Shown: one piece after another, positions 1 through 64,000 of the stretch
How the letters are laid out: each line of letters begins with the position of its first letter
Position numbering within the stretch: the stretch's first letter is position 1
Assembly (NCBI GenBank): GCA_000004985.1
Contig: GG738906.1
DNA from: Naegleria gruberi
Taxonomy: Eukaryota
Length of the DNA: 64,000 bases
Strand: one strand, 5' to 3'
The notes under the pieces: model-generated
What the model saw: the letters and a program-made list of their open reading frames with translations, nothing else
Database searches by the model: none
Told to the model about the DNA's origin: nothing
Made by a program: the position numbers and the translations under genes

Positions 1-1993
1 ATAAATACTTGTTTTCTATTGGAAATTCCGTCCATTTCATTTAGTAATTGAGATAGAGCTCTGGCAGATGAGCCACTATCTGTAACTGTAGCATTGTTTT
101 GTAACTCTCTCCTAGGAGCCAAAGCATCAATTTCATCAAAAACTAGAACACATGGTGACAATTGTTTGGCTCTTTTAAAAATGTACCTTATCAATTTTTC
201 TGTTTCACCAACATATTGACTGAATACTTCAGGACTGATCAAGTTAGAAAATGTTTGCTCAGTTCACTTACCATTTAATCGAAATGTAATTCATTTTTCC
301 CATTGAAGCTAGACTCTTCACTAGAAGCGTTTTTCCAACTCCACTAGGTCCATGCAATAATATTCCGCAACATGGTGGAAGACCAAACCTAGAGAAAGAC
401 TCTGGATGATCTAGTGGCCAATATAACAATTCTTTACATTTTTGCTTGATTTCAAAGTATCCACCAATCTCTGAAAATGCAGAGTCAGTCTCTTTGTCAC
501 TAGCCTTGAGGATGGTAAAGAGATTTTCTGTATGTAATTGACTAGGCTTAACAACTCGTAATGCATAGTCAAAATCATTCCAACATGGTTCGGTAGTTGA
601 AGAAATATCTTTTCGTATGGAAATCATGTGATATTGTGCCATTTTAAATATTCTCTCAATATCTCTACCAACATATCCAGATACAAATCTCTGTAAATTA
701 CTTAAAAACTCTCTTCTCTTCTCCAAACTCAATAAAGGAAAATATCTATTGAAGTGAACGCTTAAAACCTCTCGTTTGCTCTTTAAGGAAGATGGAATAG
801 GAATGTAGAAATCTCTCTCAAAATGTCCACTCTGACGAATAGACTCATCCATTTCTTCTACATTCTTGTTTGAAACTGCAATCACTGCACACTTTCCGCT
901 TGTAAATACAATGTTTTGAAGAGCTGAGAACAAGTTACCAATGTTTTTTCCTAAATTTTCCATATCATCCAAACAAATAAGAGTACCTTTAGTCAAGTTC
1001 AAGTTATGAAACATGTCCATACTGAACGAAGATCCGTTCCCAAACCTCACAACAACTCCCCTCCTTTCAAACTCCTTTCCAATATATCTAAAATATTGCA
1101 AAAATATTAATATTATGAAATAAAAGTGTTATACACAAAAAGAAATAATCTTACCTGAGTATTGTTGATTTTCCAGTTCCTTGCAACCCCCACAAGAGAA
1201 TAGTTTTAGGTAGGTGAGTGTAATTTTCACTAGCTCTGAAAAATAAAGTATCCAGAATTGTTAAAATTCCTTCCAATTGGTCATTCAATCCTCCCAAAGT
1301 ATTGTTCGATAATTCCTCAATAAAATTAAAAGTATCAATATGGTTTGTGGAGCGTGTTGTTGGTTTACTATTTTTAAAATCTTCTGTAATTGAAAAATTA
1401 AACTCATTTGTTACTCTGTAATATACTGATTTTTCATTTCCAACAGTTTCTTCAATATTTAAAAGTATTGGATACTGAACACCCATGCACTCTATAAGGA
1501 TTCTTTCACCATTCATGATATATTTACCAATCAATTTGGACTTTATCAGATGGGAAAAGAAATTTTCCTTCTTTTTAAATATTGACTTGCTTTCAAATAA
1601 TTTAATTCTATCAATAAACTTCAAAACATCGTCTGAATCAATAAATTTGATTTGAACGTTAATATTATTTGGTGGTGAATTATTAATATTTGTTAAACAT
1701 TGATAATTAATATATTTTTCATTGTTATTCAATAATTTTTCCACGACTACATCTTGTCCATGCAATAACTTATCCAATCCCAACAATGAAACAATTCTCG
1801 AATTGGCAATACAAATACTTTCTTGATTATTGCTCAGAAATCCTCCAAACTCTAAAATTGTGAAACTGAACGAGTTTTTCAAAATTATTGGTTCAAAGAG
1901 GGAACTTATATTTATACTGTTATCATCGGAAGGAGAGGAAATTAGTATTGACTGCAAATCACAATTAAATTTATCATCACCAATAAGTTTCAT
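1..1993 (-). CDS. Double AAA+ ATPase (Pex1/Pex6/AFG2/NVL-like); start codon at 1993, 3' part runs off the left window edge. Exons (minus strand) 1155..1993, 272..1087, 1..234(+)
   Basis: D1 Walker A GLQGTGKST, then Walker B-like LICLDDMENL and an SRH-like FERDFYIPIP segment. D2 begins GILLHGPSGVGKTLL, and after an intron continues PEVFSQYVGETEKLIRYIFKRAKQLSPCVLVFDEIDALAPRR. Introns: 1088..1154 (AG|GTAAGA…TTTTAG) and 235..271 (TG|GTAAGT…GATCAG). Both restore the AAA consensus across the ORF-track breaks. Confidence 0.8.
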
Positions 1994-2275
1994 TTTTTAT
2001 TTGTATGAAATCTTTGTGATTCAAATTTAATGAAGAGTGGTACATTTAATGTTAATAAATACATACACAACAACAAGGCAATTAACGGAATTCATTCGGA
2101 ATCTTCTCAATGTGCCAATTCCTCATAATGATACTAAATTTTCCAATTGAACCACTCAACTGTTACCCACTACGTCATTTAAATTTTATTTAAAAATAAT
2201 TTTATTTTTTTAAATTTAAAAGCGCAAACGCTTTAGCGAAGAATACTGAATCCTAAAATAAATCAACAATAAAAA

Positions 2276-3938
2276 ATGGTCTTAGCAGAATTGGGCTCAC
2301 GTATCACAACAGCCCTCCGAACCATCAACTCACAAGCTGTTATTGATGATGCTGCGATCAGTGAATTATTAAAAGAAATTGGTAATTCACTTATGGCTGC
2401 GGATGTAAATATTCAACAAGTGATTCAACTTCGTAATGGTATAAAAGCAGGATTGGATTTTGAAAAACTACCAAAAGGTATCAATAGAAGAAATCACATT
2501 AAAGCTGTAGTTTATCAAGAATTATGTAAATTGTTGGATCCAGGAGTTAAACCATTCCAACCAGTTAAAGGAAAACAAAATATCATCATGTTTGTTGGTT
2601 AGTATTATTTCTATTTAAAAATTCTTAGTTTTTGAAATAGGTTTGCAAGGTGCTGGTAAAACAACAACTTGTACCAAGTATGCAAGATATTATCAAAAGA
2701 AGGGATTCCGTTCAGCACTTGTTTGTGCCGATACATTCCGTGCTGGTGCTCTTGAACAATTGAGACAAAACGCAGCTAAGGTTCAAATTGCCTTCTATGG
2801 TGACGAATATGAAACCAATCCAGTTAAAATTGCAAAGGATGGTGTGGAACAATTCAAAAATGAAAAATATGAAGTCATTATTGTAGATACTTCAGGAAGA
2901 CACATGCAAGAAGAATCTCTGTTTGAAGAAATGGAACAAGTTTCTCAAGCAGTTAATCCAGATGAAGTCATTTTCGTCATGGACAGTAGTATTGGTCAAA
3001 GTGTTAAAGAACAAGCAGCTGCTTTCAAATCTAGAGTATCTGTAGGAAGTGTGATTGTTACCAAATTGGACGGTCATGCCAAAGGTGGTGGTGCTTTGAG
3101 TGCTGTTGCAGCTACCAAATCACCAATTACATTTATTGGTACCGGTGAAGATTTTGATAATTTCCAACAATTTAATGCTGAAAGCTTTGTTTCTAGACTT
3201 TTAGGACAAGGTGATCTCAAAACACTTTTAACTACAGTTCAAGAAGCTGTAGATCCAACAAAACAACCACAAATGTTTGATAATATTGCTAAAGGTATTT
3301 ACACAATCAGAGATATGAGAGAACACTTTACATCAATAATGAAGATGGGTCCTCTGTCACAAGTAATGTCAATGATACCTGGATTCAGTGAACAATTATT
3401 ACCAAAAGGATCAGAACAAGAAAGTAATGCAAGATTAAAGAAATACTTAACAATAATGGACTCTATGAATGATACTGAAATGGATTGTACAGATATAACT
3501 AAATTACCGAACATGCAATCAAGAATAATGCGTATTGCTAGAGGAAGTGGTAGAACACCAAAAGATGTTCAAGAATTATTGGAACAATTTAAAGTATTCC
3601 AATCCATGATTGGAAGAGTGAAGGATCTCAACTTAGCTAACATGAAATCGCCTAAAGATTTACAAAAACTTTCTAAAAATTTACCAAATACTCTCAAAGG
3701 TATGCCAGGAATGGGAAATGTTGATATGAATGCCATGATGAAACAAATGCAAAAAGGTGGTATGCCAAATCTTGGAGGTATGAACTTGGGAGGTTTGATG
3801 AATGGATTGTCAAACATGCTTGGAAGTGGTGGTCTTGGAAATTTAGGTGATTTAGGCAGTATGTTTGGAGGTGCTGCAGGAGGTGCTGCAGGTCTTCCAC
3901 AACAACCCAAGACAAAAACAGTCGTAAGAAAGAGATAA
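2276..3938 (+). CDS. SRP54: Signal recognition particle 54 kDa protein (SRP54). Exons 2276..2597 and 2641..3938, with a 43-nt phase-1 intron 2598..2640 (GTTAGT…ATAG)
   Basis: The splice joins the N-domain to the G-domain as …IIMFVG|LQGAGKTTT (P-loop), then DTSGRH and TKLDG. The C-terminal M-domain is Met-rich (GMPGMGNVDMNAMMKQMQKGGMPNLGGMNLGG). Confidence 0.92.
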
Positions 3939-4078
3939 AATTGTATATTTATTATAAATCAAATGTTTATTAACAAGTTTGATAGTGGAATGAATGGTAC
4001 TCTTTCAACTTTGTTTTGAATTAAAAAAGTATCTGCATTAATTTTGATGAAGAAAATATTCAAATTATTAAAAAAAAA

Positions 4079-5815
4079 ATGCCAAGTGTAAAAGCCAACA
4101 ATAGTTTTAAATTGAACGATACTGCTCGGAAGATCATTGATTCCTACCAAGAGAGTAGTGATGAAGAAGATGCCGGAATGGTAACAAAAAGACAAGCTAG
4201 ACAAGATTTGACATTTACTAAATCTAAAACACAAAAGGATGTAAATCAAGAAATTATTGATAAATTCTTAAAGGCAAATCCTGATGTTAATGTTGCTACT
4301 AAAAAACCAAAGGATGAAATTGAAGAATCTGTCAAGAGTATTGAGAAGAAAATTAAAAAACTCAAGAAGAAACTTTTAATTGTGGAAAAGGAGGAAGAAA
4401 ATGCCGATAGTATGGATACTGCATTCGGACAAGAAGATGAACACAAATCAAAGAAAAAGAGAATTTTAAAGGAAATAGCATTCCTCAAGGAATCTCTTAT
4501 TGTTAAAAGTTCACAATTAAAGAGAAAGAAAAATCAAGAATTCAGAGAAGGAAAGGAAGAGGAAGAAAAAGGAAAAAACCTTGTTGTTAAAACAATTGTA
4601 GATGTTGAACAAAAACCAGAAACAGAAGAAGAAAATAATATTTCACTTACTGGAACAGAAATTCCAAATGAAGACGAAGATGAAGTTGAATCATCAGCAA
4701 CAAATGAACCACCTTCAAAGAAATCTAAGGAATCATCCGAAAAGAATCTCACAAAGAAAAGAGTTATTGTTGAATATGTTCCACCATACACTAGAAAGAA
4801 TTACAGTGTCGCTGTTGCCATCCCTGGATGTGTACTTGATTCAAACATGTCAGAAGAACAAAAGACATTATTGTGCATTTCTATAGCTCGTGCTTGTACT
4901 TGTTTAAAGGTTAATGAAATTATTATTTACAACGAAAAGGGAGAATCTATGGAAACTTCAAACTTTTTACCAAATATCGAGCCACCAATGGTTACAGAAA
5001 TGAAGACTGGCAAAAAGAATAAGAAGAAGGATGATTTTATTTCATTGGCCATTGATAGAAATGTTTATTTGGCAAATATGTTATACTATCTCGAAACACC
5101 TCCATACTTGAGAGAAAAACTCATTCCAAATCTTAAAATGTTGAAATTTGCAATGTCTTTACCACAAGACGTACTCGATAGTGCTCACCATTTGAATGCC
5201 ATGGATATGGCTCATCCTTTCAGGGAAGGTTTGGTTTTAGAAGAGGGTGATTTGGTCTATGTTGGTCATTCAAAATTAGTCAAGCTCAAGAAGAAGGTTC
5301 CACCAGGATTGAGAGTAACTGTTGAAATTTACAATACTCTTCAAGGATATCATGAAGGCAGAATTGTTAGCTCCGAGGCACCAAAACAAAAGAAGGGATT
5401 ATATTGGGGATATAATGTTCGTTTAGTTTCCTCTTTCAGTCAAATCTTTAACGAATGTTCTTACAAGGAGGGTTATGATACTGTCATAACTCATGCAGAA
5501 TTTGGTAAAAGTATTGACTCTAAAGATTATGATTTGCCAAGCTTTAAACACTTGTTAATTGTTTTGGGAGGTATGCACAACATTTCAGGCGCAATTCAAA
5601 GCGATGTGAATATTGTAAAGAATTACAATTCTAGAAATTTATTTGATCAGATAATTAACTTATGCCCAAATAACGGATTGAAGTCTATGAGAATTGATGA
5701 TGTTTTGACTCTTGGAATGGGTGCTCTTCGTAAACGTATTGATTTTAACATGCCACCTGCAGAAGTCAAAATCAAAGACCTTTCCTCATTCCTTTTACCA
5801 AATAATAATAATTAA
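4079..5815 (+). CDS. SPOUT-domain methyltransferase, C9orf114/SPOUT1 (DUF171) family; acidic and lysine-rich N-terminal half
   Basis: 578-aa single ORF. The C-terminal half contains YSVAVAIPGCVLDS…, YDTVITHAEFGKS… and LLIVLGGMHNISGA, which resemble the SPOUT1/C9orf114 fold. Family assignment is from memory of that family's motifs. Confidence 0.55.
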   Translation: MPSVKANNSFKLNDTARKIIDSYQESSDEEDAGMVTKRQARQDLTFTKSKTQKDVNQEIIDKFLKANPDVNVATKKPKDEIEESVKSIEKKIKKLKKKLLIVEKEEENADSMDTAFGQEDEHKSKKKRILKEIAFLKESLIVKSSQLKRKKNQEFREGKEEEEKGKNLVVKTIVDVEQKPETEEENNISLTGTEIPNEDEDEVESSATNEPPSKKSKESSEKNLTKKRVIVEYVPPYTRKNYSVAVAIPGCVLDSNMSEEQKTLLCISIARACTCLKVNEIIIYNEKGESMETSNFLPNIEPPMVTEMKTGKKNKKKDDFISLAIDRNVYLANMLYYLETPPYLREKLIPNLKMLKFAMSLPQDVLDSAHHLNAMDMAHPFREGLVLEEGDLVYVGHSKLVKLKKKVPPGLRVTVEIYNTLQGYHEGRIVSSEAPKQKKGLYWGYNVRLVSSFSQIFNECSYKEGYDTVITHAEFGKSIDSKDYDLPSFKHLLIVLGGMHNISGAIQSDVNIVKNYNSRNLFDQIINLCPNNGLKSMRIDDVLTLGMGALRKRIDFNMPPAEVKIKDLSSFLLPNNNN

Positions 5816-5914
5816 ATGCTTTCTAAATTCATTTGGTTGTCAGTAAAGGGTTTACCTTTTTTATCACATTATTGCCTCTTATTTAATTGGTTACATTAAG
5901 CTTCATATTACACT

Positions 5915-7929
5915 TTATTTCTTCATTAGGAAATAAGAACATGGTTTAACTGAGCCAAACCAAGCATCTCCAAATCTACAGGTAGCATCGGCGTGATTAG
6001 CTTCAGTAATATAGTGTTGAGAAAGGTGGCTTGAGCTGAATTGGGATGAATTACCAATCATACATGAACTGATACCAACCAACCCGTCATTCGGCTCTCC
6101 AAAGTTGACCATATTACTCAAAAATCCTAAGGCCGGAGAATAATAAGAATTCAAGCCAGTACTACTTGTTCCACACATTTGACCTTTGATGTAGGGCTGA
6201 GCAATAGATTCCAACTCTGAAATTCCCTCAAATGTAGTTTGTAATGTTTCATAGGTTGGATAGACTTTAGTTGACTTGTCAAGACAATATCCAGCTTTTG
6301 AAGCAACAAATTTAGCAACTGATGGTGTAATAATTGACACCTTATTTTCACAAACTTCCTTTAACACGCTTACTGCCTTAGTTCCCTTCATTGGACCCAT
6401 CAAATTGTACCAAGATACAGTTTCTTTATCTATTTTACATAGATTATTCTTTAAAGCACCTGCAATTATTAAATTACCCATTGAATGAGCAAAAACAATT
6501 ACATTTCTAACAGTATTATCAGTTGCATTGAGTTGATTGGCATATTTAGGAATGTGTTTCAATAACATGAAATCACAAAAACTTTGTTGTAGCTCCATAT
6601 TATCCCATCCTCTATTCTTTGTCTCTTCACGAATGAACCATCTTTCCGAACACTGAGGTGTGTAATCGGCAACTGGTCCCCAATAGAGCTCATATTCTTC
6701 TTTAAGAGGAGGTCCTAAGTAGTTTGAATATGTAAATGAGACATTGGAAATTGACATATCTACATACCTTTTCTCTCCTCTAATTCTCCACAACCATGTA
6801 CGAAGAGGCAAATCTTTTTCTCTTCTGATTGTTCCACTTGTTGTTGACACTTGTCATTATTTCTAAGATATGGAACCTTACAGGCAACAGAATTGAAAAA
6901 GTATGCCTTGGCTGGTGAAATGAAACTCTTTAGTGAAATAACAGCCCTTGCCTTCTCTTTTGGAAACAGATCTTTCAGAACTCTGCTGTTTGATACTTGT
7001 TGTTCTTTGTTAACAAGTGAAAGTTCTTCCTGAATTGTTTTTGAAGTTGCAAATAATTGTTCAAAAGTAGGTTCAACATTTGTTTGATTTACATAATTAT
7101 TTCCTCCCCTCATCTTTACATTCTGGTTAGTGAGTTGCTCTACAGAGGTGATTTGAATAGTAAATTCCTGTCCTATAATGTATCTTAAATGAAGAAGATT
7201 TGAAACCATCTTTTCGACCGTTATTGTATGTGGATCTTTCTTTAAAACACAAAATATGTAATGCTGATCTTCAAAGTAAACGACATGCCTACTCAACAAA
7301 CTACTAGGACACAACCTATCAACAGCCTCATCAAAAATAGGAACGCTCTCAGGAATGAAATGTGAATATGCAATATTTGACATCATTTCATCATGTAAGG
7401 CAGTGAAGAAGTTGTGAAATTGGAAAGACTGAGTTGATGTAATAATATCTTCCTCGCTTTCATTGTGAAAATGTTGAGTGAACGCCAATTTCTCTGAATC
7501 ATAATAAATACTCTTTTTGAGGAGACTTGAAGTTGAAACAAGTCTTAATCTAGTGTTTTTCTTTTGCTTGCTATCATAGCTCAAAACAGCTCTCCCTCTA
7601 AAGAGTGGAAGTTGATTGTGGTTAGTTTGATAGGTAATGATTCTAGATCTGGCATGTAATTTAAAGTCTACCAATAAATTTGAAATGCTAAAATTCTCTG
7701 GGAATTTTAACCATCCTTTTGTTTTCAATAAGGAGTCATTTAGTGATGATGGTGTTCCACTATTACTTATTCCGTTGGTAGAGAGAGAAAAATGTAATAT
7801 TGTAAGAAGAAGTAAGTAAAATCCTCCCCTTGAAAAGCCCCAACTGCAAACCATTGATGTGGAACTTTTTCTTTTGAAAAAGAAACGCTTGCCATTCAGA
7901 GTTGTTATATTAAGTGAATGTTCAAACAA
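5915..7929 (-). CDS. Putative serine esterase/lipase of the DUF676 (FAM135/ROG1-like) type with a long N-terminal extension. Exons 6768..7929 and 5915..6714, with a 53-nt intron 6715..6767 (GTATGT…CTTAG)
   Basis: The ORF-track entries 6760..7929 and 5915..6850 overlap in different frames. A GTATGT donor after ERKG and an AG acceptor restore …ICLFVHGCGELEERKG|PPLKEEYELYWGP…. The lipase nucleophile elbow is VIVFAHSMGNLIIAGAL, and NDGLVGISS follows. A hydrophobic signal-like segment (GFYLLLLTILHFSLSTNG) lies near the N-terminus; the start is either M at 7929 or M at about 7854. Confidence 0.6.
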
Positions 7930-7988
7930 GAAACATCACAATTGGATGGAAAAAAAGGGAGCACAAACTACAAAATATCAAAAAATAT

Positions 7989-8996
7989 TTAACGTTTATA
8001 AACTAGCTCAACAGAATCATCGAGATGTGAATCATCCCCTCTGTAGGGGGTAATAGAGAATTGAGGCAACCCAGTTCTTATCCGTTTGTCATTTGGTCCA
8101 ATTGAAAAATCCGAGCTGGTTGACTGATCATCACAAAAACTATCCTCATGATTATGTCTCTCTCTGTTGATGTTGAACATTCTAGAACTTTTTGGCTCTT
8201 GTATCATTCTCTCCAAACCGGTGCCAGGGTGTGTAGGTGAAGTTTTCTTTTGTAATCTTGACAGTTTTGAATTTTGTTGAATTAATTTAGAGAGAGCATA
8301 GTCTACTTCATCTCCATCTGATCTTCTAGGAGAGGAGCTTGAGGAGGATATGGAGCTAGAATTTAAATCTATTTTTTTTGAATCTATAGTTTGAAATGTT
8401 TGCTTTACATGTCTATTTACATTTGGTTGACTTGGAAACAATCTTTGTTTGGTTGGAGGAATACCTTTTTGTATCCTATCAATTTCATCTTGGGCTTTGT
8501 TTGGCTCCATGTGGAGAATTGGTTTTTGGTAAATGTCGCTAGTATCTGATTGCAATTTTCTTTCGTTGGCCATGTCTTTCCTCCTCTCTCTCACATTCTC
8601 ATTCCTTAATCGGTGAATGATAGAGTACAAGAGTGGAACTGAGTCACCATCCTCATCCATCTCGTCATATGTTTTTCTAATGTTCAACTCATGAGCAAGA
8701 AATCGCTTATCTAGTCTTTCCTGTGGTTGATTGCATTCCTTTAGGAAAACAGATTTTGTATAGTCCATATTATTGTATTCCAAATACTCTATGAATAGTT
8801 CATTAATAAGAAATTGAATATCGGAGGGCTTGGGTTTTGAACTTTGTTTTTTTAACCAATACTCTGTGGTCTCATCATGATCTTGCTCCTCAAATGTTTT
8901 AAAAATTTCTGCTCTTAAATTTGCTCTAATTTTGTTGAGCACTCCTCTTTTCTCTAGATTGTCTTTCAATATGTCCTTGATTTCCTCTAAAGACAT
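7989..8996 (-). CDS. FOP-N/LisH dimerisation-domain protein (FGFR1OP/CEP43-like centrosomal protein) with an S-rich disordered C-terminal half
   Basis: The N-terminus MSLEEIKDILKDNLEKRGVLNKIRANLRAEIFKTFEEQ aligns to the FOP N-terminal motif (…LENSGVLNRIKAELRAAVF…EEQ). Single exon. Confidence 0.6.
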   Translation of the reverse strand: MSLEEIKDILKDNLEKRGVLNKIRANLRAEIFKTFEEQDHDETTEYWLKKQSSKPKPSDIQFLINELFIEYLEYNNMDYTKSVFLKECNQPQERLDKRFLAHELNIRKTYDEMDEDGDSVPLLYSIIHRLRNENVRERRKDMANERKLQSDTSDIYQKPILHMEPNKAQDEIDRIQKGIPPTKQRLFPSQPNVNRHVKQTFQTIDSKKIDLNSSSISSSSSSPRRSDGDEVDYALSKLIQQNSKLSRLQKKTSPTHPGTGLERMIQEPKSSRMFNINRERHNHEDSFCDDQSTSSDFSIGPNDKRIRTGLPQFSITPYRGDDSHLDDSVELVYKR

Positions 8997-9204
8997 TTTT
9001 TATTGATTTTTGTACTTGGTTTTGGAGGGAATTTTTAATTCTACAACTCGAGAGAAAAGAACGATTAAAACTTTTAAATTATAGGGAGCAAACCAAACAC
9101 AACATGTCAGGTAAAAAGTAAACCTTGATGAATTAAAATACTCTGTTAAAATCAAATTAAATGCAATAAAAAAAACTTAATTTTTAATTTGTTATTCAAA
9201 AAAA

Positions 9205-11197
9205 ATGCTTGCTAATATGAAAATTTTGGCCCGACCAAAAATAAAGGCCACTCCTTCCATCATTTCCTTGCTTCCTCTCAATCAACAAAGACATTTGAGC
9301 AATTGGACTCATAGACCAACAAAGGACTTTGAAAAGGAAAATATTATTGGAAAGGCTTCACATGCCAGAAGACAAAAGGAAAAGAAATTCTACAAGTGGA
9401 CCGTCAATCCTAGTGTTACAAGAAAAGAAATTCAAGAACACAACGCTAAAGTCAATGCTCCAGGTACTAAAAAAGAACAAGTTGTATCAACAAGAAACAA
9501 GCAATATATTGATGAAATATACGCAGCCGCCAAACAACATAATCCAAAGGCTGCTATTGAAGCATATCACAGATGTTCTCACGGACTTGACATTCGTGTA
9601 TATTCAGCCATCATCAAATCCGTACGTACACTATTGTGTTAAAAAGTAATAATTAATATCGATGATTATTTTGGAAATAGATGGAAAACGATGCCAACCA
9701 CATTGGTGATGCCTTCCAAGTCTATAATGATATGAAGAAGGGAGGTAAGAAGGGTAACGTTGCTACTTTTACTCACCTTTTGAATGTGTGTATTACTGCT
9801 AACCATTTGACTCGTGCCTTGTATGTGATGAAGGAAATGATGCTTTATGCAACTATTGGTCAAAAAAGTATCTCCCAAGCAACCAGTTTCTTCAAGAAAC
9901 TCATCAGGTTTGTACTCCTATAATTATATATCATTTAAATGATAACCATTTTCATTCACAAAGACTTTGTTACATTAACAATGAACCAGGAAGAGCTGTT
10001 GCTGTTTATGACTGTATGAGAAATGCTAAAGCTGGTGAATTTAAACCTGAAGAACAAGTAACAAACGAAATATCATTTGAATATATTAGACGAGTAATTT
10101 CGGAAGAAATTAAAATTCCAAAAGAATCGGAAGAACTTAAAGAATTTTGGATTGCTATGAACAAAGCTAAACGTCCAAGTTTCACTACTCAAGCCTCTCC
10201 AATGCTCCCATCATCTTCAAACAAATCTTTTGGTATTGCTGGTAAATCAGAACAAAGAGCCACTTTTGAAGCTGAGCTCAGAAAATTGAAGAGATTGACA
10301 GAAGTTGACGAAGAAGTTTCAAGAGAAAATAAGGCATTAGATTTTGATGAATATGGTTTAAGTACTCGTGATCATCTTGAACTTCGTTCAATAACATTGA
10401 ATACACCAATGCTTGCCAATGATCAATCTGATGTTGATCAATCACTCAGACAATCATATAAGACAGCAGCCTTTGAATTCTCACATGTTTTCTACTCTAC
10501 ACTTTTCAATGATAACAATTATACCCCAGTAGATGTTTATAGTACTCATACAGAAACATTGGCTGAACAATATGGTACTCTTTTAAAGAATAATGGACTT
10601 TCAGAAAAGGAAATTAAATTGGAAGTTGACTCATTCAAGGCTTTTGCTGAAGCTCACTATGAAGTCATTGAACAACACTTGTCTGAAGATGGTACCATTA
10701 CTTTCACAAATGAATATTTGAATGCTTTGATTGATGCTATGGAAAATAATTGGACTCCAGCCTACAAACATGACCACCAAATTATGTCTATGATTCCAAC
10801 TGTTGCAGGTGCTTCAGCTAATGACTCTGCCATTCTTTTATCTCAACCAATGAAGACTTTAATGGATAAATTTGTTGAAGCAGAATCTTTGCAAGAACTG
10901 GACCCTGTTTTGGATGAATACAAATCAGAAATGAACAAGATTACAAGATATGTCAATCGTAAAGTTGATTGGCAACCAGTTGTTTTGGGTGTTGATGGTA
11001 GACCATTCTTCCCATCTGAAGATATCATTTCAATCGATGAAGTCACAACTGAAACAATTGAAAGAGCCAAACAAGCCTATATTGATAGCATCAAAGATGA
11101 AGAAGTCAAGAAACAAATTAAGGAAGAATTCTATGATTATATTCACTTGGTTTGGATTGATGGTAAGGGTAGAGTTGTTGAAGGTATCAGTTACTAA
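9205..11197 (+). CDS. Mitochondrial-type pentatricopeptide-repeat (PPR) protein, possibly MRPS27/PTCD3-like. Exons 9205..9621, 9681..9907, 9964..11197
   Basis: The N-terminus looks like a mitochondrial targeting peptide (MLANMKILARPKIK…). PPR-like repeats include VYSAIIKS|MENDANHIGDAFQVYNDMKKGG and NVATFTHLLNVCITANHLTRALYVMKEM. Intron donors are GTACGT (9622) and GTTTGT (9908); acceptors are AATAG|ATG and ACAAAG|. Frames are continuous across both joins. Confidence 0.55.
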
Positions 11198-11287
11198 GGT
11201 AAAAATAATAAATATTGGAATAAACTTTAAATAATTAAGCAATAATTTATATTTAATTTATTAATATTTAACAAAAATAATTAAAAA

Positions 11288-11914
11288 ATGAGAAAAAACC
11301 TAATAACTTTTTGTCGTACTTTCCAACAACAACACCGAAATCACACCAATACTACCACGTCCCAAAATAACTACAGACTATTTTCAACATGTGTTAAAAC
11401 TACAACCTCTTCTCAACAAGATGTTCACTTCCGAAAGAGGTAATTTTATAATTCATTTACTAATTTTTCATTTAAATTTAGCATTAAAATAGGAGATTCT
11501 GCTTCAATGCAAAGATCTTTCAATTCTCAAGATGTTTCTGATTTTGCAAAATTATCAGGTGATTACAATCCTTTGCATTTCGATGCTGATTTTGCTAAAA
11601 TACACGGCATGTTCAAGGATCGTATTGTTCATGGAGTTTTAGTATCATCATTAATCAGCAATTTGGCAGGCACTGTTTTACCTGGTGCTGGATCAATTTA
11701 CATGTCACAAGAGTTGAAATTTCTCAAACCAGTTTATATAGACCAAGAAATAACAGTTTCAGTTCAAATTAAAGAAGCCTTGTCAACTAAAAAAAGTGGA
11801 AACAAGAAAGTTATTTTCATTCTTGATACTGAAATAAGAGATTCAAGTAATAAGGATTTGTTAGCGAGTGGTGTTTCCCGACTTTATCACCCCAACTTAC
11901 AAGTTGAAGAATAA
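11288..11914 (+). CDS. MaoC-like hot-dog-fold dehydratase (mitochondrial hydroxyacyl-thioester dehydratase HTD2-like). Exons 11288..11439 and 11482..11914
   Basis: The hot-dog motif is FAKLSGDYNPLHFDADFAKIHGMFKDRIVHG. An upstream exon (MRKNLITFCRTFQQQHRNHTNTTTSQNNYRLFSTCVKTTTSSQQDVHFRK…) is joined by a phase-2 intron, GTAATT…TTTAG at 11440..11481, and looks like a presequence. Confidence 0.7.
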
Positions 11915-11961
11915 AATTATTATTTTTGGATTTTTAAAAAAAATATTTAATAACAAAAACC

Positions 11962-12727
11962 ATGTCAGACTTGTCCTGGGAAGACGCTGAAATTGATGAT
12001 AAACCATTCTCATCTACACAAACAACAGCAGGTGATGATGATTGGGAAGACTTTGACCTTGATGCTGTTGAAAAGAAGCAACAAGAAGAGTTGAAGAAAA
12101 AGCAAGAACAACTTGCTGAAGCAGAAAGACAAGAAAAGTTGAAAAAACAACAACAAAAAGAACAAAAGTCAAACAAGAAGGCTGAAACTAGAACAACCTC
12201 TTCAGGAAACGCACCAACAGGTGATAAGAAGGTAGAAGGCATGTATTTGGATTATATGGAAAAGAAAACATCATATGACGAAGCTGAGGCTTTAATTGGA
12301 GGTGCTGGATCTGAATTTGCTAAACCAAAAATTGACTTGTTATCTCCTAAAACAGAGAAGGAATTTAACGAGTTTGGTGTTCTTGTTGCTGATAAGTTAT
12401 TGGAATTTGAAGTAAGTTTTATGACGGGATAATGTTTAACAACTTGATAATGTTTAGGATAGTAAATTCTACTTGGATTTGGTCAAGAGAATTGTAGAAG
12501 AAGCCACTATTAATTGGGATAGTGCTCAACTTAGAGAATTGACTAAACACGTCACCAATGTTTCAAATAAGAGAATGGAAGAAGAAAAGGAAAGAAAGGC
12601 AGGTGGTAAGAAAAAGAAAAAGACTGTGAACATTGAGAGAGATCTCAGTGCTAGTGCTGATCCATTTTCTGATTTAGGTGATGGAACAGGTGGACGTACT
12701 AAGTATGATGATGATGATTTTATGTAA
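11962..12727 (+). CDS. EIF3J: Translation initiation factor eIF3 subunit j. Exons 11962..12411 and 12458..12727 (intron GTAAGT…TGTTTAG)
   Basis: Acidic, W-containing N-terminus (MSDLSWEDAEIDD…DDDWEDFDLD), a K/E-rich coiled segment, and the conserved C-terminal tail …GGRTKYDDDDFM (human eIF3j ends …YEDFM). Confidence 0.75.
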
Positions 12728-12858
12728 ACGTGTAAAGTTATTGAGTTTTGAGTTCTTTGAAAAAGTTGAGTTATTATTTTTCCGAGTTAAATAACGAAGA
12801 AGATGAACCAATAAAAAAGTAGATTAAAACTTTTACCGCCAATTAAATTTAAAAAAAA

Positions 12859-15800
12859 ATGAGAAGAAGAATTAACAAGAACCAACAACAACCCCGAACA
12901 AACAAGAAGAGGGAATTATCGGAAAGTGAATCAGAGACTTCTGATGACGATTCTTCAAATTATGATCAATTGGAATCACTGTTGAAAAAACAAAAAAATA
13001 TTAATGAAAATTTCAATGATACAAACGAAGTTGACAATATCATAAAGAGAGAGAAGGGAAATTTTCTTGTTAAAGTTAGATCCAAATCATATTGGGACAC
13101 TGTATGGATGTCAAGAGAGGAGTTGAATAGAAAGGCTACCTTTAAATTGCTCTGGTTTGAAAATAATTATGGAACTAATAGTAGCGTTAATCTTTTAAAT
13201 AATGATTGGACCAAGATTGACTATCTTCTCGATGAACCAAAACCAGGTCAATATCTTGTCAAGTGGAGAGGGTTGCCAATATCAGAGAGCACTTTGGAAA
13301 CTAAATCTAAGATTATTTCAAATACATCAAACATTGAGTTTGAAAAACACTATTCACACTTTAAGAATAGAAAGAGCTTTAAATGTCCTACAAATGATGA
13401 AATTGAAAAAATTAGAATTGGGTTTCAATATGATTCCATGACTCTCACTAATCCTCATACTGAATTGATGAGTTACCAAAAACAAGCTGTAGAATGGTTG
13501 ATTTCGTCTTGGAAGAAACATGATAATTGTGTTCTTTCGGGTAAGTAGTCGATGTATTAAGATTATTTATTTAACTTGTTATTAGATGAGCCTGGTCTTG
13601 GAAAAACCGTACAGACCATTTCATTTCTTTCCATTATGAAAAGATATCTCAGTGGCCCATTTCTTATTGTTACCCCTCCTCAAAGATTACCGTTTTGGAA
13701 TTCTCAATTAGAAGTTTGGGCACCAGAATTAGTAACAGCTACATTTATTGGATCTAATCAAGATAAGCAAATGATCAAAAGACATTTAATCCAAGATAAG
13801 AATAATTTTTATTCGAATGTAATACTTACAACATTTGATTCCATGATATTGGATGAGAGTTGGTTCAAATTACATAATTGGCCCATTATTGTATTGGACC
13901 AAGCTCACAAAATTAGAAATTCAAAAACCAAATCCTTTTCTCTTATGAAAAGGCTTCAATATAATTTTCTCTTACTAGTCAGTGAAAACATTTACACTGG
14001 TACAACACATGATGAATACAAAGAAATACTTGATTTAGCAAGGATATCACCAAATTCAATATTGAGAAGAGAGAAGAACAATCTTAAAGATGTATTTAAA
14101 CCAAAATCTGATTTAATAATTGAAATACCTCTATCACCTTTACAAAAAAATTATTTGGCAAAGATTTTCAGACAAAATTCTTCAGTTTTATGTCAAGTAT
14201 TTGATGAGAAAAACTATTCAAAAGAGAATAAGGACAGATTAATAAGAGCATATCAACAATTATCTAATGCTTGCAATCATCCATATTTGAATATTGCGAG
14301 TGAAGATGAGCCTCAAAGACATGATCCAGTAGCATACTTTAATACTTATTTACAGGCATCTCCAAAATTATTGGTTTTGGAACGTTTGTTGGAAAAATTC
14401 TCCCAACAAAATGTGATTATTTTCAGTTCTTTTCCATGTATTATTGAGGAAATGCTAATACAACAAAAGAAAAATTACTCAATTATTACCAGTGAAAATG
14501 TAAATAATGTAACAACTGAAAAAATTGTTCTCATCTACCACAAAACAAGGCTTATTCCTGTCAAGTTTAACCACTTTGATTATATTATCATGTTTGATTC
14601 AGATTGGAATCCTACTCTTGACAATAGTCAAATTGAACGGTTCTTCACAATAGGTAAGGATACCAAAGTAATTAGATTGATGTGTGCAAAGGAATTGGAG
14701 AGGTTTCAACTCGAATTATCAGAAAAGGATAACTTGAAAGGATTTTTTAATAAGAGAATTAATGATCTCGATAAAGCCTTTAGGTCTATTGCTAAGGAAC
14801 TTTTACTAGGTGAGCAAGACCAATTAAATGCTCTTAATGATGCTTCTAGACTGGAATTGTCCAATCAAGATATTGAAAATATGCTTTCTAAAGGGTTACA
14901 ATCAGTGGAAAAAGATTCAACAGTAACAACAAATATTACTACTTCCAATAGATATTGGTGTCATGTTTTTGGTATCCCAAGTACAAATCAAATTGTAGAT
15001 ATTAGCACTCAAAATGATGTTTTGTATATTCCTACCATGAATTCTTTCTTGAATTATGATATTCATTTAGAAGAAAAAAAGGATGACTTTGAAGAATATT
15101 CGAGTGAATATCAAAGTATGAATATTGCATTAGAACTTTCCAATACAGTCGAATCCCTTGTGGTTGATGTTGAAAATATCAAAAAAGCACTTGAAAAAAC
15201 AGCCGACAAGGAAAAGAGAAGGAATCTAGTTGATGTTTTGCGAAAGAAAGAATTCAAGATTGAAGAAGAATCTATTCGTTTAAGAATTTATAGTCGGCAA
15301 ATGAAAAATTCAAACATTAGAATAATATCTCCAACTAATGTGCTTGTAAAGGGGTTTACAAGAAAAGAAAGGTTAGTATTTTATCAAACCATACTTAGAT
15401 ATGGTTTAGGAATAGGATCCACCCAAGATGGAAAATGGCAACAGTTTTACTCTATCATTAATCCAAAATTGAGAGGAAAGTCGATTCAGGAAATTAAGGA
15501 ATTTGGTGCTTTTATTTTGGATCACTTATCAGAGCAAGTAGATCAAAATTATTCACACTACTCAGATGGAACACCTACAGATTCTATCAATGGCACCAAG
15601 ATTTTACAACGAATTGGTTCTATGTTTTTAGTACATTCCATTGTTGAAAAGTATTCCCAATTTCCTATTGAAACTAATTTTGATATTAGTTTTGTAGAGT
15701 CAGTTTTGGAACTCAACGAAAGAAGTACTGATTTTTTTGAGATGGAGAAACCAACTACTGATTGGAAATTGGTTCATGATTTGATAGTGTTGAGAGGATG

Positions 15801-16005
15801 TACCAAGTACGGATTTGCTAGGTGGGATCAAATTCTTCAAGATGATACTTTTGAATTTACAACATTGAAAACCATAATTTCAAGTTTATTCCAAAACTCT
15901 AAAAAGATGAAAATAGATTTTCTAAATAATAGATTAATCAAATTGTTAGAATGCTTGAGCGCAGAGTTTGCAAAACAGAAAAATAAACTTTCAATAATAG
16001 ATTAA
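12859..16005 (+). CDS. Chromodomain + SNF2-family (CHD-like) remodeller paralogue with degenerate ATPase motifs. Exons 12859..13540 and 13586..16005 (phase-1 intron GTAAGTAG…TATTAG)
   Basis: Chromo-like segments FLVKVRSKSYWDTVWMSREEL and YLVKWRGLPISESTLE. SNF2 motif I is LSDEPGLGKTVQTISFL and motif Ia is LIVTPPQRLPFWNSQLEVWAP. Motif II reads VLDQAHKIRN (DEAH→DQAH). In the helicase-C region, IIMFDSDWNPTLDNSQIERFFTIGKD replaces QAxxRAHRIGQ. Confidence 0.75.
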
Positions 16006-16078
16006 ACAAATTTTTTGAACAAGCTCAATAAATTTCCAATTAACATGCTTGCTACAGGTTAAAACAATTTTAGAAAAA

Positions 16079-16453
16079 ATGTCATCGGTAGGTGCTCTTC
16101 TTTTTATTTTATATTAAATATTGGTGATCATCAATTTTACTTTGTTGTGCGAATAGTTTTTAGAAAGACTTATTAATCCAAAACCTTTTCTCAATGACAA
16201 CATCGGAAAAGCTGTAGTAGTTAAACTTAAATGGGGAATGGAATATAAAGGTTTATTAAAATCTGTTGATGATTACATGAATTTCCAATTGGCAAATACT
16301 GAAGAGTGGATAGAAGGAAAATTTAAAGGAAATTTAGGAGATGTATTGATACGATGCAATAATGTAATGTATCTTCGTCAAGTTGATGAAGAAATAGAAA
16401 AAGAATATACACAAAGTGGGGCTTCTACTGAAGATGTAAAAATGGAACAATAA
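16079..16453 (+). CDS. LSM6: Sm-like protein LSm6. Exons 16079..16087 (a 9-nt ATG exon) and 16157..16453
   Basis: Exon 2 encodes …[66 protein letters not shown], which aligns to human LSM6 (…PVVVKLNSGVDYRGVLACLDGYMNIALEQTEEYVNGQLKNKYGDAFIRGNNVLYI). The Sm fold begins upstream of the ORF-track Met, so there must be a 5' exon. I propose ATGTCATCG|GTAGGT…GAATAG|, which carries lower confidence. Confidence 0.7.
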
Positions 16454-16670
16454 TGAAGAGAATACAAATTTTGGAGTTTTATTTTGGAGTTTAATGTTTG
16501 TCTAAGTAGAAAGCTTTGATCACAAAAACACCTAGGAAAAAGTTTTAGAATAAAGACTAATTGTTTGCTCTCTAATAACAGGGTTAATTTCCGGTAGAAA
16601 CATTGATGGTATTCAAAAAGTCAAACAATATTCAAATGTCATCAATCCATAAAAAAATCAGATCAAAACA

Positions 16671-17610
16671 ATGCCAAGTAACGAGACAGAAATCAAATGT
16701 GTTGTTGTTGGAGACGGAGCTGTTGGTAGGTTTTGTTGAACTGCTTTTTGCAAATAGATGATCATCTAAAATATTAAATTAACCGATATCAAGGTAAAAC
16801 ATGTCTTGTAGGTTTAACTTTTAGAAAATATGCATGGATTTGAGCAATATTGTTTAATTATTGATCCGAAGGTTAAAGTTTATGTCGACAATAAATTTCC
16901 AGAAGGATATGTTCCAACTGTATTCGAAAATACATACCTCATTAAGGAGTATAGAGGACTGAGAGTAAATTTAGGAATTTGGGATACAGGTAAGTGTTTT
17001 AATTAATCAATAGAGTGAGAAATAATGACATATCCTACAGCTGGACAAGAAGATTAGTATGTTTTTATTTGAAATTGAATCTCTTACCATTTTCTTTGTA
17101 GTGGTAGGTTTCTAAATTTACAAACAATTAATCTTCAAATCAGATCGATTGAGACCTCTATCGTATCCAGGAGCTAATATAATTGTATTATGTTTGAGTA
17201 TAGTTGGTATCAAACCATTCGATAATATCAATTACAAGTACGTAAATTTCTTTTTAAAATGAATTTTTAATGAAAATTACAGATGGTTACCTGAAGTTCG
17301 TCATCATTGCCCAAATATTCCATATGTTATAGCAGCAACAAAATCAGATCTTCGAGAAGACCCACAATCTTTAAAGGAATTATCAAATAAGGGTTTACAA
17401 CCAGTTACAACAGAGCAAGTTAAGGAATTTTCAGATGAAATTAAGGCGTTTGGATACCAAGAATGCTCAAGCAGATTGAATAAGGGTGTAAATGAACTCT
17501 TTGAATTAGTAATGAAAGCTGTACTATTTCCAAATGAAGGGGCCAACTCAAAAGCTTCATCTTCAGCTTCATCTGCAGACGCAAAGAAGAAGAATTGTCT
17601 TTTAATGTAA
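16671..17610 (+). CDS. Rho-family small GTPase with a C-terminal CAAX box (CLLM); at least 7 exons: 16671..16725, 16794..16807, 16872..16989, 17041..17056, [17102..17103], 17144..17237, 17283..17610
   Basis: Joined product: [65 protein letters not shown]|QED(Y)|DRLRPLSYPGANIIVLCLSIVGIKPFDNINYK|WLPEVRHHCPNIPYVIAATKSDLRED…KKKNCLLM. This is collinear with RhoA ([26 protein letters not shown]…WDTAGQEDYDRLRPLSYP…KWTPEVKHFCPN). Donors are GTAGGT, GTAAGT, GTATGT and GTACGT. Confidence 0.75.
17102..17103 (+). other. Candidate 2-nt micro-exon (TG) of the Rho GTPase gene, lying between acceptor CTTACCATTTTCTTTGTAG| and donor |GTAGGT
   Basis: Exon 4 must end in phase 2 (…GAA GAT TA|GTATGT). The DRLRPLSYP exon, after the only available acceptor CAAATCAG|, starts in phase 1 (|AT CGA TTG…). 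Only a TG micro-exon restores TA+T (Tyr) and G+AT (Asp) to give the conserved QEDYDRLRP. Confidence 0.35.
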
Positions 17611-17908
17611 AAAGTTGTAGTTTATGTTATAACAAATTTCTTATTTGAATGTGCTTGTACAAAATTATTTAATATGAAATTAATAATTTAAAATTTGTAA
17701 AAATTACGATATTATCACATTATAATTTCTCTCAAAAGGAGATATGAATTTGTTGAAAGAGATACACTCTGGCTGCTAGACAATAAGCTCTCCTTATCAC
17801 CAAAGAAGTAATCGCCATGCCTTTAATTAATTAAAAAAAATTGAATGAAGGCAACCCTGTGGAAGGTTGATTGTTTTTTATTGTAGATTTAAAATCGTAG
17901 ATTATCAA

Positions 17909-17917
17909 GGGCGGGCA
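17909..17917. promoter_or_regulatory. GC-box-like element GGGCGGGCA, ~90 bp upstream of the 18009 gene
   Basis: An isolated G+C-rich 9-mer in A+T-rich intergenic DNA. The same core recurs at 32968..32976 and, reverse-complemented, at 59826..59832, each 90–340 bp upstream of a start codon. Confidence 0.3.
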
Positions 17918-18008
17918 CTATAGTGAACAATAAAAACACATCCAACAAAGTAGTAATATAATACTTTAAGAGAGGATTTGAGGAAACAACTAAAATATTG
18001 AATTTAAA

Positions 18009-19520
18009 ATGTCTGATACAGGATTAAATGTAGATTTGGCTCAAAGTATGATGATTTCTCCCCAATCAATAGTTGTTGCGAACAATAATCATCACGGAAG
18101 CATTGTTAGTGGAGCAGGGAGAAGTTATAACACAAGGAGAATTCCTCAAACAATTGCAGGAGGAAACCCTAGCAATAATGGAGGTGGAAACACCTTTTTG
18201 ACAGAAGTTGCAACCAACGACCATTACGACACTAGAATAGTATACCCAAATGTTGCAGAGACACCTCATCCTGCTATTACTAAGGGAAAGTCATACCATG
18301 CACCGGTTCAAGAGCTTGGATCCCAACTTTACGCTCTTCATAAGAAACAACAACAAATTTTACGTAAAATTAACGATCAGAGGCAAACAATACATCAACC
18401 AATAGTTGTTCATGGTTATAAGGACTCTCAATTTAATAATGGAATTAGAAAATTACCTCCACCACAAAAAAAGGATGCCTACTATCCTCTTAAAAAATTG
18501 AATAAGAGGAAACAGATTGAGGAGTTGGCAGCAGAACTATCTAAAAAAGATAATTTTGGTCACTCCTTTTCCAAACACTCTGTTGATGATGACACACTCT
18601 CTGTAAGATCAAGGAGATCTACAAAGTCAAGAAGTCTACCACCAATATCAACAAGATCAGAGAACAGTGATGCCATAAGCCAGGCATTCAGTGATCTCAA
18701 TCCTGATAGGGATTATCACGATGACAAAATTTCTCAATTTTCCTCAACATCTAAGAATTCAAGAAAAAGTAGAAAGGGTGAGTCAGAGGTTTCATTTTCT
18801 ATTGGAAGTGATGCAGAGAGTGATCGTATTAGACAATTAGAGGAGAGTTTGAAACAGGAGGAGAGCTCAAGACAAACCTTCCTCAAGGTTCTCGATGACA
18901 TTCAGAAAAAGCAGGAATATTTATTGAGCAAACTTTCTCCAGATGACAGAAAACAATTTGAAAACCTCTATGGCGCGTCATCTCTTGTTGCAAGCTTAAT
19001 GCCTTCCAAGGATACTGATTCAGTTTCACATCTTTCTACTAAAGATGTAGATGCACTCTCAACTAGGGAGCACTTACCAAAACTCGACAATCAACCCCCT
19101 TCTCAAAAGGGGCCCAAAAGTGTCTTCTCTGCCGCTCCTTCACAACACTCCCAAGTATCGAGACACTCCTACCATTCACAACAATCTCAACAATCAAACA
19201 TATCAAAATCAGCTAGTCAATACTCCTATCAATCCAGAAATTCAAATACTTCTCACACCTCTGGAAAAACCACAACATCTCAAATATCGACCATTAAGAA
19301 AATGATTAAGGAAATGTTCCATACTATTGTTAGTACAGAATCAATTGTGACTCTGGATCAGTCAACTCAGTTAGCTAAACTCTTAGAAAAATATCCTGAT
19401 GTTTTGAATGAAGAAGACAAACAGAGGTTTTATGCAAAGCACAATGACCCAAGATTTAATGGCGCCAGCTATAGGTCATTAAACACTAAGGATCATTTTG
19501 GAAGGGTTGTGTTTTATTAA
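18009..19520 (+). CDS. Hypothetical S/Q/N-rich protein (503 aa) with a central coiled-coil-like segment
   Basis: Long single ORF with typical codon usage. Low-complexity Ser/Gln tracts and an EESLKQEESSRQTFLKVLDDIQKKQEYLLSKL heptad-like region. No recognisable domain. Confidence 0.45.
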   Translation: MSDTGLNVDLAQSMMISPQSIVVANNNHHGSIVSGAGRSYNTRRIPQTIAGGNPSNNGGGNTFLTEVATNDHYDTRIVYPNVAETPHPAITKGKSYHAPVQELGSQLYALHKKQQQILRKINDQRQTIHQPIVVHGYKDSQFNNGIRKLPPPQKKDAYYPLKKLNKRKQIEELAAELSKKDNFGHSFSKHSVDDDTLSVRSRRSTKSRSLPPISTRSENSDAISQAFSDLNPDRDYHDDKISQFSSTSKNSRKSRKGESEVSFSIGSDAESDRIRQLEESLKQEESSRQTFLKVLDDIQKKQEYLLSKLSPDDRKQFENLYGASSLVASLMPSKDTDSVSHLSTKDVDALSTREHLPKLDNQPPSQKGPKSVFSAAPSQHSQVSRHSYHSQQSQQSNISKSASQYSYQSRNSNTSHTSGKTTTSQISTIKKMIKEMFHTIVSTESIVTLDQSTQLAKLLEKYPDVLNEEDKQRFYAKHNDPRFNGASYRSLNTKDHFGRVVFY

Positions 19521-19563
19521 AATTACTAATAAACTTGTAAATGTTAAAATACATGACAAGGAC

Positions 19564-22500
19564 TTAATTATTAGAATGTTGAAATTGTTGATTGAATTCT
19601 TCTTCTTGTAAATCAATGTTAGTGGGAGAATTACTACTAATTGCCAGGTCAGATAGGGCAGAAAAAGAAGATGACTCAGAAACTCTAAATTCCTTATTAT
19701 CTGCAAGTGTGGACTGTTCTTTGATTTCTGGTGGTGCTTTCTTTTTGATGGCAAGATCCATCTCTTTTTTGATTTCGTTTAGAATGAAATTCTTTTCTTC
19801 CACAACATACTTGTCCTCTGAATATTTGATTGAGAAGAAGGGATCATTTAGTATTTGAGCAGCTGTTGGTCTCTTGGATGGATTCAAGTTAAAACAATGT
19901 CGAATGATTAATTTTAACTCTTCTCTACATTCTGGAATATAATTTACAAGAGAATTGGCATTCTCCAACATGTATTCAACTTGTTCTCGTGTTGATTTTT
20001 TCACCAATCCTCCACTTAATTCCCAAGGATTGTATCCAGTAATCATCTCACAAAGGGTACACCCAAAGCTCCAAATATCTGAAGCTGCAGCATTTCTTTT
20101 TGCCTTGTAAGGTTTTGATGAGCTAGGATTTGCGTAGTAGTGATTGATAATTTCAGGTGCCCTTAATATATTCAATTAAAACGTTTAATACTTATTTCAA
20201 TATAATAACTCAAATTTGAACTTACATGAACATTAGTGTTCCACCAATAGGTTCATCAGTATCCTCTGGAATATTTGAGGATGGTAATTCATCTTTCAAT
20301 TGAATACTTTCCCCAAAATCACTCAATACTACATTATCCTCATCTTTGAGTAGAATATTTGAACATTTAATGTCTCTGTGAATAATAGCTTTTCTCTGAT
20401 GATTAGATTCATGCAAATATGCCAATGCAGACAAAATTTGAACAGAGTATTTTTGAATGAGGAAATAACTCAACTTTGGATACTTAAAACCAAAATAACT
20501 TCTCTCAGATTTCATTATTTTCTGAAGCATACTCTTAACACTTCCCCCTCCCATGTACTCCATTTTTATATAGTAATTGGATCCAGAATAACTCGTTGAT
20601 AAATACTTGATAATGTGAGGATGATCTAATTTTTGAACCAAGTCAACTTCTTGTTCAATCTTTTTGATGGGAATCTTTTTGAGGTCAAGTTGTTTGATAG
20701 CAACAAAATTATATGGTGCCACTCTGTCAATTCTATTCAAATATATTTGAATACATTATTGTAAAATGTAATCAAAATGAATGAGATAGTGAGAATACTT
20801 ACGCTAATTGAACAACACCAAAAGTTCCCTCTCCCAAACCATGAACATACATCCAGTCTGTCTCATTATAAATCAATTCTACTTCAAATTCATCTTTTTG
20901 AACAGCATTTGAGAAGAAGTAATTTAACATTTTTTCCATATCCTCTGAGGTATGTACATTGATTTTCTGATCACCCATTTCATATATTAAACTTAATTCA
21001 TTATTGTGAATCATTCTGTTAGTATTGCTGAAAAAATTTTCTTTCAATCCATTCAATAAGGTTTCAAATCGTGTGGTGTTTGTAATATCCATCTTGATTA
21101 ATTTAGAGCTATGTTTAACAATTAATTGTCTCTTGTTAATATTCTTTAGTAATTTATCACAATAATCGTAGAGTGGTGATACTAGATCAATCTTATCAGG
21201 AAATTCCTGATGTAGGTCGAGTGGATTAAGATTAAATTGTTGAATTAATAATTTCAAGAATGGCTTGCATGATAATTCAAAAAATTTTACCCCTAAAAAA
21301 AGTATAAATTTTCTGAAATGACTTTCCAAATGGTGTACACTTATTTCTTCTTTCAATTCAGTCCTTTTAAAATGTATATATGCTGTTAGATCCATCATGT
21401 CATATTCTGAAGGTTCAATAGAAGGATCAGATATTATAGTGATCAGTTTTTCGAATTTCTCTTTGAAAATTGCTTTCAGTTTCTTATAGATGAGTGTGTC
21501 TTTTTTAGAGAACTTTTTGATAAAATCTTCCACTTCCTTCTTTTTTGCAAGACTAGCCGGGGTTTTACCATCAGAATCTTTTTTACCTTTATCTGCACAG
21601 TGTGTTAGGAGACTTTTGACAATTTCTAAATCTCCCTTCTCAGAAGATATGTGAAGTGGTGTTCTGCCCTTCTAAAGATGAAATTTAATAATTTTTACAA
21701 TAAAATCAACTAAAACTTACGCTGTCAATAACATCTGCCTTGGCACTATGTTTCAGCAATAGTTCCACAATGTGTGTAAAAGAATTCCGACAGGCTATCA
21801 ATAGTGGTGTGGTTCTATCTTTTCCATTTGACATTATGTTAACGGAAGACTTGGCTTCAAGGAGAATTTTAACAATTAGCTCATTACCATTTAAACAGGC
21901 AATATGGAGACACGTCTTGTTTCAAATTAAAGTTTGTGCAAAAGAGATGAAAACATACCAGTCCTTTCTATTTTGAAGGTTGAATACTAAGAGATTATTA
22001 ACAAACCTACATAATTCGTTTGATTGGTATTTGCTCCTCTTTCAATTAAATATTGACTAATGGAAACATCATTTCTAGAAACTGCTTCAAAGAGAGGAGT
22101 TTCATGATACTTTAATTGTAAAAATATAAAGAGAAATTAACCACATACATATCTATTTGGCTGTTGAATATTTGAATTGTAATCTTCAACAAGTAGTTTT
22201 ACAATTTTCAAATTTCTTCCTCTAACTGATAAATGAAGAGGTGTTCCATCATACTGAGGAGTCAAATTCCAAAAGATGTTATCAATTCCAATATGAATGA
22301 ATACTCACTGCTGATTCCATATCTACCCTAGCTCCATTTTCCAATAAGAATTTAGCAATTTTATAATATCCTAATCTACATGCCAACATCAGTGGTGTCT
22401 GTTAATTGTCAGGCTATTTAGCTGATCCAAAACATTCCGAAAACCTACATAAAATTCCTATTGTAGAAGAATATTATTGATCAAATTATAGTGCCACTCA

Positions 22501-22753
22501 CATACATATTCATCCTTTTTTATAAAAGTATTATCATCATATTAGAATTAATTTTGTGATGACTTACATCATCTTCATCTATGTAATTTACATCATGTGT
22601 TGCCAATCCCATATTTATAATATCATGATAGAGAGGTGATGAAGTATAAATTGTTGATGATTGTTGAGTTAAAGAAATTTCCGTCACATTGGGTTTTAAT
22701 ATTTCCCTTTTTAATGATTTTAAGTCATTGTCCCGAATGTATTTCATAATCAA
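19564..22753 (-). CDS. Ankyrin-repeat-containing Ser/Thr protein kinase. Multi-exon: 5' exon ~22570..22753, several ankyrin exons 21722..22560, exon 20803..21671, kinase exons 20226..20732 and 19564..20161
   Basis: Ankyrin exons include …TCLHIACLNGNELIVKILLEAKSSVNIMSNGKDRTTPLLIACRNSFTHIVELLLKHSAKADVIDS| and KGRTPLHISSEKGDLEIVKSLLTHCADKGKKDSDGKTPASLAKKK…. Kinase motifs are GLGEGTFGVVQLA|IDRVAPYNFVAIKQ, HRDIKCSNILL, DFGESIQ, …GGTLMFM|APEIINHYY… and DIWSFGCTLCEM. Introns 20162..20225, 20733..20802 and 21672..21721 are all GTAAGT…AG. Confidence 0.75.
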
Positions 22754-23006
22754 TGATTTCTATCCTAAAGTAAATTATTTCCATTAATCGGAATCAACCT
22801 ACACTTTTCCCCATTTTTTTAAAATGAAAGTTTGAGAAGTGGTTGATCTTCCTTCTTTATTAGGATCACTTTTGAAAGAATCAAGAGAATCAAAGAACAA
22901 TTCCTTTTAAACAAAAATTAAAATCTATTAAAAAGAAAACGGACAGTAAAAATTAATAAGGAAATTGAAAATATTTACGACCGTTTAAAACAACATTAAA
23001 AAAAAA

Positions 23007-24869
23007 ATGTCTTTAGAGCCAAGACCAATCCTCGCAAAAGAGGTTGATTATATGAAGAAAGTTGCTAGTGTTGTTGGGGCTGTGGACAGATCATTAAGTA
23101 AAGCAGGTAATTCGAGTTCAACGACGCTTACTGGAGTAAGGAAGGAATTACATAAACACTTTGATGAGGAAGAACGGAATATAGCCGAACGACAAATGAA
23201 ATCGGCTCAAATCAGTAGAAGATTAAAACAAAGAGAAGCTATTGAAAATGCTTTGGAAAAGAAAGTAGTTAGGCCACAAACTAGTACCTCAAGTTTCAAG
23301 ACTATTGAAAGAGATAATGCTCCGATATATAAGGGAGACAAACATAATCAAACAACACCTGGTCAATATGATGTCAATTATTCTCTAGTTGACAGGAAGG
23401 ATTTTACTTTGAAATGGGTCCCTCCTAAAGTTGAAACAGACATAATAGACGAAAATTACAAATACTATCTGGAAGGAGAGAAACTGTCAACGAATGATGG
23501 AAAGGGAACTACAAATGGTTTCTTATCAAAAACTGGAAGAACCGAAAATAAGGTCAATTTCAAATATGAAAACGAATTTTTAGATACATTGGATAAATAC
23601 AACAAGTTTAAATTTAAGGAAGACAGATCTACAATAGTGTTGGAGAAAGGAGTTGATAGAAACAAAGCCTTAGAACTCTACAAGAACAAGAATGAAGCTC
23701 AAACAGTAGATCTACTATATGAAGTGGTGAATCCAGACACTTACAAACCAAAATTGGCAAATGGAATATTACCATTTGATAGTTATAGCGACAGAAAAAC
23801 AGCTAGAAAGGGATCTAAAATAGGTACAGCTCTCATCCAAACTGACATAGAAAATAATACACAATCCAAGCTTCCAAATTGGAGTGTTCTCCAACATTCA
23901 GAACCAAACGCAATTCAACAATTGTCAATATCAAAAGGCACAGAAAAGCCAATGTATGAGAGAGTGGTGGCATTGGATAAGCAAACAGGAAGAGACAATA
24001 TGCCTGAGTACAAGAAAATGTTGTGGACTCCAATAGCCTACTATAACAAACTCAATGCCTCAGAATACCAAAAGAAACGAGATGCAGAGCAAGAGGTGGA
24101 GAGGTTTAAAAAAGACAAGAAGAATGGAGGAGAGTCACTGAGCCTCAATAGTGAAATGCATGCCTATTCAAAAACACATCACAATATTCCATTCACAACC
24201 TATATGGATAAACAATTATCGAGACCTAAATTTATTGTGAAACCTCAACCATGGAATGATCTCGATTTTTATGATACTAATCAAATCGAAACTTCAAAGA
24301 ATGAGAGAATTAAGAATATTTCGTGTATGCCTCGAAAGAGAAAAGGTGAAGCACAAGAGGAAGCGATTAAAATGGATGACTCCTATAAATTTTATCAAGT
24401 AGATCCAAGGTGGGGAAAACCAACACACGGTTTCGAAAAGGATACTGGTAGAGACAACTGTAAAGCACCAATCATTATGCGTTATACTAAGGAATCAACG
24501 GATGTTTTCTATGATGCTAATCGAAGTCAAGTTGAGGATAGAATTAAGGGTGATCCACAAATTAAGAATCAATTACCAAGAGACCAGAATAGGTCTAAAC
24601 TATTCAAAGCTCAGCATAATTTTCAAATGGAACCAAATCAAAACTATGAAACTGCAAGACCTGGATACAACTTGAAGAAGGGTTTTGTTGAATATAATAG
24701 ATCAAATACCAGCCGAACCGTCACTTCAAGAATAGCTGTAAATAGACCACCCAACCATTTGGCAGATGACGGAAAGAATGAGTATCCTACAGTGGGTACC
24801 TATGAACCAACATTCTCAGTAACAGAAAAAGTTCCAGTAGCTTTCTCATTCTCAAAGAGTGGAATGTAA
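23007..24869 (+). CDS. Hypothetical 620-aa protein, possibly with sperm-tail PG-rich (STPGR/SHIPPO)-like repeats
   Basis: Single long ORF. Candidate repeats: TPGQYDVNYSLVDRK, ARPGYNLKKGFVEYN and PTVGTYEPTFSVTEK. The match to the P-G-x-Y pattern is weak, so function is uncertain. Confidence 0.4.
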   Translation: MSLEPRPILAKEVDYMKKVASVVGAVDRSLSKAGNSSSTTLTGVRKELHKHFDEEERNIAERQMKSAQISRRLKQREAIENALEKKVVRPQTSTSSFKTIERDNAPIYKGDKHNQTTPGQYDVNYSLVDRKDFTLKWVPPKVETDIIDENYKYYLEGEKLSTNDGKGTTNGFLSKTGRTENKVNFKYENEFLDTLDKYNKFKFKEDRSTIVLEKGVDRNKALELYKNKNEAQTVDLLYEVVNPDTYKPKLANGILPFDSYSDRKTARKGSKIGTALIQTDIENNTQSKLPNWSVLQHSEPNAIQQLSISKGTEKPMYERVVALDKQTGRDNMPEYKKMLWTPIAYYNKLNASEYQKKRDAEQEVERFKKDKKNGGESLSLNSEMHAYSKTHHNIPFTTYMDKQLSRPKFIVKPQPWNDLDFYDTNQIETSKNERIKNISCMPRKRKGEAQEEAIKMDDSYKFYQVDPRWGKPTHGFEKDTGRDNCKAPIIMRYTKESTDVFYDANRSQVEDRIKGDPQIKNQLPRDQNRSKLFKAQHNFQMEPNQNYETARPGYNLKKGFVEYNRSNTSRTVTSRIAVNRPPNHLADDGKNEYPTVGTYEPTFSVTEKVPVAFSFSKSGM

Positions 24870-24992
24870 GAAGTGAATTTAGTTTTCGAGTTTTTGTGTA
24901 AATATGTGACATTTACTTTTGAAACATAACAATTCAATCAATAAAATTTTGATAGAATTGAAAATAAATTCTTTTAATTTTATAATTAAAAA

Positions 24993-26438
24993 ATGAGACC
25001 AAAAAGCTATAATCCTCTCGATCCTATCATTCAAACACAACCTGATGCCGGAAGAGAAAATCTTCAATTGAAGGAAATTTTTGTTCGTGGAGTGGAAGCA
25101 ACAAGCGAATCTAAAATTACAGCTGCTTTCCAAGAAGCTAAAAAAGCTACAACTTTGAACGAATTGAACGAAGCTATTAGTATTGGTCTTGAACGTGTTG
25201 GAAAATTGGATGTTTTAAATAATGTTAATGTGATCCTTGATGCTGATGATAGTAAAAATGTTGCTCTTGTTTTGGACTGTAAGGAAAAACAATCAACTCG
25301 TCTTTCTGCTGGTACAACTGTTAATGACAAGGGTCAAGTTAAAGGAGAAATCTCCTTCGGATATAGAAATCTTTTAGGACAAGCTGATAGATGGGATGTT
25401 GATGCTAATATTGATAAGACTGGTTTGACACTTGTAGGACGTACTTTCCTTCCACAAAGCTTTAATAATGATGGTGCTCTCTATGTTAGTGGATTTTTAA
25501 ATGGAGGTAGAGTTTTAACAAATCTCTTACAAGAAAAGTCAAATGGTGTTTCTGTCAGAGCTGAAATTAATGATAGACATTCAATTTCCTATGATTTTGA
25601 AATGAGAAGAAATGAAGATGTTGGTTCCATGTTTAAGAAGGCCTCATCTTCTGGATCTTTCTCTAGATTCTTCTCTAGATTCTATAATGCCAAGACTCAA
25701 GATTCTGAGCCAGTTCTTGATAAGGATGATTCTGTTGTAAAGAGTCAAGTTTGGACTGAAGTTAAGGAACAAAGTGTTAAATCTTCCTTGTCTCATACTT
25801 ATCGTTTTGATACTAGAAACAGCTCATTTGCTCCATCTAGTGGCGCATTTTTCAAATTAGTTCATAGATTAGCAGGATTGGGAGGTGATGTCAAACACTA
25901 CTCTGTTGATATGAATGGTGAAGTGTTTGTTCCTCTCATTTCAGATTCTTTAGTTGCTGCTTTAAAGCTTAATGTTGGTACAATTATACCATTGGACAGA
26001 CAAAATGATACATTCATTTCATTGAATGATAGATTTATCGAAAAGGTACGTGGTTTCCCAGCTGTGGGTACTGTTCATCCACGTTCTGAAGAAGTTTATG
26101 GAGGTAATATTAAGGCTGTAGCCACTGGTAGACTTGTATTCCCATTCCCAGTGTCGTTCATTCATCAATTACTTGGATTACACTGTCAAGCATTTTGTGA
26201 CATTGGCAATGTTTCAAATATTAATGATTACAGTGAAAATGGAGTTCAACAATTTAGAGAAAAATTCTGTAAGGGACTTCATACCAGTTATGGCTTTGGT
26301 CTTGCCATGATGTTAAGCTTTGGTAGAATTGAATTTAATTTTGCTAAGCCATCAACCTTATTCAATGATCAAACAAATCTTCCACCAACTCTTAATAGTT
26401 TCAAACAATTTTCAATTCACTACGTATTTAATGAATAA
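24993..26438 (+). CDS. Omp85/D15-family beta-barrel protein (mitochondrial SAM50/Tob55-like) with an N-terminal POTRA-like region
   Basis: POTRA-like N-terminus (QLKEIFVRGVEATSESKITAAFQEAKK…VGKLDVLNNVNVILD). The C-terminal barrel has alternating-hydrophobic strands (…HTSYGFGLAMMLSFGRIEFNFAKP…QFSIHYVFNE). Family call is by pattern and length (481 aa). Confidence 0.55.
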   Translation: MRPKSYNPLDPIIQTQPDAGRENLQLKEIFVRGVEATSESKITAAFQEAKKATTLNELNEAISIGLERVGKLDVLNNVNVILDADDSKNVALVLDCKEKQSTRLSAGTTVNDKGQVKGEISFGYRNLLGQADRWDVDANIDKTGLTLVGRTFLPQSFNNDGALYVSGFLNGGRVLTNLLQEKSNGVSVRAEINDRHSISYDFEMRRNEDVGSMFKKASSSGSFSRFFSRFYNAKTQDSEPVLDKDDSVVKSQVWTEVKEQSVKSSLSHTYRFDTRNSSFAPSSGAFFKLVHRLAGLGGDVKHYSVDMNGEVFVPLISDSLVAALKLNVGTIIPLDRQNDTFISLNDRFIEKVRGFPAVGTVHPRSEEVYGGNIKAVATGRLVFPFPVSFIHQLLGLHCQAFCDIGNVSNINDYSENGVQQFREKFCKGLHTSYGFGLAMMLSFGRIEFNFAKPSTLFNDQTNLPPTLNSFKQFSIHYVFNE

Positions 26439-26512
26439 TTTTAAAAAAGTAAATGGTTATATTTATTATTGTAAATTTATTCTCTCTATTTTGTTACAAT
26501 ATTTTAAAAAAA

Positions 26513-27728
26513 ATGAAAAGATTTATCATCAAGTTGGGAAAAGAAGGAAATGCATCAACCAAATCCGAAGGAATTTATCTATCACACATTTCCGATTTAC
26601 ACACCTGGCAACCTGAAAAGTTTGAATATCCTATCACAATAGCAAATCTAATGAAAAACAACAAATTAAAAGATTTAAAACAAATTCAAGGATTTTTAAA
26701 TGTAAAATACAATAGAGGGCCAAATTTGTATCAAGTACAGGTGTTACAAGAAACATTGCAAAAGATTTCAACATCAATCGTCACTCAACAAAATCATCAC
26801 TTGCTTGTCAGTGGGGACATTACAAACATTTCTCATTTGGAGGAATTCAAACTGGCAAAAGAAATACTTGTGGACAAATTTAAACAATTAATTGAATTAG
26901 AAAATGAAGAGGATTTATTTAAATATTGTACTCTAGTACCAGGTAAATTATCAAATATTTATAATTTAAAAGCATAATTCAGGAAATCATGATACATACA
27001 CACCATCCAGTGTTTCAGATAATTATTTTGGAAATTTCTTCAAAAATACATTGGGTCAACATTACTATCCCGAGCTATTAGAGAATAATTACTTTTTAAA
27101 ATCAAAAAATTCACAACTCACACAAGAAATGTCAAATCGATTCGTTTCCTCTCTTTATGATTTATTTCCTAATGTAAAGCTTTTACATAACACAGATGGA
27201 ACTAAGGTTTTAATAATTTCCTTATTGTCATGTGTACCAACCAAACCATTTGTTGCAGCTGGAAATATTAAAGAACAAGCACTTGTGAATGCCTCAATTT
27301 TAATCGAGAATATGAAACAGACAATGAAAGAGGAAGGTATTGATGCAGATGCACTCTTCAAGGTTGTACTCATGCATCATCCACCAATTGAACGAGCCAA
27401 AAATTCATTTAGAGAGAAACTGGATGGTCTAGATACGGCATCCAAAAAGAGAGTTCAAGATTTTTGCGAGAGGGAACGAATCGATTTGCTACTTCATGGA
27501 CATACTCATATTCCATTCAGAGGGACCATAGGAGATTCCTATAAGACACTCATAGTTGATAATGGATCTTCCACATATGTCAACATGGAAAAGCCAAACA
27601 AAATGGCCAGATTTAATACCTATCATATTAAGGGTACTCGTCTTCAAACAATAGAACAACATGTTTGGGATCCAATTTCTCAATCATTTAATGAAAGTAC
27701 AATCCTAAATACCTCCTCCGTCAATTAA
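26513..27728 (+). CDS. Calcineurin-like metallophosphoesterase. Exons 26513..26942 and 26983..27728 (intron GTAAAT…AATTCAG)
   Basis: Metallophosphatase motifs SHISDLH, SGDITN, LVPG|GNHD (restored by the splice), VLMHHPP and GHTHIPF. The ORF track alternatively starts at 26453. The stop at 27726..27728 overlaps the serine acetyltransferase CDS on the opposite strand. Confidence 0.7.
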
Positions 27729-29232
27729 ATCAATTTGGCCAGTGCTCTCGAATAAAACTCTGAAACATTCTTCATCATTATCAACGCCAGCAGTAATTTC
27801 TTCTGTATAGGTTTCTTGCTTAGTTTGTTGAGTGGTAGTGGCCTTTTTCTTTTTTCTGAGCTTGTTGAAAGTAGGTTTTGTCTGTTCTTCATCATCACTT
27901 GAATCTATGCCAATTAATTTAAGTTTAGATCTCAAATATTTGAGTTCTTGTTCCAATCTCTTCTCTCTAATGTAAAGAGCACGAATAGCTTGAGCATCAA
28001 TATCATCATATTGATAGACTGTAGAGGAGTTGTTACCTTGCTGTTGTGGTTTTTTAGATAAAGAATTTAAAGCCATTGTAATAATAGAGGAAGGAGAAAG
28101 AACAGACTCATCATTAACACTTTCTGAATTAGGTGGCACAGTTGTATCAACCACCAATTTTTTAGGTTTTTCAGATGATTGGTTATTATTAACAAGTTTC
28201 ACAATATTGTTGTCAATTAGTTTTGTGCCATTATCAGCAATAGCTTCAGAGGAGGCTCCAGTGTTGGTATCAGCATAACCTGCAGTTGAACTCTTCTTAT
28301 CCTTGATGCATCTTGCAGGAATACCAACAAGGGTGCAATCACTTGGGGCATCCTTAACAACTACTGAGCCAGCTCCAATTTTAACATTTGATCCAATAAT
28401 TATATTTCCCAACACTTTTGATCCAGCTCCAACAAGTACATTATCCCCAAGAGTAGGGTGTCGTTTGCCAGTTTCCTTACCAGTACCTCCAAGTGTCACT
28501 AAATACAGAATATTATAGAAATCATGATGAATATCACATACCTCCTTGATAGAGAGTACAATAATTTCCAAGAATTGCTGTTTCTCCAATTACAACTCCA
28601 CAACCATGATCAATGAAAAATCCCTTACCAATTCTTGCACCTGGATGAATTTCAATACCAGTCCAAGATCTTGAAATAATACACATCAATTTGGCTACAA
28701 ATCTAAGAATTTTACAAGCCAAAAGCAGAAAATTACTATTCGAATTTTGAGGGTCAATAATATAGTAGAGTAAATGAGCTATTCTATAAGTGAGTATTGC
28801 CCATAATCCAGGATAGAGTATTAATTCAAGATAATTATCAAATGCAGGATCATTATCAATAATCACAGAAACGTCAGATTTGAGTTGAGACCATATAGGT
28901 TCGGAACAAACACAAACTGATTCAGTATGTTCCTCAATGGTATGTGGTTTTTGTTTTGTTGTACTGAGCTTTGAAAGAGAGTGTAACAATTGTTCTCCTT
29001 CCAAAGCTATAACTGATGGTTTTTCAGTAGGTTGATTAACAATGGGATGACTATTCTTTGAAAACGATTCGTCTTCGGAAGAATTTCCAACAGATCCCAA
29101 CACAACTAAATCAGCATATGAAGCTTTTATCTTGTTTAAAGGAGAAGAAGATGATGAACCCGAATGATGATGGAGATGCTTGGAAGAGGAGTTATCATCA
29201 GGAACAACAACTTTGTTTAGAGTGGTGCTCAT
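27705..29232 (-). CDS. cysE: Serine O-acetyltransferase (CysE-type, hexapeptide left-handed beta-helix) with a long C-terminal extension. Exons 28542..29232 and 27705..28498 (43-nt intron 28499..28541)
   Basis: The joined sequence is …IEIHPGARIGKGFFIDHGCGVVIGETAILGNYCTLYQG|VTLGGTGKETGKRHPTLGDNVLVGAGSKVLGNIIIGSNVKIGAGSVVVKDAPSDCTLVGIPARCI, the canonical SAT signature. It is followed by about 190 aa of N/S/K-rich, coiled-coil-like tail. The N-terminus is S/H-rich. Confidence 0.8.
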
Positions 29233-29762
29233 TGTGAGGTCTTTTTTTTGATTTTAGTGATGGATGCATTAACTCAAAAGGCTATGAATAAACACTTCAT
29301 TTCCATGGAACTTGAGAAGTGATTTTTCATTCCAGATTTTTTAATTTCCGTAAATCAAAACACAAATTTGCATTACAAAAAGCTTTAAAACTGATAATTT
29401 GACTCTAATTCAAAATGGGAATGGGACCAATGTAAGGCAGCATCTATTAGTTTTTCCCAACTCTATTGAGAGAATGCTTGAAATACTATTCTTCAATTCT
29501 TCCCAAAGATGACTACTGATGAGAAGAAAATTTACAATATGGTGCTTTTTAATAATTTCAAAGAACCATTGAGTTGCTAGAATAAGGCTTTTTCTGATTT
29601 ATTAATAAATTCGAGATAAAAAGTTATTGTACATTTTCAAGCGCCAACCATAACGATAAAAAATACCTCGATCCATCATCACTAAGGTTGTTTGAGAAAA
29701 GTTTAGCGCGCTATCAGACAACAGAAACTATTTCATACTACAAATATATATTTTCTAGGACA

Positions 29763-30518
29763 ATGGGATCAGGATTATCAAATAACCGAGCTAAAAACTC
29801 AACAGATGAACCTAAAAATCCACCAAAGAAATCATCCACTGATACAAAAGATACTAAAGCTGTAGAACAAGCAGACCAAGTTAAACGATCATCAACAGAA
29901 CCGACTAAGAATGAAACAAAACCGGAAAAGAAACCAGAAAAAAAGAAAGCATACGTTCCAGAATTTGTTTTCCACTCCGATAAGGGTAAGATTATTTTGA
30001 ACAATTCTTTTTACTAACAGTTGTATTAGATCTTTTATATGGTGATGTAGCTCTTCCATGGCAGGAATCTTACGCACTTGGATTTCATATAATAGACGAA
30101 CAACATAAAATGCTTGTAAAATTGATTAATGAACTTGCTGAGGCAGTTAGAGATGGGCATATGAGATATGAAATTGGGAGTGTGTTTGACAACTTGGTTG
30201 AGTACACTGACTTCCACTTTAAGAAGGAAGAAGAATTGATGGTAAAATATCAATACACAGAAGATGAAGAAGCTGCTCACAAGGAAAAGCATGAACTTTT
30301 TATTAAAAAAGTCTTTGACCTTAGAACAGATTTCATTAACATGACAGTGAACAATATTGGCCAAGGTATGTATTCTTGAATCAAATATTTATGGAGCAAT
30401 TTAATTCCACTTGTTAGATCTTCTTGATTTCTTAACAGATTGGTTATTGACACACATTTGTCAAACTGACAAGAAGTTATGCGATTTCCTTATTAAAAGG
30501 AATATTGTTGAAGAGTAA
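29763..30518 (+). CDS. Hemerythrin-like (HHE cation-binding) protein with a predicted N-myristoylation site. Exons 29763..29985, 30030..30365, 30418..30518
   Basis: The product starts MGSGLSNNRAK… (M-G-x-x-x-S). The hemerythrin core across the splices is …LPWQESYALGFHIIDEQHKMLVKLINELAEAV…EYTDFHFKKEEELM…EDEEAAHKEKHELFIKK…|DLLDFLTDWLLTHICQTDKKLCDFLIKRN. Introns are GTAAGA…TATTAG and GTATGT…TTGTTAG, both phase 1. Confidence 0.75.
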
Positions 30519-30668
30519 ATTGATAATAATATTATGTAAATAAACATTACTATTTCATTTAAATTTTTAAATGAAATTAATTTTTCAGATGTGGTTTGCC
30601 ATACTCTGTCACAGACGGGCCATGATTCTTTGTGTGCTTCATATCGATTAATAGTTATTAGAAAAAAA

Positions 30669-31747
30669 ATGTCTGCAAGTACTCTTATGGAAAGTAGCTT
30701 CTTCAGCTCTGCAAAGTATCCCATGAAACCATATTCAAACGATACCATTACCCAAATTTTCGGATCAGTTGCCTTTCATACAGTTCTTTTCTTTGTATTC
30801 TATGCGTTATCTAGTGTAATCTTTTCAACATTTAAAACACTTGATTTTTCCAAAAAGATGGATTGGGTTTCTAGATTGGTCTCCAATTTTCATGCCATTG
30901 TATCATTTTGTGGTGCTTTGTATGCCATTCTTACCTATCCATGTTATTTGACTTGGAATTTTTCTTGTTATGATAATGGAATTGGAGAACTCACAATGAG
31001 ATACACTATTGGTTATTTCTGTAGGTATTTCATATTATTATTGTTCATCATCGGGATTCAATCTGATTGAATGTATTTTTAAATAATTATTATTTAAACA
31101 ATGAATTATTTAACAATGATAGGTTATGATCTATTATTGATTCTTGCCTTCTATAAAAAGCTTGGTAGTATTGGCATGGTGCTTCATCATGTTTTTGGAA
31201 TTCTAGGTATGTATTGTGGAATATTTATATTGGACCAACAACAATACAAGGTTGGGGTTTGATTCTTTCCTATGGTAGTTTTAGTTTTGTTGCTTTGATG
31301 TTTACTTTGACTGAAGCTACAACTCCATTCGTCAAGTAAGTTGTTAATCCCAAATTAAACATTTAATGTACATTCGAACAGTCAAAGATGGTTCTTGTAC
31401 GAATGTAAAATGAAGGAAACTTCTTTGTATGCAGCATTTGGTTTCTTACTTTGGTTGGCTTGGTCAATTGTGAGAGTTCCACTTGTACCTCTTTGCGGTT
31501 ATTACTTGTACTTGAATTATGAAGGTGAGTAGTTCTCATTCAATGATCGGGAAGTTTTTTTAATAATACGAAATTTTCCTTTCCATAAGAATTTAAACTG
31601 GTTCCTCCAGCAGTAGTTGTTGTTTGCATTTTCAATTATCTTTTGATTAGTTGTTTGAATTCCTACTGGTATTATTTAATTTCCAAAGGTTTGATTTCAG
31701 TATTGTTTGGATCAAACAAGAAAAAGGATATTAAAAAGAATGATTAA
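30669..31747 (+). CDS. TLC-domain (TRAM/LAG1/CLN8; TMEM56/TLCD4-like) multipass membrane protein. Exons 30669..31020, 31123..31206, 31251..31335, 31382..31524, 31590..31747
   Basis: Hydrophobic segments throughout. The conserved TLC His-His motif GMVLHHVFGILG sits in exon 2. Frames are consistent across four short introns (GTAGGT, GTATGT, GTAAGT, GTGAGT donors). Confidence 0.65.
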
Positions 31748-31792
31748 TGATGAGGAATAAATTTTAATATAATTATTATGTACATGTATGAA

Positions 31793-32732
31793 TTAATGAT
31801 GAGCACTATGGGTACTATGGAAATACAAGAAGAGCATTCCGAGAGGGGAATCTGGATCGTCAACAGCTTGAACAAATTCGTCAAATTCTATAGTACCATT
31901 TTGATCTAGATCTGTTGAAGTAAATGTTCTACTGAGATAATCCTCCAAGGTCTTCCATCTTTGAGAGGTTAATTTGTAGCCATTCATCTTTGCTTGACCA
32001 ACTTTTTGGGTTAGAATTTAAATAAATACAACAAACATACCGAAAAACTTTCTAAAGAAATCGATCATTTCTTCTTGTTGGACAGATCCGTCACCATTTA
32101 CATCAATTAAACCGAATACAACTGAAAAAAAGTCAAATGCTTAATAATCGTTTTTTCATAAAAACACTTACATCTTAAAATATCTTTTTCTTCTCCATAC
32201 AATAATGTACTCAAACCTGTTGCAAGCTCTACAAAGTCAATAGCTCCATTTCCGTCAAGATCAAAAGCTTCATAAATTCTATGGAAAGCAGGCATTGAGT
32301 TTTGAATATCAAATTTTTGGGAGAGAGTATTCTTAATAACATCAAAGAAGTTGTCCTTCTCCAACAAACCTTCTTCGTTACTTGCGTTTCTGAATTCTTC
32401 CAATAGAATTTTTAACTCGATTTCTCCCACTAATTAGTTCATGTCTTGTAGATAACATACTTTGAAAACTTACTTTTGAGACTTTTTGTGAGGTCCTTGG
32501 TTAAACTAGTTGTAGAAGCGGAACAAGTTGAACCACATTCGCTCATTGTATCTCCAGAGTCATCTAATGTATTTGTAGCTTGGAGTGTTGAAAGTTTAGG
32601 TTTGGCTCTTCTTTTACTATTCATAAGATCGGCCAACAACATCTCTGAGGAGATTTCCTCACCTGGTGCTCTCTGAGGTACTTCATGTACCGATGATGCG
32701 CGAGAGGAACGAGAAGCATTGGATCTTGGCAT
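31793..32732 (-). CDS. EF-hand calcium-binding protein (calcineurin-B/NCS-like). Exons 32474..32732, 32172..32429, 32041..32121, 31793..31992
   Basis: EF loops DLDGNGAIDFVE, DVNGDGSVQQEE and DLDQNGTIEFDE. All introns are GTAAGT/GTATGT…AG with consistent phases. The S/T-rich N-terminal exon carries no Gly2. Confidence 0.7.
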
Positions 32733-32967
32733 TTTTTAATGTAGTTTTCTGGAGATGGTGTAAGCGCCAATTCTTTGACTTCTTCCCCAATCATTTGTGA
32801 GAGACATTTGTTATTTTCCATCACCACAAGTTAATTGTATTCTTTTAATACACTTCCAACAAGACTTTCCAAACAACAACACCTTTCATTATTAGAGAGG
32901 GGTTATGATTGTTCTTCTTCTTCTTTCTTTTGTCTAAGGTCATCAAAACTACAACAATAACATTTTT

Positions 32968-32976
32968 GGGCGGGCA
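32968..32976. promoter_or_regulatory. GC-box-like element TTTGGGCGGGCA in the divergent intergenic region between the EF-hand gene (-) and the PAK gene (+)
   Basis: Same 9-mer as at 17909. It lies 236 bp upstream of the EF-hand start and 332 bp upstream of the PAK start. Confidence 0.3.
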
Positions 32977-33307
32977 ATAGGTGATTTATCACATGTTCCT
33001 TAATCAATTTAATATTTACAAACTGAAAACACAAAAATGAAACGAAATAAAAATTTTAAATATCAATATATCTAGATTATTCAAGAGGAGAAAACTCTCA
33101 CAAAATGAGTACATCTTTTATTTCATCAAGTTTTAAAAAGGTCCATAATTCTTCTAGCACTGCAACTCTATTGAGGCTCAAAGTAATTGGAAGGAAAGTT
33201 TGCTAAAGGAACAATCAATTAATTAATGGATGTCTACCTAAACAAGAAGAAAACAAATCTCAAGTCATTGTCTATTATTGTTTTAAACGGATAACTCATA
33301 AAAAAAA

Positions 33308-35218
33308 ATGTCAGTTGCCAAAAGCCCCACTAAAAAATTAAAATTTATTTGCTCTACTTCGTGTTCGGGACAAGAGCAAGAACGTGAACTTCTTGGACAC
33401 TATGAAAATGTAGAAACAAATGATAGAAGATTATTAAAAAAGAAGAGACAAGTTGATGAAACAATGGTACAACCATTGGAAGCTTCTCTACATCAACAAC
33501 AAACAGAAATAATTCTTGATGCTACATCAGCTGATCATCAAAATAATCAAACCGATACAATAATAGGAAATGATATTGGAAAGCCAACAAATTTCAAAAG
33601 AGGTATTCACATTGCCATTGATCATGAAAATGGAATTTTAAAAGGTTTGTTTAAAATAATAATCATCTCTCTTACACTTTCACCTCTTTGAAACCCTACT
33701 CTCTATATATACACACACAAACTAATCATATATTTCTATTTTATATATACACACTCTGTGCTCATATATAGGTGTTCCTGAACAATGGAGAGCCAAAGTT
33801 GGTGATGCACACTCATATGACAATTATCGTAAAATGACTGAAGATGAACCAATTGCACCTTATTTAATTCCCGATTTAGATCTAAATGCCGATTCCAAGA
33901 AGAAGAAGAATGATACAACAAGAACAACAACAACAGCACTTATTATTTCTGAACCACGTGAATTTACACATCACATTCATGTTGATTATAACCCTGAAAC
34001 TGGGTTTACTGGTTTACCAGATACTTGGAAAGAGATTTTAACTTCTGGTGTTAATGCAGGTCAAATTACAGTTGACGATGTTATGAATAATAAGGAAGAT
34101 GCATTAAGAATTGCAGAGGTAAGTTTAATTTCAACACGTAATTATATTATCATTTTTCAATGAATAATAATTTATTACACATATTTATTACAGTTTATTG
34201 ACAGTGGAATGACATTAGCACCTCTTAAAATTGATAAATTTCAAGGAGTCAAACAAAAAAGATTACCTGATTTTATTTCAATTGAAGATCCAACAAAGAT
34301 TTTTGAAAACATGATGCCAATAGATGAAGGATCAACAGGTGTTGTCATGATTGGAACTCACATCAAAACAGGATTGAAATGTGCATTGAAAAAAATTGAA
34401 ATTCAACAAACAACGAAATTGGAAGCTCTAGAAAATGAATTAACAATGATGGAATCATGTAAACATAATAATATTGTAGCATATATGGGAGCTTATCAAC
34501 ACAATAGTCATTTGTGGATTTCAATGGAACTTATGGACTGTGGGAAATTAACTGATCTCATCTATAAAACTATTCTAAGAGAGGATGAGATTGCATACGT
34601 TTTGAGAGAGACACTCAAAGCTTTGAAATATTTACACGACAATAACAAAATGCATAGAGATATTAAGAGTGATAACATTCTTGTTAACTCAAAAGGTGAA
34701 ATTAAATTAGCAGATTTTGGATTTTGTGTCGAGTTGAGTACCAAGAAGGAAAAACACAAGAGTACCGTAGGTACACCATTTTGGATGGTAAGTTATTCTC
34801 TTTTTTTTTCAAAATTCATACAAGTATCTATTAGGCTCCAGAAGGTTAGTTTCTTATTATTTATAACACTGTATCAAATTTCAAAAAAATAGTAATAAGA
34901 GCCATCGAGTATGGTCCTAATGTTGATATTTGGAGCTTGGGTATTATGGCTTTAGAAATGGCAGAAGGTGAGCCTCCTCTTATTGAACTTCCTGTTCTTA
35001 GGGCACTGTTTATAATTGCAACCCAAGGCCCACCAACATTAAAGGAACCACACAAATGGTCAGCCAATTTTAGTGACTTTTTATCAAGATGTTTGGTTAA
35101 GGATCCTATGGAGAGAGCATCATCCTCAGAATTATTGGAACACCCATTTTTAAAGATTGCTTGTGAACCACAAAAGATGGCCGACTTGATGAAAAAGTAT
35201 CACTTGTCAAAACACTAA
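33308..35218 (+). CDS. p21-activated kinase (PAK/STE20 family) with two CRIB motifs. Exons 33308..33644, 33772..34118, 34194..34787, 34835..34844 (10-nt micro-exon), 34893..35218
   Basis: CRIB 1 is [23 protein letters not shown]|GVPEQW and CRIB 2 is [32 protein letters not shown]. The kinase carries GSTGVVMIG…[21 protein letters not shown] and GTPFWM|APE|[17 protein letters not shown]. The APE codons come from the micro-exon GCTCCAGAAG, between TCTATTAG| and |GTTAGT. Confidence 0.8.
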
Positions 35219-35277
35219 TGTATTTTTAATGTAAATTATGTCAGAAAACTATCCAACAAGTTCATTTTACAAAAGTT

Positions 35278-38200
35278 TTACATATTTGCTTTCTTTGAGG
35301 ACACCAATCTTCCCTCTGACCAAACTTCGTCAAAGGACATGGAAAGTGTTTTTGAGTTTGGTGTTGCCAACCTTTTTTCTACATTATCTTTTGTTTCTAA
35401 TATTCCTACCCCGTGCTTTTTTCCTTTAAACCACTCCCCTCTATATTTAACTCCTGATGATAGCCCTTCAAAGAAGTAAATTCCCTTTCCTTGCTTTTGG
35501 TCGTTCACCCATTCACCATCATAAATATCACCATTGGCATAGGTAAAAGTTCCATGGCCTTGTCTCTTTCCGTCAACCACTTCTCCTTCATAGACACCTT
35601 CGAGATAAGTAATGATAGCCTTACCAGTTTGTTTATCCTTAGCCCACTCTCCTTCATACTTTGTAACACCATCTCCATAAGTTAAGGTACCTTCACCATG
35701 TCTACATCCTTTTTCGAATTCACCACAATATACAGAACCATCCCTAAAAGTAAATGTTCCCTTGCCATCTGGGAAATTATCAACAAAGTTGCCTTCATAC
35801 TTGTCACCAAGAGAAGTGTATTCAATTATTGCTTGTCCATTTTTTTTATCTTTCTCCCAATCACCAACGTGTGTGTAATTTGGAGTAAAATAATAGCCTT
35901 GCCCATGCCTATTATCGTCCAAGAGTTCCCCAGTATAGACAGATCCATCTGGATACTCTATTCTACCATAACCTGATTTTTTACCATTTACCCAAGAACC
36001 GTCATATGTTAGATCCGAACCTTTGTAAAAACCTTTACCATTAGGTTGACCTTTTCTGTCTAGTTCTCCACTATATTGTCCTTTTGCAAAATTAATATCT
36101 CCTCTAATAGGAGAGCTTGGTTCCTCCGCTATCTCATTTATCTGTGCTGCACTTTGATTGCCTTCTGTTGCACTATCATTTTCCTTATTAGCATCTGCTA
36201 ATATTTCTGCTTTTGGGGATTCTTTTTTTTCTGGTGTAATTGACTCAAGTTGATTAGTTTCATCATTAGAGGAGTTAGTTTGCAATGGTGTTAAATCTGT
36301 TGAGGCAGAAGGGGATAATGATTTTGGATATGTTATTTTTAAATTTGAATATTCTGGAGGAGGAGATAGTTGAGATTTTCTATTACTCTCCTCTTCGTCA
36401 TCATCCTTAATTAAAAGATTCCACTTTTTTGGAGATTCAAACGCTTTAAGAGTATCCTTGTTTTGTTTAAATCCGAGTTTGTGTTTTTTCTTTTTTTCTT
36501 GATTAAGTGATTTAAGTCTGGATGCAATAGGGGATTCGCTCCTTGAAAAATCTTCCTTAGTTAGTTTAGGGCTCTCATAAACAGGCATTTCAAGCCTGGT
36601 ATTAAGCATCTTTTCAAATGTGGTCTCCTCTTCGCTCTCTTCTGTTATTGGTGTATCTATAATATCACTACCATCAATATTATCAAAAGAAGTATCTGCA
36701 ATAATTTGTACAACGTCCTTAGGTCTTTCAGAAAAGACTGTTTGTGAAATATCATCTACTACATCATTTTCTTCCCCGTAACTAGATTCTGAAGAATCGG
36801 AATCATCCCCCGATGAGTTTGATGAAGACAAAATTGCTTTTGATGATTCCGAGTCTACTTCTTTTGCAACATTGGGTTTGCTTTCCTCTTGATTGGCATA
36901 ATGTGGAGGCTCATCAAATTCCTTAAGCGTTTTTTTGGAGGCTTCCATAGATGGTTCTTTTGCAGAGCGTTGTGCAGCACTATCAATGCCATTTGTTTTT
37001 TCTAGCTCAGTTGTGATTGGATAGAACGGTTCCTTTTTAGTTGCAGCATTAGAGATGTTTTGGATTTCGTTAGAGTGCAAGTTTTCATCATAGGTTTTGA
37101 GTTCCTCATCATCTGAAGAGGAGGAATCATTACTTGGTCCCTCATTGCTAAAGACAGAGTTTGAAATTTCGTCTTTTGGAGACTCATTCTTTGCTTCATT
37201 AGGATGTGTAAATTGTTCAATTGGAATAGACTTGGGAATGATTAAATCTTCATTCATTTTAGCATTTCTAGAATCACTTACATCCTTTACTTTTTCTAAA
37301 TAAATTGTTGGCTCTTCTTTATGTTCCTTGCTTGGCACATATGTAGGGCAATTTTCTGTTAATAAGGGTTTGTTTTCAATACTTGAGCGGTCTGAATTGA
37401 CATCTTCTTGTGTCTGGTTATTTTGTTCCTGAACAACTTGTTTGGCAGGGTTAGGAGTCCTAGGACTGGAAGCTTCTCCCTTCTCAATTTCAGTAATATC
37501 TTGCTGAGAAATAGAAGTAACTTTTTGTTTAGACTGATCAGGATTAATTACTGAGTGAGATTGAATCTCTTCCGTAGCTGATTGGTTCTCCATAGAGCTT
37601 GGTTGTTGTGTTTCATCAGTTTGTTCCGAATGTTGTTTAACATCCATCAGATGGTTATGTTCATTAATTGATGTGTTTTTGGTTGAAAGGTATGTTTCTT
37701 GGGCTTGGGTTGAATTAATTACTGGATCTTGTCTTGATTCCTTTCTTGGTTTTGAGTCATCGAACGACATGGAGGCAACTTCGTGGTGAATGATTTGTTT
37801 TTCATCCTCAGATAGGTCGCTTGGTAACTCTGACAATGAATCAAGATCTAAATTTTGCGGTATATGGTTTTCTGAGCTTGAAGACTTACTCTCAGGTTCT
37901 TGCAATGAAACTTCCACTACTGTGGAAACTTTGTTCTTCTCTTGCAGATGTTCATCTTCGTTAATTGATACAGGAGGATCTTGTTTGACTTGAGGAGAGG
38001 AAGAATGGCTTTTAGCCTCAACAATTTTTAAAGTCTTTTCTTTTAACTTTTCAAAATTAGTTTTTGGTTTTGGTTGTGGAATTTCAGGTTCTGAAACAAT
38101 AGGATGTCCTACCCTTTCAGTATCTTGAGCTAGTGGTTCGTTGCATATATTCTCTTCCTCTGTTGAATAATCGCTCTCAGATGTAGATTCGCCATTGATA

Positions 38201-39810
38201 GCATCTTCATCTGTGATAGATTCCGAAGAATCAGAGATGATATTTTTCTTTGAATCTGTTTGAACAACAGGAGCAGACTGAGTTCCAGAGGAGACTTTAG
38301 ATGAGTTTTGTTTTTCAACTGGTGGATCAGATTGTTCTGTAGGCGATCTAGATGTTGGTTTCGAATGGAGAGGGATTGGTTTCGTTTCCTCCTCAATCTC
38401 TTCTATTTTACATACAGTTTCCTCCTCTCTAACAGGTTCCTCATAAATAATCTCAATACCCTTATATTGTTCAGATCTTGATTTTCTAGGTTCTTCAATG
38501 GTAATTTCATCTTGGTTTTCGAAATAGGTTTCATCAATATATTTGGACATGTCATCACTTTGAGATTTTACTGTCTTTTCCTTGTGAGTTGGTTTTTTGG
38601 GAATGGATTCCTTCTTTTTTGATTTTTTAGGTTCCTTCTTATTCTTGTTATATTTCTTTTTGTTTTGAGCTTCAGCAATGCTAATTGTGCTTCTGTTGCT
38701 GGTGGTAGGCTCTACTTGAGCTGAAGTTTGTAAATCACTATTTTTCTTTCTATTCTTTTTCTTTTTTGGTTTTTCAAGAGATTCTGAAGCTACTCTCATT
38801 GGAAGGTTTGGGACATATTCATATCGTTGATTTATCCATTCATCATCAAGTTTTTCTTCGTCTTTTTTTGAGATAACTTCAACAATGATTTCGTCTTCAT
38901 CAGTGCTTGTCAATGTTTCTTCAGCAATAGTAACTGTTCCCTTATCTCTTATTTTTACAATTCTCCTGGGATACATATCATCAGATTCCACATTTGGTAT
39001 GTAAGATTCTGGTTCAACAGGATCTGTTTGAGTGCTTGCATCGATTTCAAAATCTGGAGTTTGAGTTTGAACCTCTCTTTCATTCAAAGTTTGTCTAACA
39101 AGAAAAACTTCTTGCGAGGTTCTGTCGTAAACTACATCTACACTTGGCGATTTGAATCCTTGTTTGATCGCCTCTTTCATCAATTCAACTTCCTTAGCAT
39201 CCCCATGAATACGCTTCCCAAACATATTATCAATGACAGGAGGAATTTCTGTTCCTCTGGAATAAAGCTTAGTTTTGGAATAAATGAGACTCGGGTTAAT
39301 ATCTATTGATGTTTTCACCATTGCGTTTTTTCCTTGTTCAGCAACTTGCTGTTTCTTTTTCCTTTCTTCATCTTCCTCTCTCTGTGATATATAACTCATA
39401 TATTCTTGGGAGTGAAAAGTTGGTTTATCGGTAGGGTGATGAGAATCTACAAGTGGTTTGTAGGAAGAACCAGAAGAGAAAAACTTTTCTTTTAGTGGTG
39501 ACGAAATGGAAGGAAGTGTAAGGGAGAGCTCGGCTTGTCTCGATCTTAACGACTCATCAAAGGTGCTCACGTTTGAGTTTGGTGTATTCAAAGAACTCTT
39601 TGGCAAACTTGTTTTTGAGCCAGTAGTACTAAAACTAGAAAAGGGAGAATTTAAAATCGAAGAAAATGAAGGTGATAAATCCAATCTAGGTGGAGCAAAA
39701 TAAGATGATTCCTTCTTTCTTAAAATGTCATCCCTATTGTTCGTTGACGAGGAAAACGTTGAAAAGGGGGACGAAAAAGAAGGAGAGGAGAACTGATAGT
39801 CTCTGCTCAT
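35278..39810 (-). CDS. MORN-repeat protein, 1510 aa, with an ~1200-aa S/E/K-rich disordered N-terminal region; single exon
   Basis: The C-terminal ~250 aa hold about 9 MORN repeats (YDGSWVNGKKSGYGRIEYPDGSVYTGEL…, YEGEWAKDKQTGKAIITYLEGVYEGEVVDGKRQGHGTFTYANGDIYDGEWVNDQKQGKGIYFF). There are no stops in 4.5 kb. Confidence 0.7.
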   Translation of the reverse strand: MSRDYQFSSPSFSSPFSTFSSSTNNRDDILRKKESSYFAPPRLDLSPSFSSILNSPFSSFSTTGSKTSLPKSSLNTPNSNVSTFDESLRSRQAELSLTLPSISSPLKEKFFSSGSSYKPLVDSHHPTDKPTFHSQEYMSYISQREEDEERKKKQQVAEQGKNAMVKTSIDINPSLIYSKTKLYSRGTEIPPVIDNMFGKRIHGDAKEVELMKEAIKQGFKSPSVDVVYDRTSQEVFLVRQTLNEREVQTQTPDFEIDASTQTDPVEPESYIPNVESDDMYPRRIVKIRDKGTVTIAEETLTSTDEDEIIVEVISKKDEEKLDDEWINQRYEYVPNLPMRVASESLEKPKKKKNRKKNSDLQTSAQVEPTTSNRSTISIAEAQNKKKYNKNKKEPKKSKKKESIPKKPTHKEKTVKSQSDDMSKYIDETYFENQDEITIEEPRKSRSEQYKGIEIIYEEPVREEETVCKIEEIEEETKPIPLHSKPTSRSPTEQSDPPVEKQNSSKVSSGTQSAPVVQTDSKKNIISDSSESITDEDAINGESTSESDYSTEEENICNEPLAQDTERVGHPIVSEPEIPQPKPKTNFEKLKEKTLKIVEAKSHSSSPQVKQDPPVSINEDEHLQEKNKVSTVVEVSLQEPESKSSSSENHIPQNLDLDSLSELPSDLSEDEKQIIHHEVASMSFDDSKPRKESRQDPVINSTQAQETYLSTKNTSINEHNHLMDVKQHSEQTDETQQPSSMENQSATEEIQSHSVINPDQSKQKVTSISQQDITEIEKGEASSPRTPNPAKQVVQEQNNQTQEDVNSDRSSIENKPLLTENCPTYVPSKEHKEEPTIYLEKVKDVSDSRNAKMNEDLIIPKSIPIEQFTHPNEAKNESPKDEISNSVFSNEGPSNDSSSSDDEELKTYDENLHSNEIQNISNAATKKEPFYPITTELEKTNGIDSAAQRSAKEPSMEASKKTLKEFDEPPHYANQEESKPNVAKEVDSESSKAILSSSNSSGDDSDSSESSYGEENDVVDDISQTVFSERPKDVVQIIADTSFDNIDGSDIIDTPITEESEEETTFEKMLNTRLEMPVYESPKLTKEDFSRSESPIASRLKSLNQEKKKKHKLGFKQNKDTLKAFESPKKWNLLIKDDDEEESNRKSQLSPPPEYSNLKITYPKSLSPSASTDLTPLQTNSSNDETNQLESITPEKKESPKAEILADANKENDSATEGNQSAAQINEIAEEPSSPIRGDINFAKGQYSGELDRKGQPNGKGFYKGSDLTYDGSWVNGKKSGYGRIEYPDGSVYTGELLDDNRHGQGYYFTPNYTHVGDWEKDKKNGQAIIEYTSLGDKYEGNFVDNFPDGKGTFTFRDGSVYCGEFEKGCRHGEGTLTYGDGVTKYEGEWAKDKQTGKAIITYLEGVYEGEVVDGKRQGHGTFTYANGDIYDGEWVNDQKQGKGIYFFEGLSSGVKYRGEWFKGKKHGVGILETKDNVEKRLATPNSKTLSMSFDEVWSEGRLVSSKKANM

Positions 39811-40010
39811 TTTTTTGGATAATATTAAGGTTAGTGGTGCTCCTTGTACGGCTACTATTGGCGCAAAATTGAAACTTAAAATTATTAATACAAATTATTA
39901 AAAAAAATATTACGTTAAAAAAGTCACAACAAGATTAAATTGATTCTAATGGATAATTATTAATCATCAAATATTAATTATTAATTATCTATCAACAGTC
40001 ATTTAAAATT

Positions 40011-42776
40011 ATGATAAACTCAGCCACTGAAGAAGAGGAGGAGGAATACATTTTAGCCAACTCGGACACACCCACAAATGTTAGGAGGAGAAGACTATGG
40101 GCTATTCCAAGTCCTTCCTTAGGTATTTCACCATCTGCACGTTGGGGTCACTGCTCTGTGTTATTGCACCATCACAATATAAATTCTTTCCATCCAACTT
40201 TAATGATATTTGGAGGATTTGATGGTTCGAACATGTTGAATGACATACACCTCTTTGATTCTGTTACCAACACTTGGAGTCAACCATCTAAAACGTTTGG
40301 AACAATACCATCAGCAAGATCTGGACATTCCACAACACTATTGACAAAAGAGAAAGGGAAAATATTATTGATTGGAGGAGGTAATGGCGTCCATTATTTA
40401 GCAGATTTAGTTCTACTTGAAGTTGTTAGCGAGGAAGATGAAGAATGGAAGAAGGAATCACAATTATTAGGTAATAATTCAGGAATTAAATGTATGAATA
40501 TGTTTAGATGGTCTCGACCTAAAGTATCAAGTCGTGTTAGAGTTTACATTTCTGATGATGACATTATTCTAACAGAGGAACAGTTTCAAAAGTTACAAGA
40601 GGAAATTAACAATAGTAAGAATAACCCTTCTGAAATATCGGAAGATGATCAAAACCCACTTGTTTCATCGAAGGTTGTTGAACAGTATATTAAAGCAAAT
40701 CAATCTGGAACAACAGAAGATTTGATTGGTTTTGGAAATCCATCACATCACGAACAATTAGATTCTCTAAATTTTACTATGAAAGAAATATATCCAGCTC
40801 CTAGAAGCAGACATACAGCCGTTGCTACTGAAGATGGCAGCAAAGTTATTGTATTTGGTGGTGGTGGTAAAAATCGAATTTTTGATGATGTATGGGTATT
40901 TCATGTACAGGAAATGGAATGGAGTCAACCTCAAGATTCTACAAATAAGCCTTGCCCAAGATGGGGTCACTCTGCTTGTATACATTCAGGTAAAATGTTT
41001 GTGTATGGTGGAGTTTTCAAGTCAAGCATGTTGAATGATTTATATTCTCTAGATTTGAATACCTTTGTTTGGACTAAAATTGAATTACCAACTTCAGATC
41101 CCATTCCTTCTCCAAGAGCAGCTCATACTGCCAACTTGGTTCTCGGTAGATATTTGTTAATTTTATGGGGAGGTGATGATATGAAATATTTGGATGATAT
41201 ATATATTTTTGATCTAAAAACTAATAGTGGAAAGAGAATATCATTTAAAAGTCCAAAAGCAAGATGTGCACATACATCTTGTCTTGTTGATGATAATTAT
41301 CTATTTGTATTTGGAGGAGGAGGAAGCCATCAAAGATTTAAAGAGCTTTATTTGTTCGATATCAAGGCAGCACTTGAAAAGGTTGGAATTTATGAAAATT
41401 TTGGATATGAATCTGATGATGAGTTTGAAGAAAATTTCAGTACCGATTTTTCAGATTATCTATGCCTTTCTCAATATTTGGATAAAGCCTCTCAATCATT
41501 CTTGGAGGTGAGGAGCGATATAAAAGTAGAAGGAAATGTTAATAATTTGGAGGAGAGATCCGAAAACACTCCTAACGTAACTGGAGACCCTAATATACCC
41601 TCGAGTGCAACATCTGTCTCTTCTGGAAAATCATCAAAAACAAGAAGAAAGAGATCCAGTTCAAAGAAAAAAACTTTGAGTAATATTTCAAATGGTAGTA
41701 TTTCTAATGATATGATGGCTTTCAGTAGTAAGGATATTAAGGAAGTAACCAATTGGTTAGTTAACTTGGGTCTAGGTAGATATGCAAATATGTTTGTACA
41801 AGAGGAAATAGATTTAGAGTGTATACCACTTCTTACTGACACAGACTTATTCAAACTTGGAATTTCTAAATTCGGTCCAAGAAAGAAAATTCTAGACGCT
41901 GCAAAGAAAATTACAAAATCATCTGAATCCGAGTCGGCTAACCACCACATTCATTCTAGGTCAACAAGTAATTTAAGTGAGACGTTACATTTGGAAAATA
42001 ACTCTCATGCCATTATTCAAAGTATGAGCTCTCTGAATATTACCTGTGACGGTATTAAGGATACTCTAAAATCACTTTCCTCAAACATATCAAATCTCAC
42101 ACTCATTCTGTCTAACCCATTCTATGGTTTTAGACATCCAACAGCTGTTGCTATTTCAATGCATAACAATACTAATACCTCATTTTCAAATGGAATTCCT
42201 ACAAATGTTCCACCCCAGCCTTCAACCCCTTCTACATCTACAAACAGTCAACCACCACTTTCACCTAGACAATCCAATTACTCTGTATCAATGTTTAATC
42301 AAAATATTCCACCTCCACCACCTAATCTTAGTCCAGTGTTTATTTCAAGACCCAGAAACACATCAGCTGTTGTGACTCCAATAGCTACATCCACTAGTAC
42401 ACCATTCAAAAGAAGTAATCCTAATTCTACTAGTAATAGTATCCTCATTCCAACCAAAGAATACCCAAATAGTTCAGCCATAAAATCTGATTCCAATTCT
42501 TCTTCTTTTGGAGGAAATATGGTTGAACCACAATATTCCCCAATATCACCCCCTCTTACTGGTATTGTTCCAATACCCCCACCTCCAACTAATGTACCAA
42601 TTCTGAAAAAGAAACGTAAACGAAAACCAAGGAAAAATGGAACATTCTCACAACAATCAAAAGATTTTGAAAACACCAATGATGAATCTCCTGAATTACC
42701 GTCTTTCTCAGCAGGAGAAAGTTGGTTTGATGTGACAGAAAAAGATTTAGAACAAGATTCAGAAAATGAAAATTAA
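40011..42776 (+). CDS. Kelch-repeat beta-propeller protein with a C-terminal SAM domain and a P/S/T-rich tail
   Basis: Kelch-like repeats in the N-terminal 450 aa (SARWGHCSVLL…IFGGFDG; SARSGHSTTLL; PRSRHTAVATEDGSKVIVFGGGG; CPRWGHSACIHSGKMFVYGG). SAM-like region IKEVTNWLVNLGLGRYANMFVQEEIDLECIPLLTDTDLFKLGISKFGPRKKILDAAKKI. Confidence 0.65.
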   Translation: MINSATEEEEEEYILANSDTPTNVRRRRLWAIPSPSLGISPSARWGHCSVLLHHHNINSFHPTLMIFGGFDGSNMLNDIHLFDSVTNTWSQPSKTFGTIPSARSGHSTTLLTKEKGKILLIGGGNGVHYLADLVLLEVVSEEDEEWKKESQLLGNNSGIKCMNMFRWSRPKVSSRVRVYISDDDIILTEEQFQKLQEEINNSKNNPSEISEDDQNPLVSSKVVEQYIKANQSGTTEDLIGFGNPSHHEQLDSLNFTMKEIYPAPRSRHTAVATEDGSKVIVFGGGGKNRIFDDVWVFHVQEMEWSQPQDSTNKPCPRWGHSACIHSGKMFVYGGVFKSSMLNDLYSLDLNTFVWTKIELPTSDPIPSPRAAHTANLVLGRYLLILWGGDDMKYLDDIYIFDLKTNSGKRISFKSPKARCAHTSCLVDDNYLFVFGGGGSHQRFKELYLFDIKAALEKVGIYENFGYESDDEFEENFSTDFSDYLCLSQYLDKASQSFLEVRSDIKVEGNVNNLEERSENTPNVTGDPNIPSSATSVSSGKSSKTRRKRSSSKKKTLSNISNGSISNDMMAFSSKDIKEVTNWLVNLGLGRYANMFVQEEIDLECIPLLTDTDLFKLGISKFGPRKKILDAAKKITKSSESESANHHIHSRSTSNLSETLHLENNSHAIIQSMSSLNITCDGIKDTLKSLSSNISNLTLILSNPFYGFRHPTAVAISMHNNTNTSFSNGIPTNVPPQPSTPSTSTNSQPPLSPRQSNYSVSMFNQNIPPPPPNLSPVFISRPRNTSAVVTPIATSTSTPFKRSNPNSTSNSILIPTKEYPNSSAIKSDSNSSSFGGNMVEPQYSPISPPLTGIVPIPPPPTNVPILKKKRKRKPRKNGTFSQQSKDFENTNDESPELPSFSAGESWFDVTEKDLEQDSENEN

Positions 42777-42834
42777 AGATATTGTCATCATTTAATTTTT
42801 TTTAAATTAAAATTTTATTTATATTTTTAAAAAA

Positions 42835-44379
42835 ATGGGTCAAACGACAAGTAGCGGACAAAATACAACCCTACTCACAGCTGGTCACAATCATGCCGGA
42901 CAACTTGTGAGCGAAGATTTTGTTGATCACTATCAGCTGCACAAAGTAAAACTTCCCTTCCCTGATTGGCTTGAAACTGGTAATGCTCTAACAAGAAAAA
43001 TCAAAAAACCAATCACCATCAAAAGAGCCAGTTGTGGTGCTGCTCATATGATACTAAGAACAAACCGATTGAATGATCTTTATGTAGTTGGTAAAAATAG
43101 TGAATTTCAATTGGGTCTTTCTAACAACAAACCTGTAAAAGAATTAACCAAAATCGATACCAACAAATTCTTGTTAAAGAATGAAAAGATCACAGATGTA
43201 TTTGCTGGAACTCTAGTTTCCTATATTATTGCCAGAAAGATTAATCCATCATCCGAAGAGGGTGATTCGATATATTGGTGTGGTTCTCCACCACTACAAA
43301 ATTTATATGTTCATAATGGAACATCCTTAGGACAAGAATCTAACTCTCCTACGGGAGCTTCATCATCTAATAATTCTCAACCAATTTCTAATTTTTCTTT
43401 TATTCGTTGGACACCTGAAGAAGGATGGAAGAAAAACTTTAGAGTTAAATGTTTTGATTGTTCACGTATTGGAGATGATCACTGTATAGTTGTAAATCAA
43501 TATAATCAAATTTTCGGAAGAGGCTCTAATGCCTATCATCAGTAGGTTTTATTTACTATTTGATTTTTTGATAACATTAATAATATTTTAGATACGGAAG
43601 AAATTTTGATGGTCAAAACTTTGAAAGATTGACAGAAATAAAATTAAAGGGATATGAGAAACAACCACCAAATGTAAAATTAGTTGCCTGTGGAGGATTT
43701 CACAGTGTTATAGTATTGCAGAATAATGAGTTTTACTGCTCTGGATTGTAAGTTTAATTTATAGATTTCTCTAATAATTTTTGATAGAAATTGTCACGGA
43801 CAATTGGGTTATGATGTAGAAAAAACTCAGTACGATTTTATTGAACCTCCTAATTTACCATTTAAAGGTAAAGAAATTACCAATGTAGCTCTAGGCTTAT
43901 ATCATACTGTAGTAGTAGTAGAGCATTCAACGATATATGTATGTGGTGATGGACGATATGGACAATTAGGAAATGGAGAAAACAAATCTATTAATCCAGT
44001 GTTTAGTCGTCTTAAATTAGAAGCTGTTTCACCAGTCACAGGTAATTTTATTAGACATATGAATACATTTATAATTGGTGTTTCATGTGGTCTAACTCAT
44101 ACCGTGATTGTTACAAGTGACAGAAAAGTCTGGAGATGTGGAGGAAATGACTTTGGTCAAATATTTTTAAAGAATGAACTTCAAACCTGCAGTTTTAGTG
44201 TAACATTTGAACCGAGATGTGAAATTAATCAAGTTTCGTGTGGTGGTAAATTTACTGCATTATATTTGAGAAAAAGAGTACCAATTTATGCATTTAATAT
44301 TGAAAGACATTTGAATATTTGGGAAGATAAGGAGAATATGAAATCTTATAGTGATATTGTTGTAAAATGTTTGCATTAA
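42835..44379 (+). CDS. RCC1-repeat (regulator of chromosome condensation-like) protein. Exons 42835..43541, 43592..43747, 43788..44379
   Basis: RCC1 signatures CGAAHMILRTN, ACGGFHSVIVLQNNEFYCSG|LNCHGQLGYD and LGLYHTVVVVEHSTIYVCGDGRYGQLGNGE. Introns are GTAGGT…TTTTAG and GTAAGT…TTGATAG, both phase 2. Confidence 0.65.
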
Positions 44380-44480
44380 ATTGAAAAAAGTCCTTTTTTG
44401 TTCTTGCTAATTTTTTAAAGCTGTTTTTCGTATCCAATGCATATCCATCAGTGAACCTCTCACAATCACAATTAAAAAAA

Positions 44481-46584
44481 ATGTTGCTCACGGTTGTCTT
44501 TTTATCGGCAGCAGCATATCTTGGCTACCAAGCTTTTTTGACATTTGTTGGAAGTAGGTATTTAATAATACAACAATATAAAATTAAAACTGGCAGGCAA
44601 AAGAACATCAGTGTATGACTTGATCAAAAATCCAAAGTATAACTTGAAGACAGTAGAAGCACCAAAGCTAGCAGGCAAATTATTCTTATTTTTTGTAAAT
44701 TTAGTTGAATTTTCACCAGTTGGCGATTTTTTGGTGCCAATAATTCTCAAATCATCTGGTTTTTCAATCCTTGAAGAAATTTCTGTCTATAACGCTCCTG
44801 CTTTGGATCCCATTCCAATGAGAAACGAAGAAGAACATTTTAATGATTTAAAGCATTTCGAAGAAAATGGTAAATTATCCTGCATGGAAATCCAAAAGAA
44901 AGAAATTGCTAGAATCATTGATGAATACTTTGCTTCTGACATGTCAAAGGAAAATTATGTTTACAATACCATTGCTTATATTCACAAGTTATATAAGGAA
45001 AAGAAAACAACTCCTCTCCAAGTTGCTAAAAATATTCTAAAGGCAATTAAAGAGATTGATGAACAAAATCCATCCTTAAAAGCTGTTATCAAATATGATG
45101 AAAGTTTACTTTTGAAACAAGCTGAAGAATCCACTAAAAGATATGAAGAAGGAAAGGAAATTTCTGTATTTGATGGTGTTCCTGTAACAATCAAGGATGA
45201 ACTTGACCTTGCAGGTTTCACTTCAACCAAAGGAATGAAAGTTACAGAATACACAGAACATGTAATTACTGAAGACGAAGAATCCAATGTTTCAAAATCT
45301 TTACGTGCACTTGGTGTCATGTTCGTTGGTAAGGCCAACCAAAATGAAATTGGTATTTGTGGTAAGTAGTTATATCATTTGATTTAGTCTTTAAAATTCT
45401 AAAATAATTAATATAATTTTGATTTATAATTGTAAAATTTTATCTAGCTCGTGGTATCAATGTAAACTTTGGCTCAGCAAGAAATCCGTACAACCTCCAA
45501 TGTGATACTGGTGGTAGCAGTAGTGGTTCAGGTGCTGGTGTTGGTAGTGGTTTGATTCCATTGAGTATTGGTACGGATGGTGGTGGTAGTGTTAGAATGT
45601 AAGTATGATGAGATCTATTATATTTGAATTAACATCTGGATTTGGTGAACTATTGTCACTAGCCCTTCTTCTTTGTGTGGCGTTTATGGATTAAAGCCAA
45701 CTCATTACAGAATTTCAACCAAGCAAAAGAGTGCCCCTGTTGCTTTTAGTACTTGTGTCGCTGGACCAATGACTGGATCTGCTATTGATTTGACATTGAG
45801 TTTTGCTGCAGTTGCTGGCAGAAGAAGCAATGATTTGAAATCTCTTACTCAACCAAGGGATTTAAGATTGAACGAGATTAGACTTATGGATCCAGATTAT
45901 TATAATCTAAATGAAAGAAAAATTGGAATTCATAACGACTATTTTAATGACGTAAAAGATAATAGAATTCCAAAACTTTGTAGAGACTTTATTGAGAAGG
46001 TATTTTGTAAGATTTATAATGCTCAAATAGATGACTCTATTGTAATCCCATTATTGGAGCCTTCGAGGGTATCCCACTTGGTTACTATTGCCGGTGAAAT
46101 GAGAAATGGTATGAAAGATTATGGATATTATGAATATGATAAGAGATCCAAGCTTTGTCCAGAAACTAGAATGTCTCTTTTATCTCAAAAATACGCCTCC
46201 TCATCCGATTACATTACAGCTCAAAGAGTTAGATCTCACCAAATGGACGAATTTGCAAAACTCTTCGAAAAGGTTGATGTTATTGCATTGCCCACAGTTG
46301 GATGTGTTGCACCTGAATTTGATGAAAGTCAAGTTAAGAAAGGAGGATTGGGTGTCAGCGATTATGATGTACTCTCAAGTATCATGAAATTCATTTTCAC
46401 TTCCAATTTTTGTGGATTCCCTTCAGTTTCAATTCCTATTGGTTTTATTGATAACAAACCAGTTGGCTTGCAACTCATGGCCAAATGGTGGGATGAAGTC
46501 ACCCTTTTGAAATTTTGTTTACTCGCTGAAAAATACACTGAGAAGAAGAAACCACAAAAATTTATTGATATCACATCCCAATAA
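44481..46584 (+). CDS. Amidase-signature enzyme, fatty-acid amide hydrolase (FAAH)-like, with an N-terminal transmembrane anchor. Exons 44481..44553, 44597..45361, 45448..45598, 45663..46584
   Basis: The TM exon MLLTVVFLSAAAYLGYQAFLTFVG| lies upstream of the ORF-track start. Amidase motifs are VPVTIKDELDLAGFTSTKG and …CDTGGSSSGSGAGVGSGLIPLSIGTDGGGSVR|IPSSLCGVYGLKPT. Donors are GTAGGT, GTAAGT and GTAAGT. Confidence 0.8.
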
Positions 46585-46829
46585 AAATAAAAAAGTTCCC
46601 TCATTTGTGTGAATTATTGAATTTTATTTACACCTCTACCACAGGCATTATACCTACTTTTACACTAATTGTCATCCCATCAACAATTTAACCAAAACAC
46701 GTGGTTATTTATACCATATACTAATCAATTAAAACACGTAAGAAAACTTTAATGTTCACCAAAAGTTTTTTACACAAAGTTCCCACAATTGTTCATCCAA
46801 GAATAACTCCAACATTTTGAAACAAAAAA

Positions 46830-49278
46830 ATGTTCAACAATGCTCCACCAAAAAACCTACTATCGATAACAACAAATACTAACCAGCAACTTCAACAACA
46901 ACTCATACCAACATTTAACATGTCCACAAATAATCAACCAACACACGCATCTTCTTTGACACCAAGTTTGAATAATATAGAAGTAGTTGGGAATGACAAC
47001 ATTCCCTCATCTGGAACAAATATAGATTTAATTAAGCAATTGCTCAATTCTAATCCACAACTACAAATGTACCTACATCAACTTGCCAATCAAACAGAAA
47101 ACAGTAACTCCATGTTGACAACATCCAATAATAATGTTAAAGTAGCAACAATTTCAGACCAAACAAATTCAACAATCGACAATATTCTTTCACTATTCAA
47201 TCAAAGCAATGAATCAAACAACATGTTACAACATCCTGGCAACTATGTATTAAATCACATGCCACAACTCCAAGAGCATAATATTACCTCCAATGCACAA
47301 CCAATGATGCATGGAGATTCTCAACATATTCTATCCCTCTATCTTTCATCAGAGGAAGTACAACAGTTGTTATTGTTGGATCAAGAAGCAACAAACAATA
47401 CTACCACCTTAAATCAACCCCAAATTACATCTCAAAGTTTTGTCAATCCATCAATTTTAAACAATAATTCACTAATAGTAGCAAACGAACAACCACCACT
47501 CTTTACATGCTCTAATTCTGGTACCAGAATCAATACGTGTGCATCTATTGAAGATCATAACAACGCATCCACACATTCTGACCATTTCCTTCATGATGTT
47601 TCTCCTTCGCTTCTTGCATCGCAACAAAATTTGCCTCACCATCAAAAACAAAATACTGCAAACATTGTTCGAAAGCATTCAATCCCCGATCTTCAACTTC
47701 ATCAACATCAACCTATCGTCAATCTCTTATATTCAACATCAACAACAATTAACCAAAATAATCATCACATGATTCAGCCACAAACAACAAATACACAATT
47801 TAATATGGAAATTTCTCCCTCTCCTTCACTTTCATTGCAAATTAATGAAATGGATTTTTATGATTTGCAATATATGAATCAGCCTTTAACGGATTTAGCT
47901 CCCCAACAATATAACAGATATATTTTTGATGGCTGTGAATTCATTCTACCCATCAGGTATTCACCAATAATGAGAGGTTCACAAGTAGTTTTTCTAGGAA
48001 GAGGAGCATACGGGCATGTAATTGCAGCAAATGACACTCAATCAGGAACAACAGTAGCTATTAAGAAAGTACAAAACGTATTTGATAAAGCTGCTTATAG
48101 AATGTTGAGAGGTTTGTGATTTTTATTTCAATAATTTTATTTATTATTTTTATTATTTAAAATAATAATTAATAATTATTTATTTTTATAATTTAATATT
48201 TTAGAGGTGAAAATAATGAGACATTTGAGAGGTCATCCAAATGTAAGTTTAAATTTAATTTTCCAAATTTTATCAATGTTTCAACTGTTATTTGAAAACA
48301 TTCATTATTTTGGATATAGATTGTGACATTAATTGATATTTTTATTCCTGGAAATACGTTAAATGAGTTTAAGGATTTGTATATAGTTTCAGAGTGTATG
48401 AATGGTGATTTAGGAAGAGTGATGACCAATCTATGCAATCAAAAGCAATGTTTATCAATAGATAATATTCGCGATATTATGGGGCAATTATTGAGTGCCA
48501 TGTACTATTTACAGAGTGCAGGAGTACTCCATAGAGATATGAAACCGAGCAATATTTTACTGTCACATAAATTCCAAGTTAAATTGAGCGATTTTGGAAT
48601 GAGTAGAAATGAGGCAACCAATCAACAAGTAACCAATCCTCAAAGTTTTGCTGTTGTAACTGAAATTTATCGACCTGTATGTACTTTACATTCTTTCCTT
48701 TATTGGAATTCGAAATGATCAATATTATACTTCAGCCTGAAGTTGTTTTGAATTATGAGATACAAACTTCTGCAATAGATTCGTGGTCTGTTGGATGTAT
48801 TTTTGCAGAGCTGTTATACATGTTACCGCCATCCTCAAAGAGAAGACCATTATTTGTAATTCTAAAGGATAGTGAAATTAGAGCGCCAAACCACTATGAA
48901 CATTTAAACTTGATGGCTTCTTTATTGGGAAAACCAAAGACAAATGAATTGAAAGGAAATCCACAATATGTACAAGAATTATTGGAATTATTGGAAAATT
49001 TCCCATCTCAAGGATATGATTTTTCTCTAATTTTCCCAGCAGCACCTCCGGAAGCCATTGATCTAATGAAAAGGTTTTTAACATGGAATCCAGAATCAAG
49101 GATATCCTTTGAGGAGGCTCTTAATCATCCCTTCATAAGGAGTAGTAATATGATAAACAGAATTAGGGCTGGCGAAAAAATTGGATCATTGGATGACGAT
49201 GTCAATGTGAGTTCGGAAAAGATAAAATTCCTCTTTTACAAGGAGATAGTGAGCTGGAAATTGGAAAATAAAAACTAA
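46830..49278 (+). CDS. CMGC-group (MAPK/CDK-like) protein kinase with a ~380-aa N/Q/T-rich N-terminal extension. Exons 46830..48111, 48205..48242, 48320..48676, 48736..49278
   Basis: GRGAYGHVIAA…VAIKKV; R|EVKIMRHLRGHPN|IVTLIDIF; HRDMKPSNILL; DFGMSR; activation segment VVTEIYRP|PEVVLNY; DSWSVGCIFAELL. Intron 1 is 93 nt and pure A+T-rich. Confidence 0.75.
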
Positions 49279-49519
49279 TGGATTATTTTAGTGTACAATA
49301 TTCCACCAATTATTTTTCGGTTAAGGCTAATGAATAATCTTGCTTGTTGTTTTGCTAAATGGGCAACCCTTTTTCTAAGATCAACATTGTATCTAACAGT
49401 CGAATAATCCTTAGCTTCTCTAACACTGGCTGAATCTTTCCACATGCTATTCAATTCAAAAATATTACCAATGCAATCAAGAACCTCTTGATACTTTTTG
49501 TCACACAAACAATCTCTCA

Positions 49520-50100
49520 CTCCCCATCAACATTGTAAACTTCGGTTGACTTTGATTTTCCTTTCGGTTTTTCTACAAAATACAAGCATAACTCTTAACA
49601 ATCTCATACATATTATTGCCTATTAGGAAGTCTGTTTCATACCTCTAGTTTAGCATTTCTAAACGCCCTGCTGTGTTGACAGTGTCACCAATGGCAGTAT
49701 TGCACCTACCTTCATTAGATCCAATATTTCCAATAAGACAATTGCCAGTATTAATACCAGTTCTCACCAATGGAAGGTTTTCTTTTTGACAACTGGTCTT
49801 ATATTGCTCAATTCGGAATTAGCAAGCCATTGCTCTGGTGGCCTTTAAAGCATGATCAGGTTTTTAAAGGATGTGAAAAAAAACCATTTGACTCTATTGA
49901 GTATTCAGTATTGATTAAAATAATCAATGTTATCTATTACAACATACCGCCACCAATATATTTATCGAGCACTCCATCATTTTTCTCTACACTCTCTGTA
50001 ACTATGTTGAAATATTCAGTTAAAATCTTGAGAAGAATGGACAAACTGCAAGATTCAGAGCAAAGATCAGAATCAAATTTCATTTTATCAATTAATTACT
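49520..50100 (-). pseudogene. Class III adenylyl/guanylyl cyclase catalytic-domain remnant; no continuous frame, so probably a pseudogene or a gene with unusually tiny introns
   Basis: On the minus strand: …NDGVLDKYIGG|GTATGT… (nucleotide-binding region), then …ENLPLVRTGINTGNCLIGNIGSNEGRCNTAIGDTVNTAGRLEMLN* (the cyclase core GINTG…GDTVNTAGR), then …GNNMYEIVKSYACIL*, and finally KPKGKSKSTEVYNVDGE* (matches the …KGKG..TY.L C-terminal motif). The pieces sit in different frames and are interrupted by stops. Joining them needs 20–23-nt introns or frameshifts. Confidence 0.4.
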
Positions 50101-50741
50101 AAAAGAACCCAATCTAAACCGTGTGAATCATTAATAATATGAACTGAGTATTCCATAAAATAGAAGTTTGAAATGTCAGGATCTTCAGTATTAACATAGG
50201 AACAAGTCCAATGACACAGAAGAGGTATTCTTGAGAGCTGATTCTGGCATTGGATAAATTATCCTTCTTTCCAATACTTTAGCAGTCTGTAAAATAAAAA
50301 CAACAAACAATATATTTTGAAGACTTAAACATTGTGATATTTGAACTGTTGTCATCATTTGTTGATGAGGGATGAATCTTATTATCAGGTTGCTTATATA
50401 ACTTGAACTTCTTTGAGAGAAGTGGTTTGCAGTGATTGAGCTACCATCTTGAGAATTTTATTCTGTAAGTTTTTTGAAACTATTCGTGCTTGTTTCTATA
50501 TTTATTTGAACAATACACAAAATACACAAGGTAAACAGAATTAACTCCGCTAACAATTATCAAAAGTTGAGTAGAGTTTTAATATCACCTTACTCACTTT
50601 TGTACCATATTGTTTCTAACTTATTATAATACTCACAGGAAAGAAAATAACAACCTTTCCTTTAACACCAGATTAAACTTCAACAAAAATTTGTGCATCA
50701 AGTAAATCTAGAACATTTTGTGCTGCAAGCGAGCAAAAAAA

Positions 50742-53700
50742 ATGCCAAAAACTCCAACCTCTAAAAAGTCAAGCAGCAATAACGTGGCAACACCAAACAA
50801 CAATGGTAAACCATCAACAACAACAGGAAACCATGCCACTATAAGTAAAAAAATTACTTTCAAGGACCGATTATTTCAACATATTGAAAAATCTTTTACT
50901 CAACAACCACAACTCACACAAACACTCATCACTGAACTTCAACAACTTTTAACTTTGCCAAGTGTTACCAAAGAAGAAATTTTACACTTTTTCCTTTCCT
51001 TGTTTGATCAATGTGCTGAACAAACTCATTCAAAAAATCCAAGAAACAATTTTGCCGATTCAACCTTTTTTTCATCACTTTCAATAACATTACTTGGTAG
51101 TGTTGTTCCATCATCCATTCAACAAAATGTTAATTTATTCTCCCTTGATGAGTTGTACAAATTATTGAAACAAACACAACAACAATCTTCTTCCGGAGAT
51201 TTTTATGAACAAGTTAAAGTGAGACTCGTTTTCATTACAGGTTGTTTCTTTACAGGCTCTGTGTTTATGGGTCAAACTCAAAATGGGAAAAAACAAAAGT
51301 CTAATACTTTACTTTCAAAATTTGTTGAAGAAGTACAACAAGACTATCGTAGATTGTTAAAGAAAAAGAAGGAACAAGGAGAAAATGTTGAAGAAAAGAA
51401 GCAACAAGCAATCTTGTCTGTACTCTTTGCTGAAGCAATTGGTGCAATTTTAACCTGTATGAAACAAGCTTCTTTAAAGAAGAATTCATCAGTTACAAAG
51501 AAGGAATTGGACACTTTGTGTATGGAATTAGAAACCAGTTTCCTCCCAGAAATTGTGGACCGAACACCATCTCTTCCTGAATCTGATGACGATGACGAAG
51601 AAATGCAAGAAGGTGAGAAGAAAAAGACATTGAAAGATAGAGAAGTAGTTATGGATGGACCATTTTCGAGAAATATGCTCCAAAGCACATATACAGAACT
51701 TTCACTCTATCTTCTTCATTACTACATTCAAGAAAATAGTCCTTCCACTATGGTTGAACGTAATACTATTCTTACTGGTGGAAGATTTAGCTCTGAAGAT
51801 GAATCATCCCAATTTTCTGTGCTCCTTACCCGTTCCTTCATGGCATCTCTCATTGAACACATGAATGAATATCGCCATTTACCTATTCATTGCTTTACTA
51901 CACATTTCCTCAAACAATTGATTGAACCAATCATTCTCACTCATTTAAAGAAGAAGTCTAAAAAGACTAGCAATGTTGAGGATCAATTTGAACTTGCAAA
52001 GGAATTATTAGAATCATTCTTTATTCAACTCATTTCCCAAATGCAAGCACCTCCTTCACTTTTACAACAACCAAAGACTGGTAGCACAAGCGACATTATT
52101 GCTCAAATATCTTCTAGAAAAGCTTATTGGTGGGAAATTCAAGTCTTCCAATCTGTATTGGAATCATTGGATAAGGGATCCGATAAGACTGTTATGAATT
52201 TCATTCTTGATAATATTTTACCTTTGGGTGATATTGAAGGTGTTGTTAATCCATTCCTTGTTATGTGGGGAGCTGTTTTGAATGAATGTAAACAATTCCT
52301 CAAGAATGTTCCAACGAGCGGTTCATCAAGTCCAACAACAGGTAATACCCTTCTCAATTCTCTCTTAATGTTAGTTGTTAAAAAACAAGAGCAAAAGAAG
52401 AGAAAGAGAATTGCTGAAGCTGAAGAAAACAACACTGTCCCAAATGTGGAAACTGAAGCATTGAAGAATGAATACAAGATGAAACAAGTAAGAGAAGAGT
52501 TTTTCCAATATCAAATATGGTTAGGTACTCAATTGAGACCTAGAATAATGAGTTTAACATCATTAACTCCATCTCTTTCAAAGTACTTACTTTCCAGAGA
52601 ATCTGTTTTGTGCAAGGTTTCAAATACTTTGGGAACTTACACAGCTGAAAAACTCTCAACCTTTACTATTGAAGCAGATAAAAAGAAGAGAAAAGCTCAA
52701 GAAGACGATGAGGATATTATTTCTTTATCTCGTAGAACCTCTCGTTCACTTTTAAGAGGTCTGTCCTCATGGTTGAGAGACTCTATCAAACATAGAGTGG
52801 GTACAATTACTAGATCAATTCTTTTAATCTTGTCTCAATATGACGAGCAAATGGAACGATTCATCGCCAAGAAAAATCAGATGGATTTGGTACATGATAC
52901 CTTACTTCAAACCGAAGAAAAGGAAGAAGAATGGCTCAATGAAGAAGCACTCAGATTTTTATTGTCATGTTTCCCAACAAATGTCAGAGTTTATGATAAG
53001 AGTGAAGATTCTTTCACTACTGAAGATCTCACAATTCTTCTCAAAAAGTTATTTGAAGTGGGTTCATTAATGAACTATGTTAGCGATAAGCCACTCTTGA
53101 CAAAGAAATCAGACGAAGAGAGAGAAACTCTCATTAGACACAGATCATACTATGGAAAGGATATTGTTGATTTATCCTCTAATTTGGTAAAACTGATAAT
53201 TAATAATTTGGCAGTTCAAGAATTTAACTGGATGAGACAACAATTCCACACCAAGGAAGTCAAAGAAACTGAAAAACAACTAACAAGCTCAAAGAGCTGG
53301 AGTAATGAACTCTATTCTTATGCTATCAAGTTATTTGGTCTTGAAGAAAAGAGTAAACAAGAGAAGAGAAAGAGAATTTTTGAAACTAAGGATAACAACT
53401 CGAACTTTAAAAAACTTCAATCTCTCTTGGGATCTATTCAATCTGATTTGGACAAGTGCAGTATCGGAAGCTCATCAAAAGCTTGTATGGATTGGTCAAT
53501 CCTTTCATCTCTTGCTATTTATATTAGGCAAGTATTGGTAACTAGTTTCTTCGATCCTTGGATTATTGAATCTGAAGCTCAGGGTCAACCTATGGTTGAA
53601 GACTTGGCTAGAGTCTATGGAACCATTTCTAAACTTTCTTCCTCTGATCTTATTCTCATTTGCCAAAAGAAGGAAGATTCAATGCAAGATGAATCTATTC

Positions 53701-55748
53701 AACCTATGGAAGTGTTGACTGATGTATTGGTTGTAAATATCAACGTTGAACCTAATCTCACTCTTGCTTCTCGTATTGTATTCATGACTATTGCTAAATA
53801 CCTCAATGAAGAATGCTTGGATATTTTATTCAATTATTTAATGAAAGATGGCGAAGTGCAAGATATTGAGGATGAGAGCGACGAAGAGGAAGAGGAAGAA
53901 GAGGATGACGAAAGCGATGATGAAAAAACTGATACCCTTGATGAAGAACCATTAGAAAACGAAACTGAAGGATCAGTCATCATAAGAACTGATGAAGAGG
54001 AAGAAGAGGGTGGTATTGACCTTAACAATCCAGGTGATGTTTCCAAAGTATTGGAGATGCTCAAAGCACGTAATGAAGCTAAAAAGAAAAAGTCTGAAGA
54101 AAAACAGCAAAAATTGAAGCGTATGGAATTTGCCATGAATATTGTACAAGTATTGGAGGGATTATGTATTAAGAGCATTCCTCAACCAGTACTCATTCTC
54201 CTCTTATTCAAATCAACTCAATATATCCTTGAAAAGATTTGGTCCCAAAATGATGAAGAAGTAGCAGAACATTTAAAGAAGGCAACAGGATATGCTGTTA
54301 ATACTATCTTTAATAAGGTTCTTCAATTAGTCCAAATCTTAACCAGAGAATATCGTCAACAATTACTGACAGATTCAAACTCAAGCATATGTGCTATAGT
54401 TTTCGAACAAGAGGCAAAGGATGCATTGTTTGAAACAGCTAGAGTTTTTGCTTTAGAGTTTTCCAAGTATGGTATCTTGTTATCCTCTCTTCAAGGTAAA
54501 ACCAAAAAGTCTATCACCAATAAGAATTCTCCAAGTTTGAATATGGAACAATCTGCTCACATGTTGAGTATCTTTATTAGACTGATGTATGTATTAAAGA
54601 AGAGTGACAACACAGAGATGGACTCTCAAATTGAAAAGATGCTTTTTGGTTCTTCCGATAACGACGAAGAAATGGGAACTTCTATGGAATTATTAATTTC
54701 TTTGGCTCAATCAGATTCACACATTGCCAGTACTTTGGGTAGTAAGATTATAATGTTTGCTTTGGATAAGGTTATTAACTCTGGTGATAAGAAATATCGT
54801 GATAGAAAATCAGGTCGTGTTCTTGCCCAACAACCATATCAAAGAGAAATGTACGATAGAATTTTAGGAAGCCTAGTTAAACCATTTGTATTGTCATTAT
54901 CTGGAGAAAATAAGACATCTTCAACTGCTAATGCTGTTCTATTAATGGTTTTAGAATCATATGTGAAAGATATTTGTCCAGCTATGAAACTTATCAAATC
55001 AACTTCAATTAAGGCTAAAAATCTCAAGAAGAGTGCTAGTGTACTTTTAACCGTTTTGGAGTATTTAGCAAATCATTCATCAATGCAAAAAGATTTTACC
55101 GAGGTTCAATTCAGAGAATTATTAACATGTTTCTACTTTGTATTCCATCAACAAGAAAAGAAACAAGGTGAAGAAAAGAAGGAATCAATTTGGACTCAAG
55201 CGTTACCACTGTTTGAAGAATGGAGAAAGAGATGGAATTTAGGCTCAACTCTCGTCCAGGATTTTATTACATCAAACCAAGATTTGGACAAGTCTGCTAT
55301 TGAAATTATGAAACAAAGAAGAGAGGTTTTCAAAAAGGAAAGAAAGGAACGAGTGAAACAGTCAACCGAGCAAACTCCTGAAGAAAACAAGAAGAAGAGA
55401 AAGAGAAATGAAAAGAAGGAGTTAAATGAACCAGTAATCGAGAAGAAGGAAGAGGTCAAGAAGGAAAAGCCAATAGAAGAAGCTCCACAAAAGAAGAGAA
55501 AACAAACTCCATCAGCTTTTGTTTTTGAAACTGATGAAAAACCAGTCCAAACAATTGAAGAAATGAAAAAGAAGAGTGGTGATATTCCTGCTTCTAAAAA
55601 GGCTACAGCCACCTCTGTCAATCAAACAGATAAGAAGTCTTCCAACAAACAAGAATCTACTCTTTTCAACGAAACAGCTTCAAGTATTGCCAAGAAGAAT
55701 ACAAAGAAACCAACCAAAACAGCAACACAAAAGAAATCCAAACAATAA
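50742..55748 (+). CDS. Large (~1670 aa) acidic/basic nucleolar-type protein, possibly DNA polymerase phi / MYBBP1A (Pol5)-like; single exon
   Basis: Uninterrupted ORF. Internal poly-acidic blocks (DDDDEEMQEGEKKK; IEDESDEEEEEEEDDESDDEK…TDEEEEEG) and a K/R-rich, NLS-like C-terminal 250 aa (KKKRKRNEKKE…KKRKQ). This architecture resembles MYBBP1A/Pol5, but the assignment is tentative. The start is probably 50742 (AAAAAAAATG) rather than 50718. Confidence 0.45.
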   Translation: MPKTPTSKKSSSNNVATPNNNGKPSTTTGNHATISKKITFKDRLFQHIEKSFTQQPQLTQTLITELQQLLTLPSVTKEEILHFFLSLFDQCAEQTHSKNPRNNFADSTFFSSLSITLLGSVVPSSIQQNVNLFSLDELYKLLKQTQQQSSSGDFYEQVKVRLVFITGCFFTGSVFMGQTQNGKKQKSNTLLSKFVEEVQQDYRRLLKKKKEQGENVEEKKQQAILSVLFAEAIGAILTCMKQASLKKNSSVTKKELDTLCMELETSFLPEIVDRTPSLPESDDDDEEMQEGEKKKTLKDREVVMDGPFSRNMLQSTYTELSLYLLHYYIQENSPSTMVERNTILTGGRFSSEDESSQFSVLLTRSFMASLIEHMNEYRHLPIHCFTTHFLKQLIEPIILTHLKKKSKKTSNVEDQFELAKELLESFFIQLISQMQAPPSLLQQPKTGSTSDIIAQISSRKAYWWEIQVFQSVLESLDKGSDKTVMNFILDNILPLGDIEGVVNPFLVMWGAVLNECKQFLKNVPTSGSSSPTTGNTLLNSLLMLVVKKQEQKKRKRIAEAEENNTVPNVETEALKNEYKMKQVREEFFQYQIWLGTQLRPRIMSLTSLTPSLSKYLLSRESVLCKVSNTLGTYTAEKLSTFTIEADKKKRKAQEDDEDIISLSRRTSRSLLRGLSSWLRDSIKHRVGTITRSILLILSQYDEQMERFIAKKNQMDLVHDTLLQTEEKEEEWLNEEALRFLLSCFPTNVRVYDKSEDSFTTEDLTILLKKLFEVGSLMNYVSDKPLLTKKSDEERETLIRHRSYYGKDIVDLSSNLVKLIINNLAVQEFNWMRQQFHTKEVKETEKQLTSSKSWSNELYSYAIKLFGLEEKSKQEKRKRIFETKDNNSNFKKLQSLLGSIQSDLDKCSIGSSSKACMDWSILSSLAIYIRQVLVTSFFDPWIIESEAQGQPMVEDLARVYGTISKLSSSDLILICQKKEDSMQDESIQPMEVLTDVLVVNINVEPNLTLASRIVFMTIAKYLNEECLDILFNYLMKDGEVQDIEDESDEEEEEEEDDESDDEKTDTLDEEPLENETEGSVIIRTDEEEEEGGIDLNNPGDVSKVLEMLKARNEAKKKKSEEKQQKLKRMEFAMNIVQVLEGLCIKSIPQPVLILLLFKSTQYILEKIWSQNDEEVAEHLKKATGYAVNTIFNKVLQLVQILTREYRQQLLTDSNSSICAIVFEQEAKDALFETARVFALEFSKYGILLSSLQGKTKKSITNKNSPSLNMEQSAHMLSIFIRLMYVLKKSDNTEMDSQIEKMLFGSSDNDEEMGTSMELLISLAQSDSHIASTLGSKIIMFALDKVINSGDKKYRDRKSGRVLAQQPYQREMYDRILGSLVKPFVLSLSGENKTSSTANAVLLMVLESYVKDICPAMKLIKSTSIKAKNLKKSASVLLTVLEYLANHSSMQKDFTEVQFRELLTCFYFVFHQQEKKQGEEKKESIWTQALPLFEEWRKRWNLGSTLVQDFITSNQDLDKSAIEIMKQRREVFKKERKERVKQSTEQTPEENKKKRKRNEKKELNEPVIEKKEEVKKEKPIEEAPQKKRKQTPSAFVFETDEKPVQTIEEMKKKSGDIPASKKATATSVNQTDKKSSNKQESTLFNETASSIAKKNTKKPTKTATQKKSKQ

Positions 55749-55790
55749 AAGACTCATTTCACCATTCAAACGTCATCTCTCATCAAAAAA

Positions 55791-56150
55791 ATGAACAAAC
55801 CACTGGCTTTTGTTTTAGTACTGTTGTTGGTGTGTTGTTTGATGCAATATGTTCAGTCATCATCACTGTCTTCTCTTCTATCCTATTCCGATTCTCTAAC
55901 ACTACATCAGAAAGAAAATACTCTTATTTTGGCTGATGAGGCTAAAGTTGGATCTATTGTGACATTGACTAATGAGGAGTTTGAAGATTTTTCTAATGCT
56001 GAAATATTTGGGGAGGATTTACAATTCGTGGAGAATGATGGAGAGTTGACTCTTTCAAATAATAATATACTGTCTGCCGATAAACAGAGTGTTTCTTCCA
56101 TTACCACATTGAACAAGGAAGAAGAAACCAATGTTTCTTGGTTGGCATAA
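55791..56150 (+). CDS. Small predicted secreted acidic protein (119 aa)
   Basis: Signal peptide MNKPLAFVLVLLLVCCLMQYVQSS followed by an E/D-rich body. Only 10 bp separate its stop from the DNA ligase stop on the other strand. Confidence 0.4.
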   Translation: MNKPLAFVLVLLLVCCLMQYVQSSSLSSLLSYSDSLTLHQKENTLILADEAKVGSIVTLTNEEFEDFSNAEIFGEDLQFVENDGELTLSNNNILSADKQSVSSITTLNKEEETNVSWLA

Positions 56151-56159
56151 TAATAAACT

Positions 56160-58471
56160 TTAAAAATGGTTTTTATTTGGCTTTTTGTTTTGAGCAATAA
56201 CAGCTTGGGAATTGTAAAGGTCAGCTATTTGCTCTGCTGAGGTGGCTTGTTCTGGCTTTTTGTCTTCTCTTGTTCTAACAAATCTTGGAAATCTTAGGGC
56301 AATACCTTTAGATTCATCAACTAGTCCTATTGCAGCCATGTGAGCAGGCGAAATGGTAAGATCAGCTGCCTTAATCTCCCAAACAACATTGGCATCAAAC
56401 CATACATCAGGTCTTTGACTTTCTCTAAAGCTAAAGTAGGATTTTGGTGCAGAAATTATGTGTTCATTCATTTTATCTGCACATTCCTTCAGCATTTCGT
56501 CTGAAAATCCTGTTCCTATCTTACATATAGATTGGTATTGGTCGGATTCTGGATCAAAGCATGCAAGTAAAAAGCCACCATAAACACCAGTACGTTTACC
56601 TCTTCCCTTGTAGCCTCCGATAACTACCAAGTCAACCGAGTCACCTAACCCTTCAATATAATCCTTCTTAAGCTTTAACCAGTTGAAAGACCTTTTTGAG
56701 GGTTCATAAGTGGCATCTACCTCTAAAGTTTTAACCATCAAACCTTCACAGTTACCCTTGATTGAATCTTCCAAAAACACTTGAATGTCATTAAGGTCGT
56801 TTGTATCTCTGTGGGATGCAAACATGAATTTATCGTCAGAGGTAGCGAAAGAATCATGAAGTATTCCTCTTCTTTCCTTAAGATTCTTCTTGAGGCATGA
56901 CTCACCATTAATGTACAGAATATCAAAGGCAAATAGACAAACCTGAACCTTGATATCATTAATATTAATATTTTTTCTTCCTCTTGTGCTTAGTACCTGG
57001 AAAGGTTTAATCTTTTTTTCAATAGGATCAAAGGCAACAACCTCACAGTCAATAATGAAACTCTTGACATGTTCTTTAGTAACTTGAGGAAGCATTTGAA
57101 TCAAGTCAGGATATTTGCTGGTGTGGTTTTCCATATTTCTACTGAAAATTTTGATAGACTTATCTGGAAGCATGTGTATTTGGGCTCTCTCTCCATCATA
57201 TTTGAATTCACAGGTAAATTCTTTTTCTCCAAACCTGTCAAATAATTCTTGAACACCTTTTGCGCTCTTAGCCAACATTGGACGAACTGGAAATCCAGGT
57301 TTCAAATGGCAAATATCATGTAACTTTTCGAAACCATGTTCTAATAAAGCTGGTATAATGTCATCATAACTTGGAAGTTCAGAGTAGACAGATTTAAGAG
57401 TTTCCTTAGCAAACTTAAGGTCTGCTTCATCTAGAACTTTTTTACCACCCCTACTCAATAAAATCGCATGGGAAAGAGCAATTAGCACTGTCTCTTCACC
57501 AAGTCCTATTCTCAATTTACCTTGTAAGGACCTTATGATAAACATTGGCTCAACATCAACTGAGGAAACGAGCAATAATTTAATCTTCTCTACTTTTGTG
57601 TTCATACTCTTCTTACCTTCTGTTGTGGCAATAAATTTGAACGAATCATAAACACTCTTAAGGGTTAATGATTTAGGTTTGAACATGGTTTTTTGTGTAC
57701 TTCTAGCTACATTTGCCACTAGACCAAGATCACCTTCTTTAACACTCAATTCTTTGATTTTCTTCAATGTCTTTCCGGTTGCCTCTGCTAGAGCTTTCAT
57801 AATTAAACTTTCACCAACACCCAACTCGATACCAAAGTGGGAAGGCGCTAATTTGTTAATAGATAAATAGACAGAATAAAGCAAATCACTTGGTGATGTA
57901 GCAATAATACTTCTAAAACAATTACATAACAGTTCAGTTTTTTTGATAGAAGAACCAATTTTTGAAATTTCATCTAAAGTTTTGGCAAGAAAAAGGTATG
58001 GTGCACTTTTAAATTTAGACAAAATTAGAGTAGTAAAAACAAACCTATTTCCAGTCTTCCAGGTTGCAGAGGCGATTGGGTCGTATGAGTTGTATTCATA
58101 GTTTGGAGCTTTAGAATTCTTTTTAACACTCGTTGAAACTTTACAAGAAACCGAATCATTTTCTTCTTCAATCTCATCATGATCTTCTTCCTCTTCTTCA
58201 TCGGAAGAGTATGATGTAGTATCCATTAATGTAGAGGTTTTTTCCTCCTCCTCTTCTTCTATTGTTTCGTCATCAATTTCATCATCTATTATTTTTCTTT
58301 TTTTTGTTTCATCGGATTGTTCAACTTTTTCTTTTCTCTCCTCATCGTTTCTTTTTCTTTTCTCTGTTTGTTGCGAATTTTTTGATCCAAAGAATGATCT
58401 GTTTTTACGGTAATTATGGCTTTGCTCCAGATTTGTGAAACTTACGTCAAGGAAGATTGTTCTTTTTTCAT
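56160..58471 (-). CDS. LIG1: ATP-dependent DNA ligase I with an N-terminal PCNA-interacting PIP box. Exons 58446..58471 (26-nt first exon) and 56160..58398, separated by a 47-nt intron 58399..58445 (GTAAGT…AAACAG)
   Basis: Catalytic motifs EFTCEFKYDGERAQIH (KxDGxR), …EGLMVK…, DLVVIGGYKGRGKRTG, plus a DNA-binding domain and an OB fold. The ORF-track N-terminus (MMRVDIEC…, from 58703) is non-genic read-through. Splicing ATGAAAAAAGAACAATCTTCCTTGAC|GTAAGT…CAG|A gives MKKEQSSLTSFFGSKNSQQTEKRKR…, with a canonical QxxLxxFF PIP box (human LIG1 has MQRSIMSFF). Confidence 0.85.
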
Positions 58472-58807
58472 TTTTTTTTATTTTTAACAACAATTTTTGG
58501 CGCGATGTCGTTTCATTAATTCTGGTTGAGACAGTAACATTGTTAACTTGATTCAAACAATCAAAAAGTAAATCCCAAAAGGCTGACACATTCATTTTCA
58601 TAGTAACATGAACATTCTTTGGAAGATTTGTCATGTGATAAATGTCACACACAGTTCTTCCATCACAAAACCTGGAGTTACATTCAATATCAACCCTCAT
58701 CAATTCACATTCAAAGAGGGATGGATTAATGAGATAGGCTATTGTGCATGGATCGTGGAGTGGGGGATTTCTTTTGATTTTGTATTAATATAGAGTATTT
58801 GAAATAC

Positions 58808-59647
58808 TTACTCCATGTAAAACACTCTCTTATAAGTTTGCTTGAAAAAGAGCAACAACTGTTTACAAATAGTTCCAAAATTTGAGTTCATATCTTCACA
58901 TCTTTTGATAATTTCTGGTGTGGCTAAGGCTGTGTGAGTAACTTCCAATGGTACCATTACAACTTTCAAGCCTGATTCAAATAGGACTTGGGCAGCTTCT
59001 GGATCTCCTTCCACATTAAATTCAGCAGCCCTACCAGTATTTCCAAAATTAATGGCTCCTCCCATAACAATAATTTGTGAAATGTATTGTTTAACTTCTG
59101 GATATAATATCAATAAAAGAGCAGCATTGGTAAATTGACCTGTACATACAAGATTGACAGGTCTTTTTTGAGATGAAATAACCTTGTACATATAGTTGAC
59201 TGCTTTTTCATCAGCTATTGGGCTCTTATTTGGGATAGGAAATGTTGGTCCATCAAAGTCTAAACCAGACTCACCATGAATTTCCGCACAACTTTAAATA
59301 AATCAAAATAAATAATCATAATTTCAATTTTCATAAATAAACATTGTGAAAACCTACTGCTTGGCAGGTCGAATGATCGGTTTGCTTTGTCCTCTAACAA
59401 CAGGGATGTCAGCAAAATTTGGTCCCATAGATGATATGGCCTTCAAACAATTGATTGTAGTCTTGTCAACAGATTGATTACCTCCTACTGATGAAATTCC
59501 TAACAATTTAATGGATGGATGAATACACATCAAAATAGCAAAAAAATCATCGTGACCAGGGTCACAGTCAAGCCTTAACTTGTTCAAAATACATCGGACA
59601 ATGTCAAATACATACCACACGAGTGAAGGATCTTCATAGGTAGCCAT
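58808..59647 (-). CDS. Inosine-uridine-preferring nucleoside hydrolase (IU-NH). Two exons, approximately 59358..59647 and 58808..59291, with a ~66-nt intron
   Basis: The N-terminal IU-NH signature is LDCDPGHDDFFAIL. After the intron comes …LCGIHGESGLDFDGP…, then VMGGAINFGN, EFNVEGDPEAAQ and VMVPLEVTH. The exact splice junction is unresolved: the GTAGGT donor after …PAKQ is phase 2 but the only acceptor (TTTAAAG|) is phase 0. Confidence 0.7.
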
Positions 59648-59825
59648 TTTTTAAATAATTAATTTTTTAAATATTAATTTTTTAATGACCTTGGATCTCC
59701 TACCAATAGAACAAAAACGTCTCCTTTCGTTGATTAGATTGATAAAAAAAAGTAATGGTACAACAACCCTCTTCCTTTGATAGAACATTTAACGCTTGTG
59801 GAATTTTGTGTGTGACACAAACTAG

Positions 59826-59832
59826 CCGCCCA
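59826..59832. promoter_or_regulatory. GC-box-like element (reverse complement TTTGGGCGGC), ~100 bp upstream of the giant secreted-protein gene
   Basis: GCCGCCC embedded in AT-rich sequence. It shares the TTTGGGCGG core and flanks with the other two sites. Confidence 0.25.
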
Positions 59833-59930
59833 AAAACAGGGGCACCTTTTACTGTTCAAGTCAAAATTTATTCAAAAAGAAAATCCAAACACCACGTAAC
59901 TATTTTTTGAAGGAGTGTTTAGGTGGCAAG

Positions 59931-62900
59931 ATGAAGCAATATTTGTTAAATGTGGCGCTTTTGTTATTAATTTTCTGTGTTTGTGTTTCTTCTTCGGTTG
60001 CTACAAGAAGCAGTACAGAGATTTGTGGATTATTAAGAAGTTTTTCATCGTTCAAGCCTAATGCAGATCCAGATTACTTGGTCGGATTAGATGATTTATC
60101 TTGGGTGAGCACAGCTTGCCAATCCTTAAATACCAACGATACGGAGTGGACTTTCAGTACAGGATGGTTGGAATCTAAAACCATCAAGCCAACTTTTCTG
60201 CCTTCCCAACTCTCTACAATTAACACCAATATATTAAGAAACACTACATTTTCCTACAATATGGAAAATGATACCATCTATTTGGAGGTTACCTTTTCGA
60301 TCAATTCAATTGTGAAGGGAAAAGTTGATGTTATCAATGTGGATGCAGAAGAATTGATCTATACATTTAAGAAATCTACCAGGGATTACATCGATTTTTC
60401 TTCCCTTTCCTTTTCCCCAATTTCTTGGGAGGGAAGCTTAACTTCAAATTCTTGCAACGCTTCAAATATTAATTCCTTCACGAGAACTATATGTTTTTTC
60501 GATTCAAACCTCTTTGATGGCTCTAAGCCTGTTATTTTGGCCATAGGTAATTCTACTAATGATGTTGAGAATGGACTCAGCCAAGAAATTACTTCAAGTT
60601 TCATGTATTTGGCGACTCAATTTGGTGTCAACACACACTTTACTCAAATATCTCCATATAGTTTTAGTTCACCTTCGGTGAGAGGGGTTTTTTTGGATAG
60701 CTCCATGATGTTGAGGCACTTTACAAATGCTACCTACATTCCAAAATCAAAACTTTTTGATTATGAGAAAAACGTCTTCTTTTCAAATCAAGGAGAACTT
60801 TATCAATTATCTGTAGAATGTATAGCAGAAAACTGTTTAGGATCAACCATTGAAGCTCTTAAAGAACTTTTAGAAGAGTCAACTAGAGCTACAAACTGCT
60901 CTATTTCATTCGAAAGAGCTAAATCAAGTTTGACAGCAGCTATTTTTATTACTGATACATCCATCCACCCTCTTGCTTACTCTGGATATAGTGAAGGATT
61001 CGCATTTTGTAGAAATATCAATGATAGTGCGGTTAGTGTTAGAATCGCTGTTAGGGCAACACCAGTAAATGAAATATGGCCTGTCAAACTATATACCCAA
61101 AACGCAAAGAGTGCTTCTACCTTATTACGTTCTATACCTCTATCTTTGAATGGGTATATTTCAGGAAAAATACATTATAATGGTGATTTGTACTATTCTT
61201 ATCCATCAAACATTTATTCCAGTTTGCCTAATAGTGGAGTTTTTATAAGAGATTTGTCCATCAATACCAAATTGATTCATAACGTTATGGGAAAGGTTAG
61301 AAATTCATTATTTACAAACGTATCTGTTCTTGATCAATATGTACTTGGTTTAATGAGTGAAACAAATGTAGATTCAATAATTGCAGATTATTCGAGTGGC
61401 ACAATGTTTCCAACCTTTATTGGATTTTTTAAACATTTTTCTGAGAAATATTATGATAGTATCAGATTCTTGATTAAGAATGACACTGAGTCAACTGTTG
61501 AAGTTTCCATAATTTGCTCCAACAAAGAGTCAATTAATATTACTGATTATGGCATTTCTTCCATAAATTCTCAATTAGAAATCTTTAGAACCAAGGTGTT
61601 AGAAAAATATCCAGAATTATCAAACCTTAAAACCAATACTATTTCCGAAGTTACCCTACTTTCAAAACAACTCTTTACTGGTGCTGTTACTTCCATGATC
61701 CACATTACTGGCTTTTCAACAGAAGATGTATCAGTTTTTGTTGGTTCTCAATTGGATTATTCTGCATCTTTATATTTGAAGGCAAACTTTGAGCAAAGCT
61801 TATTTTCGGAAATTTACGCCTCCCATGATTACAAGACTAATAGTAGTGCGATAAAAGGAAAAATCACAAGAAATGGAGAAGCATTTTTTGTTGGATTGAG
61901 TGAAGGAAATGTAATAGTGGGATCCTCCCCTGCAGGTGTTTCTTTCATGAAGTATTCTGACGCAATTTCTATTCTTTCTAGTAGAGTAGATTCTATTCCT
62001 AACATTAACAGAACAATACCCCTCATTTCAAACGTTCTAACTCTAGTAACGGACAAGTTCAGTATTGAAAATATGCTAATCGTTTTAGCAGCCAAATTGA
62101 GATCTACACAACAAGCTAATACTATTGAAGTTTCTGCAGTAATAGAAGAATTTTTATACTCATTCTGCTTTGATTATGGTTGTAGTGGTTCTATCACAGC
62201 CAATGTTTCTCCAAAAGATGGTTCTAATTTGGGAATGTCACTGTCTATTGTGAAAATGCAACATCTGCACATTGTTGAAAATAATTTGGAGATGTTGCCA
62301 ATAACTCCTACAGTAGGTGTATCTTCATTAATTAGAATGGATACGTTTATCCATTTATCCTTAATTAATCCTTCATTCGAGTCATTCACTATTAAAGGGA
62401 AAGGAGAATTAGATAATTGGGCAGTTCCCTTCAGATATAATATGCAATCAGGAAGAGTTTTACAAAGTTTTATATCATTTGATATTAATATGCCATCTTA
62501 TGTTAATTTTGAAATTATTATGGGAATAGAAATTGAACATAACAATGAATCAATCTTTTTCAATTTTAAATCAGGAAATTTGCTGTTATCAAATAACATT
62601 CCATCTATTCAATTTTCAGGTGATGGCCAAGATAGCTTTGTTCCACCTCAAAATGTGATGTACACGCTTAAGGATGTGTTTAAAGTTTTAACACCAATCA
62701 AGAATGGTCCTCTTAATTTTAAAGTTCCGTTTTTAACTGACGATTTCAACCAGTTTGTTGAATGGGATGGTTATGTTGATACACTCACAGACATGTTACT
62801 TTATCCTAAAATGTTGAGAGGGTCAGACCCACTAGTTTCATTTACTTTAGCAGAAGAGCAGACCCTACTAGATGATTTGAATATCACTATTAATGGTATT

Positions 62901-64000
62901 ATATATCACTGTGCTGGATTTAGTATTGATAACAATTCCACAAATACCACTATTAATAGTTTTAACAGAGGTTTGGAAAAGTGTAATTTAGGCTCTATTT
63001 TATGTGCCAAAGAGTTTAAAAATGAAGTGTCTGATTTTTTAATTGGTATTTTCCCTTTCAATCATTATGGAATCTATCAAATGGAACTAAAGTTTTCTTC
63101 CAATATAAGGGCACCTCAATTTTTTGAATACCAAGTTCCATTTTATCCAATATTCTCTTCATGGAGTGAATTAAGTTGGTTACTCCACATTACCACAAAT
63201 GAGGTTCTCAAAAAACCAGTTGTTTCTACAGTAGATAGGAAATTCCTTCCTATCCCAGAAGAGATGCAAAATGTTTACCCAGCTCAATTTAAAACAATAT
63301 CAGTAGATTTTACATTGAAAAATAATGTTATGAAACCTTCTACATTTGTAAAATTTTTGGAGGACTCTGGAAGTAAGATTTCTTTAGAAACTACTGGTAC
63401 AGCCAATGTGCACAATAATATCCAATTTAACGGAAAGTATGGTTACGTTTTTTCCATTCCTGGTTTATATAATATTACACTACTTACTAACGCTGATTCT
63501 AATTTTACAATTTATAAGAACATTACAGAGTTAGGTTCTTCATTCTCAATGTCCATTAAGGCACAATTAAGGACAGCCACTGAAACAAAGACAGTAACAT
63601 CTAATTTACATATTAGTCTTCCAATTGGAAGAAATTTCTCAGATATCATGATGAATTGGTTACCTGAGCAAGTAGACTACGATATCAGACCAATGTTTTT
63701 TGTTGATGTTAATACAGGTAGCGAAATTTTAGGGACACAAGATCAAATTCAAATAACCCTTAGAAGAGTTATGCTAGAAACTGACAAATTCCTTGTACCT
63801 CTATCATTATTTATTTATGATAGCAATGTACCAATTATTTCAATGACATCACAAATACCTCCAACATCTTTACCAATTTCTTCAGAAATTTCTATCACTT
63901 CACTGCTGAATTTAACTTCTAATGACGATCTTTCATTAAAATCTGGTTCATTGGGTTTATTTGGAGTGAAACCTACTTCAGAGATGGATGGGTCTGGAAT
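59931..64000 (+). CDS. Very large secreted, heavily N-glycosylated protein (>1356 aa), 3' end beyond the window; unknown function
   Basis: Starts ATG 59931 with signal peptide MKQYLLNVALLLLIFCVCVSSSVA. Read by hand, the frame stays open to the window end, about 4.07 kb. It is absent from the ORF track, presumably because no stop falls inside the window. It has dozens of N-x-S/T sequons, scattered Cys and no TM segment so far. Only short spurious ORFs occur on the opposite strand. Confidence 0.6.
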   Translation, partial: MKQYLLNVALLLLIFCVCVSSSVATRSSTEICGLLRSFSSFKPNADPDYLVGLDDLSWVSTACQSLNTNDTEWTFSTGWLESKTIKPTFLPSQLSTINTNILRNTTFSYNMENDTIYLEVTFSINSIVKGKVDVINVDAEELIYTFKKSTRDYIDFSSLSFSPISWEGSLTSNSCNASNINSFTRTICFFDSNLFDGSKPVILAIGNSTNDVENGLSQEITSSFMYLATQFGVNTHFTQISPYSFSSPSVRGVFLDSSMMLRHFTNATYIPKSKLFDYEKNVFFSNQGELYQLSVECIAENCLGSTIEALKELLEESTRATNCSISFERAKSSLTAAIFITDTSIHPLAYSGYSEGFAFCRNINDSAVSVRIAVRATPVNEIWPVKLYTQNAKSASTLLRSIPLSLNGYISGKIHYNGDLYYSYPSNIYSSLPNSGVFIRDLSINTKLIHNVMGKVRNSLFTNVSVLDQYVLGLMSETNVDSIIADYSSGTMFPTFIGFFKHFSEKYYDSIRFLIKNDTESTVEVSIICSNKESINITDYGISSINSQLEIFRTKVLEKYPELSNLKTNTISEVTLLSKQLFTGAVTSMIHITGFSTEDVSVFVGSQLDYSASLYLKANFEQSLFSEIYASHDYKTNSSAIKGKITRNGEAFFVGLSEGNVIVGSSPAGVSFMKYSDAISILSSRVDSIPNINRTIPLISNVLTLVTDKFSIENMLIVLAAKLRSTQQANTIEVSAVIEEFLYSFCFDYGCSGSITANVSPKDGSNLGMSLSIVKMQHLHIVENNLEMLPITPTVGVSSLIRMDTFIHLSLINPSFESFTIKGKGELDNWAVPFRYNMQSGRVLQSFISFDINMPSYVNFEIIMGIEIEHNNESIFFNFKSGNLLLSNNIPSIQFSGDGQDSFVPPQNVMYTLKDVFKVLTPIKNGPLNFKVPFLTDDFNQFVEWDGYVDTLTDMLLYPKMLRGSDPLVSFTLAEEQTLLDDLNITINGIIYHCAGFSIDNNSTNTTINSFNRGLEKCNLGSILCAKEFKNEVSDFLIGIFPFNHYGIYQMELKFSSNIRAPQFFEYQVPFYPIFSSWSELSWLLHITTNEVLKKPVVSTVDRKFLPIPEEMQNVYPAQFKTISVDFTLKNNVMKPSTFVKFLEDSGSKISLETTGTANVHNNIQFNGKYGYVFSIPGLYNITLLTNADSNFTIYKNITELGSSFSMSIKAQLRTATETKTVTSNLHISLPIGRNFSDIMMNWLPEQVDYDIRPMFFVDVNTGSEILGTQDQIQITLRRVMLETDKFLVPLSLFIYDSNVPIISMTSQIPPTSLPISSEISITSLLNLTSNDDLSLKSGSLGLFGVKPTSEMDGSG

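Follow-up and report, generated by a model that had tools for sequence, protein, structure and literature searches.

Introduction

Exons shorter than a codon have been documented in a few genes. Validated 1-nt exons were described in Arabidopsis APC11 (Guo & Liu 2015, PMC4674806) and in plant VPS55 (Yu et al. 2022, PMC8831610), and a 1-nt exon with read support was found in the CYP621A P450 genes of Fusarium (Nelson & Syed 2026, PMC12940212). Sequential splicing is the model put forward for the Arabidopsis exon (PMC4674806), and reverse-transcriptase-mediated intron loss has been proposed for the intron-less APC11 copies of plants (PMC8831610). The 9-nt mini-exon of potato invertase and the 6-nt exon of chicken cTNT are constitutive and need strong flanking intron signals, and in potato, the downstream intron is spliced out first and the upstream one second (PMC4674806). 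A phrase search of the literature, with partial coverage, turned up no natural exon of 2 nt, and a literature search, also of partial coverage, found no paper linking Naegleria to micro-exons. In the literature searched, the documented exons of less than 3 nt are a few 1-nt cases from land plants and Fusarium; the Naegleria gene described here would be a 2-nt case in Discoba, a very distant lineage.

Here, we analyzed a stretch of 64,000 nt of Naegleria gruberi DNA (the window), with a G+C content of ~33% and four long ORFs that exactly match N. gruberi NEG-M EFC38556.1, EFC38557.1, EFC38558.1, and EFC38562.1. An initial annotation had proposed that a Rho GTPase gene in this window depends on a micro-exon of two nucleotides, TG, and the comparative evidence presented below supports this interpretation with high confidence. 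The locus is very probably a functional Rho-family small GTPase gene, whose mRNA would be built from seven exons, the fifth being the dinucleotide TG at 17102-17103.

Results

Gene model and predicted product

The predicted structure of the gene is given in Table 1.

Table 1. Predicted exons and introns of the Rho-family gene and its upstream neighbor (window positions).
Feature	Position (strand)	Length (nt)	Description
Rho-family GTPase gene	16671..17610 (+)		7 exons of 55, 14, 118, 16, 2, 94, and 328 nt
Exon 1	16671..16725 (+)	55	ATG to first base of the Gly codon in GDGAVG/K; donor GTAGGT
Intron 1	16726..16793 (+)	68	GTAGGT...CAAG
Exon 2	16794..16807 (+)	14	Micro-exon GTAAAACATGTCTT; codes (G)KTCL, P-loop
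Intron 2	16808..16871 (+)	64	GTAGGT...GAAG
Exon 3	16872..16989 (+)	118	Peptide ends ...GIWDT plus first base of the Ala codon
Intron 3	16990..17040 (+)	51	GTAAGT...TACAG
Exon 4	17041..17056 (+)	16	Micro-exon CTGGACAAGAAGATTA; (A)GQED plus TA, first two bases of Tyr
Intron 4	17057..17101 (+)	45	GTATGT...CTCTTACCATTTTCTTTGTAG
Exon 5	17102..17103 (+)	2	Micro-exon TG; T, third base of Tyr (TAT); G, first base of Asp (GAT)
Intron 5	17104..17143 (+)	40	GTAGGTTTCTAAATTTACAAACAATTAATCTTCAAATCAG
Exon 6	17144..17237 (+)	94	AT CGA TTG...; codes (D)RLRPLSYPGANIIVLCLSIVGIKPFDNINYK
Intron 6	17238..17282 (+)	45	GTACGT...TTACAG; phase 2, within the Lys/Arg codon before WLPEV
Exon 7	17283..17610 (+)	328	Includes the TAA stop; WLPEVRHHCP...KKKNCLLM, CAAX box
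LSm-type gene	16066..16454 (+)		Apparent 9-nt first coding exon (ATGTCATCG); intron GTAGGT...GAATAG of ~70 nt

When TG was included, the seven-exon model generated a 208-aa ORF that ends in CLLM, a CAAX prenylation box. This product matched the Pfam Ras family (PF00071) with E = 5.8e-42 and aligned full-length to yeast Rho1 (E = 3.3e-60), WDTAGQEDYDRLRPLSYP being identical in both. The motifs found were GDGAVGKT (G1), DTAGQE (G3), TKxD (G4), the Rho-type switch II YDRLRPLSYP, and the CAAX box, and a segment aligned to the Rho insert region was also present. The assignment to the Rho GTPases made in the initial annotation was thus confirmed by the Pfam match and the Rho1 alignment, but a likeness to RhoA in particular was not, as Rac1, Cdc42, and RhoA scored about equal to Rho1 against the 208-aa product.

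All six introns are of the GT...AG class, with lengths of 40-68 nt and donors of the GTANGT type. The donor GTAGGT, earlier taken to be the one preferred by this gene, is used by half of them (16726, 16808, and 17104). In the introns that flank the dinucleotide, a yUnAy-like motif, CTTAC, TTGAC, or TTTAC, lies 12-24 nt upstream of the acceptor, which is the first AG past the candidate branch point. Since the N. gruberi genome has a mean of 1.7 exons per gene and introns of 203 bp (PMC8296547), a gene with seven exons and introns of 40-68 nt is exceptionally intron-dense. This density is concentrated in the 5' third, with exons of 14, 16, and 2 nt in the window and of 5, 9, 23, and 2 nt in a relative from JGI metagenome 3300002220 (hereafter L006). 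Exon 1 is also of 55 nt, exon 2 of 14 nt, and exon 4 of 16 nt in Naegleria fowleri and Naegleria lovaniensis. As judged from these predicted structures, the gene is tolerant of tiny exons, which we count as support for the 2-nt exon.

The dinucleotide is required to keep the reading frame

Exon 4 encodes the G3-box Gly and the catalytic Gln, ends in ...GAA GAT TA, and is directly followed by GTATGT; intron 5 ends in ...CAAATCAG (...caaatcag), and exon 6 opens at 17144 with ATCGATTGAGACC. We enumerated the single introns that could connect both exons, covering the GT-AG, GC-AG, and AT-AC combinations, and none of them restored TAT GAT. The claim that no canonical GT-AG intron properly joins the QED exon to the DRLRPLSYP exon was therefore sustained, and it could be extended, as no non-canonical single intron, GC-AG or AT-AC, U12-type included, preserved the motif. 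Four single introns (GT-AG or AT-AC) left the frame open to the normal stop, and all of them deleted or replaced conserved switch-II residues, giving for instance QEDYIVGIKPF. As read from the sequence, a single excision giving GATTATGATCGA is impossible, because the longest left match, GATTA, and the longest right match, GATCGA, are together one base short.

Next, internal exons were enumerated as AG/X/GY segments of 1-39 nt, with flanking introns of at least 25 nt on each side. Exactly one frame-open segment was found in N. gruberi, and this was TG, in agreement with the earlier statement that TG at 17102..17103 is the only frame-consistent solution. The dinucleotide was also the only frame-keeping candidate in N. 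fowleri and N. lovaniensis, and in L006 there was one additional candidate, of 11 nt, which disrupted the motif; hence, in the four taxa, inclusion of the dinucleotide was the only solution that was both in frame and motif-preserving. Joining exon 4 straight to exon 6 gave GAT TAA, a stop after 67 residues, and skipping of the dinucleotide created TAA at the junction in all four taxa. With TG included, the junction reads GAT-TA/TG/AT-CGA, and the Tyr-Asp pair of the invariant switch-II motif DTAGQEDYDRLRPLSYP is restored; the translations, TAT GAT here and TAC GAT in N. lovaniensis, bear out the proposal that the micro-exon supplies the third base of Tyr and the first base of Asp.

The segment is bounded directly by the acceptor AG and the donor GT of two complete introns, whose lengths fall in the 40-68 nt range of the other introns of the gene. 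Positions 17090-17109 read ttttctttgtag/TG/gtaggt. Both flanking introns carry their own donor (GTATGT and GTAGGT), a yUnAy-like motif, a pyrimidine-rich 3' end, and a terminal AG. In intron 4, the acceptor is the sole AG within the intron, the candidate branch site is CTTAC, assigned from the yUnAy consensus, and the good pyrimidine tract reported earlier for the TG acceptor is present. In a first-order Markov simulation, the chance of an AG/YG/GT site with both introns of at least 25 nt was ~1-3% per species and fell below 0.3% when a GTRNGT donor was also demanded; as the loci are homologous, these per-species values are not independent and are not to be multiplied. A separately assembled metagenome contig, L004 (run ERR1078381), N. 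gruberi-like and 99.8% identical, was base-identical across the region, and a sequencing or assembly error is thereby excluded.

A frame repair outside ordinary splicing, i.e., by a non-canonical or U12-type single intron, insertional RNA editing, or ribosomal frameshifting or bypassing, is extremely improbable. It was considered only for the extreme rarity of 2-nt exons, and nothing positive spoke for it beyond the existence of frame-open AT-AC combinations. These solutions delete or replace switch-II residues and come without the U12 donor ATATCCTT, TATGAT is unreachable by any single excision, and such processes give no account of an AG/YG/GTANGT site conserved inside diverged sequence in four taxa. 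Insertional editing of nuclear transcripts is not known from this group.

Three further classes were considered for the region and rejected. It is not a U12-type (AT-AC) intron, a class marked by a conserved ATATCCTT donor and a TCCTTAAC branch site, because it has no ATATCCTT donor; the frame-keeping AT-AC pairs begin with ATTAGTAT. It is not a recursive splice site, because the two bases between AG and GT have to be retained for the frame. In a stwintron, an internal intron disrupts a splice signal of the external intron, so that the latter does not work until the former has been excised; the region is not of this kind, because both introns are complete in the genome, with intact donors and acceptors, and excision of 17057-17143 as a whole leads to a stop.

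The strings that transcript reads would contain can be predicted for each structure. For N. gruberi NEG-M, inclusion of TG would give GGACAAGAAGATTATGATCGATTGAGACC, which contains CAAGAAGATTATGATCGATTGAGA; skipping (GATTA/ATCGA) would give GGACAAGAAGATTAATCGATTGAGACC, and the JGI model (junction GATACAG/ATCGATTG) would give TGGGATACAGATCGATTGAGACC. The predicted included strings are GGTCAGGAAGATTATGATCGTCTGAGGCC in N. fowleri and GGACAAGAAGATTACGATCGTCTGAGGCC in N. lovaniensis.

Conservation of the dinucleotide among relatives

The best protein matches to the product were heterolobosean, and four more versions of the gene were retrieved from the corresponding loci. An ortholog comparison, suggested in the initial annotation as a check, placed a 2-nt exon at the same codon position (phase 2 in Tyr, phase 1 in Asp) in N. 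fowleri, N. lovaniensis, and L006. In N. gruberi, the upstream exon is CTGGACAAGAAGATTA, and TG lies between introns of 45 and 40 nt. The N. fowleri gene (L001), which has the LSM gene upstream as in the window, shows CTGGTCAGGAAGATTA, an intron of 68 nt, TG, and an intron of 104 nt, and this structure recurs on a second N. fowleri contig (L007). In N. lovaniensis (L090), the upstream exon is again CTGGACAAGAAGATTA, followed by 91 nt, CG (TAC, still Tyr), and 55 nt, and in L006, ...CAGGACAAGAGGATTA is followed by 46 nt, TG, and 41 nt. The L006 product has 66-68% amino acid identity to the Naegleria and Willaertia orthologs. Willaertia magna (L002) has no intron on either side and contains TATGAT contiguously, reading GAAGATTATGATAGATTAAGACC without interruption. 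Inclusion of the dinucleotide gave a complete ORF of 204-208 aa in each of the four taxa. The introns that flank it, of 40-104 nt, are barely alignable; the dinucleotide is thus kept in orthologs despite diverged introns, and its bases are contiguous in the intron-less homolog. The telling point is that the AG/YG/GT site persists while the intron sequence around it has been replaced.

L006 was obtained with a protein search based on the C-terminal exon, which gave 11 candidates; as it missed the known N. fowleri ortholog, the word index of this search is lossy. A metagenome scan based on an alignment of the C-terminal exons, which ran on the generic Rho patterns DRLRPLSYP and WLPEV.HH, yielded no new ortholog, only 80 ordinary Rac/Rho loci with 40-50% identity.

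The coding sequences of N. fowleri and N. lovaniensis are 92% identical, whereas identity in the five introns is 42-58%, and their lengths diverge by as much as two-fold. Between these species, dN/dS was 0.055 overall, 0.033 for codons 1-67, and 0.071 for codons 70-205, and the other two frames of the downstream exons contain 5-12 stops each. These low values upstream and downstream of the junction indicate that both halves are translated, in frames that can be joined only by a 2-nt insert. The junction codons in the four taxa are TAT GAT, TAT GAT, TAC GAT, and TAT GAT; within the micro-exon, they differ by a single substitution, a synonymous T to C at the third position of Tyr. All the differences in exon 4 among the four taxa are also synonymous (GGA/GGT, CAA/CAG, and GAA/GAG). 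From these comparisons, the two-intron arrangement is best read as predating the divergence of N. gruberi, N. fowleri, N. lovaniensis, and L006, and as held by purifying selection on the protein.

These data bear on the possibility that TG is skipped, the main product being a 67-aa truncated peptide that ends in QED before the stop, or the locus being a decaying pseudogene. The direct join of exon 4 to exon 6 does use good GT and AG sites, with TAA in all four taxa, and N. lovaniensis is annotated in this way (C9374_001486). Nevertheless, this explanation is very unlikely: the downstream exons, at a dN/dS of 0.071, are under strong purifying selection and form one long open frame to a conserved CAAX box in all taxa, the AG/YG/GT site is conserved but the rest of the introns is not, and the 67-aa fragment would be devoid of the G4 and G5 motifs and of the prenylation site. 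Skipping of TG may occur as a minor or regulated isoform.

Public annotations of the gene

Judged against the predicted gene structure, the deposited models of the three Naegleria genomes are all wrong, each in another way. In N. gruberi, EFC38555.1 (XP_002671299.1, D2VX39; 202 aa) joins exon 3 to exon 6 and misses AGQEDY, with the G3 Gly and the catalytic Gln. For N. fowleri, the model FDP41_003655 (186 aa) and a duplicate of it, FDP41_004628, splice to a distant acceptor and thereby lose 19 residues (DRLRPLSYPGANVIIICIS). In N. lovaniensis, the gene is split in two, C9374_001486 (67 aa, ending at QED, identical to the skipped product) and an adjacent 158-aa fragment, the pair being located at L090 3001-4260. 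The N. fowleri copy on the duplicate contig (P0127) has a C-terminus that is frameshifted with respect to P0021.

If the public N. gruberi model were right, exon 4 and TG would be intronic, the junction would be GAT ACA G/AT CGA, and the protein would have no AGQEDY. Besides being the deposited structure, this join skips 16 + 2 = 18 nt, which leaves the frame intact in all three Naegleria species. It is highly improbable even so, as it strips DTAGQE of its G3-box Gly and its catalytic Gln, residues conserved throughout the aligned Rho proteins with this segment, and leaves in the intron a stretch whose nucleotides are conserved with synonymous changes only, whereas true introns barely align. 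The equivalent skip in L006 would be of 25 nt, with a shift of the frame, and the annotators of N. fowleri and N. lovaniensis arrived at other structures.

None of the corrected proteins, whether of N. gruberi, N. fowleri, or L006, had an exact match in a collection of 15 billion sequences, and no transcript-derived protein spanning the junction was found in that collection, the short N-terminal matches being other Rac types.

Intron evolution and gene neighborhood

A neighbor-joining tree gave ((N. gruberi,(N. fowleri, N. lovaniensis)), L006), with Willaertia outside and a weak support of 27% for the placement of L006. As read from this tree, the intron pair would have arisen once Willaertia had split off, or else Willaertia would have lost both introns together. 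N. gruberi, L006, and Willaertia all carry intron 6; its absence from both N. fowleri and N. lovaniensis suggests that it was lost on the branch of these two species. Ahead of the AGQED codons, Willaertia has an intron in phase 0 (GATACA/gtatgt...tatag/GCTGGA, L002 3481-3668), the Naegleria intron of the same region lies one base off, in phase 1 (GATACAG/gtaagt...acag/CTGGA, window 16981-17045), and the L006 counterpart is two codons upstream, in phase 0, after TGG. These offsets could be due to intron sliding or to independent gains. In L006, the 14-nt exon is further split into a 5-nt (GAAAG, 605-609) and a 9-nt exon (ACGTGTATG, 654-662), with introns of 36-44 nt.

The gene order DEAD helicase, small ORF, LSM, Rho is common to N. 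fowleri and N. lovaniensis, and the LSM gene is directly upstream of the Rho gene in N. gruberi too. The Rho gene of N. fowleri and N. lovaniensis is followed by an FMO-like gene, and the downstream gene of N. gruberi may be a different one.

Proposed splicing of the 2-nt exon

We infer from the sequence that TG is included in the mature mRNA. Each flanking intron would be recognized separately by intron definition, as expected for introns this short. U1 and U6 contact donor positions -3 to +6, and the factors at the 3' splice site make contact with the AG and the exon bases next to it; as a 2-nt exon is unable to hold a 3'-splice-site complex and a U1/U6-bound 5' splice site together, the introns would have to leave in succession. 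Such a stepwise removal and its order are deduced here from general knowledge of the spliceosome, and either order would lead to GAT-TA/TG/AT-CGA. The partly spliced intermediate would be GATTATGGTAGGTTTC if intron 4 is out first and TTTGTAGTGATCGATTG if intron 5 is out first. The process would resemble recursive splicing, but two bases stay behind.

No Rfam family was detected in 14000-20000 of the window, and no conserved RNA structure was found in the intron-microexon-intron region, whose folds in three taxa had z-scores of -1.76, +1.36, and -0.47. In the predicted fold of 17083-17110, the intron 4 branch region (CUUACCAUU) pairs with the micro-exon and the downstream donor (AGUGGUAGG); the whole-region z-score in N. 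gruberi was -1.76, and there was no equivalent pairing in the L006 and N. lovaniensis folds. This pairing is probably an incidental complementarity between a U1-like CTTACC motif and the 5' splice site.

Discussion

The comparative evidence argues for a Rho GTPase gene in which two nucleotides form an exon of their own. Each deposited model is without catalytic or switch residues, and studies of Naegleria cytoskeletal signaling that rely on those proteomes, that of the human pathogen N. fowleri included, inherit a broken Rho GTPase. A wider and speculative reading, which we regard as unlikely, is that the spliceosome of the Naegleria lineage routinely copes with exons of 2-16 nt, relying on strict intron definition and on removal in two ordered steps, the locus being the tip of a hidden and systematically mis-annotated class of ultra-short exons in heterolobosean genomes. 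Under the same speculation, inclusion could serve as a conserved on/off switch of the Rho GTPase, for example, in the amoeba-to-flagellate transition, because skipping always creates TAA at the junction.

The initial annotation had placed a 2-nt exon at the extreme lower limit of exon size. Since 1-nt exons are validated in Arabidopsis APC11 and in VPS55, and reported in Fusarium CYP621A, this view is not tenable. All the structural traits of the Naegleria site, general mis-annotation included, recur in these 1-nt cases. Together, these cases suggest that splicing of 1-2 nt exons is a general property of intron-definition spliceosomes, and the Naegleria locus, with its short introns, its 2-nt exon, and a stop on skipping, offers a compact natural substrate to study how two spliceosomes are ordered on adjacent introns.

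Like the predicted TG exon, the plant APC11 and VPS55 exons are shorter than 3 nt, internal, and coding, have canonical AG/GT flanks, and are essential for the frame; they are also conserved across species, missing from reference annotations, and have intron-less homologs where the bases are contiguous. A sequential, recursive-like removal of introns has been proposed for the plant exons, as it is here for TG. The plant exons are of 1 nt within much longer introns and were validated by RT-PCR, RNA-seq, and reporter constructs, whereas the Naegleria exon is of 2 nt, lies between introns of 40-104 nt in a heterolobosean amoeba (Discoba), and is predicted from comparative genomics. The Fusarium CYP621A exon was found in the same manner as TG, through a phase mismatch inside a highly conserved motif, an orthologous AG/N/GT site, and an intron-less reference. 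It is a single G in AGGGT, identical in all 24 genes and covered by SRA reads; the Naegleria exon is YG, and its synonymous substitution is a coding signature absent from the Fusarium case. Recursive splice sites share with TG a 3' splice site that is almost at once followed by a 5' splice site, and two ordered steps, but they retain nothing and serve very long introns, whereas in Naegleria, two bases would be kept and translated and the introns are tiny. Finally, the potato invertase and chicken cTNT exons are likewise micro-exons, constitutive and experimentally characterized, yet they are 3-4 times longer than TG and multiples of 3 nt.

Follow-up and report, generated by a model that had tools for sequence, protein, structure and literature searches.

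The question raised by this locus is whether the proximity of a serine O-acetyltransferase (SAT) gene and a hemerythrin gene in Naegleria gruberi reflects a functional association. In the window, i.e., the 64,000-nucleotide stretch of contig GG738906.1 (assembly GCA_000004985.1) that was analysed, positions 27705 and 30518 were found to be the stop codons of SAT and hemerythrin, respectively, and the preliminary description had read the two genes as a bacterial-type 'sulfur/oxygen metabolism pair'. The best explanation, and one that we consider probable, is that the region is N. gruberi nuclear DNA carrying two independent, intron-bearing resident genes, one encoding a cyanobacterial-type SAT and the other a bacteriohemerythrin-type protein that is probably myristoylated.

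Gene models and domain assignment

The features of the locus are as follows:

29232..28542, minus strand: SAT exon 1; disordered N-terminal extension (aa 1-~110), alpha-helical SATase subdomain and start of the beta-helix
28541..28499, minus strand: SAT intron; 43 nt, GT..AG, inside codon 231 (LYQG/VTLGG)
28498..27705, minus strand: SAT exon 2; codons 231-494 and stop, with the remaining beta-helix and the ~200-aa C-terminal tail
28302..28887, minus strand: SAT catalytic core; aa 116-296, intron included, with invariant E194, D208 and H209
27915..28004, minus strand: conserved amphipathic tail helix; aa 396-425, DIDAQAIRALYIREKRLEQELKYLRSKLK
27708..27722, minus strand: SAT C-terminal D-G-G-G-I; putative docking peptide for the active site of CysK (O-acetylserine sulfhydrylase)
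29233..29762, no strand: intergenic spacer common to both genes; 530 bp, divergent, 30.6% GC
29763..29985, plus strand: hemerythrin exon 1; MGSGLSN myristoylation consensus (29763-29783), Lys/Ser/Thr-rich disordered linker, conserved PEFVFHSDK at the end
29986..30029, plus strand: hemerythrin intron 1; 44 nt, GT..AG, TACTAAC branch site
30030..30365, plus strand: hemerythrin exon 2; helices 1-3, ligands H100, H137, E141, H158 and H162
30366..30417, plus strand: hemerythrin intron 2; 52 nt, GT..AG
30418..30518, plus strand: hemerythrin exon 3; helix 4, ligands H199 and D204, stop

The spliced SAT product of 494 aa agrees in every residue with N. gruberi XP_002671359.1 / EFC38615.1 / D2VX44 / NAEGRDRAFT_81554, a protein already annotated as serine O-acetyltransferase. 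Its top-scoring model is TIGR01172 (NCBIfam cysE), which aligns with residues 118-293 at 201.6 bits and narrowly misses the curated cut-off of 210.65; Pfam Hexapep scores 50.4 bits, SATs in the PDB match at up to 3e-40, and AF2 returns a confident core (pLDDT 76-91 over much of it). E194, D208 and H209 are invariant columns in the alignment of heterolobosean and cyanobacterial SATs. Judging from homology and the conserved catalytic Glu/Asp-His residues, the protein should form O-acetylserine from serine and acetyl-CoA, which would be the first committed step of cysteine synthesis. The position of the SAT intron is intronless in the species of the uncultured Naegleria-like lineage L007/L008, while the N. 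fowleri SAT carries an intron at a different site (DHGSG/VVIGE).

The protein resembles cyanobacterial or truncated-isoform SATs (CysE, TIGR01172; EC 2.3.1.30) in its short SATase helical subdomain, in its left-handed beta-helix core, which is 56-62% identical and shares the Glu/Asp-His catalytic residues, and in the succession of a post-helix motif (LPD.EAQ.IRAL..R...LEQ), a variable linker and a terminal (F/L)LDG(A/S/G)GI. Unlike them, it has a disordered N-terminal extension of ~110 aa, in which EGEQLL.SLSKLST.KQKPH is conserved, and ~14 aa are inserted in its helical subdomain. Its tail reaches ~200 aa as against ~105-109 aa, its gene has a spliceosomal intron, and its cysE score falls slightly short of the curated threshold.

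The hemerythrin gene encodes a product of 219 aa with the N-terminus MGSGLSNN, which matches Pfam Hemerythrin (8.9e-16) and scores 122.6 bits with NF033749 (NCBIfam bacteriohemerythrin; cut-off 84) but only 55.6 bits with the metazoan-type TIGR00058 (cut-off 131.85). All seven diiron ligands, i.e., H100, H137, E141, H158, H162, H199 and D204, are present, and by sequence the protein matches McHr (1e-15) and DcrH-Hr (2e-14) better than myohemerythrin (1e-6). AF2 predicts the four-helix bundle with pLDDT above 90, and a Foldseek search with this model returned DcrH-Hr at a TM-score of 0.90. At the site of intron 1, the read-through ORFs of the N. fowleri-like L004 and of L007/L008 likewise diverge directly past HSDK; intron 2 is kept in N. 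lovaniensis and in L004 and is missing in L008. The gene identities given in the preliminary description were upheld by domain profiles for both genes and, for SAT, by identity to a protein record.

The hemerythrin is a bacteriohemerythrin-type O2/NO-binding diiron four-helix bundle behind a ~75-aa disordered, Lys/Ser/Thr-rich linker. With M. capsulatus McHr (4XPX) and the D. vulgaris DcrH domain (2AVK) it shares the bundle, the H-HxxxE-HxxxH-HxxxxD ligand pattern, 31-36% identity and TM-scores of 0.86-0.90 normalised to target. In contrast to these two, it is encoded in a eukaryotic nucleus by a gene split by two introns, possesses in Naegleria a ~75-150-aa disordered N-terminal extension opening with a myristoylation consensus, and lacks a methyl-accepting or other signalling domain. 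Hemerythrins of the Nfa1 type (Nfa1, A0A6A5BXL4) belong to the same genus and share the fold and, presumably, the O2/NO chemistry (PMC11964265); however, they consist of a single domain of ~13-15 kDa and group with the metazoan hemerythrins (PMC2556348), whereas the protein described here favours the bacterial model and carries the N-terminal extension.

Origin of the two genes

The bacterial affinity proposed for both proteins is supported by sequence matches and trees. The best named non-heterolobosean matches of SAT, which occurs across Heterolobosea (Naegleria, Willaertia, Acrasis and related contigs), are cyanobacterial, with 56-62% identity and 204-215 bits, as compared to 141 bits for solved proteobacterial SATs, 129 for soybean and 121 for Entamoeba. 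In a neighbour-joining tree, eukaryotic and cyanobacterial SATs group together against long-type CysE with 100% bootstrap support. In the trees, the eukaryotic SATs are sister to cyanobacteria rather than nested among them (bootstrap 56 for eukaryote monophyly), and the hemerythrin has no resolved position among prokaryotic sequences. A bacterial origin, and with it the ancient horizontal acquisition suggested in the preliminary description, is plausible, though not proven, for either gene.

Vertical inheritance of both as eukaryotic genes, with no horizontal transfer, is an alternative that we consider rather doubtful. It would agree with the heterolobosean SATs forming a single clade that is sister to the cyanobacterial sequences, with the introns and host composition of both genes, and with the similar ...EGDGSGI end of the Leishmania SAT (PMC3388911). 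It is harder to reconcile with the named non-heterolobosean sequences among the 120 best SAT matches, all of which are cyanobacterial, the SATs of plants and Entamoeba being far more remote, or with the euglenozoan SATs, whose best matches are diverse bacteria and not Naegleria (Table S10, PMC7052976). Furthermore, the named matches of the hemerythrin outside Naegleria are all prokaryotic, the gene was not found in Willaertia or Acrasis, and its subtype differs from that of the metazoan-like Nfa1 paralogues.

Predicted N-terminal myristoylation signal of the hemerythrin

The hexapeptide GSGLSN agrees with PROSITE PS00008, and the myristoylation consensus noted in the preliminary description holds at the sequence level, being conserved in all four Naegleria orthologues examined. 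Four Naegleria lineages retain an MGS-x-L-[SG] start with a basic patch behind it (orthologue N-termini MGSALSVGRK, MGSGLSVGRR and MGSALGVPKK), while the extension otherwise diverges and cannot be aligned: Gly2, Ser3, Leu5 and a small residue 6 are conserved, and the following 60-140 residues have diverged beyond detection. Among 1.84 billion representatives, the sole match to the 74-aa extension was an 88-aa read-through ORF that is identical over all 74 residues. By virtue of this conserved start and basic patch, the hemerythrin is most likely N-myristoylated during translation and associated with a membrane.

The protein might instead be a soluble cytosolic O2/NO buffer or antioxidant, with its Met-Gly unused or unlipidated and its extension serving only as a disordered spacer. 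Such a role is known from the characterised Naegleria hemerythrins, which are small soluble monomers binding O2 and NO (PMC11964265), and it would suit the weak basic patch of N. gruberi (net charge about +2 in the first 35 residues, by eye); in addition, the start is not backed by a transcript, and no sequence identical to the exact 219-aa model is present in the public protein collection. We nevertheless regard this possibility as unlikely, given that the four N-terminal positions are kept in four lineages despite the divergence beyond them, and that the Met-Gly ATG is the first following an in-frame stop, with no in-frame ATG upstream. Moreover, among the best bacterial relatives by identity (about 40%) are proteins with two N-terminal transmembrane helices, and a membrane-tethered hemerythrin therefore has precedent. 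These transmembrane bacteriohemerythrins (~189 aa, e.g., of Ca. Thiodiazotropha; P0012, P0015, P0017, P0022 and P0025) share 37-41% identity, the C-terminal D(K/R)KLCDFL and a membrane-tethered hemerythrin domain, as predicted for Naegleria; their anchor, however, consists of two hydrophobic N-terminal helices rather than a lipid, and the tree gives no supported sister relationship to the Naegleria protein.

Adjacency across Heterolobosea

Adjacency of SAT and hemerythrin was observed in N. gruberi, in both copies of N. lovaniensis and in L007/L008, with a spacer of 530-620 bp. In N. fowleri-like assemblies the two genes are located on separate contigs, with at least 6 kb of unrelated genes at each partner site; Willaertia possesses SAT with no hemerythrin within 8 kb; and a cysteine synthase (CysK) gene, not hemerythrin, lies divergently next to SAT in Acrasis kona as well as in three related eukaryotic contigs. 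The notion of a sulfur/oxygen metabolism pair is not sustained by this distribution, and the adjacency reflects synteny within a part of Naegleria rather than a metabolic module. No evidence for a functional pairing was found.

Such a pair would be a co-regulated functional unit, a reading that we judge to be quite improbable, in which a shared bidirectional promoter ties the cysteine (thiol) supply to a hemerythrin that senses O2, NO or redox state. The head-to-head order is indeed retained in N. gruberi, N. lovaniensis and L007/L008 despite a differing gene on the far side of SAT (Metallophos in one case, MFS in the other), and the true pathway partner, CysK, holds the same position in related heteroloboseans. 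Against this stand the N. fowleri-like and Willaertia arrangements described above, and no conserved sequence was detected when the spacer was compared with its counterparts in N. lovaniensis and L007/L008. Head-to-head neighbours are common in compact genomes, and to our knowledge there is no precedent linking hemerythrin and cysE.

SAT tail and putative CysK docking

The SAT tail extends about 200 aa past the beta-helix (K 10%, S 10%, T 9%, N 7%) and had been described as an unusual coiled coil. Two conserved elements were identified in it, the helix DIDAQAIRALY.R..RLEQE and a terminal L-x-D-G-x-G-I. Of the 120 best SAT matches, 102 contain the helix motif, 89 terminate in Ile and 80 in [DN]G.GI; D396, I402, R403, L405 and R408 of the helix, together with G491 and I494, are invariant in heterolobosean and cyanobacterial SATs. 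The tail is no novel addition but has its homologue in the extension that cyanobacterial SATs carry at their C-terminus; the coiled-coil assignment fits only the approximately 30 aa predicted to be helical (residues 397-425; AF2 pLDDT 69-86), the remainder being predicted as disordered. Judged by its sequence, this is the ancestral cyanobacterial or 'truncated CysE' tail, lengthened about twofold by low-complexity inserts in Naegleria.

The CysE-CysK complexes of E. coli, H. influenzae and plants likewise involve a C-terminal Ile behind Gly and acidic residues. The E. coli SAT ends in ...GDGI. These SATs are hexamers of the long type, in which the N-terminal domain is complete and only ~20-30 aa separate the docking peptide from the core, whereas the Naegleria SAT belongs to the short type, for which a trimer is predicted (PMC13040420), and its putative docking peptide ends a ~200-aa mostly disordered tether. 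In known SAT-CysK complexes the terminal Ile is the CysK-docking anchor and active-site plug (PMC9547175, PMC3388911), and 'truncated' CysE isoforms combine an elongated C-terminal helix with a retained terminal Ile (PMC13040420). The free carboxylate of the Naegleria terminal Ile would most likely enter the active site of a CysK whose gene lies at another locus, and we infer a cysteine-synthase complex in which SAT would be joined to CysK through a long flexible tether of amphipathic helix, flexible linker and terminal peptide. This link is strengthened by the head-to-head CysK-SAT pairs of Acrasis and the three related contigs. The protist SAT of Leishmania major, which has a similar Gly-rich ...EGDGSGI terminus, binds its own cysteine synthase only weakly, with the heptapeptide inhibiting at an IC50 of 270 uM and GSGI at 1.5 mM (PMC3388911), so that a Gly-rich terminus may dock poorly.

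Loss of CysK from Naegleria would leave SAT an orphan, with O-acetylserine serving as a signal or precursor, or with another substrate being acetylated as by EpsC-type enzymes. The ancestral CysK neighbour is indeed missing from the locus; no CysK was found in the window or adjoining SAT in any readable Naegleria or Willaertia locus, and no Naegleria CysK is present among the 120 best relatives of the Acrasis CysK, an absence that is weak evidence as only these best 120 were covered. The EpsC-type model scores 194 bits, above its cut-off of 150, while cysE falls narrowly below, and N-terminal extensions and the helix-domain insert were added in Naegleria and Willaertia. However, cysE remains the top-scoring model, which the cyanobacterial sister SATs pass at 249-252 bits, and both the DGxGI terminus and the ECF.VLFES segment before it show strict conservation between Naegleria and Willaertia amid a tail that varies freely in sequence and length, a pattern hard to account for without a binding partner. 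An orphan SAT is therefore considered very unlikely, and docking to CysK remains the preferred reading.

Host-like composition of the locus

The two genes are ordinary, resident N. gruberi genes in divergent arrangement. The resident nuclear status and host-like composition previously proposed were corroborated by GC3 values of 0.22 (SAT) and 0.28 (hemerythrin), within the 0.205-0.30 range of twelve other long ORFs of the window, and by GT-AG introns in both splice models (one in SAT, two in hemerythrin). Bacterial contamination or mis-assembly, to which only the bacterial-type domains point, is refuted by these three spliceosomal introns, the agreement of GC3 with neighbouring genes, the eukaryotic flanking genes (Omp85/Sam50 and a protein kinase) and the orthologous loci of other Naegleria genomes.

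The DUF676 esterase that had been proposed at 5915..7929 as a further acquisition could not be reproduced; neither ORF has a Pfam match at E <= 1e-3. An AHSMG lipase-like motif is present there.

Gene models and composition

The two genes under study lie at 27705-30518, where the preliminary description had placed them, the first of these positions falling on the stop codon of the SAT gene and the last on that of the hemerythrin (Hr) gene. Their models are as follows:

29232-27705, minus strand: serine O-acetyltransferase (SAT) of the CysE type, with exon 1 starting at 29232, an intron at 28541..28499 (43 nt, GT..AG) and the stop at 27705; 494 aa
29763..29985, 30030..30365 and 30418..30518, plus strand: the three exons of the bacteriohemerythrin-type gene, with introns of 44 and 52 nt, both GT..AG; 219 aa, starting MGSGLSNN

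The genes are arranged head to head with a spacer of 530 bp. An exact look-up equated the SAT model with XP_002671359.1 / EFC38615.1 / NAEGRDRAFT_81554, and the N. gruberi SAT is named serine O-acetyltransferase in UniProt (D2VX44). The 219-aa hemerythrin model has no exact match in public protein sets, and a look-up of four alternative models of this gene returned as its sole match an ORF of ~88 aa on a 1.2-kb contig, which represents a read-through of exon 1. In this public read-through product (P0281) a Leu takes the place of a TAA in the window; as the TAA in question is part of the TACTAAC branch site of the intron at 29986-30029, the difference looks like a strain polymorphism within that intron.

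The window, which the SAT match identifies as nuclear DNA of N. gruberi, is AT-rich and eukaryotic, with a GC content of 30-36% throughout, and the GC3 values of SAT (0.22) and hemerythrin (0.28) compare with a span of 0.205-0.30 among a further twelve long ORFs in this DNA. Bacterial contamination is ruled out by introns, composition and synteny. Neither Rfam families nor tRNAs were found within the 64-kb window.

The serine acetyltransferase core

The hexapeptide repeats of the SAT are recognized by the Pfam Hexapep model at 50.4 bits (cut-off 27), and AF2 places beta strands over residues 206-294, in keeping with left-handed beta-helix repeats. The best NCBIfam model is cysE (TIGR01172), for which the N. 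gruberi protein scores 201.6 bits against a cut-off of 210.65, heterolobosean orthologues 205-222 and the cyanobacterial sisters 249-252; for the EpsC-type SAT model NF041874 the protein lies above the cut-off (194.3 versus 150 bits). In E. coli SAT, the catalytic acid-His pair consists of Asp143 and His158. The N. gruberi protein possesses the motifs GIEIHPGA and FIDHG, in which E194, H196, D208 and H209 are invariant (alignment A1), and these catalytic motifs line up with the DIHP and LDH motifs of solved SATs, which match the protein at up to 3e-40. By sequence, the protein is a serine O-acetyltransferase, with a putative activity to match.

The Pfam SATase_N model covers profile positions 43-96 only (18 bits, cut-off 21), long-type SATs of the PDB align to the N. 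gruberi protein from their own residue ~80 onward, and residues 1-72 are disordered in the AF2 model, observations which together point to a truncated CysE type in which ~75 residues are missing from the start of the SATase N-terminal domain. Within the otherwise disordered N-terminal extension, the segment EGEQLL.SLSKLST.KQKPH (aa 69-89; window 28966-29028) is kept in Naegleria and Willaertia and is absent from Acrasis and cyanobacteria, a helix being predicted at 75-89 with low confidence.

The C-terminal tail and its putative CysK-docking peptide

The long C-terminal tail of the SAT (~190 aa in the preliminary description) had been described as unusual, a view that does not hold, since a homologous helix motif and terminus occur in cyanobacterial SATs; for the same reason, a eukaryote-specific coiled-coil addition is ruled out. 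The motif D.(E/D)A..IR.L is found shortly past the beta-helix in 102 of the 120 best SAT matches, the N. gruberi version being DIDAQAIRALYIREKRLEQE. Ile is the C-terminal residue in 89 of the 120, and a terminus of the form [DN]-G-x-G-I, typically EFLDGAGI, is present in 80 of them. The corresponding N. gruberi terminus is IDLIDGGGI, and this end of the protein is kept in Naegleria, Willaertia and Acrasis. Seven residues (D396, I402, R403, L405, R408, G491 and I494) are invariant in heterolobosean and cyanobacterial SATs. When run on the alignment, AF2 returned a confident SAT core. Its model of the tail contains two helices, one spanning 397-425 (pLDDT 69-86) and a short one spanning 471-481, the remainder of the tail being disordered.

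Past the beta-helix, the tail measures 105-109 aa in cyanobacteria and 94 aa in Acrasis, compared to 216 aa in Willaertia and, among the Naegleria species, 201 aa (N. gruberi), 304 aa (N. lovaniensis) and 322 aa (N. fowleri). These lengths, together with the retained helix and terminus, indicate that the tail of Naegleria and Willaertia represents the ancestral tail, swollen by low-complexity inserts.

The C-terminal Ile of SAT is known to be an essential anchor, which enters the active site of CysK (cysteine synthase, or O-acetylserine sulfhydrylase) and so forms the cysteine synthase complex (PMC9547175, PMC3388911), and ‘truncated’ CysE isoforms have been reported to possess an elongated C-terminal helix and to retain the terminal Ile (PMC13040420). 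The N. gruberi SAT is likewise equipped with a helix past the beta-helix (397-425) and with a terminal Ile. In light of these reports, the best reading of the tail is that of a long tether carrying a putative CysK-docking peptide. A very similar terminus, EGDGSGI of the Leishmania SAT, is a weak inhibitor of that organism's own cysteine synthase (PMC3388911).

CysK as a head-to-head neighbour of SAT in other heteroloboseans

CysK is encoded neither within the 64-kb window nor in the Naegleria and Willaertia SAT loci examined. Furthermore, the 120 best relatives of the Acrasis CysK include Pharyngomonas and no named Naegleria protein, and no mention of a Naegleria CysK was found in the literature and supplements searched. 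In Acrasis kona, a 327-aa cysteine synthase with SVKDR, TSGNTG and GTGGT motifs is located 103 bp upstream of SAT in divergent orientation, and the same head-to-head pair, with the genes 81-125 bp apart, is present on three eukaryotic metagenome contigs that represent two SAT subclades.

Divergent PALP/CysK-SAT pairs in Acrasis kona and three related metagenome contigs
L009:6914-8825, divergent strands, CysK-SAT pair
L010:4892-6867, divergent strands, CysK-SAT pair
L011:1599-3573, divergent strands, CysK-SAT pair
L012:701-2674, divergent strands, CysK-SAT pair

A further pair is suggested by the proteins P0054 and P0289, both of which are encoded on a contig of 6877 bp. CysK-SAT is a conserved two-gene pair for cysteine synthesis in a eukaryote, and CysK is the probable natural genomic partner of this SAT.

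In Naegleria, the position of CysK beside SAT is occupied by the hemerythrin gene. The arrangement SAT(-)/Hr(+) occurs at two loci in N. lovaniensis, and an uncultured Naegleria-like lineage exhibits an Hr/SAT/Metallophos order exactly as in the window. In the N. fowleri-like assemblies (ERZ2098899), SAT (L006:6249-8585) and the long hemerythrin (L004:5949-8463) are on different contigs, on each of which other genes fill the expected place of the partner, and no hemerythrin is present within 8 kb of the Willaertia SAT. The divergent SAT-Hr spacer contains no elements conserved between species. This patchy adjacency and the lack of spacer conservation indicate that the neighbourhood of SAT and hemerythrin reflects synteny of part of the genus. 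The preliminary description had seen in the two genes a sulfur/oxygen ‘metabolism pair’; given the split in the N. fowleri-like assemblies and the absence of a hemerythrin near the Willaertia SAT, adjacency is not evidence of such a module.

The two N. lovaniensis loci (PYSW02000032.1 and PYSW02000045.1) have identical gene coordinates as fetched and differ in their flanking gene calls (C9374_008278, C9374_010823); the doubling may reflect either duplication of the segment or a haplotig in the assembly. The order is MFS-SAT-Hr in N. lovaniensis versus MFS, a 160-aa ORF and Hr in the N. fowleri-like contig, and the N. fowleri-like SAT adjoins SNF2-helicase fragments. SAT looks to have been relocated recently in the N. 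fowleri-like lineage.

The hemerythrin domain

The hemerythrin domain, spanning aa ~83-213, scores well above the cut-offs of the bacteriohemerythrin models NF033749 (122.6 versus 84) and TIGR02481 (114 versus 51.75), as well as that of the Pfam Hemerythrin family PF01814 (59 versus 25.3 bits), and fails the metazoan-type, Nfa1-like model TIGR00058 (55.6 versus 131.85). The closest sequence matches are the bacteriohemerythrin of M. capsulatus (1e-15) and the DcrH sensor domain (2e-14), far in front of myohemerythrin (1e-6). Alignment to the McHr ligands shows a complete diiron site with its seven ligands, namely the His residues H100, H137, H158, H162 and H199, the Glu E141 and the Asp D204, six of which are invariant among 30 sequences while H158 is at least 90% conserved. 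AF2 predicts an up-down four-helix bundle (94-116, 120-147, 152-178 and 184-213; pLDDT >90), for which Foldseek returned DcrH-Hr at a TM of 0.90 and an rmsd of 1.8 A. On these grounds the gene encodes a bacteriohemerythrin of the O2-binding type, the binding itself being predicted from sequence.

The Nfa1-like hemerythrins of Naegleria cluster with metazoan proteins (PMC2556348) and are soluble monomers that bind O2 and NO (PMC11964265), in contrast to which the window hemerythrin represents a different subtype. A 2016 survey reported both ‘long’ and single-domain hemerythrins in N. gruberi (PMC4919030).

Bacteriohemerythrins of ~189 aa (P0012, P0015, P0017, P0022 and P0025; e.g., of Ca. Thiodiazotropha) are among the bacterial relatives of highest identity (about 40%) and carry two N-terminal hydrophobic helices, which indicates that membrane-tethered hemerythrins exist in bacteria. 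A C-terminal DKKLCDFL is common to these bacterial proteins and the Naegleria protein.

A predicted lipid anchor at the hemerythrin N-terminus

The first ~60 residues of the hemerythrin are predicted by AF2 to be without secondary structure (pLDDT about 55). The ATG at 29763 is the first past an in-frame stop, and the GSGLSN that it would bring to the N-terminus fits the PROSITE myristoylation pattern G-{EDRKHPFYW}-x(2)-[STAGCN]-{P}, as do the corresponding residues in N. lovaniensis (MGSALSVGRK), the N. fowleri-like contig L004 (MGSGLSVGRR) and the uncultured Naegleria-like lineage L007/L008 (MGSALGVPKK). The myristoylation consensus that had been noted in MGSGLSN is thereby upheld, with an MGS-x-L start kept in the orthologues, and the start is followed in all four Naegleria orthologues by a basic, Ser/Thr-rich stretch.

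The rest of the extension, which is 75-150 aa long, has diverged past detection: a HMMER search with the 74-aa N. gruberi extension against 1.84 billion representatives returned a single match, namely the identical ~88-aa read-through ORF. At the boundary with intron 1, the last residues of the extension are the conserved PEFVFHSDK, and since the read-through ORFs of L004 and L007/L008 diverge right after HSDK, the position of intron 1 is apparently shared there. Conservation of the start, set against divergence of the extension, suggests selection and supports the prediction of an N-terminal lipid anchor. No link between hemerythrin and N-myristoylation was found in the literature searched, and a putative myristoylation signal on a bacterial-type hemerythrin appears, as far as these searches show, to be undescribed.

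Relatives and origin of the two genes

The closest relatives of the N. gruberi SAT are those of Willaertia magna, N. fowleri, N. lovaniensis and Acrasis kona, followed by many cyanobacterial SATs (56-62% core identity, 204-215 bits); solved SATs score lower, at 141 (proteobacterial), 129 (soybean) and 121 bits (Entamoeba). In a neighbour-joining (NJ) tree of the SAT core (165 columns, 100 bootstraps, sequences chosen by similarity), long-type CysE is separated from a group of eukaryotic and cyanobacterial SATs with 100% bootstrap. Within that group the eukaryotic proteins make up a weak clade (bootstrap 56), which stands beside the cyanobacteria as their sister and is not nested in them. A SAT of this cyanobacterial type was found across Heterolobosea, and any transfer would thus be older than the heterolobosean radiation. 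The best matches of euglenozoan SATs are various bacteria and not Naegleria (Table S10, PMC7052976), which disfavours simple inheritance from an ancestor shared by the discobans.

For the hemerythrin, all matches beyond Naegleria among the 40 listed are prokaryotic or unnamed. In an NJ tree of similarity-chosen sequences drawn from these matches, the Naegleria hemerythrins form a clade with 100% support among unsettled bacterial and archaeal branches. Detection of this hemerythrin in Naegleria only suggests either a later acquisition or strong divergence.

A bacterial origin of both genes is plausible from their sequence relationships. Of the ancient horizontal transfer that had been proposed for them, the bacterial affinity of both genes stands; on the other side, the SAT is not nested in the cyanobacteria and the deep branches of the hemerythrin tree lack resolution in NJ.

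The SAT intron interrupts LYQG|V in N. gruberi (window 28499-28541) and DHGSG|VVIGE in N. fowleri (L006), while the SAT core of L007/L008 is without an intron and has a break in its tail instead. As the sites differ between Naegleria species, the introns appear to be young, through recent gain or loss.

Joint reading and significance

The two genes can be combined in a single reading, to which we assign little likelihood, whereby a lipid-anchored hemerythrin beside SAT would be coupled to cysteine supply and SAT would bind CysK over a long tether. Three elements would keep the O2/NO-binding diiron domain at a membrane, namely an N-myristoyl group, a basic patch and a linker that is long, disordered and phosphorylatable, and the protein would parallel, in a eukaryote, the bacteriohemerythrins with a transmembrane anchor. 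The hemerythrin would have taken the promoter-sharing position by SAT that cysteine synthase holds in other heteroloboseans, so that oxygen, NO or redox status might be transcriptionally coupled to the production of cysteine (thiol), and SAT would reach CysK via a flexible tether of unusual length (~200-320 aa).

The SAT was already annotated, and the long hemerythrin class had earlier been noted in the N. gruberi genome; both proteins are ordinary members of known families, and current understanding stands. New here is the recurrence of CysK, not hemerythrin, as the head-to-head SAT partner in other heteroloboseans, to which may be added the probable identity of the tail as an expanded cyanobacterial-type tail with a putative CysK-docking terminus and the conserved, predicted myristoylation signal on the hemerythrin. 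The ‘odd’ tail would be a conserved regulatory tail that has been stretched, and predicts a CysK complex formed over a long tether. The first enzyme of the predicted cysteine pathway of Naegleria is a cyanobacterial-type SAT, which is lacking in humans, and the N. fowleri orthologue has the same SAT core and C-terminus, which lends the enzyme some relevance as a drug-target idea. In N. fowleri the hemerythrin family is under study for its scavenging of NO and its role in virulence (PMC11964265); a myristoylated hemerythrin, if true, would be a membrane-associated member of that family.

Flanking genes

The following regions of the window lie on the far side of SAT from the hemerythrin:

5915-7929, minus strand: two ORFs, previously described as a DUF676 esterase
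24993-26438, plus strand: Omp85/Sam50-family gene (Pfam 1.1e-33), ~1.3 kb from SAT
26453..27728, plus strand: Metallophos-like ORF, convergent with SAT

The esterase assignment was not borne out, as neither ORF at 5915-7929 matched Pfam at E <= 1e-3; the downstream ORF has a lipase-like AHSMG nucleophile-elbow motif. The Metallophos-like ORF is interrupted near 26977-27051 by one or more introns or frame changes, and its 3' end overlaps that of the SAT CDS tail to tail by 24 bp (window 27705-27728). Its candidacy as an ancient neighbour of SAT shared with Acrasis was ruled out by tblastn, which gave no match at 1e-3. In the N. fowleri-like contig, the hemerythrin has an Omp85 gene (L004:1-195) no more than 8 kb away, and the presence of Omp85 near SAT in N. 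gruberi and near hemerythrin in that contig suggests rearranged regional synteny.

What the first reader, a model, noticed from the sequence alone, without database searches (positions are those of the whole stretch)
33308..34893. PAK kinase with two tandem CRIB motifs and a 10-nt micro-exon encoding the APE motif
Most PAKs carry one CRIB. Here a second, slightly divergent CRIB ([15 protein letters not shown]…GVPEQW, itself split by the 127-nt intron 1) lies ~80 aa upstream of the canonical one ([28 protein letters not shown]). Within the kinase domain, the invariant A-P-E of subdomain VIII is supplied by a 10-nt exon, GCTCCAGAAG at 34835..34844, flanked by TATTAG| and |GTTAGT.
Basis: partly seen in the sequence, partly recalled or inferred. 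Interest (0 to 1): 0.5.

Follow-up and report, generated by a model that had tools for sequence, protein, structure and literature searches.

The report
Two-CRIB PAK kinase gene with micro-exon
This is a real five-exon Naegleria gruberi gene for a p21-activated kinase with two GTPase-binding (CRIB) motifs and a 10-base exon that supplies the essential A-P-E motif. Both features recur in relatives, so it is a sound but fairly ordinary gene whose public model is cut short.

Summary
Exons 33308-33644, 33772-34118, 34194-34787, 34835-34844 and 34893-35218, all GT..AG, give a 537-aa PAK. Both CRIBs pass Pfam PBD on their own (31.5 and 48 bits, cut-off 21.3).

The 10-nt exon is the only splice route that restores [13 protein letters not shown]. 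Its signature occurs once in 64 kb (0 expected).

The window is N. gruberi NEG-M. The deposited model for this gene is a 212-aa fragment. It already contains the micro-exon but lacks the kinase N-lobe and both CRIBs.

Two CRIBs are not rare in this clade. 85 of 176 full-length homologs have them, from Heterolobosea, jakobids, metamonads, centrohelids, ancyromonads and stramenopiles. The N-terminal CRIB has its own conserved signature, F-x-R-G-x-H.

The micro-exon is lineage-specific, because the N. lovaniensis and Willaertia orthologs lack it. Its upstream intron (M|A, phase 0) sits at a position shared with Willaertia and another paralog.

N. fowleri and N. lovaniensis paralogs carry a 3-nt exon (CCT, the Pro of APE). 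All four deposited models of these paralogs are wrong at APE.

No transcript evidence exists for this gene itself. Interest is modest.

The parts
33308..33644 (+). Exon 1 (337 nt). Holds the start codon, an N-terminal Cys-rich/ELLxxYE segment, a low-complexity stretch and the first 23 residues of CRIB1. It ends in phase 1 inside the Gly113 codon.
   Evidence: In-frame TAA at 33299-33301. The N-terminus aligns with the N. lovaniensis and Willaertia orthologs.
33575..33788 (+). CRIB1 coding span (residues 90-118, [29 protein letters not shown]), interrupted by intron 1.
   Evidence: Pfam PBD 31.5 bits alone, profile positions 1-31 of 59. Own CRIB HMM 39.4 bits. It is nearly identical in the orthologs.
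33645..33771 (+). Intron 1 (127 nt, GTTTGT..ATATAG, phase 1).
   Evidence: N. lovaniensis ortholog A has an intron at the same position and phase.
33772..34118 (+). Exon 2 (347 nt). Holds the end of CRIB1, a conserved linker ([30 protein letters not shown]), a poorly conserved K/T-rich spacer, CRIB2 and the inhibitory-switch-like helices.
33945..34028 (+). CRIB2 core (residues 171-198, [28 protein letters not shown]). The full PBD match extends to residue 229.
   Evidence: Pfam PBD 48 bits alone, profile positions 2-57 of 59. It aligns over 68 residues to the human PAK1 autoregulatory fragment 1F3M_A.
34119..34193 (+). Intron 2 (75 nt, GTAAGT..TTACAG, phase 0).
   Evidence: N. lovaniensis ortholog A has an intron at the same position.
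34194..34787 (+). Exon 3 (594 nt). Holds the kinase N-lobe through the activation segment and ends ...[10 protein letters not shown]. It contains K294, E310, HRD 382-384, DFG 402-404 and the activation-loop residue T419.
   Evidence: Pfam Pkinase 225 bits over residues 267-516. Residues checked.
34788..34834 (+). Intron 3 (47 nt, GTAAGT..TATTAG, phase 0, between Met426 and Ala427).
   Evidence: The same M|A phase-0 position is used in Willaertia paralog B (L022) and in metagenomic contig L021.
34835..34844 (+). Exon 4, the 10-nt micro-exon GCTCCAGAAG. It encodes Ala427-Pro428-Glu429 and the first base of Val430.
   Evidence: It is included in the deposited 212-aa N. gruberi model P0212.
34845..34892 (+). 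Intron 4 (48 nt, GTTAGT..AAATAG, phase 1). This position was not seen in any other locus examined.
   Evidence: A 99.6%-identical environmental strain (L005) has a 2-nt deletion here (34878-34879), which is tolerable only if the stretch is non-coding.
34893..35218 (+). Exon 5 (326 nt including the TAA stop at 35216-35218). Holds the kinase C-lobe from [17 protein letters not shown] to the C-terminus.

Best explanation
The locus is one constitutively spliced five-exon gene of Naegleria gruberi. It encodes a catalytically competent Ste20/PAK kinase of the PAK1 (group I) type, from a widespread protist subfamily with two CRIB motifs.

Shown:
- The gene model.
- All catalytic residues are present, including the activation-loop Thr419.
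- Both motifs are CRIBs by profile.
- CRIB2 continues into a PAK1-like inhibitory-switch region, while CRIB1 is a bare CRIB hairpin.
- The architecture is conserved in orthologs, in paralogs and across distant protist groups.

Inferred mechanism for the protein:
- CRIB2 plus the inhibitory-switch region holds the kinase inactive. Binding of a GTP-loaded Rac-type GTPase releases it, as in PAK1.
- CRIB1 is of the distinct F-x-R-G-x-H type. It offers a second GTPase docking site. That would raise avidity for membranes rich in active GTPase, or require a second GTPase to be active at the same time.

Inferred origin and handling of the micro-exon:
- It is a gene-structure accident, not a functional module.
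- An old phase-0 intron between Met and Ala of WMAPE was joined, in the N. gruberi lineage, by a second intron 10 nt downstream.
- The flanking introns are short (47 and 48 nt), so they are probably recognised by intron definition and removed one after the other.
- Inclusion is obligatory. Skipping shifts the frame into TAA TAA and removes kinase subdomains VIII-XI.
For: Gene model:
- All four introns are GT..AG. The 537-aa product is collinear with the N. lovaniensis ortholog (71-74% identity) and the Willaertia ortholog (66-67%).
- Pkinase scores 225 bits and PBD matches in two stretches.
- K294, E310, HRD, DFG, T419, APE and R504 are all present.

CRIBs:
- CRIB1 scores 31.5 bits and CRIB2 48 bits when scanned alone.
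- CRIB2 plus the following region aligns to the PAK1 autoregulatory fragment 1F3M_A over 68 residues and to the Entamoeba PAK4 CRIB 4MIT_E.
- In the AF2 model of the ortholog, both CRIBs form beta-hairpins. Three helices follow CRIB2 and one short helix follows CRIB1.
- 47 of 121, then 85 of 176 full-length homologs have two CRIBs. Pfam confirmed two PBD stretches in 9 of 10 representatives.
- Position 9 of the motif is Arg in 59% of N-terminal CRIBs and His in 78% of C-terminal CRIBs.
- Engineered tandem CRIBs show stronger membrane recruitment (PMC10234108).

Micro-exon:
- The signature is unique in the window, with 0 expected.
- It is the only APE-restoring splice route.
- It is present in the independent public model P0212.
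- Strain L005 has a 2-nt indel in intron 4 but a 3-nt in-frame indel in exon 2.
- The M|A intron is shared with Willaertia paralog B and L021.
- Analogous 3-nt exons, AG|CCT|GTAAGT, occur in N. lovaniensis paralogs B and C and in N. fowleri paralog B.
Against: - No transcript of this gene was found in the protein collection. Only the genome-derived P0212 and an unspliced metagenomic ORF (P0003) match it closely, so splicing and expression are not directly shown.
- The micro-exon is absent from the N. lovaniensis and Willaertia orthologs and from the P0004 relative. There is therefore no cross-species conservation of this exon.
- CRIB1 departs from the classical consensus: Ser to Gly in this species, the first His to Arg, and HVG to HIA. 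GTPase binding by CRIB1 is untested.
- The 'old intron' inference rests on one position shared between paralogs. Parallel gain at the same site is not excluded.
- The AF2 model is of the ortholog, not of this protein. Its regulatory region has only moderate confidence (pLDDT about 60-80).
Confidence: 0.8

Rival explanations
1. The micro-exon is a regulated switch. When the 10 nt are skipped, the frame shifts into TAA TAA right after ...GTPFWM. The product would be a kinase-dead protein that still carries both CRIBs and could act as a GTPase decoy, or the mRNA could be degraded. On this reading the cell tunes PAK activity by splicing.
For: - Skipping gives an immediate stop.
- Micro-exons of this size are hard for the spliceosome to include, and in animals they are often regulated (PMC4317164 and PMC8378409, abstracts).
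- Paralogs place micro-exons in the very same motif.
Against: - No skipped or retained isoform was seen, although no transcripts of this gene were available at all.
- The N. gruberi paralog transcripts P0006, P0122 and P0123 all contain APE.
- Orthologs without the micro-exon show that the family does not need such a switch.
- The short flanking introns fit simple constitutive intron-definition splicing.
Confidence: 0.1
2. CRIB1 is not a GTPase-binding site. It is either a decayed duplicate kept for another purpose, such as an intramolecular contact, dimerisation or binding of a non-GTPase partner, or it prefers GDP-bound Rac as reported for coronin CRIBs.
For: - The first conserved His of the CRIB consensus is Arg in 59% of N-terminal CRIBs. 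In this species Ser2 is Gly.
- Only profile positions 1-31 of 59 match.
- Similarity between CRIB1 and CRIB2 is limited to 30 residues at 33% identity.
- Dictyostelium coronin CRIBs prefer GDP-Rac (PMC4585930 abstract).
Against: - The motif passes the Pfam cut-off on its own.
- It keeps I-x-x-P-x-x-F, the second His, the Asp and the G-[VL]-P-x-x-W hairpin.
- It is strongly conserved from Heterolobosea to metamonads and centrohelids, and it is predicted as the same beta-hairpin as CRIB2.
- These points argue for a conserved CRIB-like binding function.
Confidence: 0.2
3. The public 212-aa model is right. On this reading the kinase C-lobe fragment is the gene, and the upstream CRIB/N-lobe exons are a separate gene or a decaying pseudogene remnant.
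For: The deposited N. gruberi protein P0212 starts at Met326.
Against: - Exon 3 is one uninterrupted ORF running from residue 229 through Met326 to residue 426.
- A kinase lacking its N-lobe, including K294 and E310, cannot be active.
- The N. lovaniensis (501 aa) and N. fowleri (511 aa) orthologs are full-length and collinear with this model. The CRIB1 to linker region is near-identical, and introns 1 and 2 are shared.
- The 99.6%-identical strain shows only one missense SNP and one in-frame 3-nt indel in exon 2.
Confidence: 0.03

Closest known systems
Human PAK1 (group I p21-activated kinase; autoinhibited structure 1F3M)
   Same: - An N-terminal CRIB/PBD overlaps an inhibitory-switch region and is followed by a Ste20-type kinase domain.
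- The activation-loop Thr lies in the same context, [13 protein letters not shown] against PAK1 R-S-T-M-V-G-T-P-Y-W-M-A-P-E (PAK1 sequence from my own knowledge).
- CRIB2 plus the inhibitory-switch region aligns to 1F3M_A over 68 residues.
   Different: - This protein has a second CRIB 81 residues upstream.
- I noticed no proline-rich Nck/PIX-binding motifs. This was by eye only and was not tested.
- The protein is short, 537 aa.
- The gene structure has a micro-exon in APE.
Entamoeba histolytica PAK4 CRIB bound to EhRacC (4MIT)
   Same: It is a protist PAK whose CRIB is structurally shown to bind a Rac-type GTPase. It matches the CRIB2 region.
   Different: The matched chain holds a single CRIB, from a different supergroup (Amoebozoa).
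Uncharacterised two-CRIB PAKs in public protein sets, for example N. lovaniensis XP_044545905.1, N. fowleri XP_044557629.1, Willaertia magna ABK040_010790, Andalucia godoyi 'pakC' and Percolomonas, Pharyngomonas, Pterocystis, Fabomonas, Platysulcus, Chilomastix and Dysnectes proteins
   Same: - The architecture is the same: an N-type CRIB (F-x-R-G-x-H ... G-V-P-x-x-W), a linker of about 40-60 aa, a C-type CRIB with inhibitory-switch region, then the kinase.
- The Naegleria and Willaertia entries are direct orthologs.
   Different: - None of the relatives whose DNA could be read has the 10-nt micro-exon.
- None is experimentally studied, as far as the searched literature shows.
Other natural proteins with two CRIBs: Dictyostelium GnrC (Q551I6) and coronin 7
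   Same: They carry two CRIB motifs in one polypeptide. GnrC has them consecutively at the N-terminus (PMC8847673). Coronin 7 has one in each WD domain (PMC4585930).
   Different: Neither is a kinase. Coronin CRIBs prefer GDP-Rac.
Very small constitutive micro-exons (15 nt or less) that annotation pipelines miss, as described in plants (PMC8831610)
   Same: These are exons of a few nucleotides inside conserved domain-coding sequence. They are needed to keep the frame or motif and are frequently misannotated. The 3-nt CCT exons of the N. fowleri and N. lovaniensis paralogs are missed in all four deposited models examined.
   Different: - The organism is a heterolobosean with about 1.7 exons per gene (PMC8296547).
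- The exon in this window is already included in the public model.
- Transcript proof is lacking here.

Membership tests
Ste20/PAK protein kinases | Eukaryotic protein kinase domain with the catalytic Lys, alphaC Glu, HRD, DFG and APE motifs intact | tested here: met
   Pfam Pkinase 225 bits over residues 267-516. K294, E310, H382-R383-D384, N389, D402-F403-G404, A427-P428-E429 and R504 are all present. The best homologs are all PAKs.
Ste20/PAK protein kinases | CRIB/PBD located N-terminal to the kinase domain | tested here: met
   Pfam PBD 71 bits in two stretches. The best stretch is residues 171-229, covering profile positions 2-57 of 59.
Group I (PAK1-like) PAKs | Autoinhibitory inhibitory-switch region overlapping and following the CRIB | tested here: inconclusive
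   Sequence alignment to the PAK1 autoregulatory fragment 1F3M_A covers 68 residues at E = 2.5e-5. The AF2 model of the ortholog shows three helices after CRIB2. Docking on the kinase and actual inhibition were not tested.
Group I (PAK1-like) PAKs | Activation by binding of GTP-loaded Rac/Cdc42 and autophosphorylation of the activation-loop Thr | not testable with these tools
   Thr419 is present in the K-S-T-V-G-T-P context.
CRIB motif (I-S-x-P-x(2,4)-F-x-H-x(2)-H-V-G) | CRIB2 matches the consensus | tested here: met
   I171[13 protein letters not shown]. Every consensus position is kept except the final Gly, which is Asp. It scores 48 bits alone.
CRIB motif (I-S-x-P-x(2,4)-F-x-H-x(2)-H-V-G) | CRIB1 matches the consensus | tested here: inconclusive
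   I90[13 protein letters not shown]. Ser is replaced by Gly, the first His by Arg, Val by Ile and Gly by Ala. It still scores 31.5 bits against the 21.3 Pfam cut-off and belongs to a conserved N-type class. The strict PROSITE-style pattern is not met, but the profile is.
Constitutive micro-exon | Canonical splice sites on both sides, and the exon is required for the reading frame or motif | tested here: met
   TATTAG|GCTCCAGAAG|GTTAGT. It is the only APE-restoring solution and is unique in the window.
Constitutive micro-exon | Transcript (junction) evidence | not testable with these tools
   No transcript-derived protein of this gene is in the collection. The public model P0212 includes the exon, but its evidence basis is unknown. 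Transcript-derived proteins of the N. gruberi paralog contain APE where the genomic model has VSFL.
Constitutive micro-exon | Conservation of the exon in orthologs | tested here: not met
   In N. lovaniensis ortholog A (L001) and Willaertia ortholog A (L002), APE is contiguous with the downstream exon. Only the upstream intron position is shared, and only with paralogs.

The most novel reading that the evidence does not exclude
Two-CRIB PAKs are an ancient, nearly pan-eukaryotic class that animals, fungi and dictyostelids lost. Their N-type CRIB (F-x-R-G-x-H) would recognise a different Rho-family GTPase, or a different nucleotide state, from the C-type CRIB, so the kinase fires only when two signals coincide.

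In Naegleria these genes have also repeatedly acquired 3- to 10-nt exons inside the APE codons. These exons are systematically mis-modelled in the N. fowleri and N. lovaniensis reference proteomes, and their skipping could serve as an off-switch.
Probability: 0.25. Interest if true: 0.6.

Novelty: new variant of a known kind. Interest (0 to 1): 0.35.

Why it matters
**Annotation.** The public N. gruberi entry for this gene is a 212-aa half-kinase. The true product is a 537-aa PAK with two GTPase-binding motifs. At least four PAK paralog models are wrong at the APE motif because a 3-nt exon was missed:
- N. fowleri XP_044569861.1
- N. lovaniensis XP_044547441.1
- N. lovaniensis XP_044541789.1
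- N. lovaniensis XP_044548727.1

Two of these models simply lack the Pro, and the other two are mis-spliced there. N. gruberi XP_002678953.1 is also wrong at the same motif, reading VSFL where transcript-derived proteins have AP. Anyone doing kinome, drug-target or phosphoproteomic work on the brain-eating amoeba and its relatives would be using faulty sequences. A PAK was reported as upregulated in mouse-passaged N. fowleri (PMC8296547).

**Biology.** The data show that a PAK with two CRIBs of distinct types is a common protist architecture, and no paper in the searched library describes it. This gives a concrete starting point for asking how amoeboid cells with 20 or more Rho GTPases wire their effectors.

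None of this overturns current understanding. It is a useful correction and a modest evolutionary observation.

Tried and rejected
- **Metagenome scans.** Two scans of JGI metagenome contigs, one with the protein and one with an ortholog alignment, found no close relatives. The best was 47% identity, so no further genomic copies of the 10-nt exon were obtained.
- **N. gruberi genomic loci.** The loci for the paralog (P0121) and for the public model of this gene (P0212) could not be retrieved. The exon structure of the N. gruberi paralog, whose model reads WM-VSFL-EVIRG, is therefore only inferred.
- **Structure prediction.** The N. lovaniensis ortholog was modelled instead.
- **Intron origin.** I tested whether introns 3 and 4 are copies of each other or of a repeated 'introner'. 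There were no significant matches elsewhere in the window. Their mutual similarity was reached by 15 of 500 shuffles and lies mostly at the splice-site ends. Rejected.
- **Read-through.** I considered read-through of 34788-34892 as coding, as in the metagenomic ORF P0003. Rejected, because in this window it runs into TAG/TAA stops. It is open in strain L005 only because of a 2-nt deletion.
- **Literature.** Phrase searches for natural two-CRIB PAKs and for Naegleria micro-exons found only engineered tandem-CRIB sensors, coronin 7, GnrC and PLD2.
- **RNA genes.** tRNA and Rfam scans of the window gave nothing.
Full report
**What is in the sequence**

The region reads as a five-exon gene on the + strand: 33308-33644, 33772-34118, 34194-34787, 34835-34844 and 34893-35218. 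All four introns are GT..AG, with lengths of 127, 75, 47 and 48 nt. An in-frame TAA lies 9 nt upstream of the ATG. The 1614-nt CDS gives a 537-aa protein. An independent exhaustive spliced mapping of that protein onto the DNA returned the same exons. The only omission is that the gene continues to the TAA at 35216-35218.

**Whose gene it is, and what the public record says**

Five intronless ORFs elsewhere in the window are exact matches to Naegleria gruberi NEG-M proteins (EFC38556-58, EFC38562, EFC38617) on a 286,411-nt scaffold. The deposited model for this gene (P0212, 'predicted protein') is only 212 aa. It starts at internal Met326 and is 100% identical to my model from there to the stop, including [13 protein letters not shown].

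- The 10-nt micro-exon is therefore already in the public model.
- What the public model lacks is the kinase N-lobe and the whole regulatory region with both CRIBs.
- The long model is the right one. Exon 3 is a single ORF across Met326, and a kinase without K294 and E310 is dead.
- The N. lovaniensis (501 aa) and N. fowleri (511 aa) orthologs are collinear with the long model, and the CRIB1/linker block is almost identical. N. lovaniensis, whose locus was read, also shares introns 1 and 2.

**The kinase and the two CRIBs**

Pfam gives Pkinase at 225 bits (residues 267-516) and PBD in two stretches. All catalytic residues and the PAK1-T423-equivalent Thr419 are present.

Scanned separately, CRIB1 (residues 90-118) scores 31.5 bits and CRIB2 (residues 171-198) scores 48 bits, against a cut-off of 21.3. 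The two motifs are not equivalent.

- CRIB2 matches profile positions 2-57 of 59. Together with the next 40 residues it aligns to the human PAK1 autoregulatory fragment 1F3M_A (68 residues, E = 2.5e-5) and to the Entamoeba PAK4 CRIB of 4MIT.
- CRIB1 matches only profile positions 1-31.
- The two share 33% identity over 30 residues and nothing beyond that.
- In an AlphaFold2 model of the N. lovaniensis ortholog (mean pLDDT 79.6), both CRIBs form beta-hairpins. CRIB2 is followed by three helices, as in the PAK1 inhibitory switch. CRIB1 is followed by one short helix.

**How unusual two CRIBs are**

They are not unusual among this gene's relatives.

- A CRIB HMM built from the hits finds two CRIBs in 47 of 121 proteins from the first search, and in 85 of 176 proteins of 380 aa or more from two searches.
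- Pfam confirms two PBD stretches in 9 of 10 representatives tested.
- Named sources include Naegleria, Willaertia, Percolomonas and Pharyngomonas (Heterolobosea), Andalucia (jakobid), Chilomastix and Dysnectes (metamonads), Pterocystis (centrohelid), Fabomonas (ancyromonad), Platysulcus (stramenopile) and an entry labelled 'Rmarinus'.
- Dictyostelid, fungal, animal, Anaeramoeba and Acrasis hits have one CRIB.
- The N-terminal CRIBs form their own class. Position 9 is Arg in 59% and position 10 is Gly in 66%, followed by L-K-G-V-P. The C-terminal CRIBs have His in 78% at position 9, followed by G-F-x-G-L-P. This pattern across distant groups suggests one old duplication, but that is an inference.
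- I found no paper describing natural two-CRIB PAKs. A survey of protozoan CRIB proteins omits Naegleria and notes only the non-kinase GnrC as having two consecutive CRIBs (PMC8847673). Engineered tandem CRIBs bind membranes more avidly (PMC10234108).

**Evidence for the micro-exon**

- AGGCNCCNGARGGT occurs once in the 64 kb, at 34833-34846, with 0 expected.
- I enumerated every GT..AG combination. 29 single-intron solutions are in frame and stop-free, and none keeps APE. Of four internal-exon solutions, only 34835-34844 yields [13 protein letters not shown], identical to the orthologs.
- Unspliced, the window runs into TAG and TAA. Skipping the exon gives TAA TAA straight after WM.
- A metagenomic contig 99.6% identical to 33728-36335 (L005, ENA ERZ929261) differs inside the gene by one missense SNP (L150Q), one in-frame 3-nt deletion in the Thr-rich spacer of exon 2, and a 2-nt deletion inside intron 4. 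The only frame-breaking indel lies where the model says non-coding.
- There is no transcript evidence. No RNA-derived protein of this gene is in the collection.

**The micro-exon in relatives**

I mapped full GT-AG models for five related loci and read three more.

| Locus | Structure around APE |
|---|---|
| N. lovaniensis ortholog A (L001) | Intron seven codons upstream (KST\|VGTPYWMAPEV), none at APE |
| Willaertia ortholog A (L002) | Intron at DF\|GF only |
| Willaertia paralog B (L022) | Single phase-0 intron exactly at WM\|APE, the position of this gene's intron 3 |
| Metagenomic contig L021 (B-like) | Single phase-0 intron exactly at WM\|APE |
| N. lovaniensis paralog B (L003) | 3-nt exon...TGGATGGC[TA]\|GTAAGTA...AG\|CCT\|GTAAGTA...AG\|GAAGTTATT |
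| N. lovaniensis paralog C (L004) | Same 3-nt exon structure |
| N. fowleri paralog B (L023) | Same 3-nt exon structure |
| JGI contig L020 (paralog B) | No intron at APE |

AGCCNGTAAGT occurs in the 23 fetched loci only at the three 3-nt exon sites.

The deposited models all fail there.

- N. fowleri XP_044569861.1 and N. lovaniensis XP_044541789.1 read WMAEVIRG, without the Pro.
- N. lovaniensis XP_044547441.1 reads WMAPVSIMALEMA.
- N. lovaniensis XP_044548727.1 reads WMAPVIIRG.
- N. gruberi XP_002678953.1 reads WM-VSFL-EVIRG. The transcript-derived protein P0123 is otherwise identical to it apart from one substitution, and reads WMAPEVIRG. VSFL looks like a GTAAGTTTCTTA donor read as codons.

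Intron 3 of this gene therefore sits at an old, shared position. Intron 4 is so far unique. Micro-exons of 3 to 10 nt inside the APE codons are a recurring feature of Naegleria PAK genes. For scale, N. gruberi averages 1.7 exons per gene, 894-bp exons and 203-bp introns (PMC8296547).

**How it most likely works**

- *Shown:* the gene encodes an intact PAK with two profile-positive CRIBs. The micro-exon is indispensable for the APE motif and the frame.
- *Inferred for the protein:* regulation is PAK1-like, through CRIB2 and the inhibitory-switch region. CRIB1 is an extra docking site that adds avidity or a second-input requirement. N. gruberi is reported to have at least 23 Rho GTPases (PMC8305917).
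- *Inferred for the exon:* the micro-exon has no role of its own. It arose when a second intron landed 10 nt from an older one, and it is spliced constitutively by sequential intron definition.
- *Rivals:* a splicing switch (0.1), a non-GTPase role for CRIB1 (0.2), and the truncated public model being right (0.03).

**Verdict**

The finding is real and correctly interpreted. It is a member of a widespread but undescribed two-CRIB PAK subfamily. The 10-nt exon is already in the public model. The useful new points are the corrected full-length model, the missed 3-nt exons in the pathogen N. fowleri and its relative N. lovaniensis, and the breadth and two-type nature of the dual-CRIB architecture. 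Interest is modest.

Noticed in passing
L003:2712-2714, L004:2904-2906, L023:2275-2277: PAK paralogs of N. lovaniensis (two genes) and N. fowleri carry a 3-nt exon CCT, the Pro of APE, between two GTAAGTA-type introns. The deposited proteins XP_044547441.1, XP_044541789.1, XP_044548727.1 and XP_044569861.1 are all wrong at this point: two lack the Pro and two are mis-spliced.
   Followed up: yes
N. gruberi XP_002678953.1 (P0121, NAEGRDRAFT_32381); not in this window: The deposited N. gruberi paralog model reads WM-VSFL-EVIRG and is N-terminally truncated (307 aa). The transcript-derived protein P0123 (450 aa) matches it except for one substitution and reads WMAPEVIRG. This implies another unannotated micro-exon, predicted at about 6 nt (GCNCCN). 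The genomic DNA could not be fetched.
   Followed up: partly
window 34476-35218 (public model P0212) versus 33308-35218: The public model of this gene starts at internal Met326 (212 aa). It omits 325 residues, including the kinase N-lobe and both CRIBs.
   Followed up: yes
window 33341-33403 (residues about 12-32): A conserved N-terminal motif, [FL]-x-C-x(1,3)-C-x-G-x-E-x(3)-E-L-L-x-x-Y-E, is shared with the N. lovaniensis, N. fowleri and Willaertia orthologs. It is predicted as a helix of low confidence in the ortholog. The paired Cys could be a lipidation or metal site.
   Followed up: no
window 33789-33880 (residues 119-149): The segment right after CRIB1 ([30 protein letters not shown]) is almost invariant in the orthologs. 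Paralogs show a looser W-x(3)-G-x(3)-Y ... P-x-L-[IL]-P pattern. Its function is unknown.
   Followed up: no
window 33728-36335 versus L005: An ENA metagenome contig (ERZ929261, run ERR1078381, PRJEB11402) is 99.6% identical to this stretch, so an N. gruberi-like strain is present in that environmental sample. In that strain a 2-nt intron deletion makes the unspliced region an open frame, which a prokaryote-style gene caller reported as protein P0003.
   Followed up: partly
aligned codons around DFG...APE in the window, L001-L004, L020-L023: Six different intron positions fall within about 30 codons of the activation segment across nine related loci: DF|GF, ST|VG, WM|A, WMA|P, P|E and E^V phase 1. 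Two loci have none. This suggests an intron gain, loss or sliding hot spot.
   Followed up: partly
window 35219-35277: Only 59 nt separate the PAK stop codon from the stop of the convergent 1510-aa MORN-repeat gene (35278-39810, minus strand, XP_002671361.1). The two 3' UTRs very probably overlap.
   Followed up: no
window 24993-26435; 27705-28586 (minus strand); 40011-42773; 50718-55745: Neighbouring ORFs are an Omp85-superfamily protein (Sam50/Tob55-like), a hexapeptide-repeat transferase, a Kelch-propeller plus SAM-domain protein, and a 1676-aa ORF with no Pfam match.
   Followed up: no
L001:4783-4962: The 180-nt intron of the N. lovaniensis ortholog, 7 codons upstream of APE, contains a tandem repeat of AATTTTAATGAACA-like units.
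   Followed up: no

What the first reader, a model, noticed from the sequence alone, without database searches (positions are those of the whole stretch)
58399..58703. DNA ligase I real start: a 26-nt first exon carrying a PIP box that is split by a 47-nt intron
The ORF-track product begins with 100 aa of non-genic read-through (MMRVDIECNSRFCDG…). Within that read-through, a GTAAGT donor and a …CAG acceptor splice a tiny exon (ATGAAAAAAGAACAATCTTCCTTGAC) onto the main ORF. The result is MKKEQSSLTSFFGSK…, a textbook QxxLxxFF PCNA-binding motif placed exactly where LIG1 orthologues have it (MQRSIMSFF). The motif's two halves lie on different exons, so a naive ORF call would miss the PCNA-interaction site.
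Basis: partly seen in the sequence, partly recalled or inferred. Interest (0 to 1): 0.5.

Follow-up and report, generated by a model that had tools for sequence, protein, structure and literature searches.

The report
Naegleria DNA ligase I true start
The replicative DNA ligase gene of the amoeba Naegleria gruberi very probably starts with a tiny exon that, once a 47-base intron is removed, supplies the first half of its clamp (PCNA)-binding motif; this corrects the public gene model, but the feature itself is ordinary and well known.

Summary
On the minus strand, ATG 58471 opens a 26-nt coding exon (58471-58446). A GTAAGT...CAG intron of 47 nt (58445-58399) joins it to the long ORF and gives MKKEQSSLTSFFGSK, a canonical PIP box (QSSLTSFF).

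The window is Naegleria gruberi NEG-M. Its public protein, XP_002671362.1, is the naive unspliced 846-aa ORF. Annotated orthologues in N. fowleri and Willaertia magna have the same mini-exon, with an intron at the identical position and phase. In those two species a stop inside the intron closes the exon-2 frame, so splicing is needed to keep the motif. The same intron position also occurs in Balamuthia, Lingula and a frog, so the position is ancient.

- **Upstream "read-through".** It is not non-genic. About 62 codons are the last exon of an unannotated inosine-uridine nucleoside hydrolase gene. A 1-nt deletion at 58533, relative to a 99.9% identical metagenome contig, removes that gene's stop codon.
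- **Second intron.** A 39-nt in-frame intron (58044-58006) was missed. The true protein is 741 aa.

I found no transcript data. The result is a sound gene-model correction of low novelty.

The parts
58446..58471 (-). Coding part of LIG1 exon 1. ATGAAAAAAGAACAATCTTCCTTGAC encodes MKKEQSSL plus the first two bases of Thr9, i.e. the Q-x-x-L half of the PIP box.
   Evidence: Homologous to the 20-nt exon 1 of N. fowleri and W. magna. An in-frame TAA lies 9 nt upstream.
58399..58445 (-). LIG1 intron 1: 47 nt, GTAAGT...AACAG, phase 2, lying in the codon after the PIP-box Leu.
   Evidence: Same position and phase in N. fowleri, W. magna, Balamuthia, Lingula and Hymenochirus. The sequence is not conserved and its length varies (47/65/54 nt), while the flanking exons are conserved.
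58045..58398 (-). LIG1 exon 2 (354 nt). It carries the S-F-F half of the PIP box, basic KRKR/KKRK clusters and an acidic tract, up to WKTGN(S).
58006..58044 (-). LIG1 intron 2: 39 nt, GTTTGT...AAAAG, phase 2, length a multiple of three and free of stops. It is therefore invisible to ORF calling and is retained in the public model as RFVFTTLILSKFK.
   Evidence: Introns at the same position in N. fowleri (61 nt) and W. magna (41 nt), and in Lingula and frog.
56160..58005 (-). LIG1 exon 3 (1846 nt including the stop). It encodes the DNA-binding, adenylation (KYDGER) and OB-fold domains.
58496..58503 (+). E2F-consensus-like element TTTGGCGC, 25 nt upstream of the ATG, in the 44-nt spacer between the hydrolase stop and the ligase start. 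Candidate S-phase promoter element (a lead only).
   Evidence: only 2 matches to TTTSSCGC in 64 kb, which is not significant by count (27 of 100 shuffles reach 2). It aligns with GGCGCCAAAA upstream of the N. fowleri gene.
58516..58770 (-). Last exon of the upstream inosine-uridine nucleoside hydrolase (IUNH) gene. It forms most of the supposed read-through. The stop TAA at 58518-58516 is in frame only if the T missing at 58533 is restored.
58533..58533 (-). Site of a 1-nt difference. The window has GTTAC-T-GTC where the metagenome contig L001 has GTTAC-TT-GTC. The window version removes the hydrolase stop and puts its frame in phase with the ligase frame.
   Evidence: The L001 version restores the C-terminus ...VTCLNQN*, matching N. 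fowleri ...ATCLNH* and W. magna ...VTCLNK*.
58516..59647 (-). Whole IUNH gene: four exons, with introns of 42, 66 (59357-59292) and 41 nt (58811-58771). No N. gruberi protein for it appeared in the protein-collection search.

Best explanation
The locus is the Naegleria gruberi gene for the replicative DNA ligase I. It has three exons on the minus strand (26 nt of coding sequence, then 354 and 1846 nt) and two short GT-AG introns (47 and 39 nt). It encodes a 741-aa protein.

Inferred steps: transcription starts in the 44-nt spacer downstream of the neighbouring nucleoside-hydrolase gene, and translation starts at ATG 58471. Removing intron 1 joins M-K-K-E-Q-S-S-L-T(AC|A) to S-F-F-G-S-K and creates the N-terminal PIP box QSSLTSFF.

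By analogy with human LIG1 and yeast Cdc9, this motif would insert into the hydrophobic pocket under the interdomain connector loop of PCNA. That would recruit the ligase to replication forks and repair sites to seal Okazaki-fragment nicks. The basic clusters that follow (KRKR, KKRK) probably act as a nuclear localisation signal.

The long ORF that runs about 100 codons further upstream is an accident of three things. Intron 1 has no stop in that frame. The spacer is short. A single-base deletion in this assembly abolishes the hydrolase stop codon.

The intron that splits the PIP box sits at an ancient position shared with Amoebozoa and animals.

Shown here: the sequence anatomy, the orthology, the conserved intron positions and phases, and that the orthologues need the intron removed to keep the motif. 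Inferred: actual splicing in N. gruberi, PCNA binding, nuclear import and the promoter position.
For: - **Anatomy.** Exon, intron and spliced peptide verified.
- **Organism and public model.** P0121, XP_002671362.1, N. gruberi, 846 aa, is identical to the window ORF.
- **LIG1 identity.**
- **Vahlkampfiid orthologues.**
  - N. fowleri reads ATGAAACAAACCTTTTTGGC|65-nt intron|AGCGTTC.
  - W. magna reads ATGAAACAACAATCATTAGC|54-nt intron|ATCATTTTTC.
  - Both share the window's phase-2 position.
- **Splicing is needed in the orthologues.**
  - Their exon-2 frame hits a stop 12 and 1 codons upstream of the acceptor.
  - In W. magna the next in-frame Met is far downstream (...STQKTMFKP), well inside the conserved catalytic core.
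- **Wider taxa.** Balamuthia, Lingula and Hymenochirus have the same position and phase.
- **N-terminal alignment.** Q, L and F are invariant, and the 13-aa insert is unique to the public model.
- **Other LIG1 hits.** 54 of 119 carry a strict PIP box starting within the first 15 residues.
- **Intron size.** Neighbouring introns in the same locus are 39-66 nt with GTAAGT, GTAGGT, GTATGT or GTTTGT donors.
- **Chance.** About 3-4e-4.
- **Upstream ORF explained.** It is the hydrolase tail plus a 1-nt indel.
- **PIP-box function in LIG1/Cdc9.** PMC1865074 and PMC6052137.
Against: - No transcript or junction evidence for N. gruberi itself was found.
  - The spliced 741-aa and 754-aa proteins are not in the 15-billion-protein collection.
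  - The spliced junction is absent from JGI metagenome contigs.
  - The N-terminal fragment search was uninformative.
- I did not verify that the orthologue gene models are RNA-supported. They are automated annotations.
- GTAAGT is not enriched in the window.
- No branch-point consensus was examined.
- The N. fowleri motif ends F-M rather than F-F/Y.
- PCNA binding is inferred only by homology.
Confidence: 0.9

Rival explanations
1. The public model is right: the ligase is translated from the unspliced 846/847-aa ORF, and the upstream 100 residues are a genuine N-terminal extension (in effect a hydrolase-tail/ligase fusion).
For: The frame is open from 58703 to 56160 in this assembly, and this is the deposited annotation.
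Against: - The extension is the C-terminus of a complete, separately conserved hydrolase gene.
- The open frame depends on a 1-nt deletion that is absent from a 99.88% identical contig.
- The extension has no counterpart in any of 119 LIG1 homologues.
- The orthologues have stops in the equivalent intron.
- This model lacks a PIP box and keeps a 13-aa insert at a conserved intron site.
Confidence: 0.02
2. The mini-exon is a coincidence. Translation starts at the first in-frame Met inside exon 2 (Met66 of the spliced numbering, MDTTSYSS...), giving a ligase without a PIP box or basic clusters.
For: No transcript data for N. gruberi were found. An ATG exists at that point.
Against: - Residues 10-65 (SFFGSK...EKRKR...KKRK) are conserved as protein sequence in N. 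fowleri and W. magna, so they are coding.
- They can only be reached from the mini-exon ATG.
- Mini-exon sequence, position and phase are conserved in three vahlkampfiids and in three other lineages.
- The chance probability is about 3-4e-4.
Confidence: 0.04
3. Intron 1 is real but is retained in a regulated way. Unspliced mRNA would yield only the 9-residue peptide MKKEQSSLT, or a PIP-less isoform by re-initiation. Splicing would then gate production of PCNA-competent ligase. This adds to the main explanation and does not replace it.
For: - A phase-2 GTRAGT donor creates an immediate in-frame stop in all six species examined.
- The intron position has been kept in three eukaryotic supergroups.
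Against: - An immediate stop is an automatic consequence of any phase-2 GTAAGT or GTAGGT donor.
- 30-50% of N. gruberi intron positions are shared with other supergroups anyway (PMC3174169).
- Acrasis and Allomyces lack the intron.
- There are no expression data.
Confidence: 0.1

Closest known systems
Human LIG1 and yeast Cdc9 N-terminal PIP box (PCNA-interacting peptide, Qxx[LIM]xx[FY][FY])
   Same: - The motif sits at the extreme N-terminus of a LIG1-type enzyme (Q at residue 5 here).
- It is followed by basic and acidic low-complexity sequence and then the DBD-AdD-OB core.
- The core matches human LIG1 at E=4e-205.
- The role of the motif in PCNA docking is established for Cdc9 and LIG1 (PMC1865074).
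   Different: - Binding to Naegleria PCNA is untested.
- The non-catalytic N-terminal region is much shorter than in animal LIG1.
- No mitochondrial alternative start like that of CDC9 is evident.
Annotated orthologues FDP41_005143 (Naegleria fowleri) and ABK040_010376 (Willaertia magna)
   Same: 79-80% protein identity. Both have the same mini-exon, the same phase-2 intron after the PIP Leu, and the same second intron before P-Y-L.
   Different: - Their coding exon 1 is 20 nt against 26 nt here (two extra codons, K-E).
- Their introns are 65 and 54 nt.
- N. fowleri has a third intron and a non-canonical motif QTFLAAFM.
- Their upstream neighbours differ (SMC_Nse1 and a P450), so there is no hydrolase read-through.
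Public N. gruberi model XP_002671362.1 / NAEGRDRAFT_59468 (846 aa, 'predicted protein')
   Same: Same locus and the same catalytic core. It is identical to the window ORF from its second codon.
   Different: - It retains both introns.
- It starts inside the last exon of the neighbouring hydrolase gene.
- It lacks the PIP box and carries a 13-aa insert.
- The corrected protein is 741 aa.
Ancient (pan-eukaryotic) spliceosomal intron positions
   Same: - Intron 1 has identical position and phase in Heterolobosea, Amoebozoa (Balamuthia) and Metazoa (Lingula, frog).
- Intron 2 is shared with Lingula and frog.
[quoted passage not shown]
   Different: - Only eight taxa were sampled.
- The intron is absent in Acrasis and Allomyces.
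- Independent gain at the same site was not formally excluded.
Entamoeba histolytica DNA ligase I (EhDNAligI) N-terminal PIP box
   Same: A protist LIG1 whose N-terminal PIP box mediates the PCNA interaction (PMC6052137).
   Different: That interaction was shown experimentally. The Naegleria one is only inferred.

Membership tests
Eukaryotic DNA ligase I (LIG1/Cdc9) | Three-domain core: DNA-binding domain, adenylation domain and OB-fold | tested here: met
   PF04675 E=3e-45, PF01068 E=4e-67 and PF04679 E=2e-21, each covering the full profile length. TIGR00574 dnl1 scores 539 bits against a cut-off of 218.
Eukaryotic DNA ligase I (LIG1/Cdc9) | Motif I active-site lysine (KxDG) | tested here: met
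   The sequence shows CEFKYDGERAQ directly.
Eukaryotic DNA ligase I (LIG1/Cdc9) | Closer to LIG1 than to the LIG3 or LIG4 paralogues | tested here: met
   Against PDB chains: human LIG1 E=4e-205, LIG3 2e-46, LIG4 2e-35.
Eukaryotic DNA ligase I (LIG1/Cdc9) | PIP box at the N-terminus | tested here: met
   Met only in the spliced model, as QSSLTSFF at residues 5-12. The unspliced ORF has no such motif at that place. 54 of 119 homologues carry a strict motif starting within the first 15 residues.
Eukaryotic DNA ligase I (LIG1/Cdc9) | Nick-sealing activity and PCNA-dependent recruitment to replication sites | not testable with these tools
   Needs biochemistry or cell biology.
Canonical PIP box | Q-x-x-[L/I/M]-x-x-[F/Y]-[F/Y] | tested here: met
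   Q5, L8, F11, F12. These residues align with Q, L and F, which are invariant in five orthologues.
Canonical PIP box | Physical binding to the PCNA interdomain-connector-loop pocket | not testable with these tools
   Inferred from Cdc9 and LIG1 (PMC1865074).
U2-type GT-AG spliceosomal intron | GT...AG termini with a consensus-like donor | tested here: met
   GTAAGT...CAG. Donors of neighbouring introns are GTAAGT, GTAGGT, GTATGT and GTTTGT.
U2-type GT-AG spliceosomal intron | Length typical for the genome | tested here: met
   47 nt, against 39, 41, 42 and 66 nt for the four other introns inferred in this locus. This is a small local sample only.
U2-type GT-AG spliceosomal intron | Position and phase conserved in orthologues, while intron sequence and length diverge | tested here: met
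U2-type GT-AG spliceosomal intron | Spliced junction observed in RNA | not testable with these tools
   No N. gruberi transcript was found.
U2-type GT-AG spliceosomal intron | Branch-point motif | not tested
   No Naegleria branch-point consensus was available to me.
Ancient pan-eukaryotic intron position | Same codon position and phase in several eukaryotic supergroups | tested here: met
   Phase 2, in the codon after the PIP Leu/Ile, in Naegleria (two species), Willaertia, Balamuthia, Lingula and Hymenochirus. Absent in Acrasis and Allomyces.
   PF01156 positions 3-297 of 297, E=4.5e-89, on the four-exon model. 76% and 70% identity to the N. fowleri and W. magna proteins in the alignment, with matching C-termini after the T is restored.

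The most novel reading that the evidence does not exclude
The phase-2 intron that splits the LIG1 PIP box dates back to the last eukaryotic common ancestor. It has been retained for more than a billion years in Discoba, Amoebozoa and animals because it does something. For example, an obligatory splicing event next to the start codon could gate translation of the PCNA-binding form, with unspliced RNA terminating at the donor-site stop after 6-9 codons. It could also act as an expression-enhancing first intron. On this reading the tiny 17-26-nt coding first exon would be a conserved regulatory device rather than a neutral relic.
Probability: 0.08. Interest if true: 0.5.

Novelty: new member of a known kind. 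Interest (0 to 1): 0.25.

Why it matters
- **Annotation.** It corrects the reference annotation of an essential replication gene in the model heterolobosean N. gruberi.
  - The deposited protein lacks the PCNA-binding motif and carries about 100 foreign N-terminal residues and a 13-residue intron-derived insert.
  - That model would mislead anyone cloning, modelling or surveying PIP-box proteins in this organism.
- **Missing gene.** It uncovers a nucleoside hydrolase gene for which the protein-collection search found no N. gruberi model, and a probable single-base error or mutation in the reference that caused the merged ORF.
- **Intron evolution.** Both ligase introns sit at positions shared with animals. 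This is a clean small example of ancient intron retention around a very short first coding exon.
- None of this changes what is known about how LIG1 works.

Tried and rejected
- **Exact look-ups.** The spliced proteins (754 aa with one intron removed, 741 aa with both removed) and the versions starting at the internal Met (MDTT...) are not in the protein collection. So there is no transcript-derived or re-annotated N. gruberi model there.
- **Spliced junction.** A search for CAATCTTCCTTGACATCATTCTTTGG in JGI metagenome contigs gave 0 hits.
- **Indel site.** A search for the indel site in the same collection, to see whether T or TT is commoner, gave 0 hits.
- **N-terminal fragment search.** A protein search with the first 201 residues returned one weak hit and did not even recover the known orthologues, so it is uninformative.
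- **Locus of the public protein.** The look-up of encoding contigs on P0121 returned nothing on record, so I could not see how the neighbouring genes are annotated in the reference.
- **GTAAGT enrichment.** Tried as support for the donor. It is not enriched and was dropped as an argument.
- **E2F-like motif count.** 2 matches against 0.97 expected, not significant by count. The second match lies inside a kinase-like ORF. I keep it only as a lead.
- **Literature.** I found no paper on the Naegleria ligase PIP box or on an intron in the LIG1 PIP box. The 1992 paper on human LIG1 gene structure is not held, so the human exon boundary was not checked. A frog gene was used instead.
- **Failed look-ups.** Orbicella and Centruroides loci were not on record.
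- **Mitochondrial isoform.** I considered an alternative mitochondrial form from an upstream Met, as in yeast CDC9, and rejected it. The upstream in-frame Mets belong to the hydrolase exon and are not conserved even in the 99.9% identical contig.
Full report
**1. What is in the sequence**

The feature lies on the minus strand.
- ATG at 58471.
- Coding exon ATGAAAAAAGAACAATCTTCCTTGAC, 58471-58446, 26 nt.
- Intron GTAAGT...AAAAACAG, 58445-58399, 47 nt.
- Exon 2 from 58398.

The spliced reading frame is ATG AAA AAA GAA CAA TCT TCC TTG AC|A TCA TTC TTT GGA. It gives MKKEQSSLTSFFGSK, and QSSLTSFF fits Q-x-x-[LIM]-x-x-[FY]-[FY]. An in-frame TAA lies 9 nt upstream of the ATG. Without splicing, the ATG frame ends at the donor (ACG TAA). 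The table-11 ORF 56160-58703 does begin MMRVDIECNSRFCDG.

**2. Organism and gene**

A protein search places the gene in Naegleria.
- 100% identity to an ENA metagenome protein (P0001).
- 79% to N. fowleri FDP41_005143.
- 80% to Willaertia magna ABK040_010376.

The 90% cluster of P0001 also holds XP_002671362.1 / NAEGRDRAFT_59468, a "predicted protein" of N. gruberi, 846 aa. Its sequence is the window ORF from its second codon. So the window is N. gruberi NEG-M, and the public model is the naive unspliced ORF.

The protein is a LIG1-type ligase.
- Pfam DNA_ligase_A_N, _M and _C are each matched over the full profile.
- TIGR00574 scores 539 bits.
- Human LIG1 matches at E=4e-205, against 2e-46 for LIG3 and 2e-35 for LIG4.
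- Motif I is KYDGER.

**3. Is the mini-exon and intron real? Comparative test**

I fetched the genomic loci of the two closest annotated orthologues and mapped their proteins back.

| Species | Coding exon 1 | Intron | Exon 2 start | Peptide |
|---|---|---|---|---|
| N. gruberi (window) | ATGAAAAAAGAACAATCTTCCTTGAC (26 nt) | 47 nt, GTAAGT...CAG | ATCATTCTTTGGA | MKKEQSSLT\|SFFG |
| N. fowleri | ATGAAACAAACCTTTTTGGC (20 nt) | 65 nt, GTAGGT...CAG | AGCGTTCATGGGA | MKQTFLA\|AFMG |
| W. magna | ATGAAACAACAATCATTAGC (20 nt) | 54 nt, GTAGGT...AAG | ATCATTTTTCGGA | MKQQSLA\|SFFG |

In all three the intron is phase 2 and lies in the codon immediately after the PIP-box Leu.
- The exon sequences align, while intron sequence and length do not.
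- In N. fowleri and W. magna the exon-2 frame is closed by a stop 12 and 1 codons upstream of the acceptor.
- In W. magna the next in-frame Met is far downstream (...STQKTMFKP), well inside the conserved catalytic core. There the mini-exon is the only route to a full-length ligase.
- The stretch after the junction (SFFGxK, EKRKR, KKRK, acidic tract) is conserved as protein in all three. It is therefore coding, and it can only be reached from the mini-exon ATG.

A simulation gives 3-4e-4 for the chance that 300 nt upstream contain an ATG mini-exon with a GTRNGT donor that completes the motif. GTAAGT by itself is not enriched in the window and is not used as evidence.

Among 119 LIG1 homologues, 54 have a strict PIP box starting within the first 15 residues, mostly at residue 2-5. 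The window protein's Q5 fits this pattern.

**4. What the upstream "read-through" really is**

That is not correct.
- ORF residues 2-44 match the C-terminal end (positions 255-297 of 297) of Pfam IU_nuc_hydro.
- Joining this stretch to the upstream ORF fragments through GT-AG introns gives a protein with a full-length PF01156 match at E=4.5e-89. The two introns used in that model are 66 nt (59357-59292) and 41 nt (58811-58771).
- A third intron of 42 nt, in frame, near the N-terminus shows up in the alignment with orthologues.

The oddity is that in the window this hydrolase frame has no stop and runs straight into the ligase frame. The independent metagenome contig L001 is 99.88% identical over 2555 nt. 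It has one extra T: GTTACTTGTC against the window's GTTAC-TGTC, at window 58533. With that T the hydrolase ends ...QVNNVTCLNQN, with TAA at 58518-58516. This matches N. fowleri ...ATCLNH* and W. magna ...VTCLNK*.

The window therefore carries a 1-nt deletion, either an assembly error or a strain mutation. The deletion removes the hydrolase stop and puts the two genes in phase. The 305 nt from 58703 to 58399 break down as follows:
- 185 nt of hydrolase coding sequence.
- Its 3-nt stop.
- 44 nt of spacer.
- 26 nt of ligase exon 1, read in the wrong frame.
- The 47-nt intron.

No N. gruberi protein for this hydrolase appeared in the protein-collection search. The best hit is N. fowleri at 77%. 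The gene therefore appears to be unannotated, probably because the ligase model absorbed its last exon.

**5. A second missed intron**

The window ORF reads WKTGNRFVFTTLILSKFKSAPYLF. The orthologues read WKTGTSTPYLF and WKAGEKTPYLF. The extra 39 nt (58044-58006, GTTTGT...AAAAG) are a multiple of three and free of stops, so ORF calling cannot see them. Removing them gives WKTGNSAPYLF.

N. fowleri and W. magna have introns of 61 and 41 nt at the same position and phase. The corrected gene has exons of 26, 354 and 1846 nt and encodes 741 aa.

**6. How old is the PIP-splitting intron?**

I mapped the first intron in other annotated LIG1 genes.

| Species | Group | Coding exon 1 | First intron | Peptide |
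|---|---|---|---|---|
| Balamuthia mandrillaris | Amoebozoa | ATGCAAAGTTCTCTCAG (17 nt) | 58 nt | MQSSLR\|SFF |
| Lingula anatina | Brachiopod | ATGCAAAAATCCATCAC (17 nt) | 77 nt | MQKSIT\|SFF |
| Hymenochirus boettgeri | Frog | ATGCAACGAACCATAAA (17 nt) | 926 nt | MQRTIK\|SFF |

All three introns are phase 2 in the codon after the PIP Leu/Ile, exactly as in Naegleria. Acrasis kona, another heterolobosean, and the fungus Allomyces macrogynus have the motif in an uninterrupted first exon.

Intron 2 is also at the same position and phase in Lingula and the frog.
- Lingula: GAA AA|GT...AG|G GTT CCA TAT.
- Frog: CAG AA|GT...AG|G GTA CCA TAT.

The simplest reading is that both are ancient intron positions with lineage-specific losses. 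This is expected in kind, because 30-50% of N. gruberi intron positions are reported to be shared with other supergroups (PMC3174169). I found no paper that notes this particular case.

**7. Mechanism**

By homology with human LIG1 and yeast Cdc9, the N-terminal PIP box would dock in the PCNA pocket beneath the interdomain connector loop and recruit the ligase to Okazaki-fragment nicks and repair sites (PMC1865074; PMC6052137). The following KRKR and KKRK clusters probably serve nuclear import. All of this is inferred, not shown here.

The spacer between the hydrolase stop and the ligase ATG is only 44 nt. It contains TTTGGCGC (58496-58503), an E2F-consensus-like element 25 nt upstream of the ATG. 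This is one of only two matches in 64 kb. It aligns with GGCGCCAAAA upstream of the N. fowleri gene. E2F/DP/Rb components are reported across eukaryotes, including Excavata (PMC4862756). This is a lead for an S-phase promoter, not a demonstrated site. The count alone is not significant.

**8. What could not be done**

No transcript evidence for N. gruberi was reachable. I also did not verify that the orthologue gene models are RNA-supported. The conclusion that intron 1 is spliced in N. gruberi rests on comparative genomics, which I consider strong (confidence 0.9).

**9. Verdict**
- The core interpretation is supported.
- The claim of "non-genic read-through" is wrong.
- A second intron, a neighbouring hydrolase gene with no N. 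gruberi protein in the collection, and a reference indel are added.

The biology, an N-terminal PIP box on LIG1, is textbook, and sister species already carry the correct gene model. The finding is a useful annotation correction with a small evolutionary footnote, not a discovery. Interest is 0.25.

Noticed in passing
window 58516-59647 (minus strand): A complete four-exon inosine-uridine nucleoside hydrolase gene, with introns of 42, 66 and 41 nt. No N. gruberi protein for it appeared in the protein-collection search; the best hit is N. fowleri at 77%. Its last exon has been absorbed into the public ligase model.
   Followed up: yes
window 58533: A single-base deletion relative to the 99.88% identical metagenome contig L001 (T against TT). 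It removes the hydrolase stop codon and fuses its frame to the ligase frame. The L001 version restores the conserved C-terminus ...TCLNQN*. I could not decide whether this is an assembly error or a strain mutation.
   Followed up: partly
window 58006-58044 (minus strand): A second ligase intron of 39 nt with a GTTTGT donor. It is in frame and free of stops, and the public protein retains it as a 13-residue insert. N. fowleri, W. magna, Lingula and a frog have an intron at the same position and phase.
   Followed up: yes
L005 1501-1600; L006 1501-1620; L008 501-1460: The intron that splits the LIG1 PIP box is at the identical position and phase in Balamuthia (Amoebozoa), Lingula and a frog. Each has a 17-nt coding first exon. 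It is absent in Acrasis kona (L004) and Allomyces (L007). This points to an ancient intron position.
   Followed up: partly
window 58496-58503 (+); L002 about 4958-4967: An E2F-consensus-like TTTGGCGC lies 25 nt upstream of the ligase ATG, and a matching GGCGCCAAAA lies upstream of the N. fowleri gene. W. magna has TTCCCGCC further upstream. This may be an S-phase promoter element. The only other match in the window (48883-48890) lies inside a kinase-like ORF.
   Followed up: partly
window 58485-58517 (minus strand): A short upstream ORF, ATGAAACGACATCGCGCCAAAAATTGTTGTTAA (MKRHRAKNCC*), overlaps the hydrolase stop and is in the same frame as the ligase ATG. It matters only if transcription starts upstream of it.
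   Followed up: no
L002 5001-5100: The N. fowleri ligase motif reads QTFLAAFM, with Met in place of the last aromatic residue. This is a non-canonical PIP box.
   Followed up: no
L002 6066-6116; L004 3986-4028: N. fowleri has a third ligase intron (GKK|SMNT, phase 0) at the same position as an Acrasis kona intron (GKN|SMAK). N. gruberi and W. magna lack it.
   Followed up: no
window 59560-59647 (minus strand): The first hydrolase intron (42 nt, GTATGT...TTAAG) is also in frame and free of stops. It would read as YVFDIVRCILNKLR if retained. Three of the five introns in this locus are invisible to ORF-based calling.
   Followed up: partly
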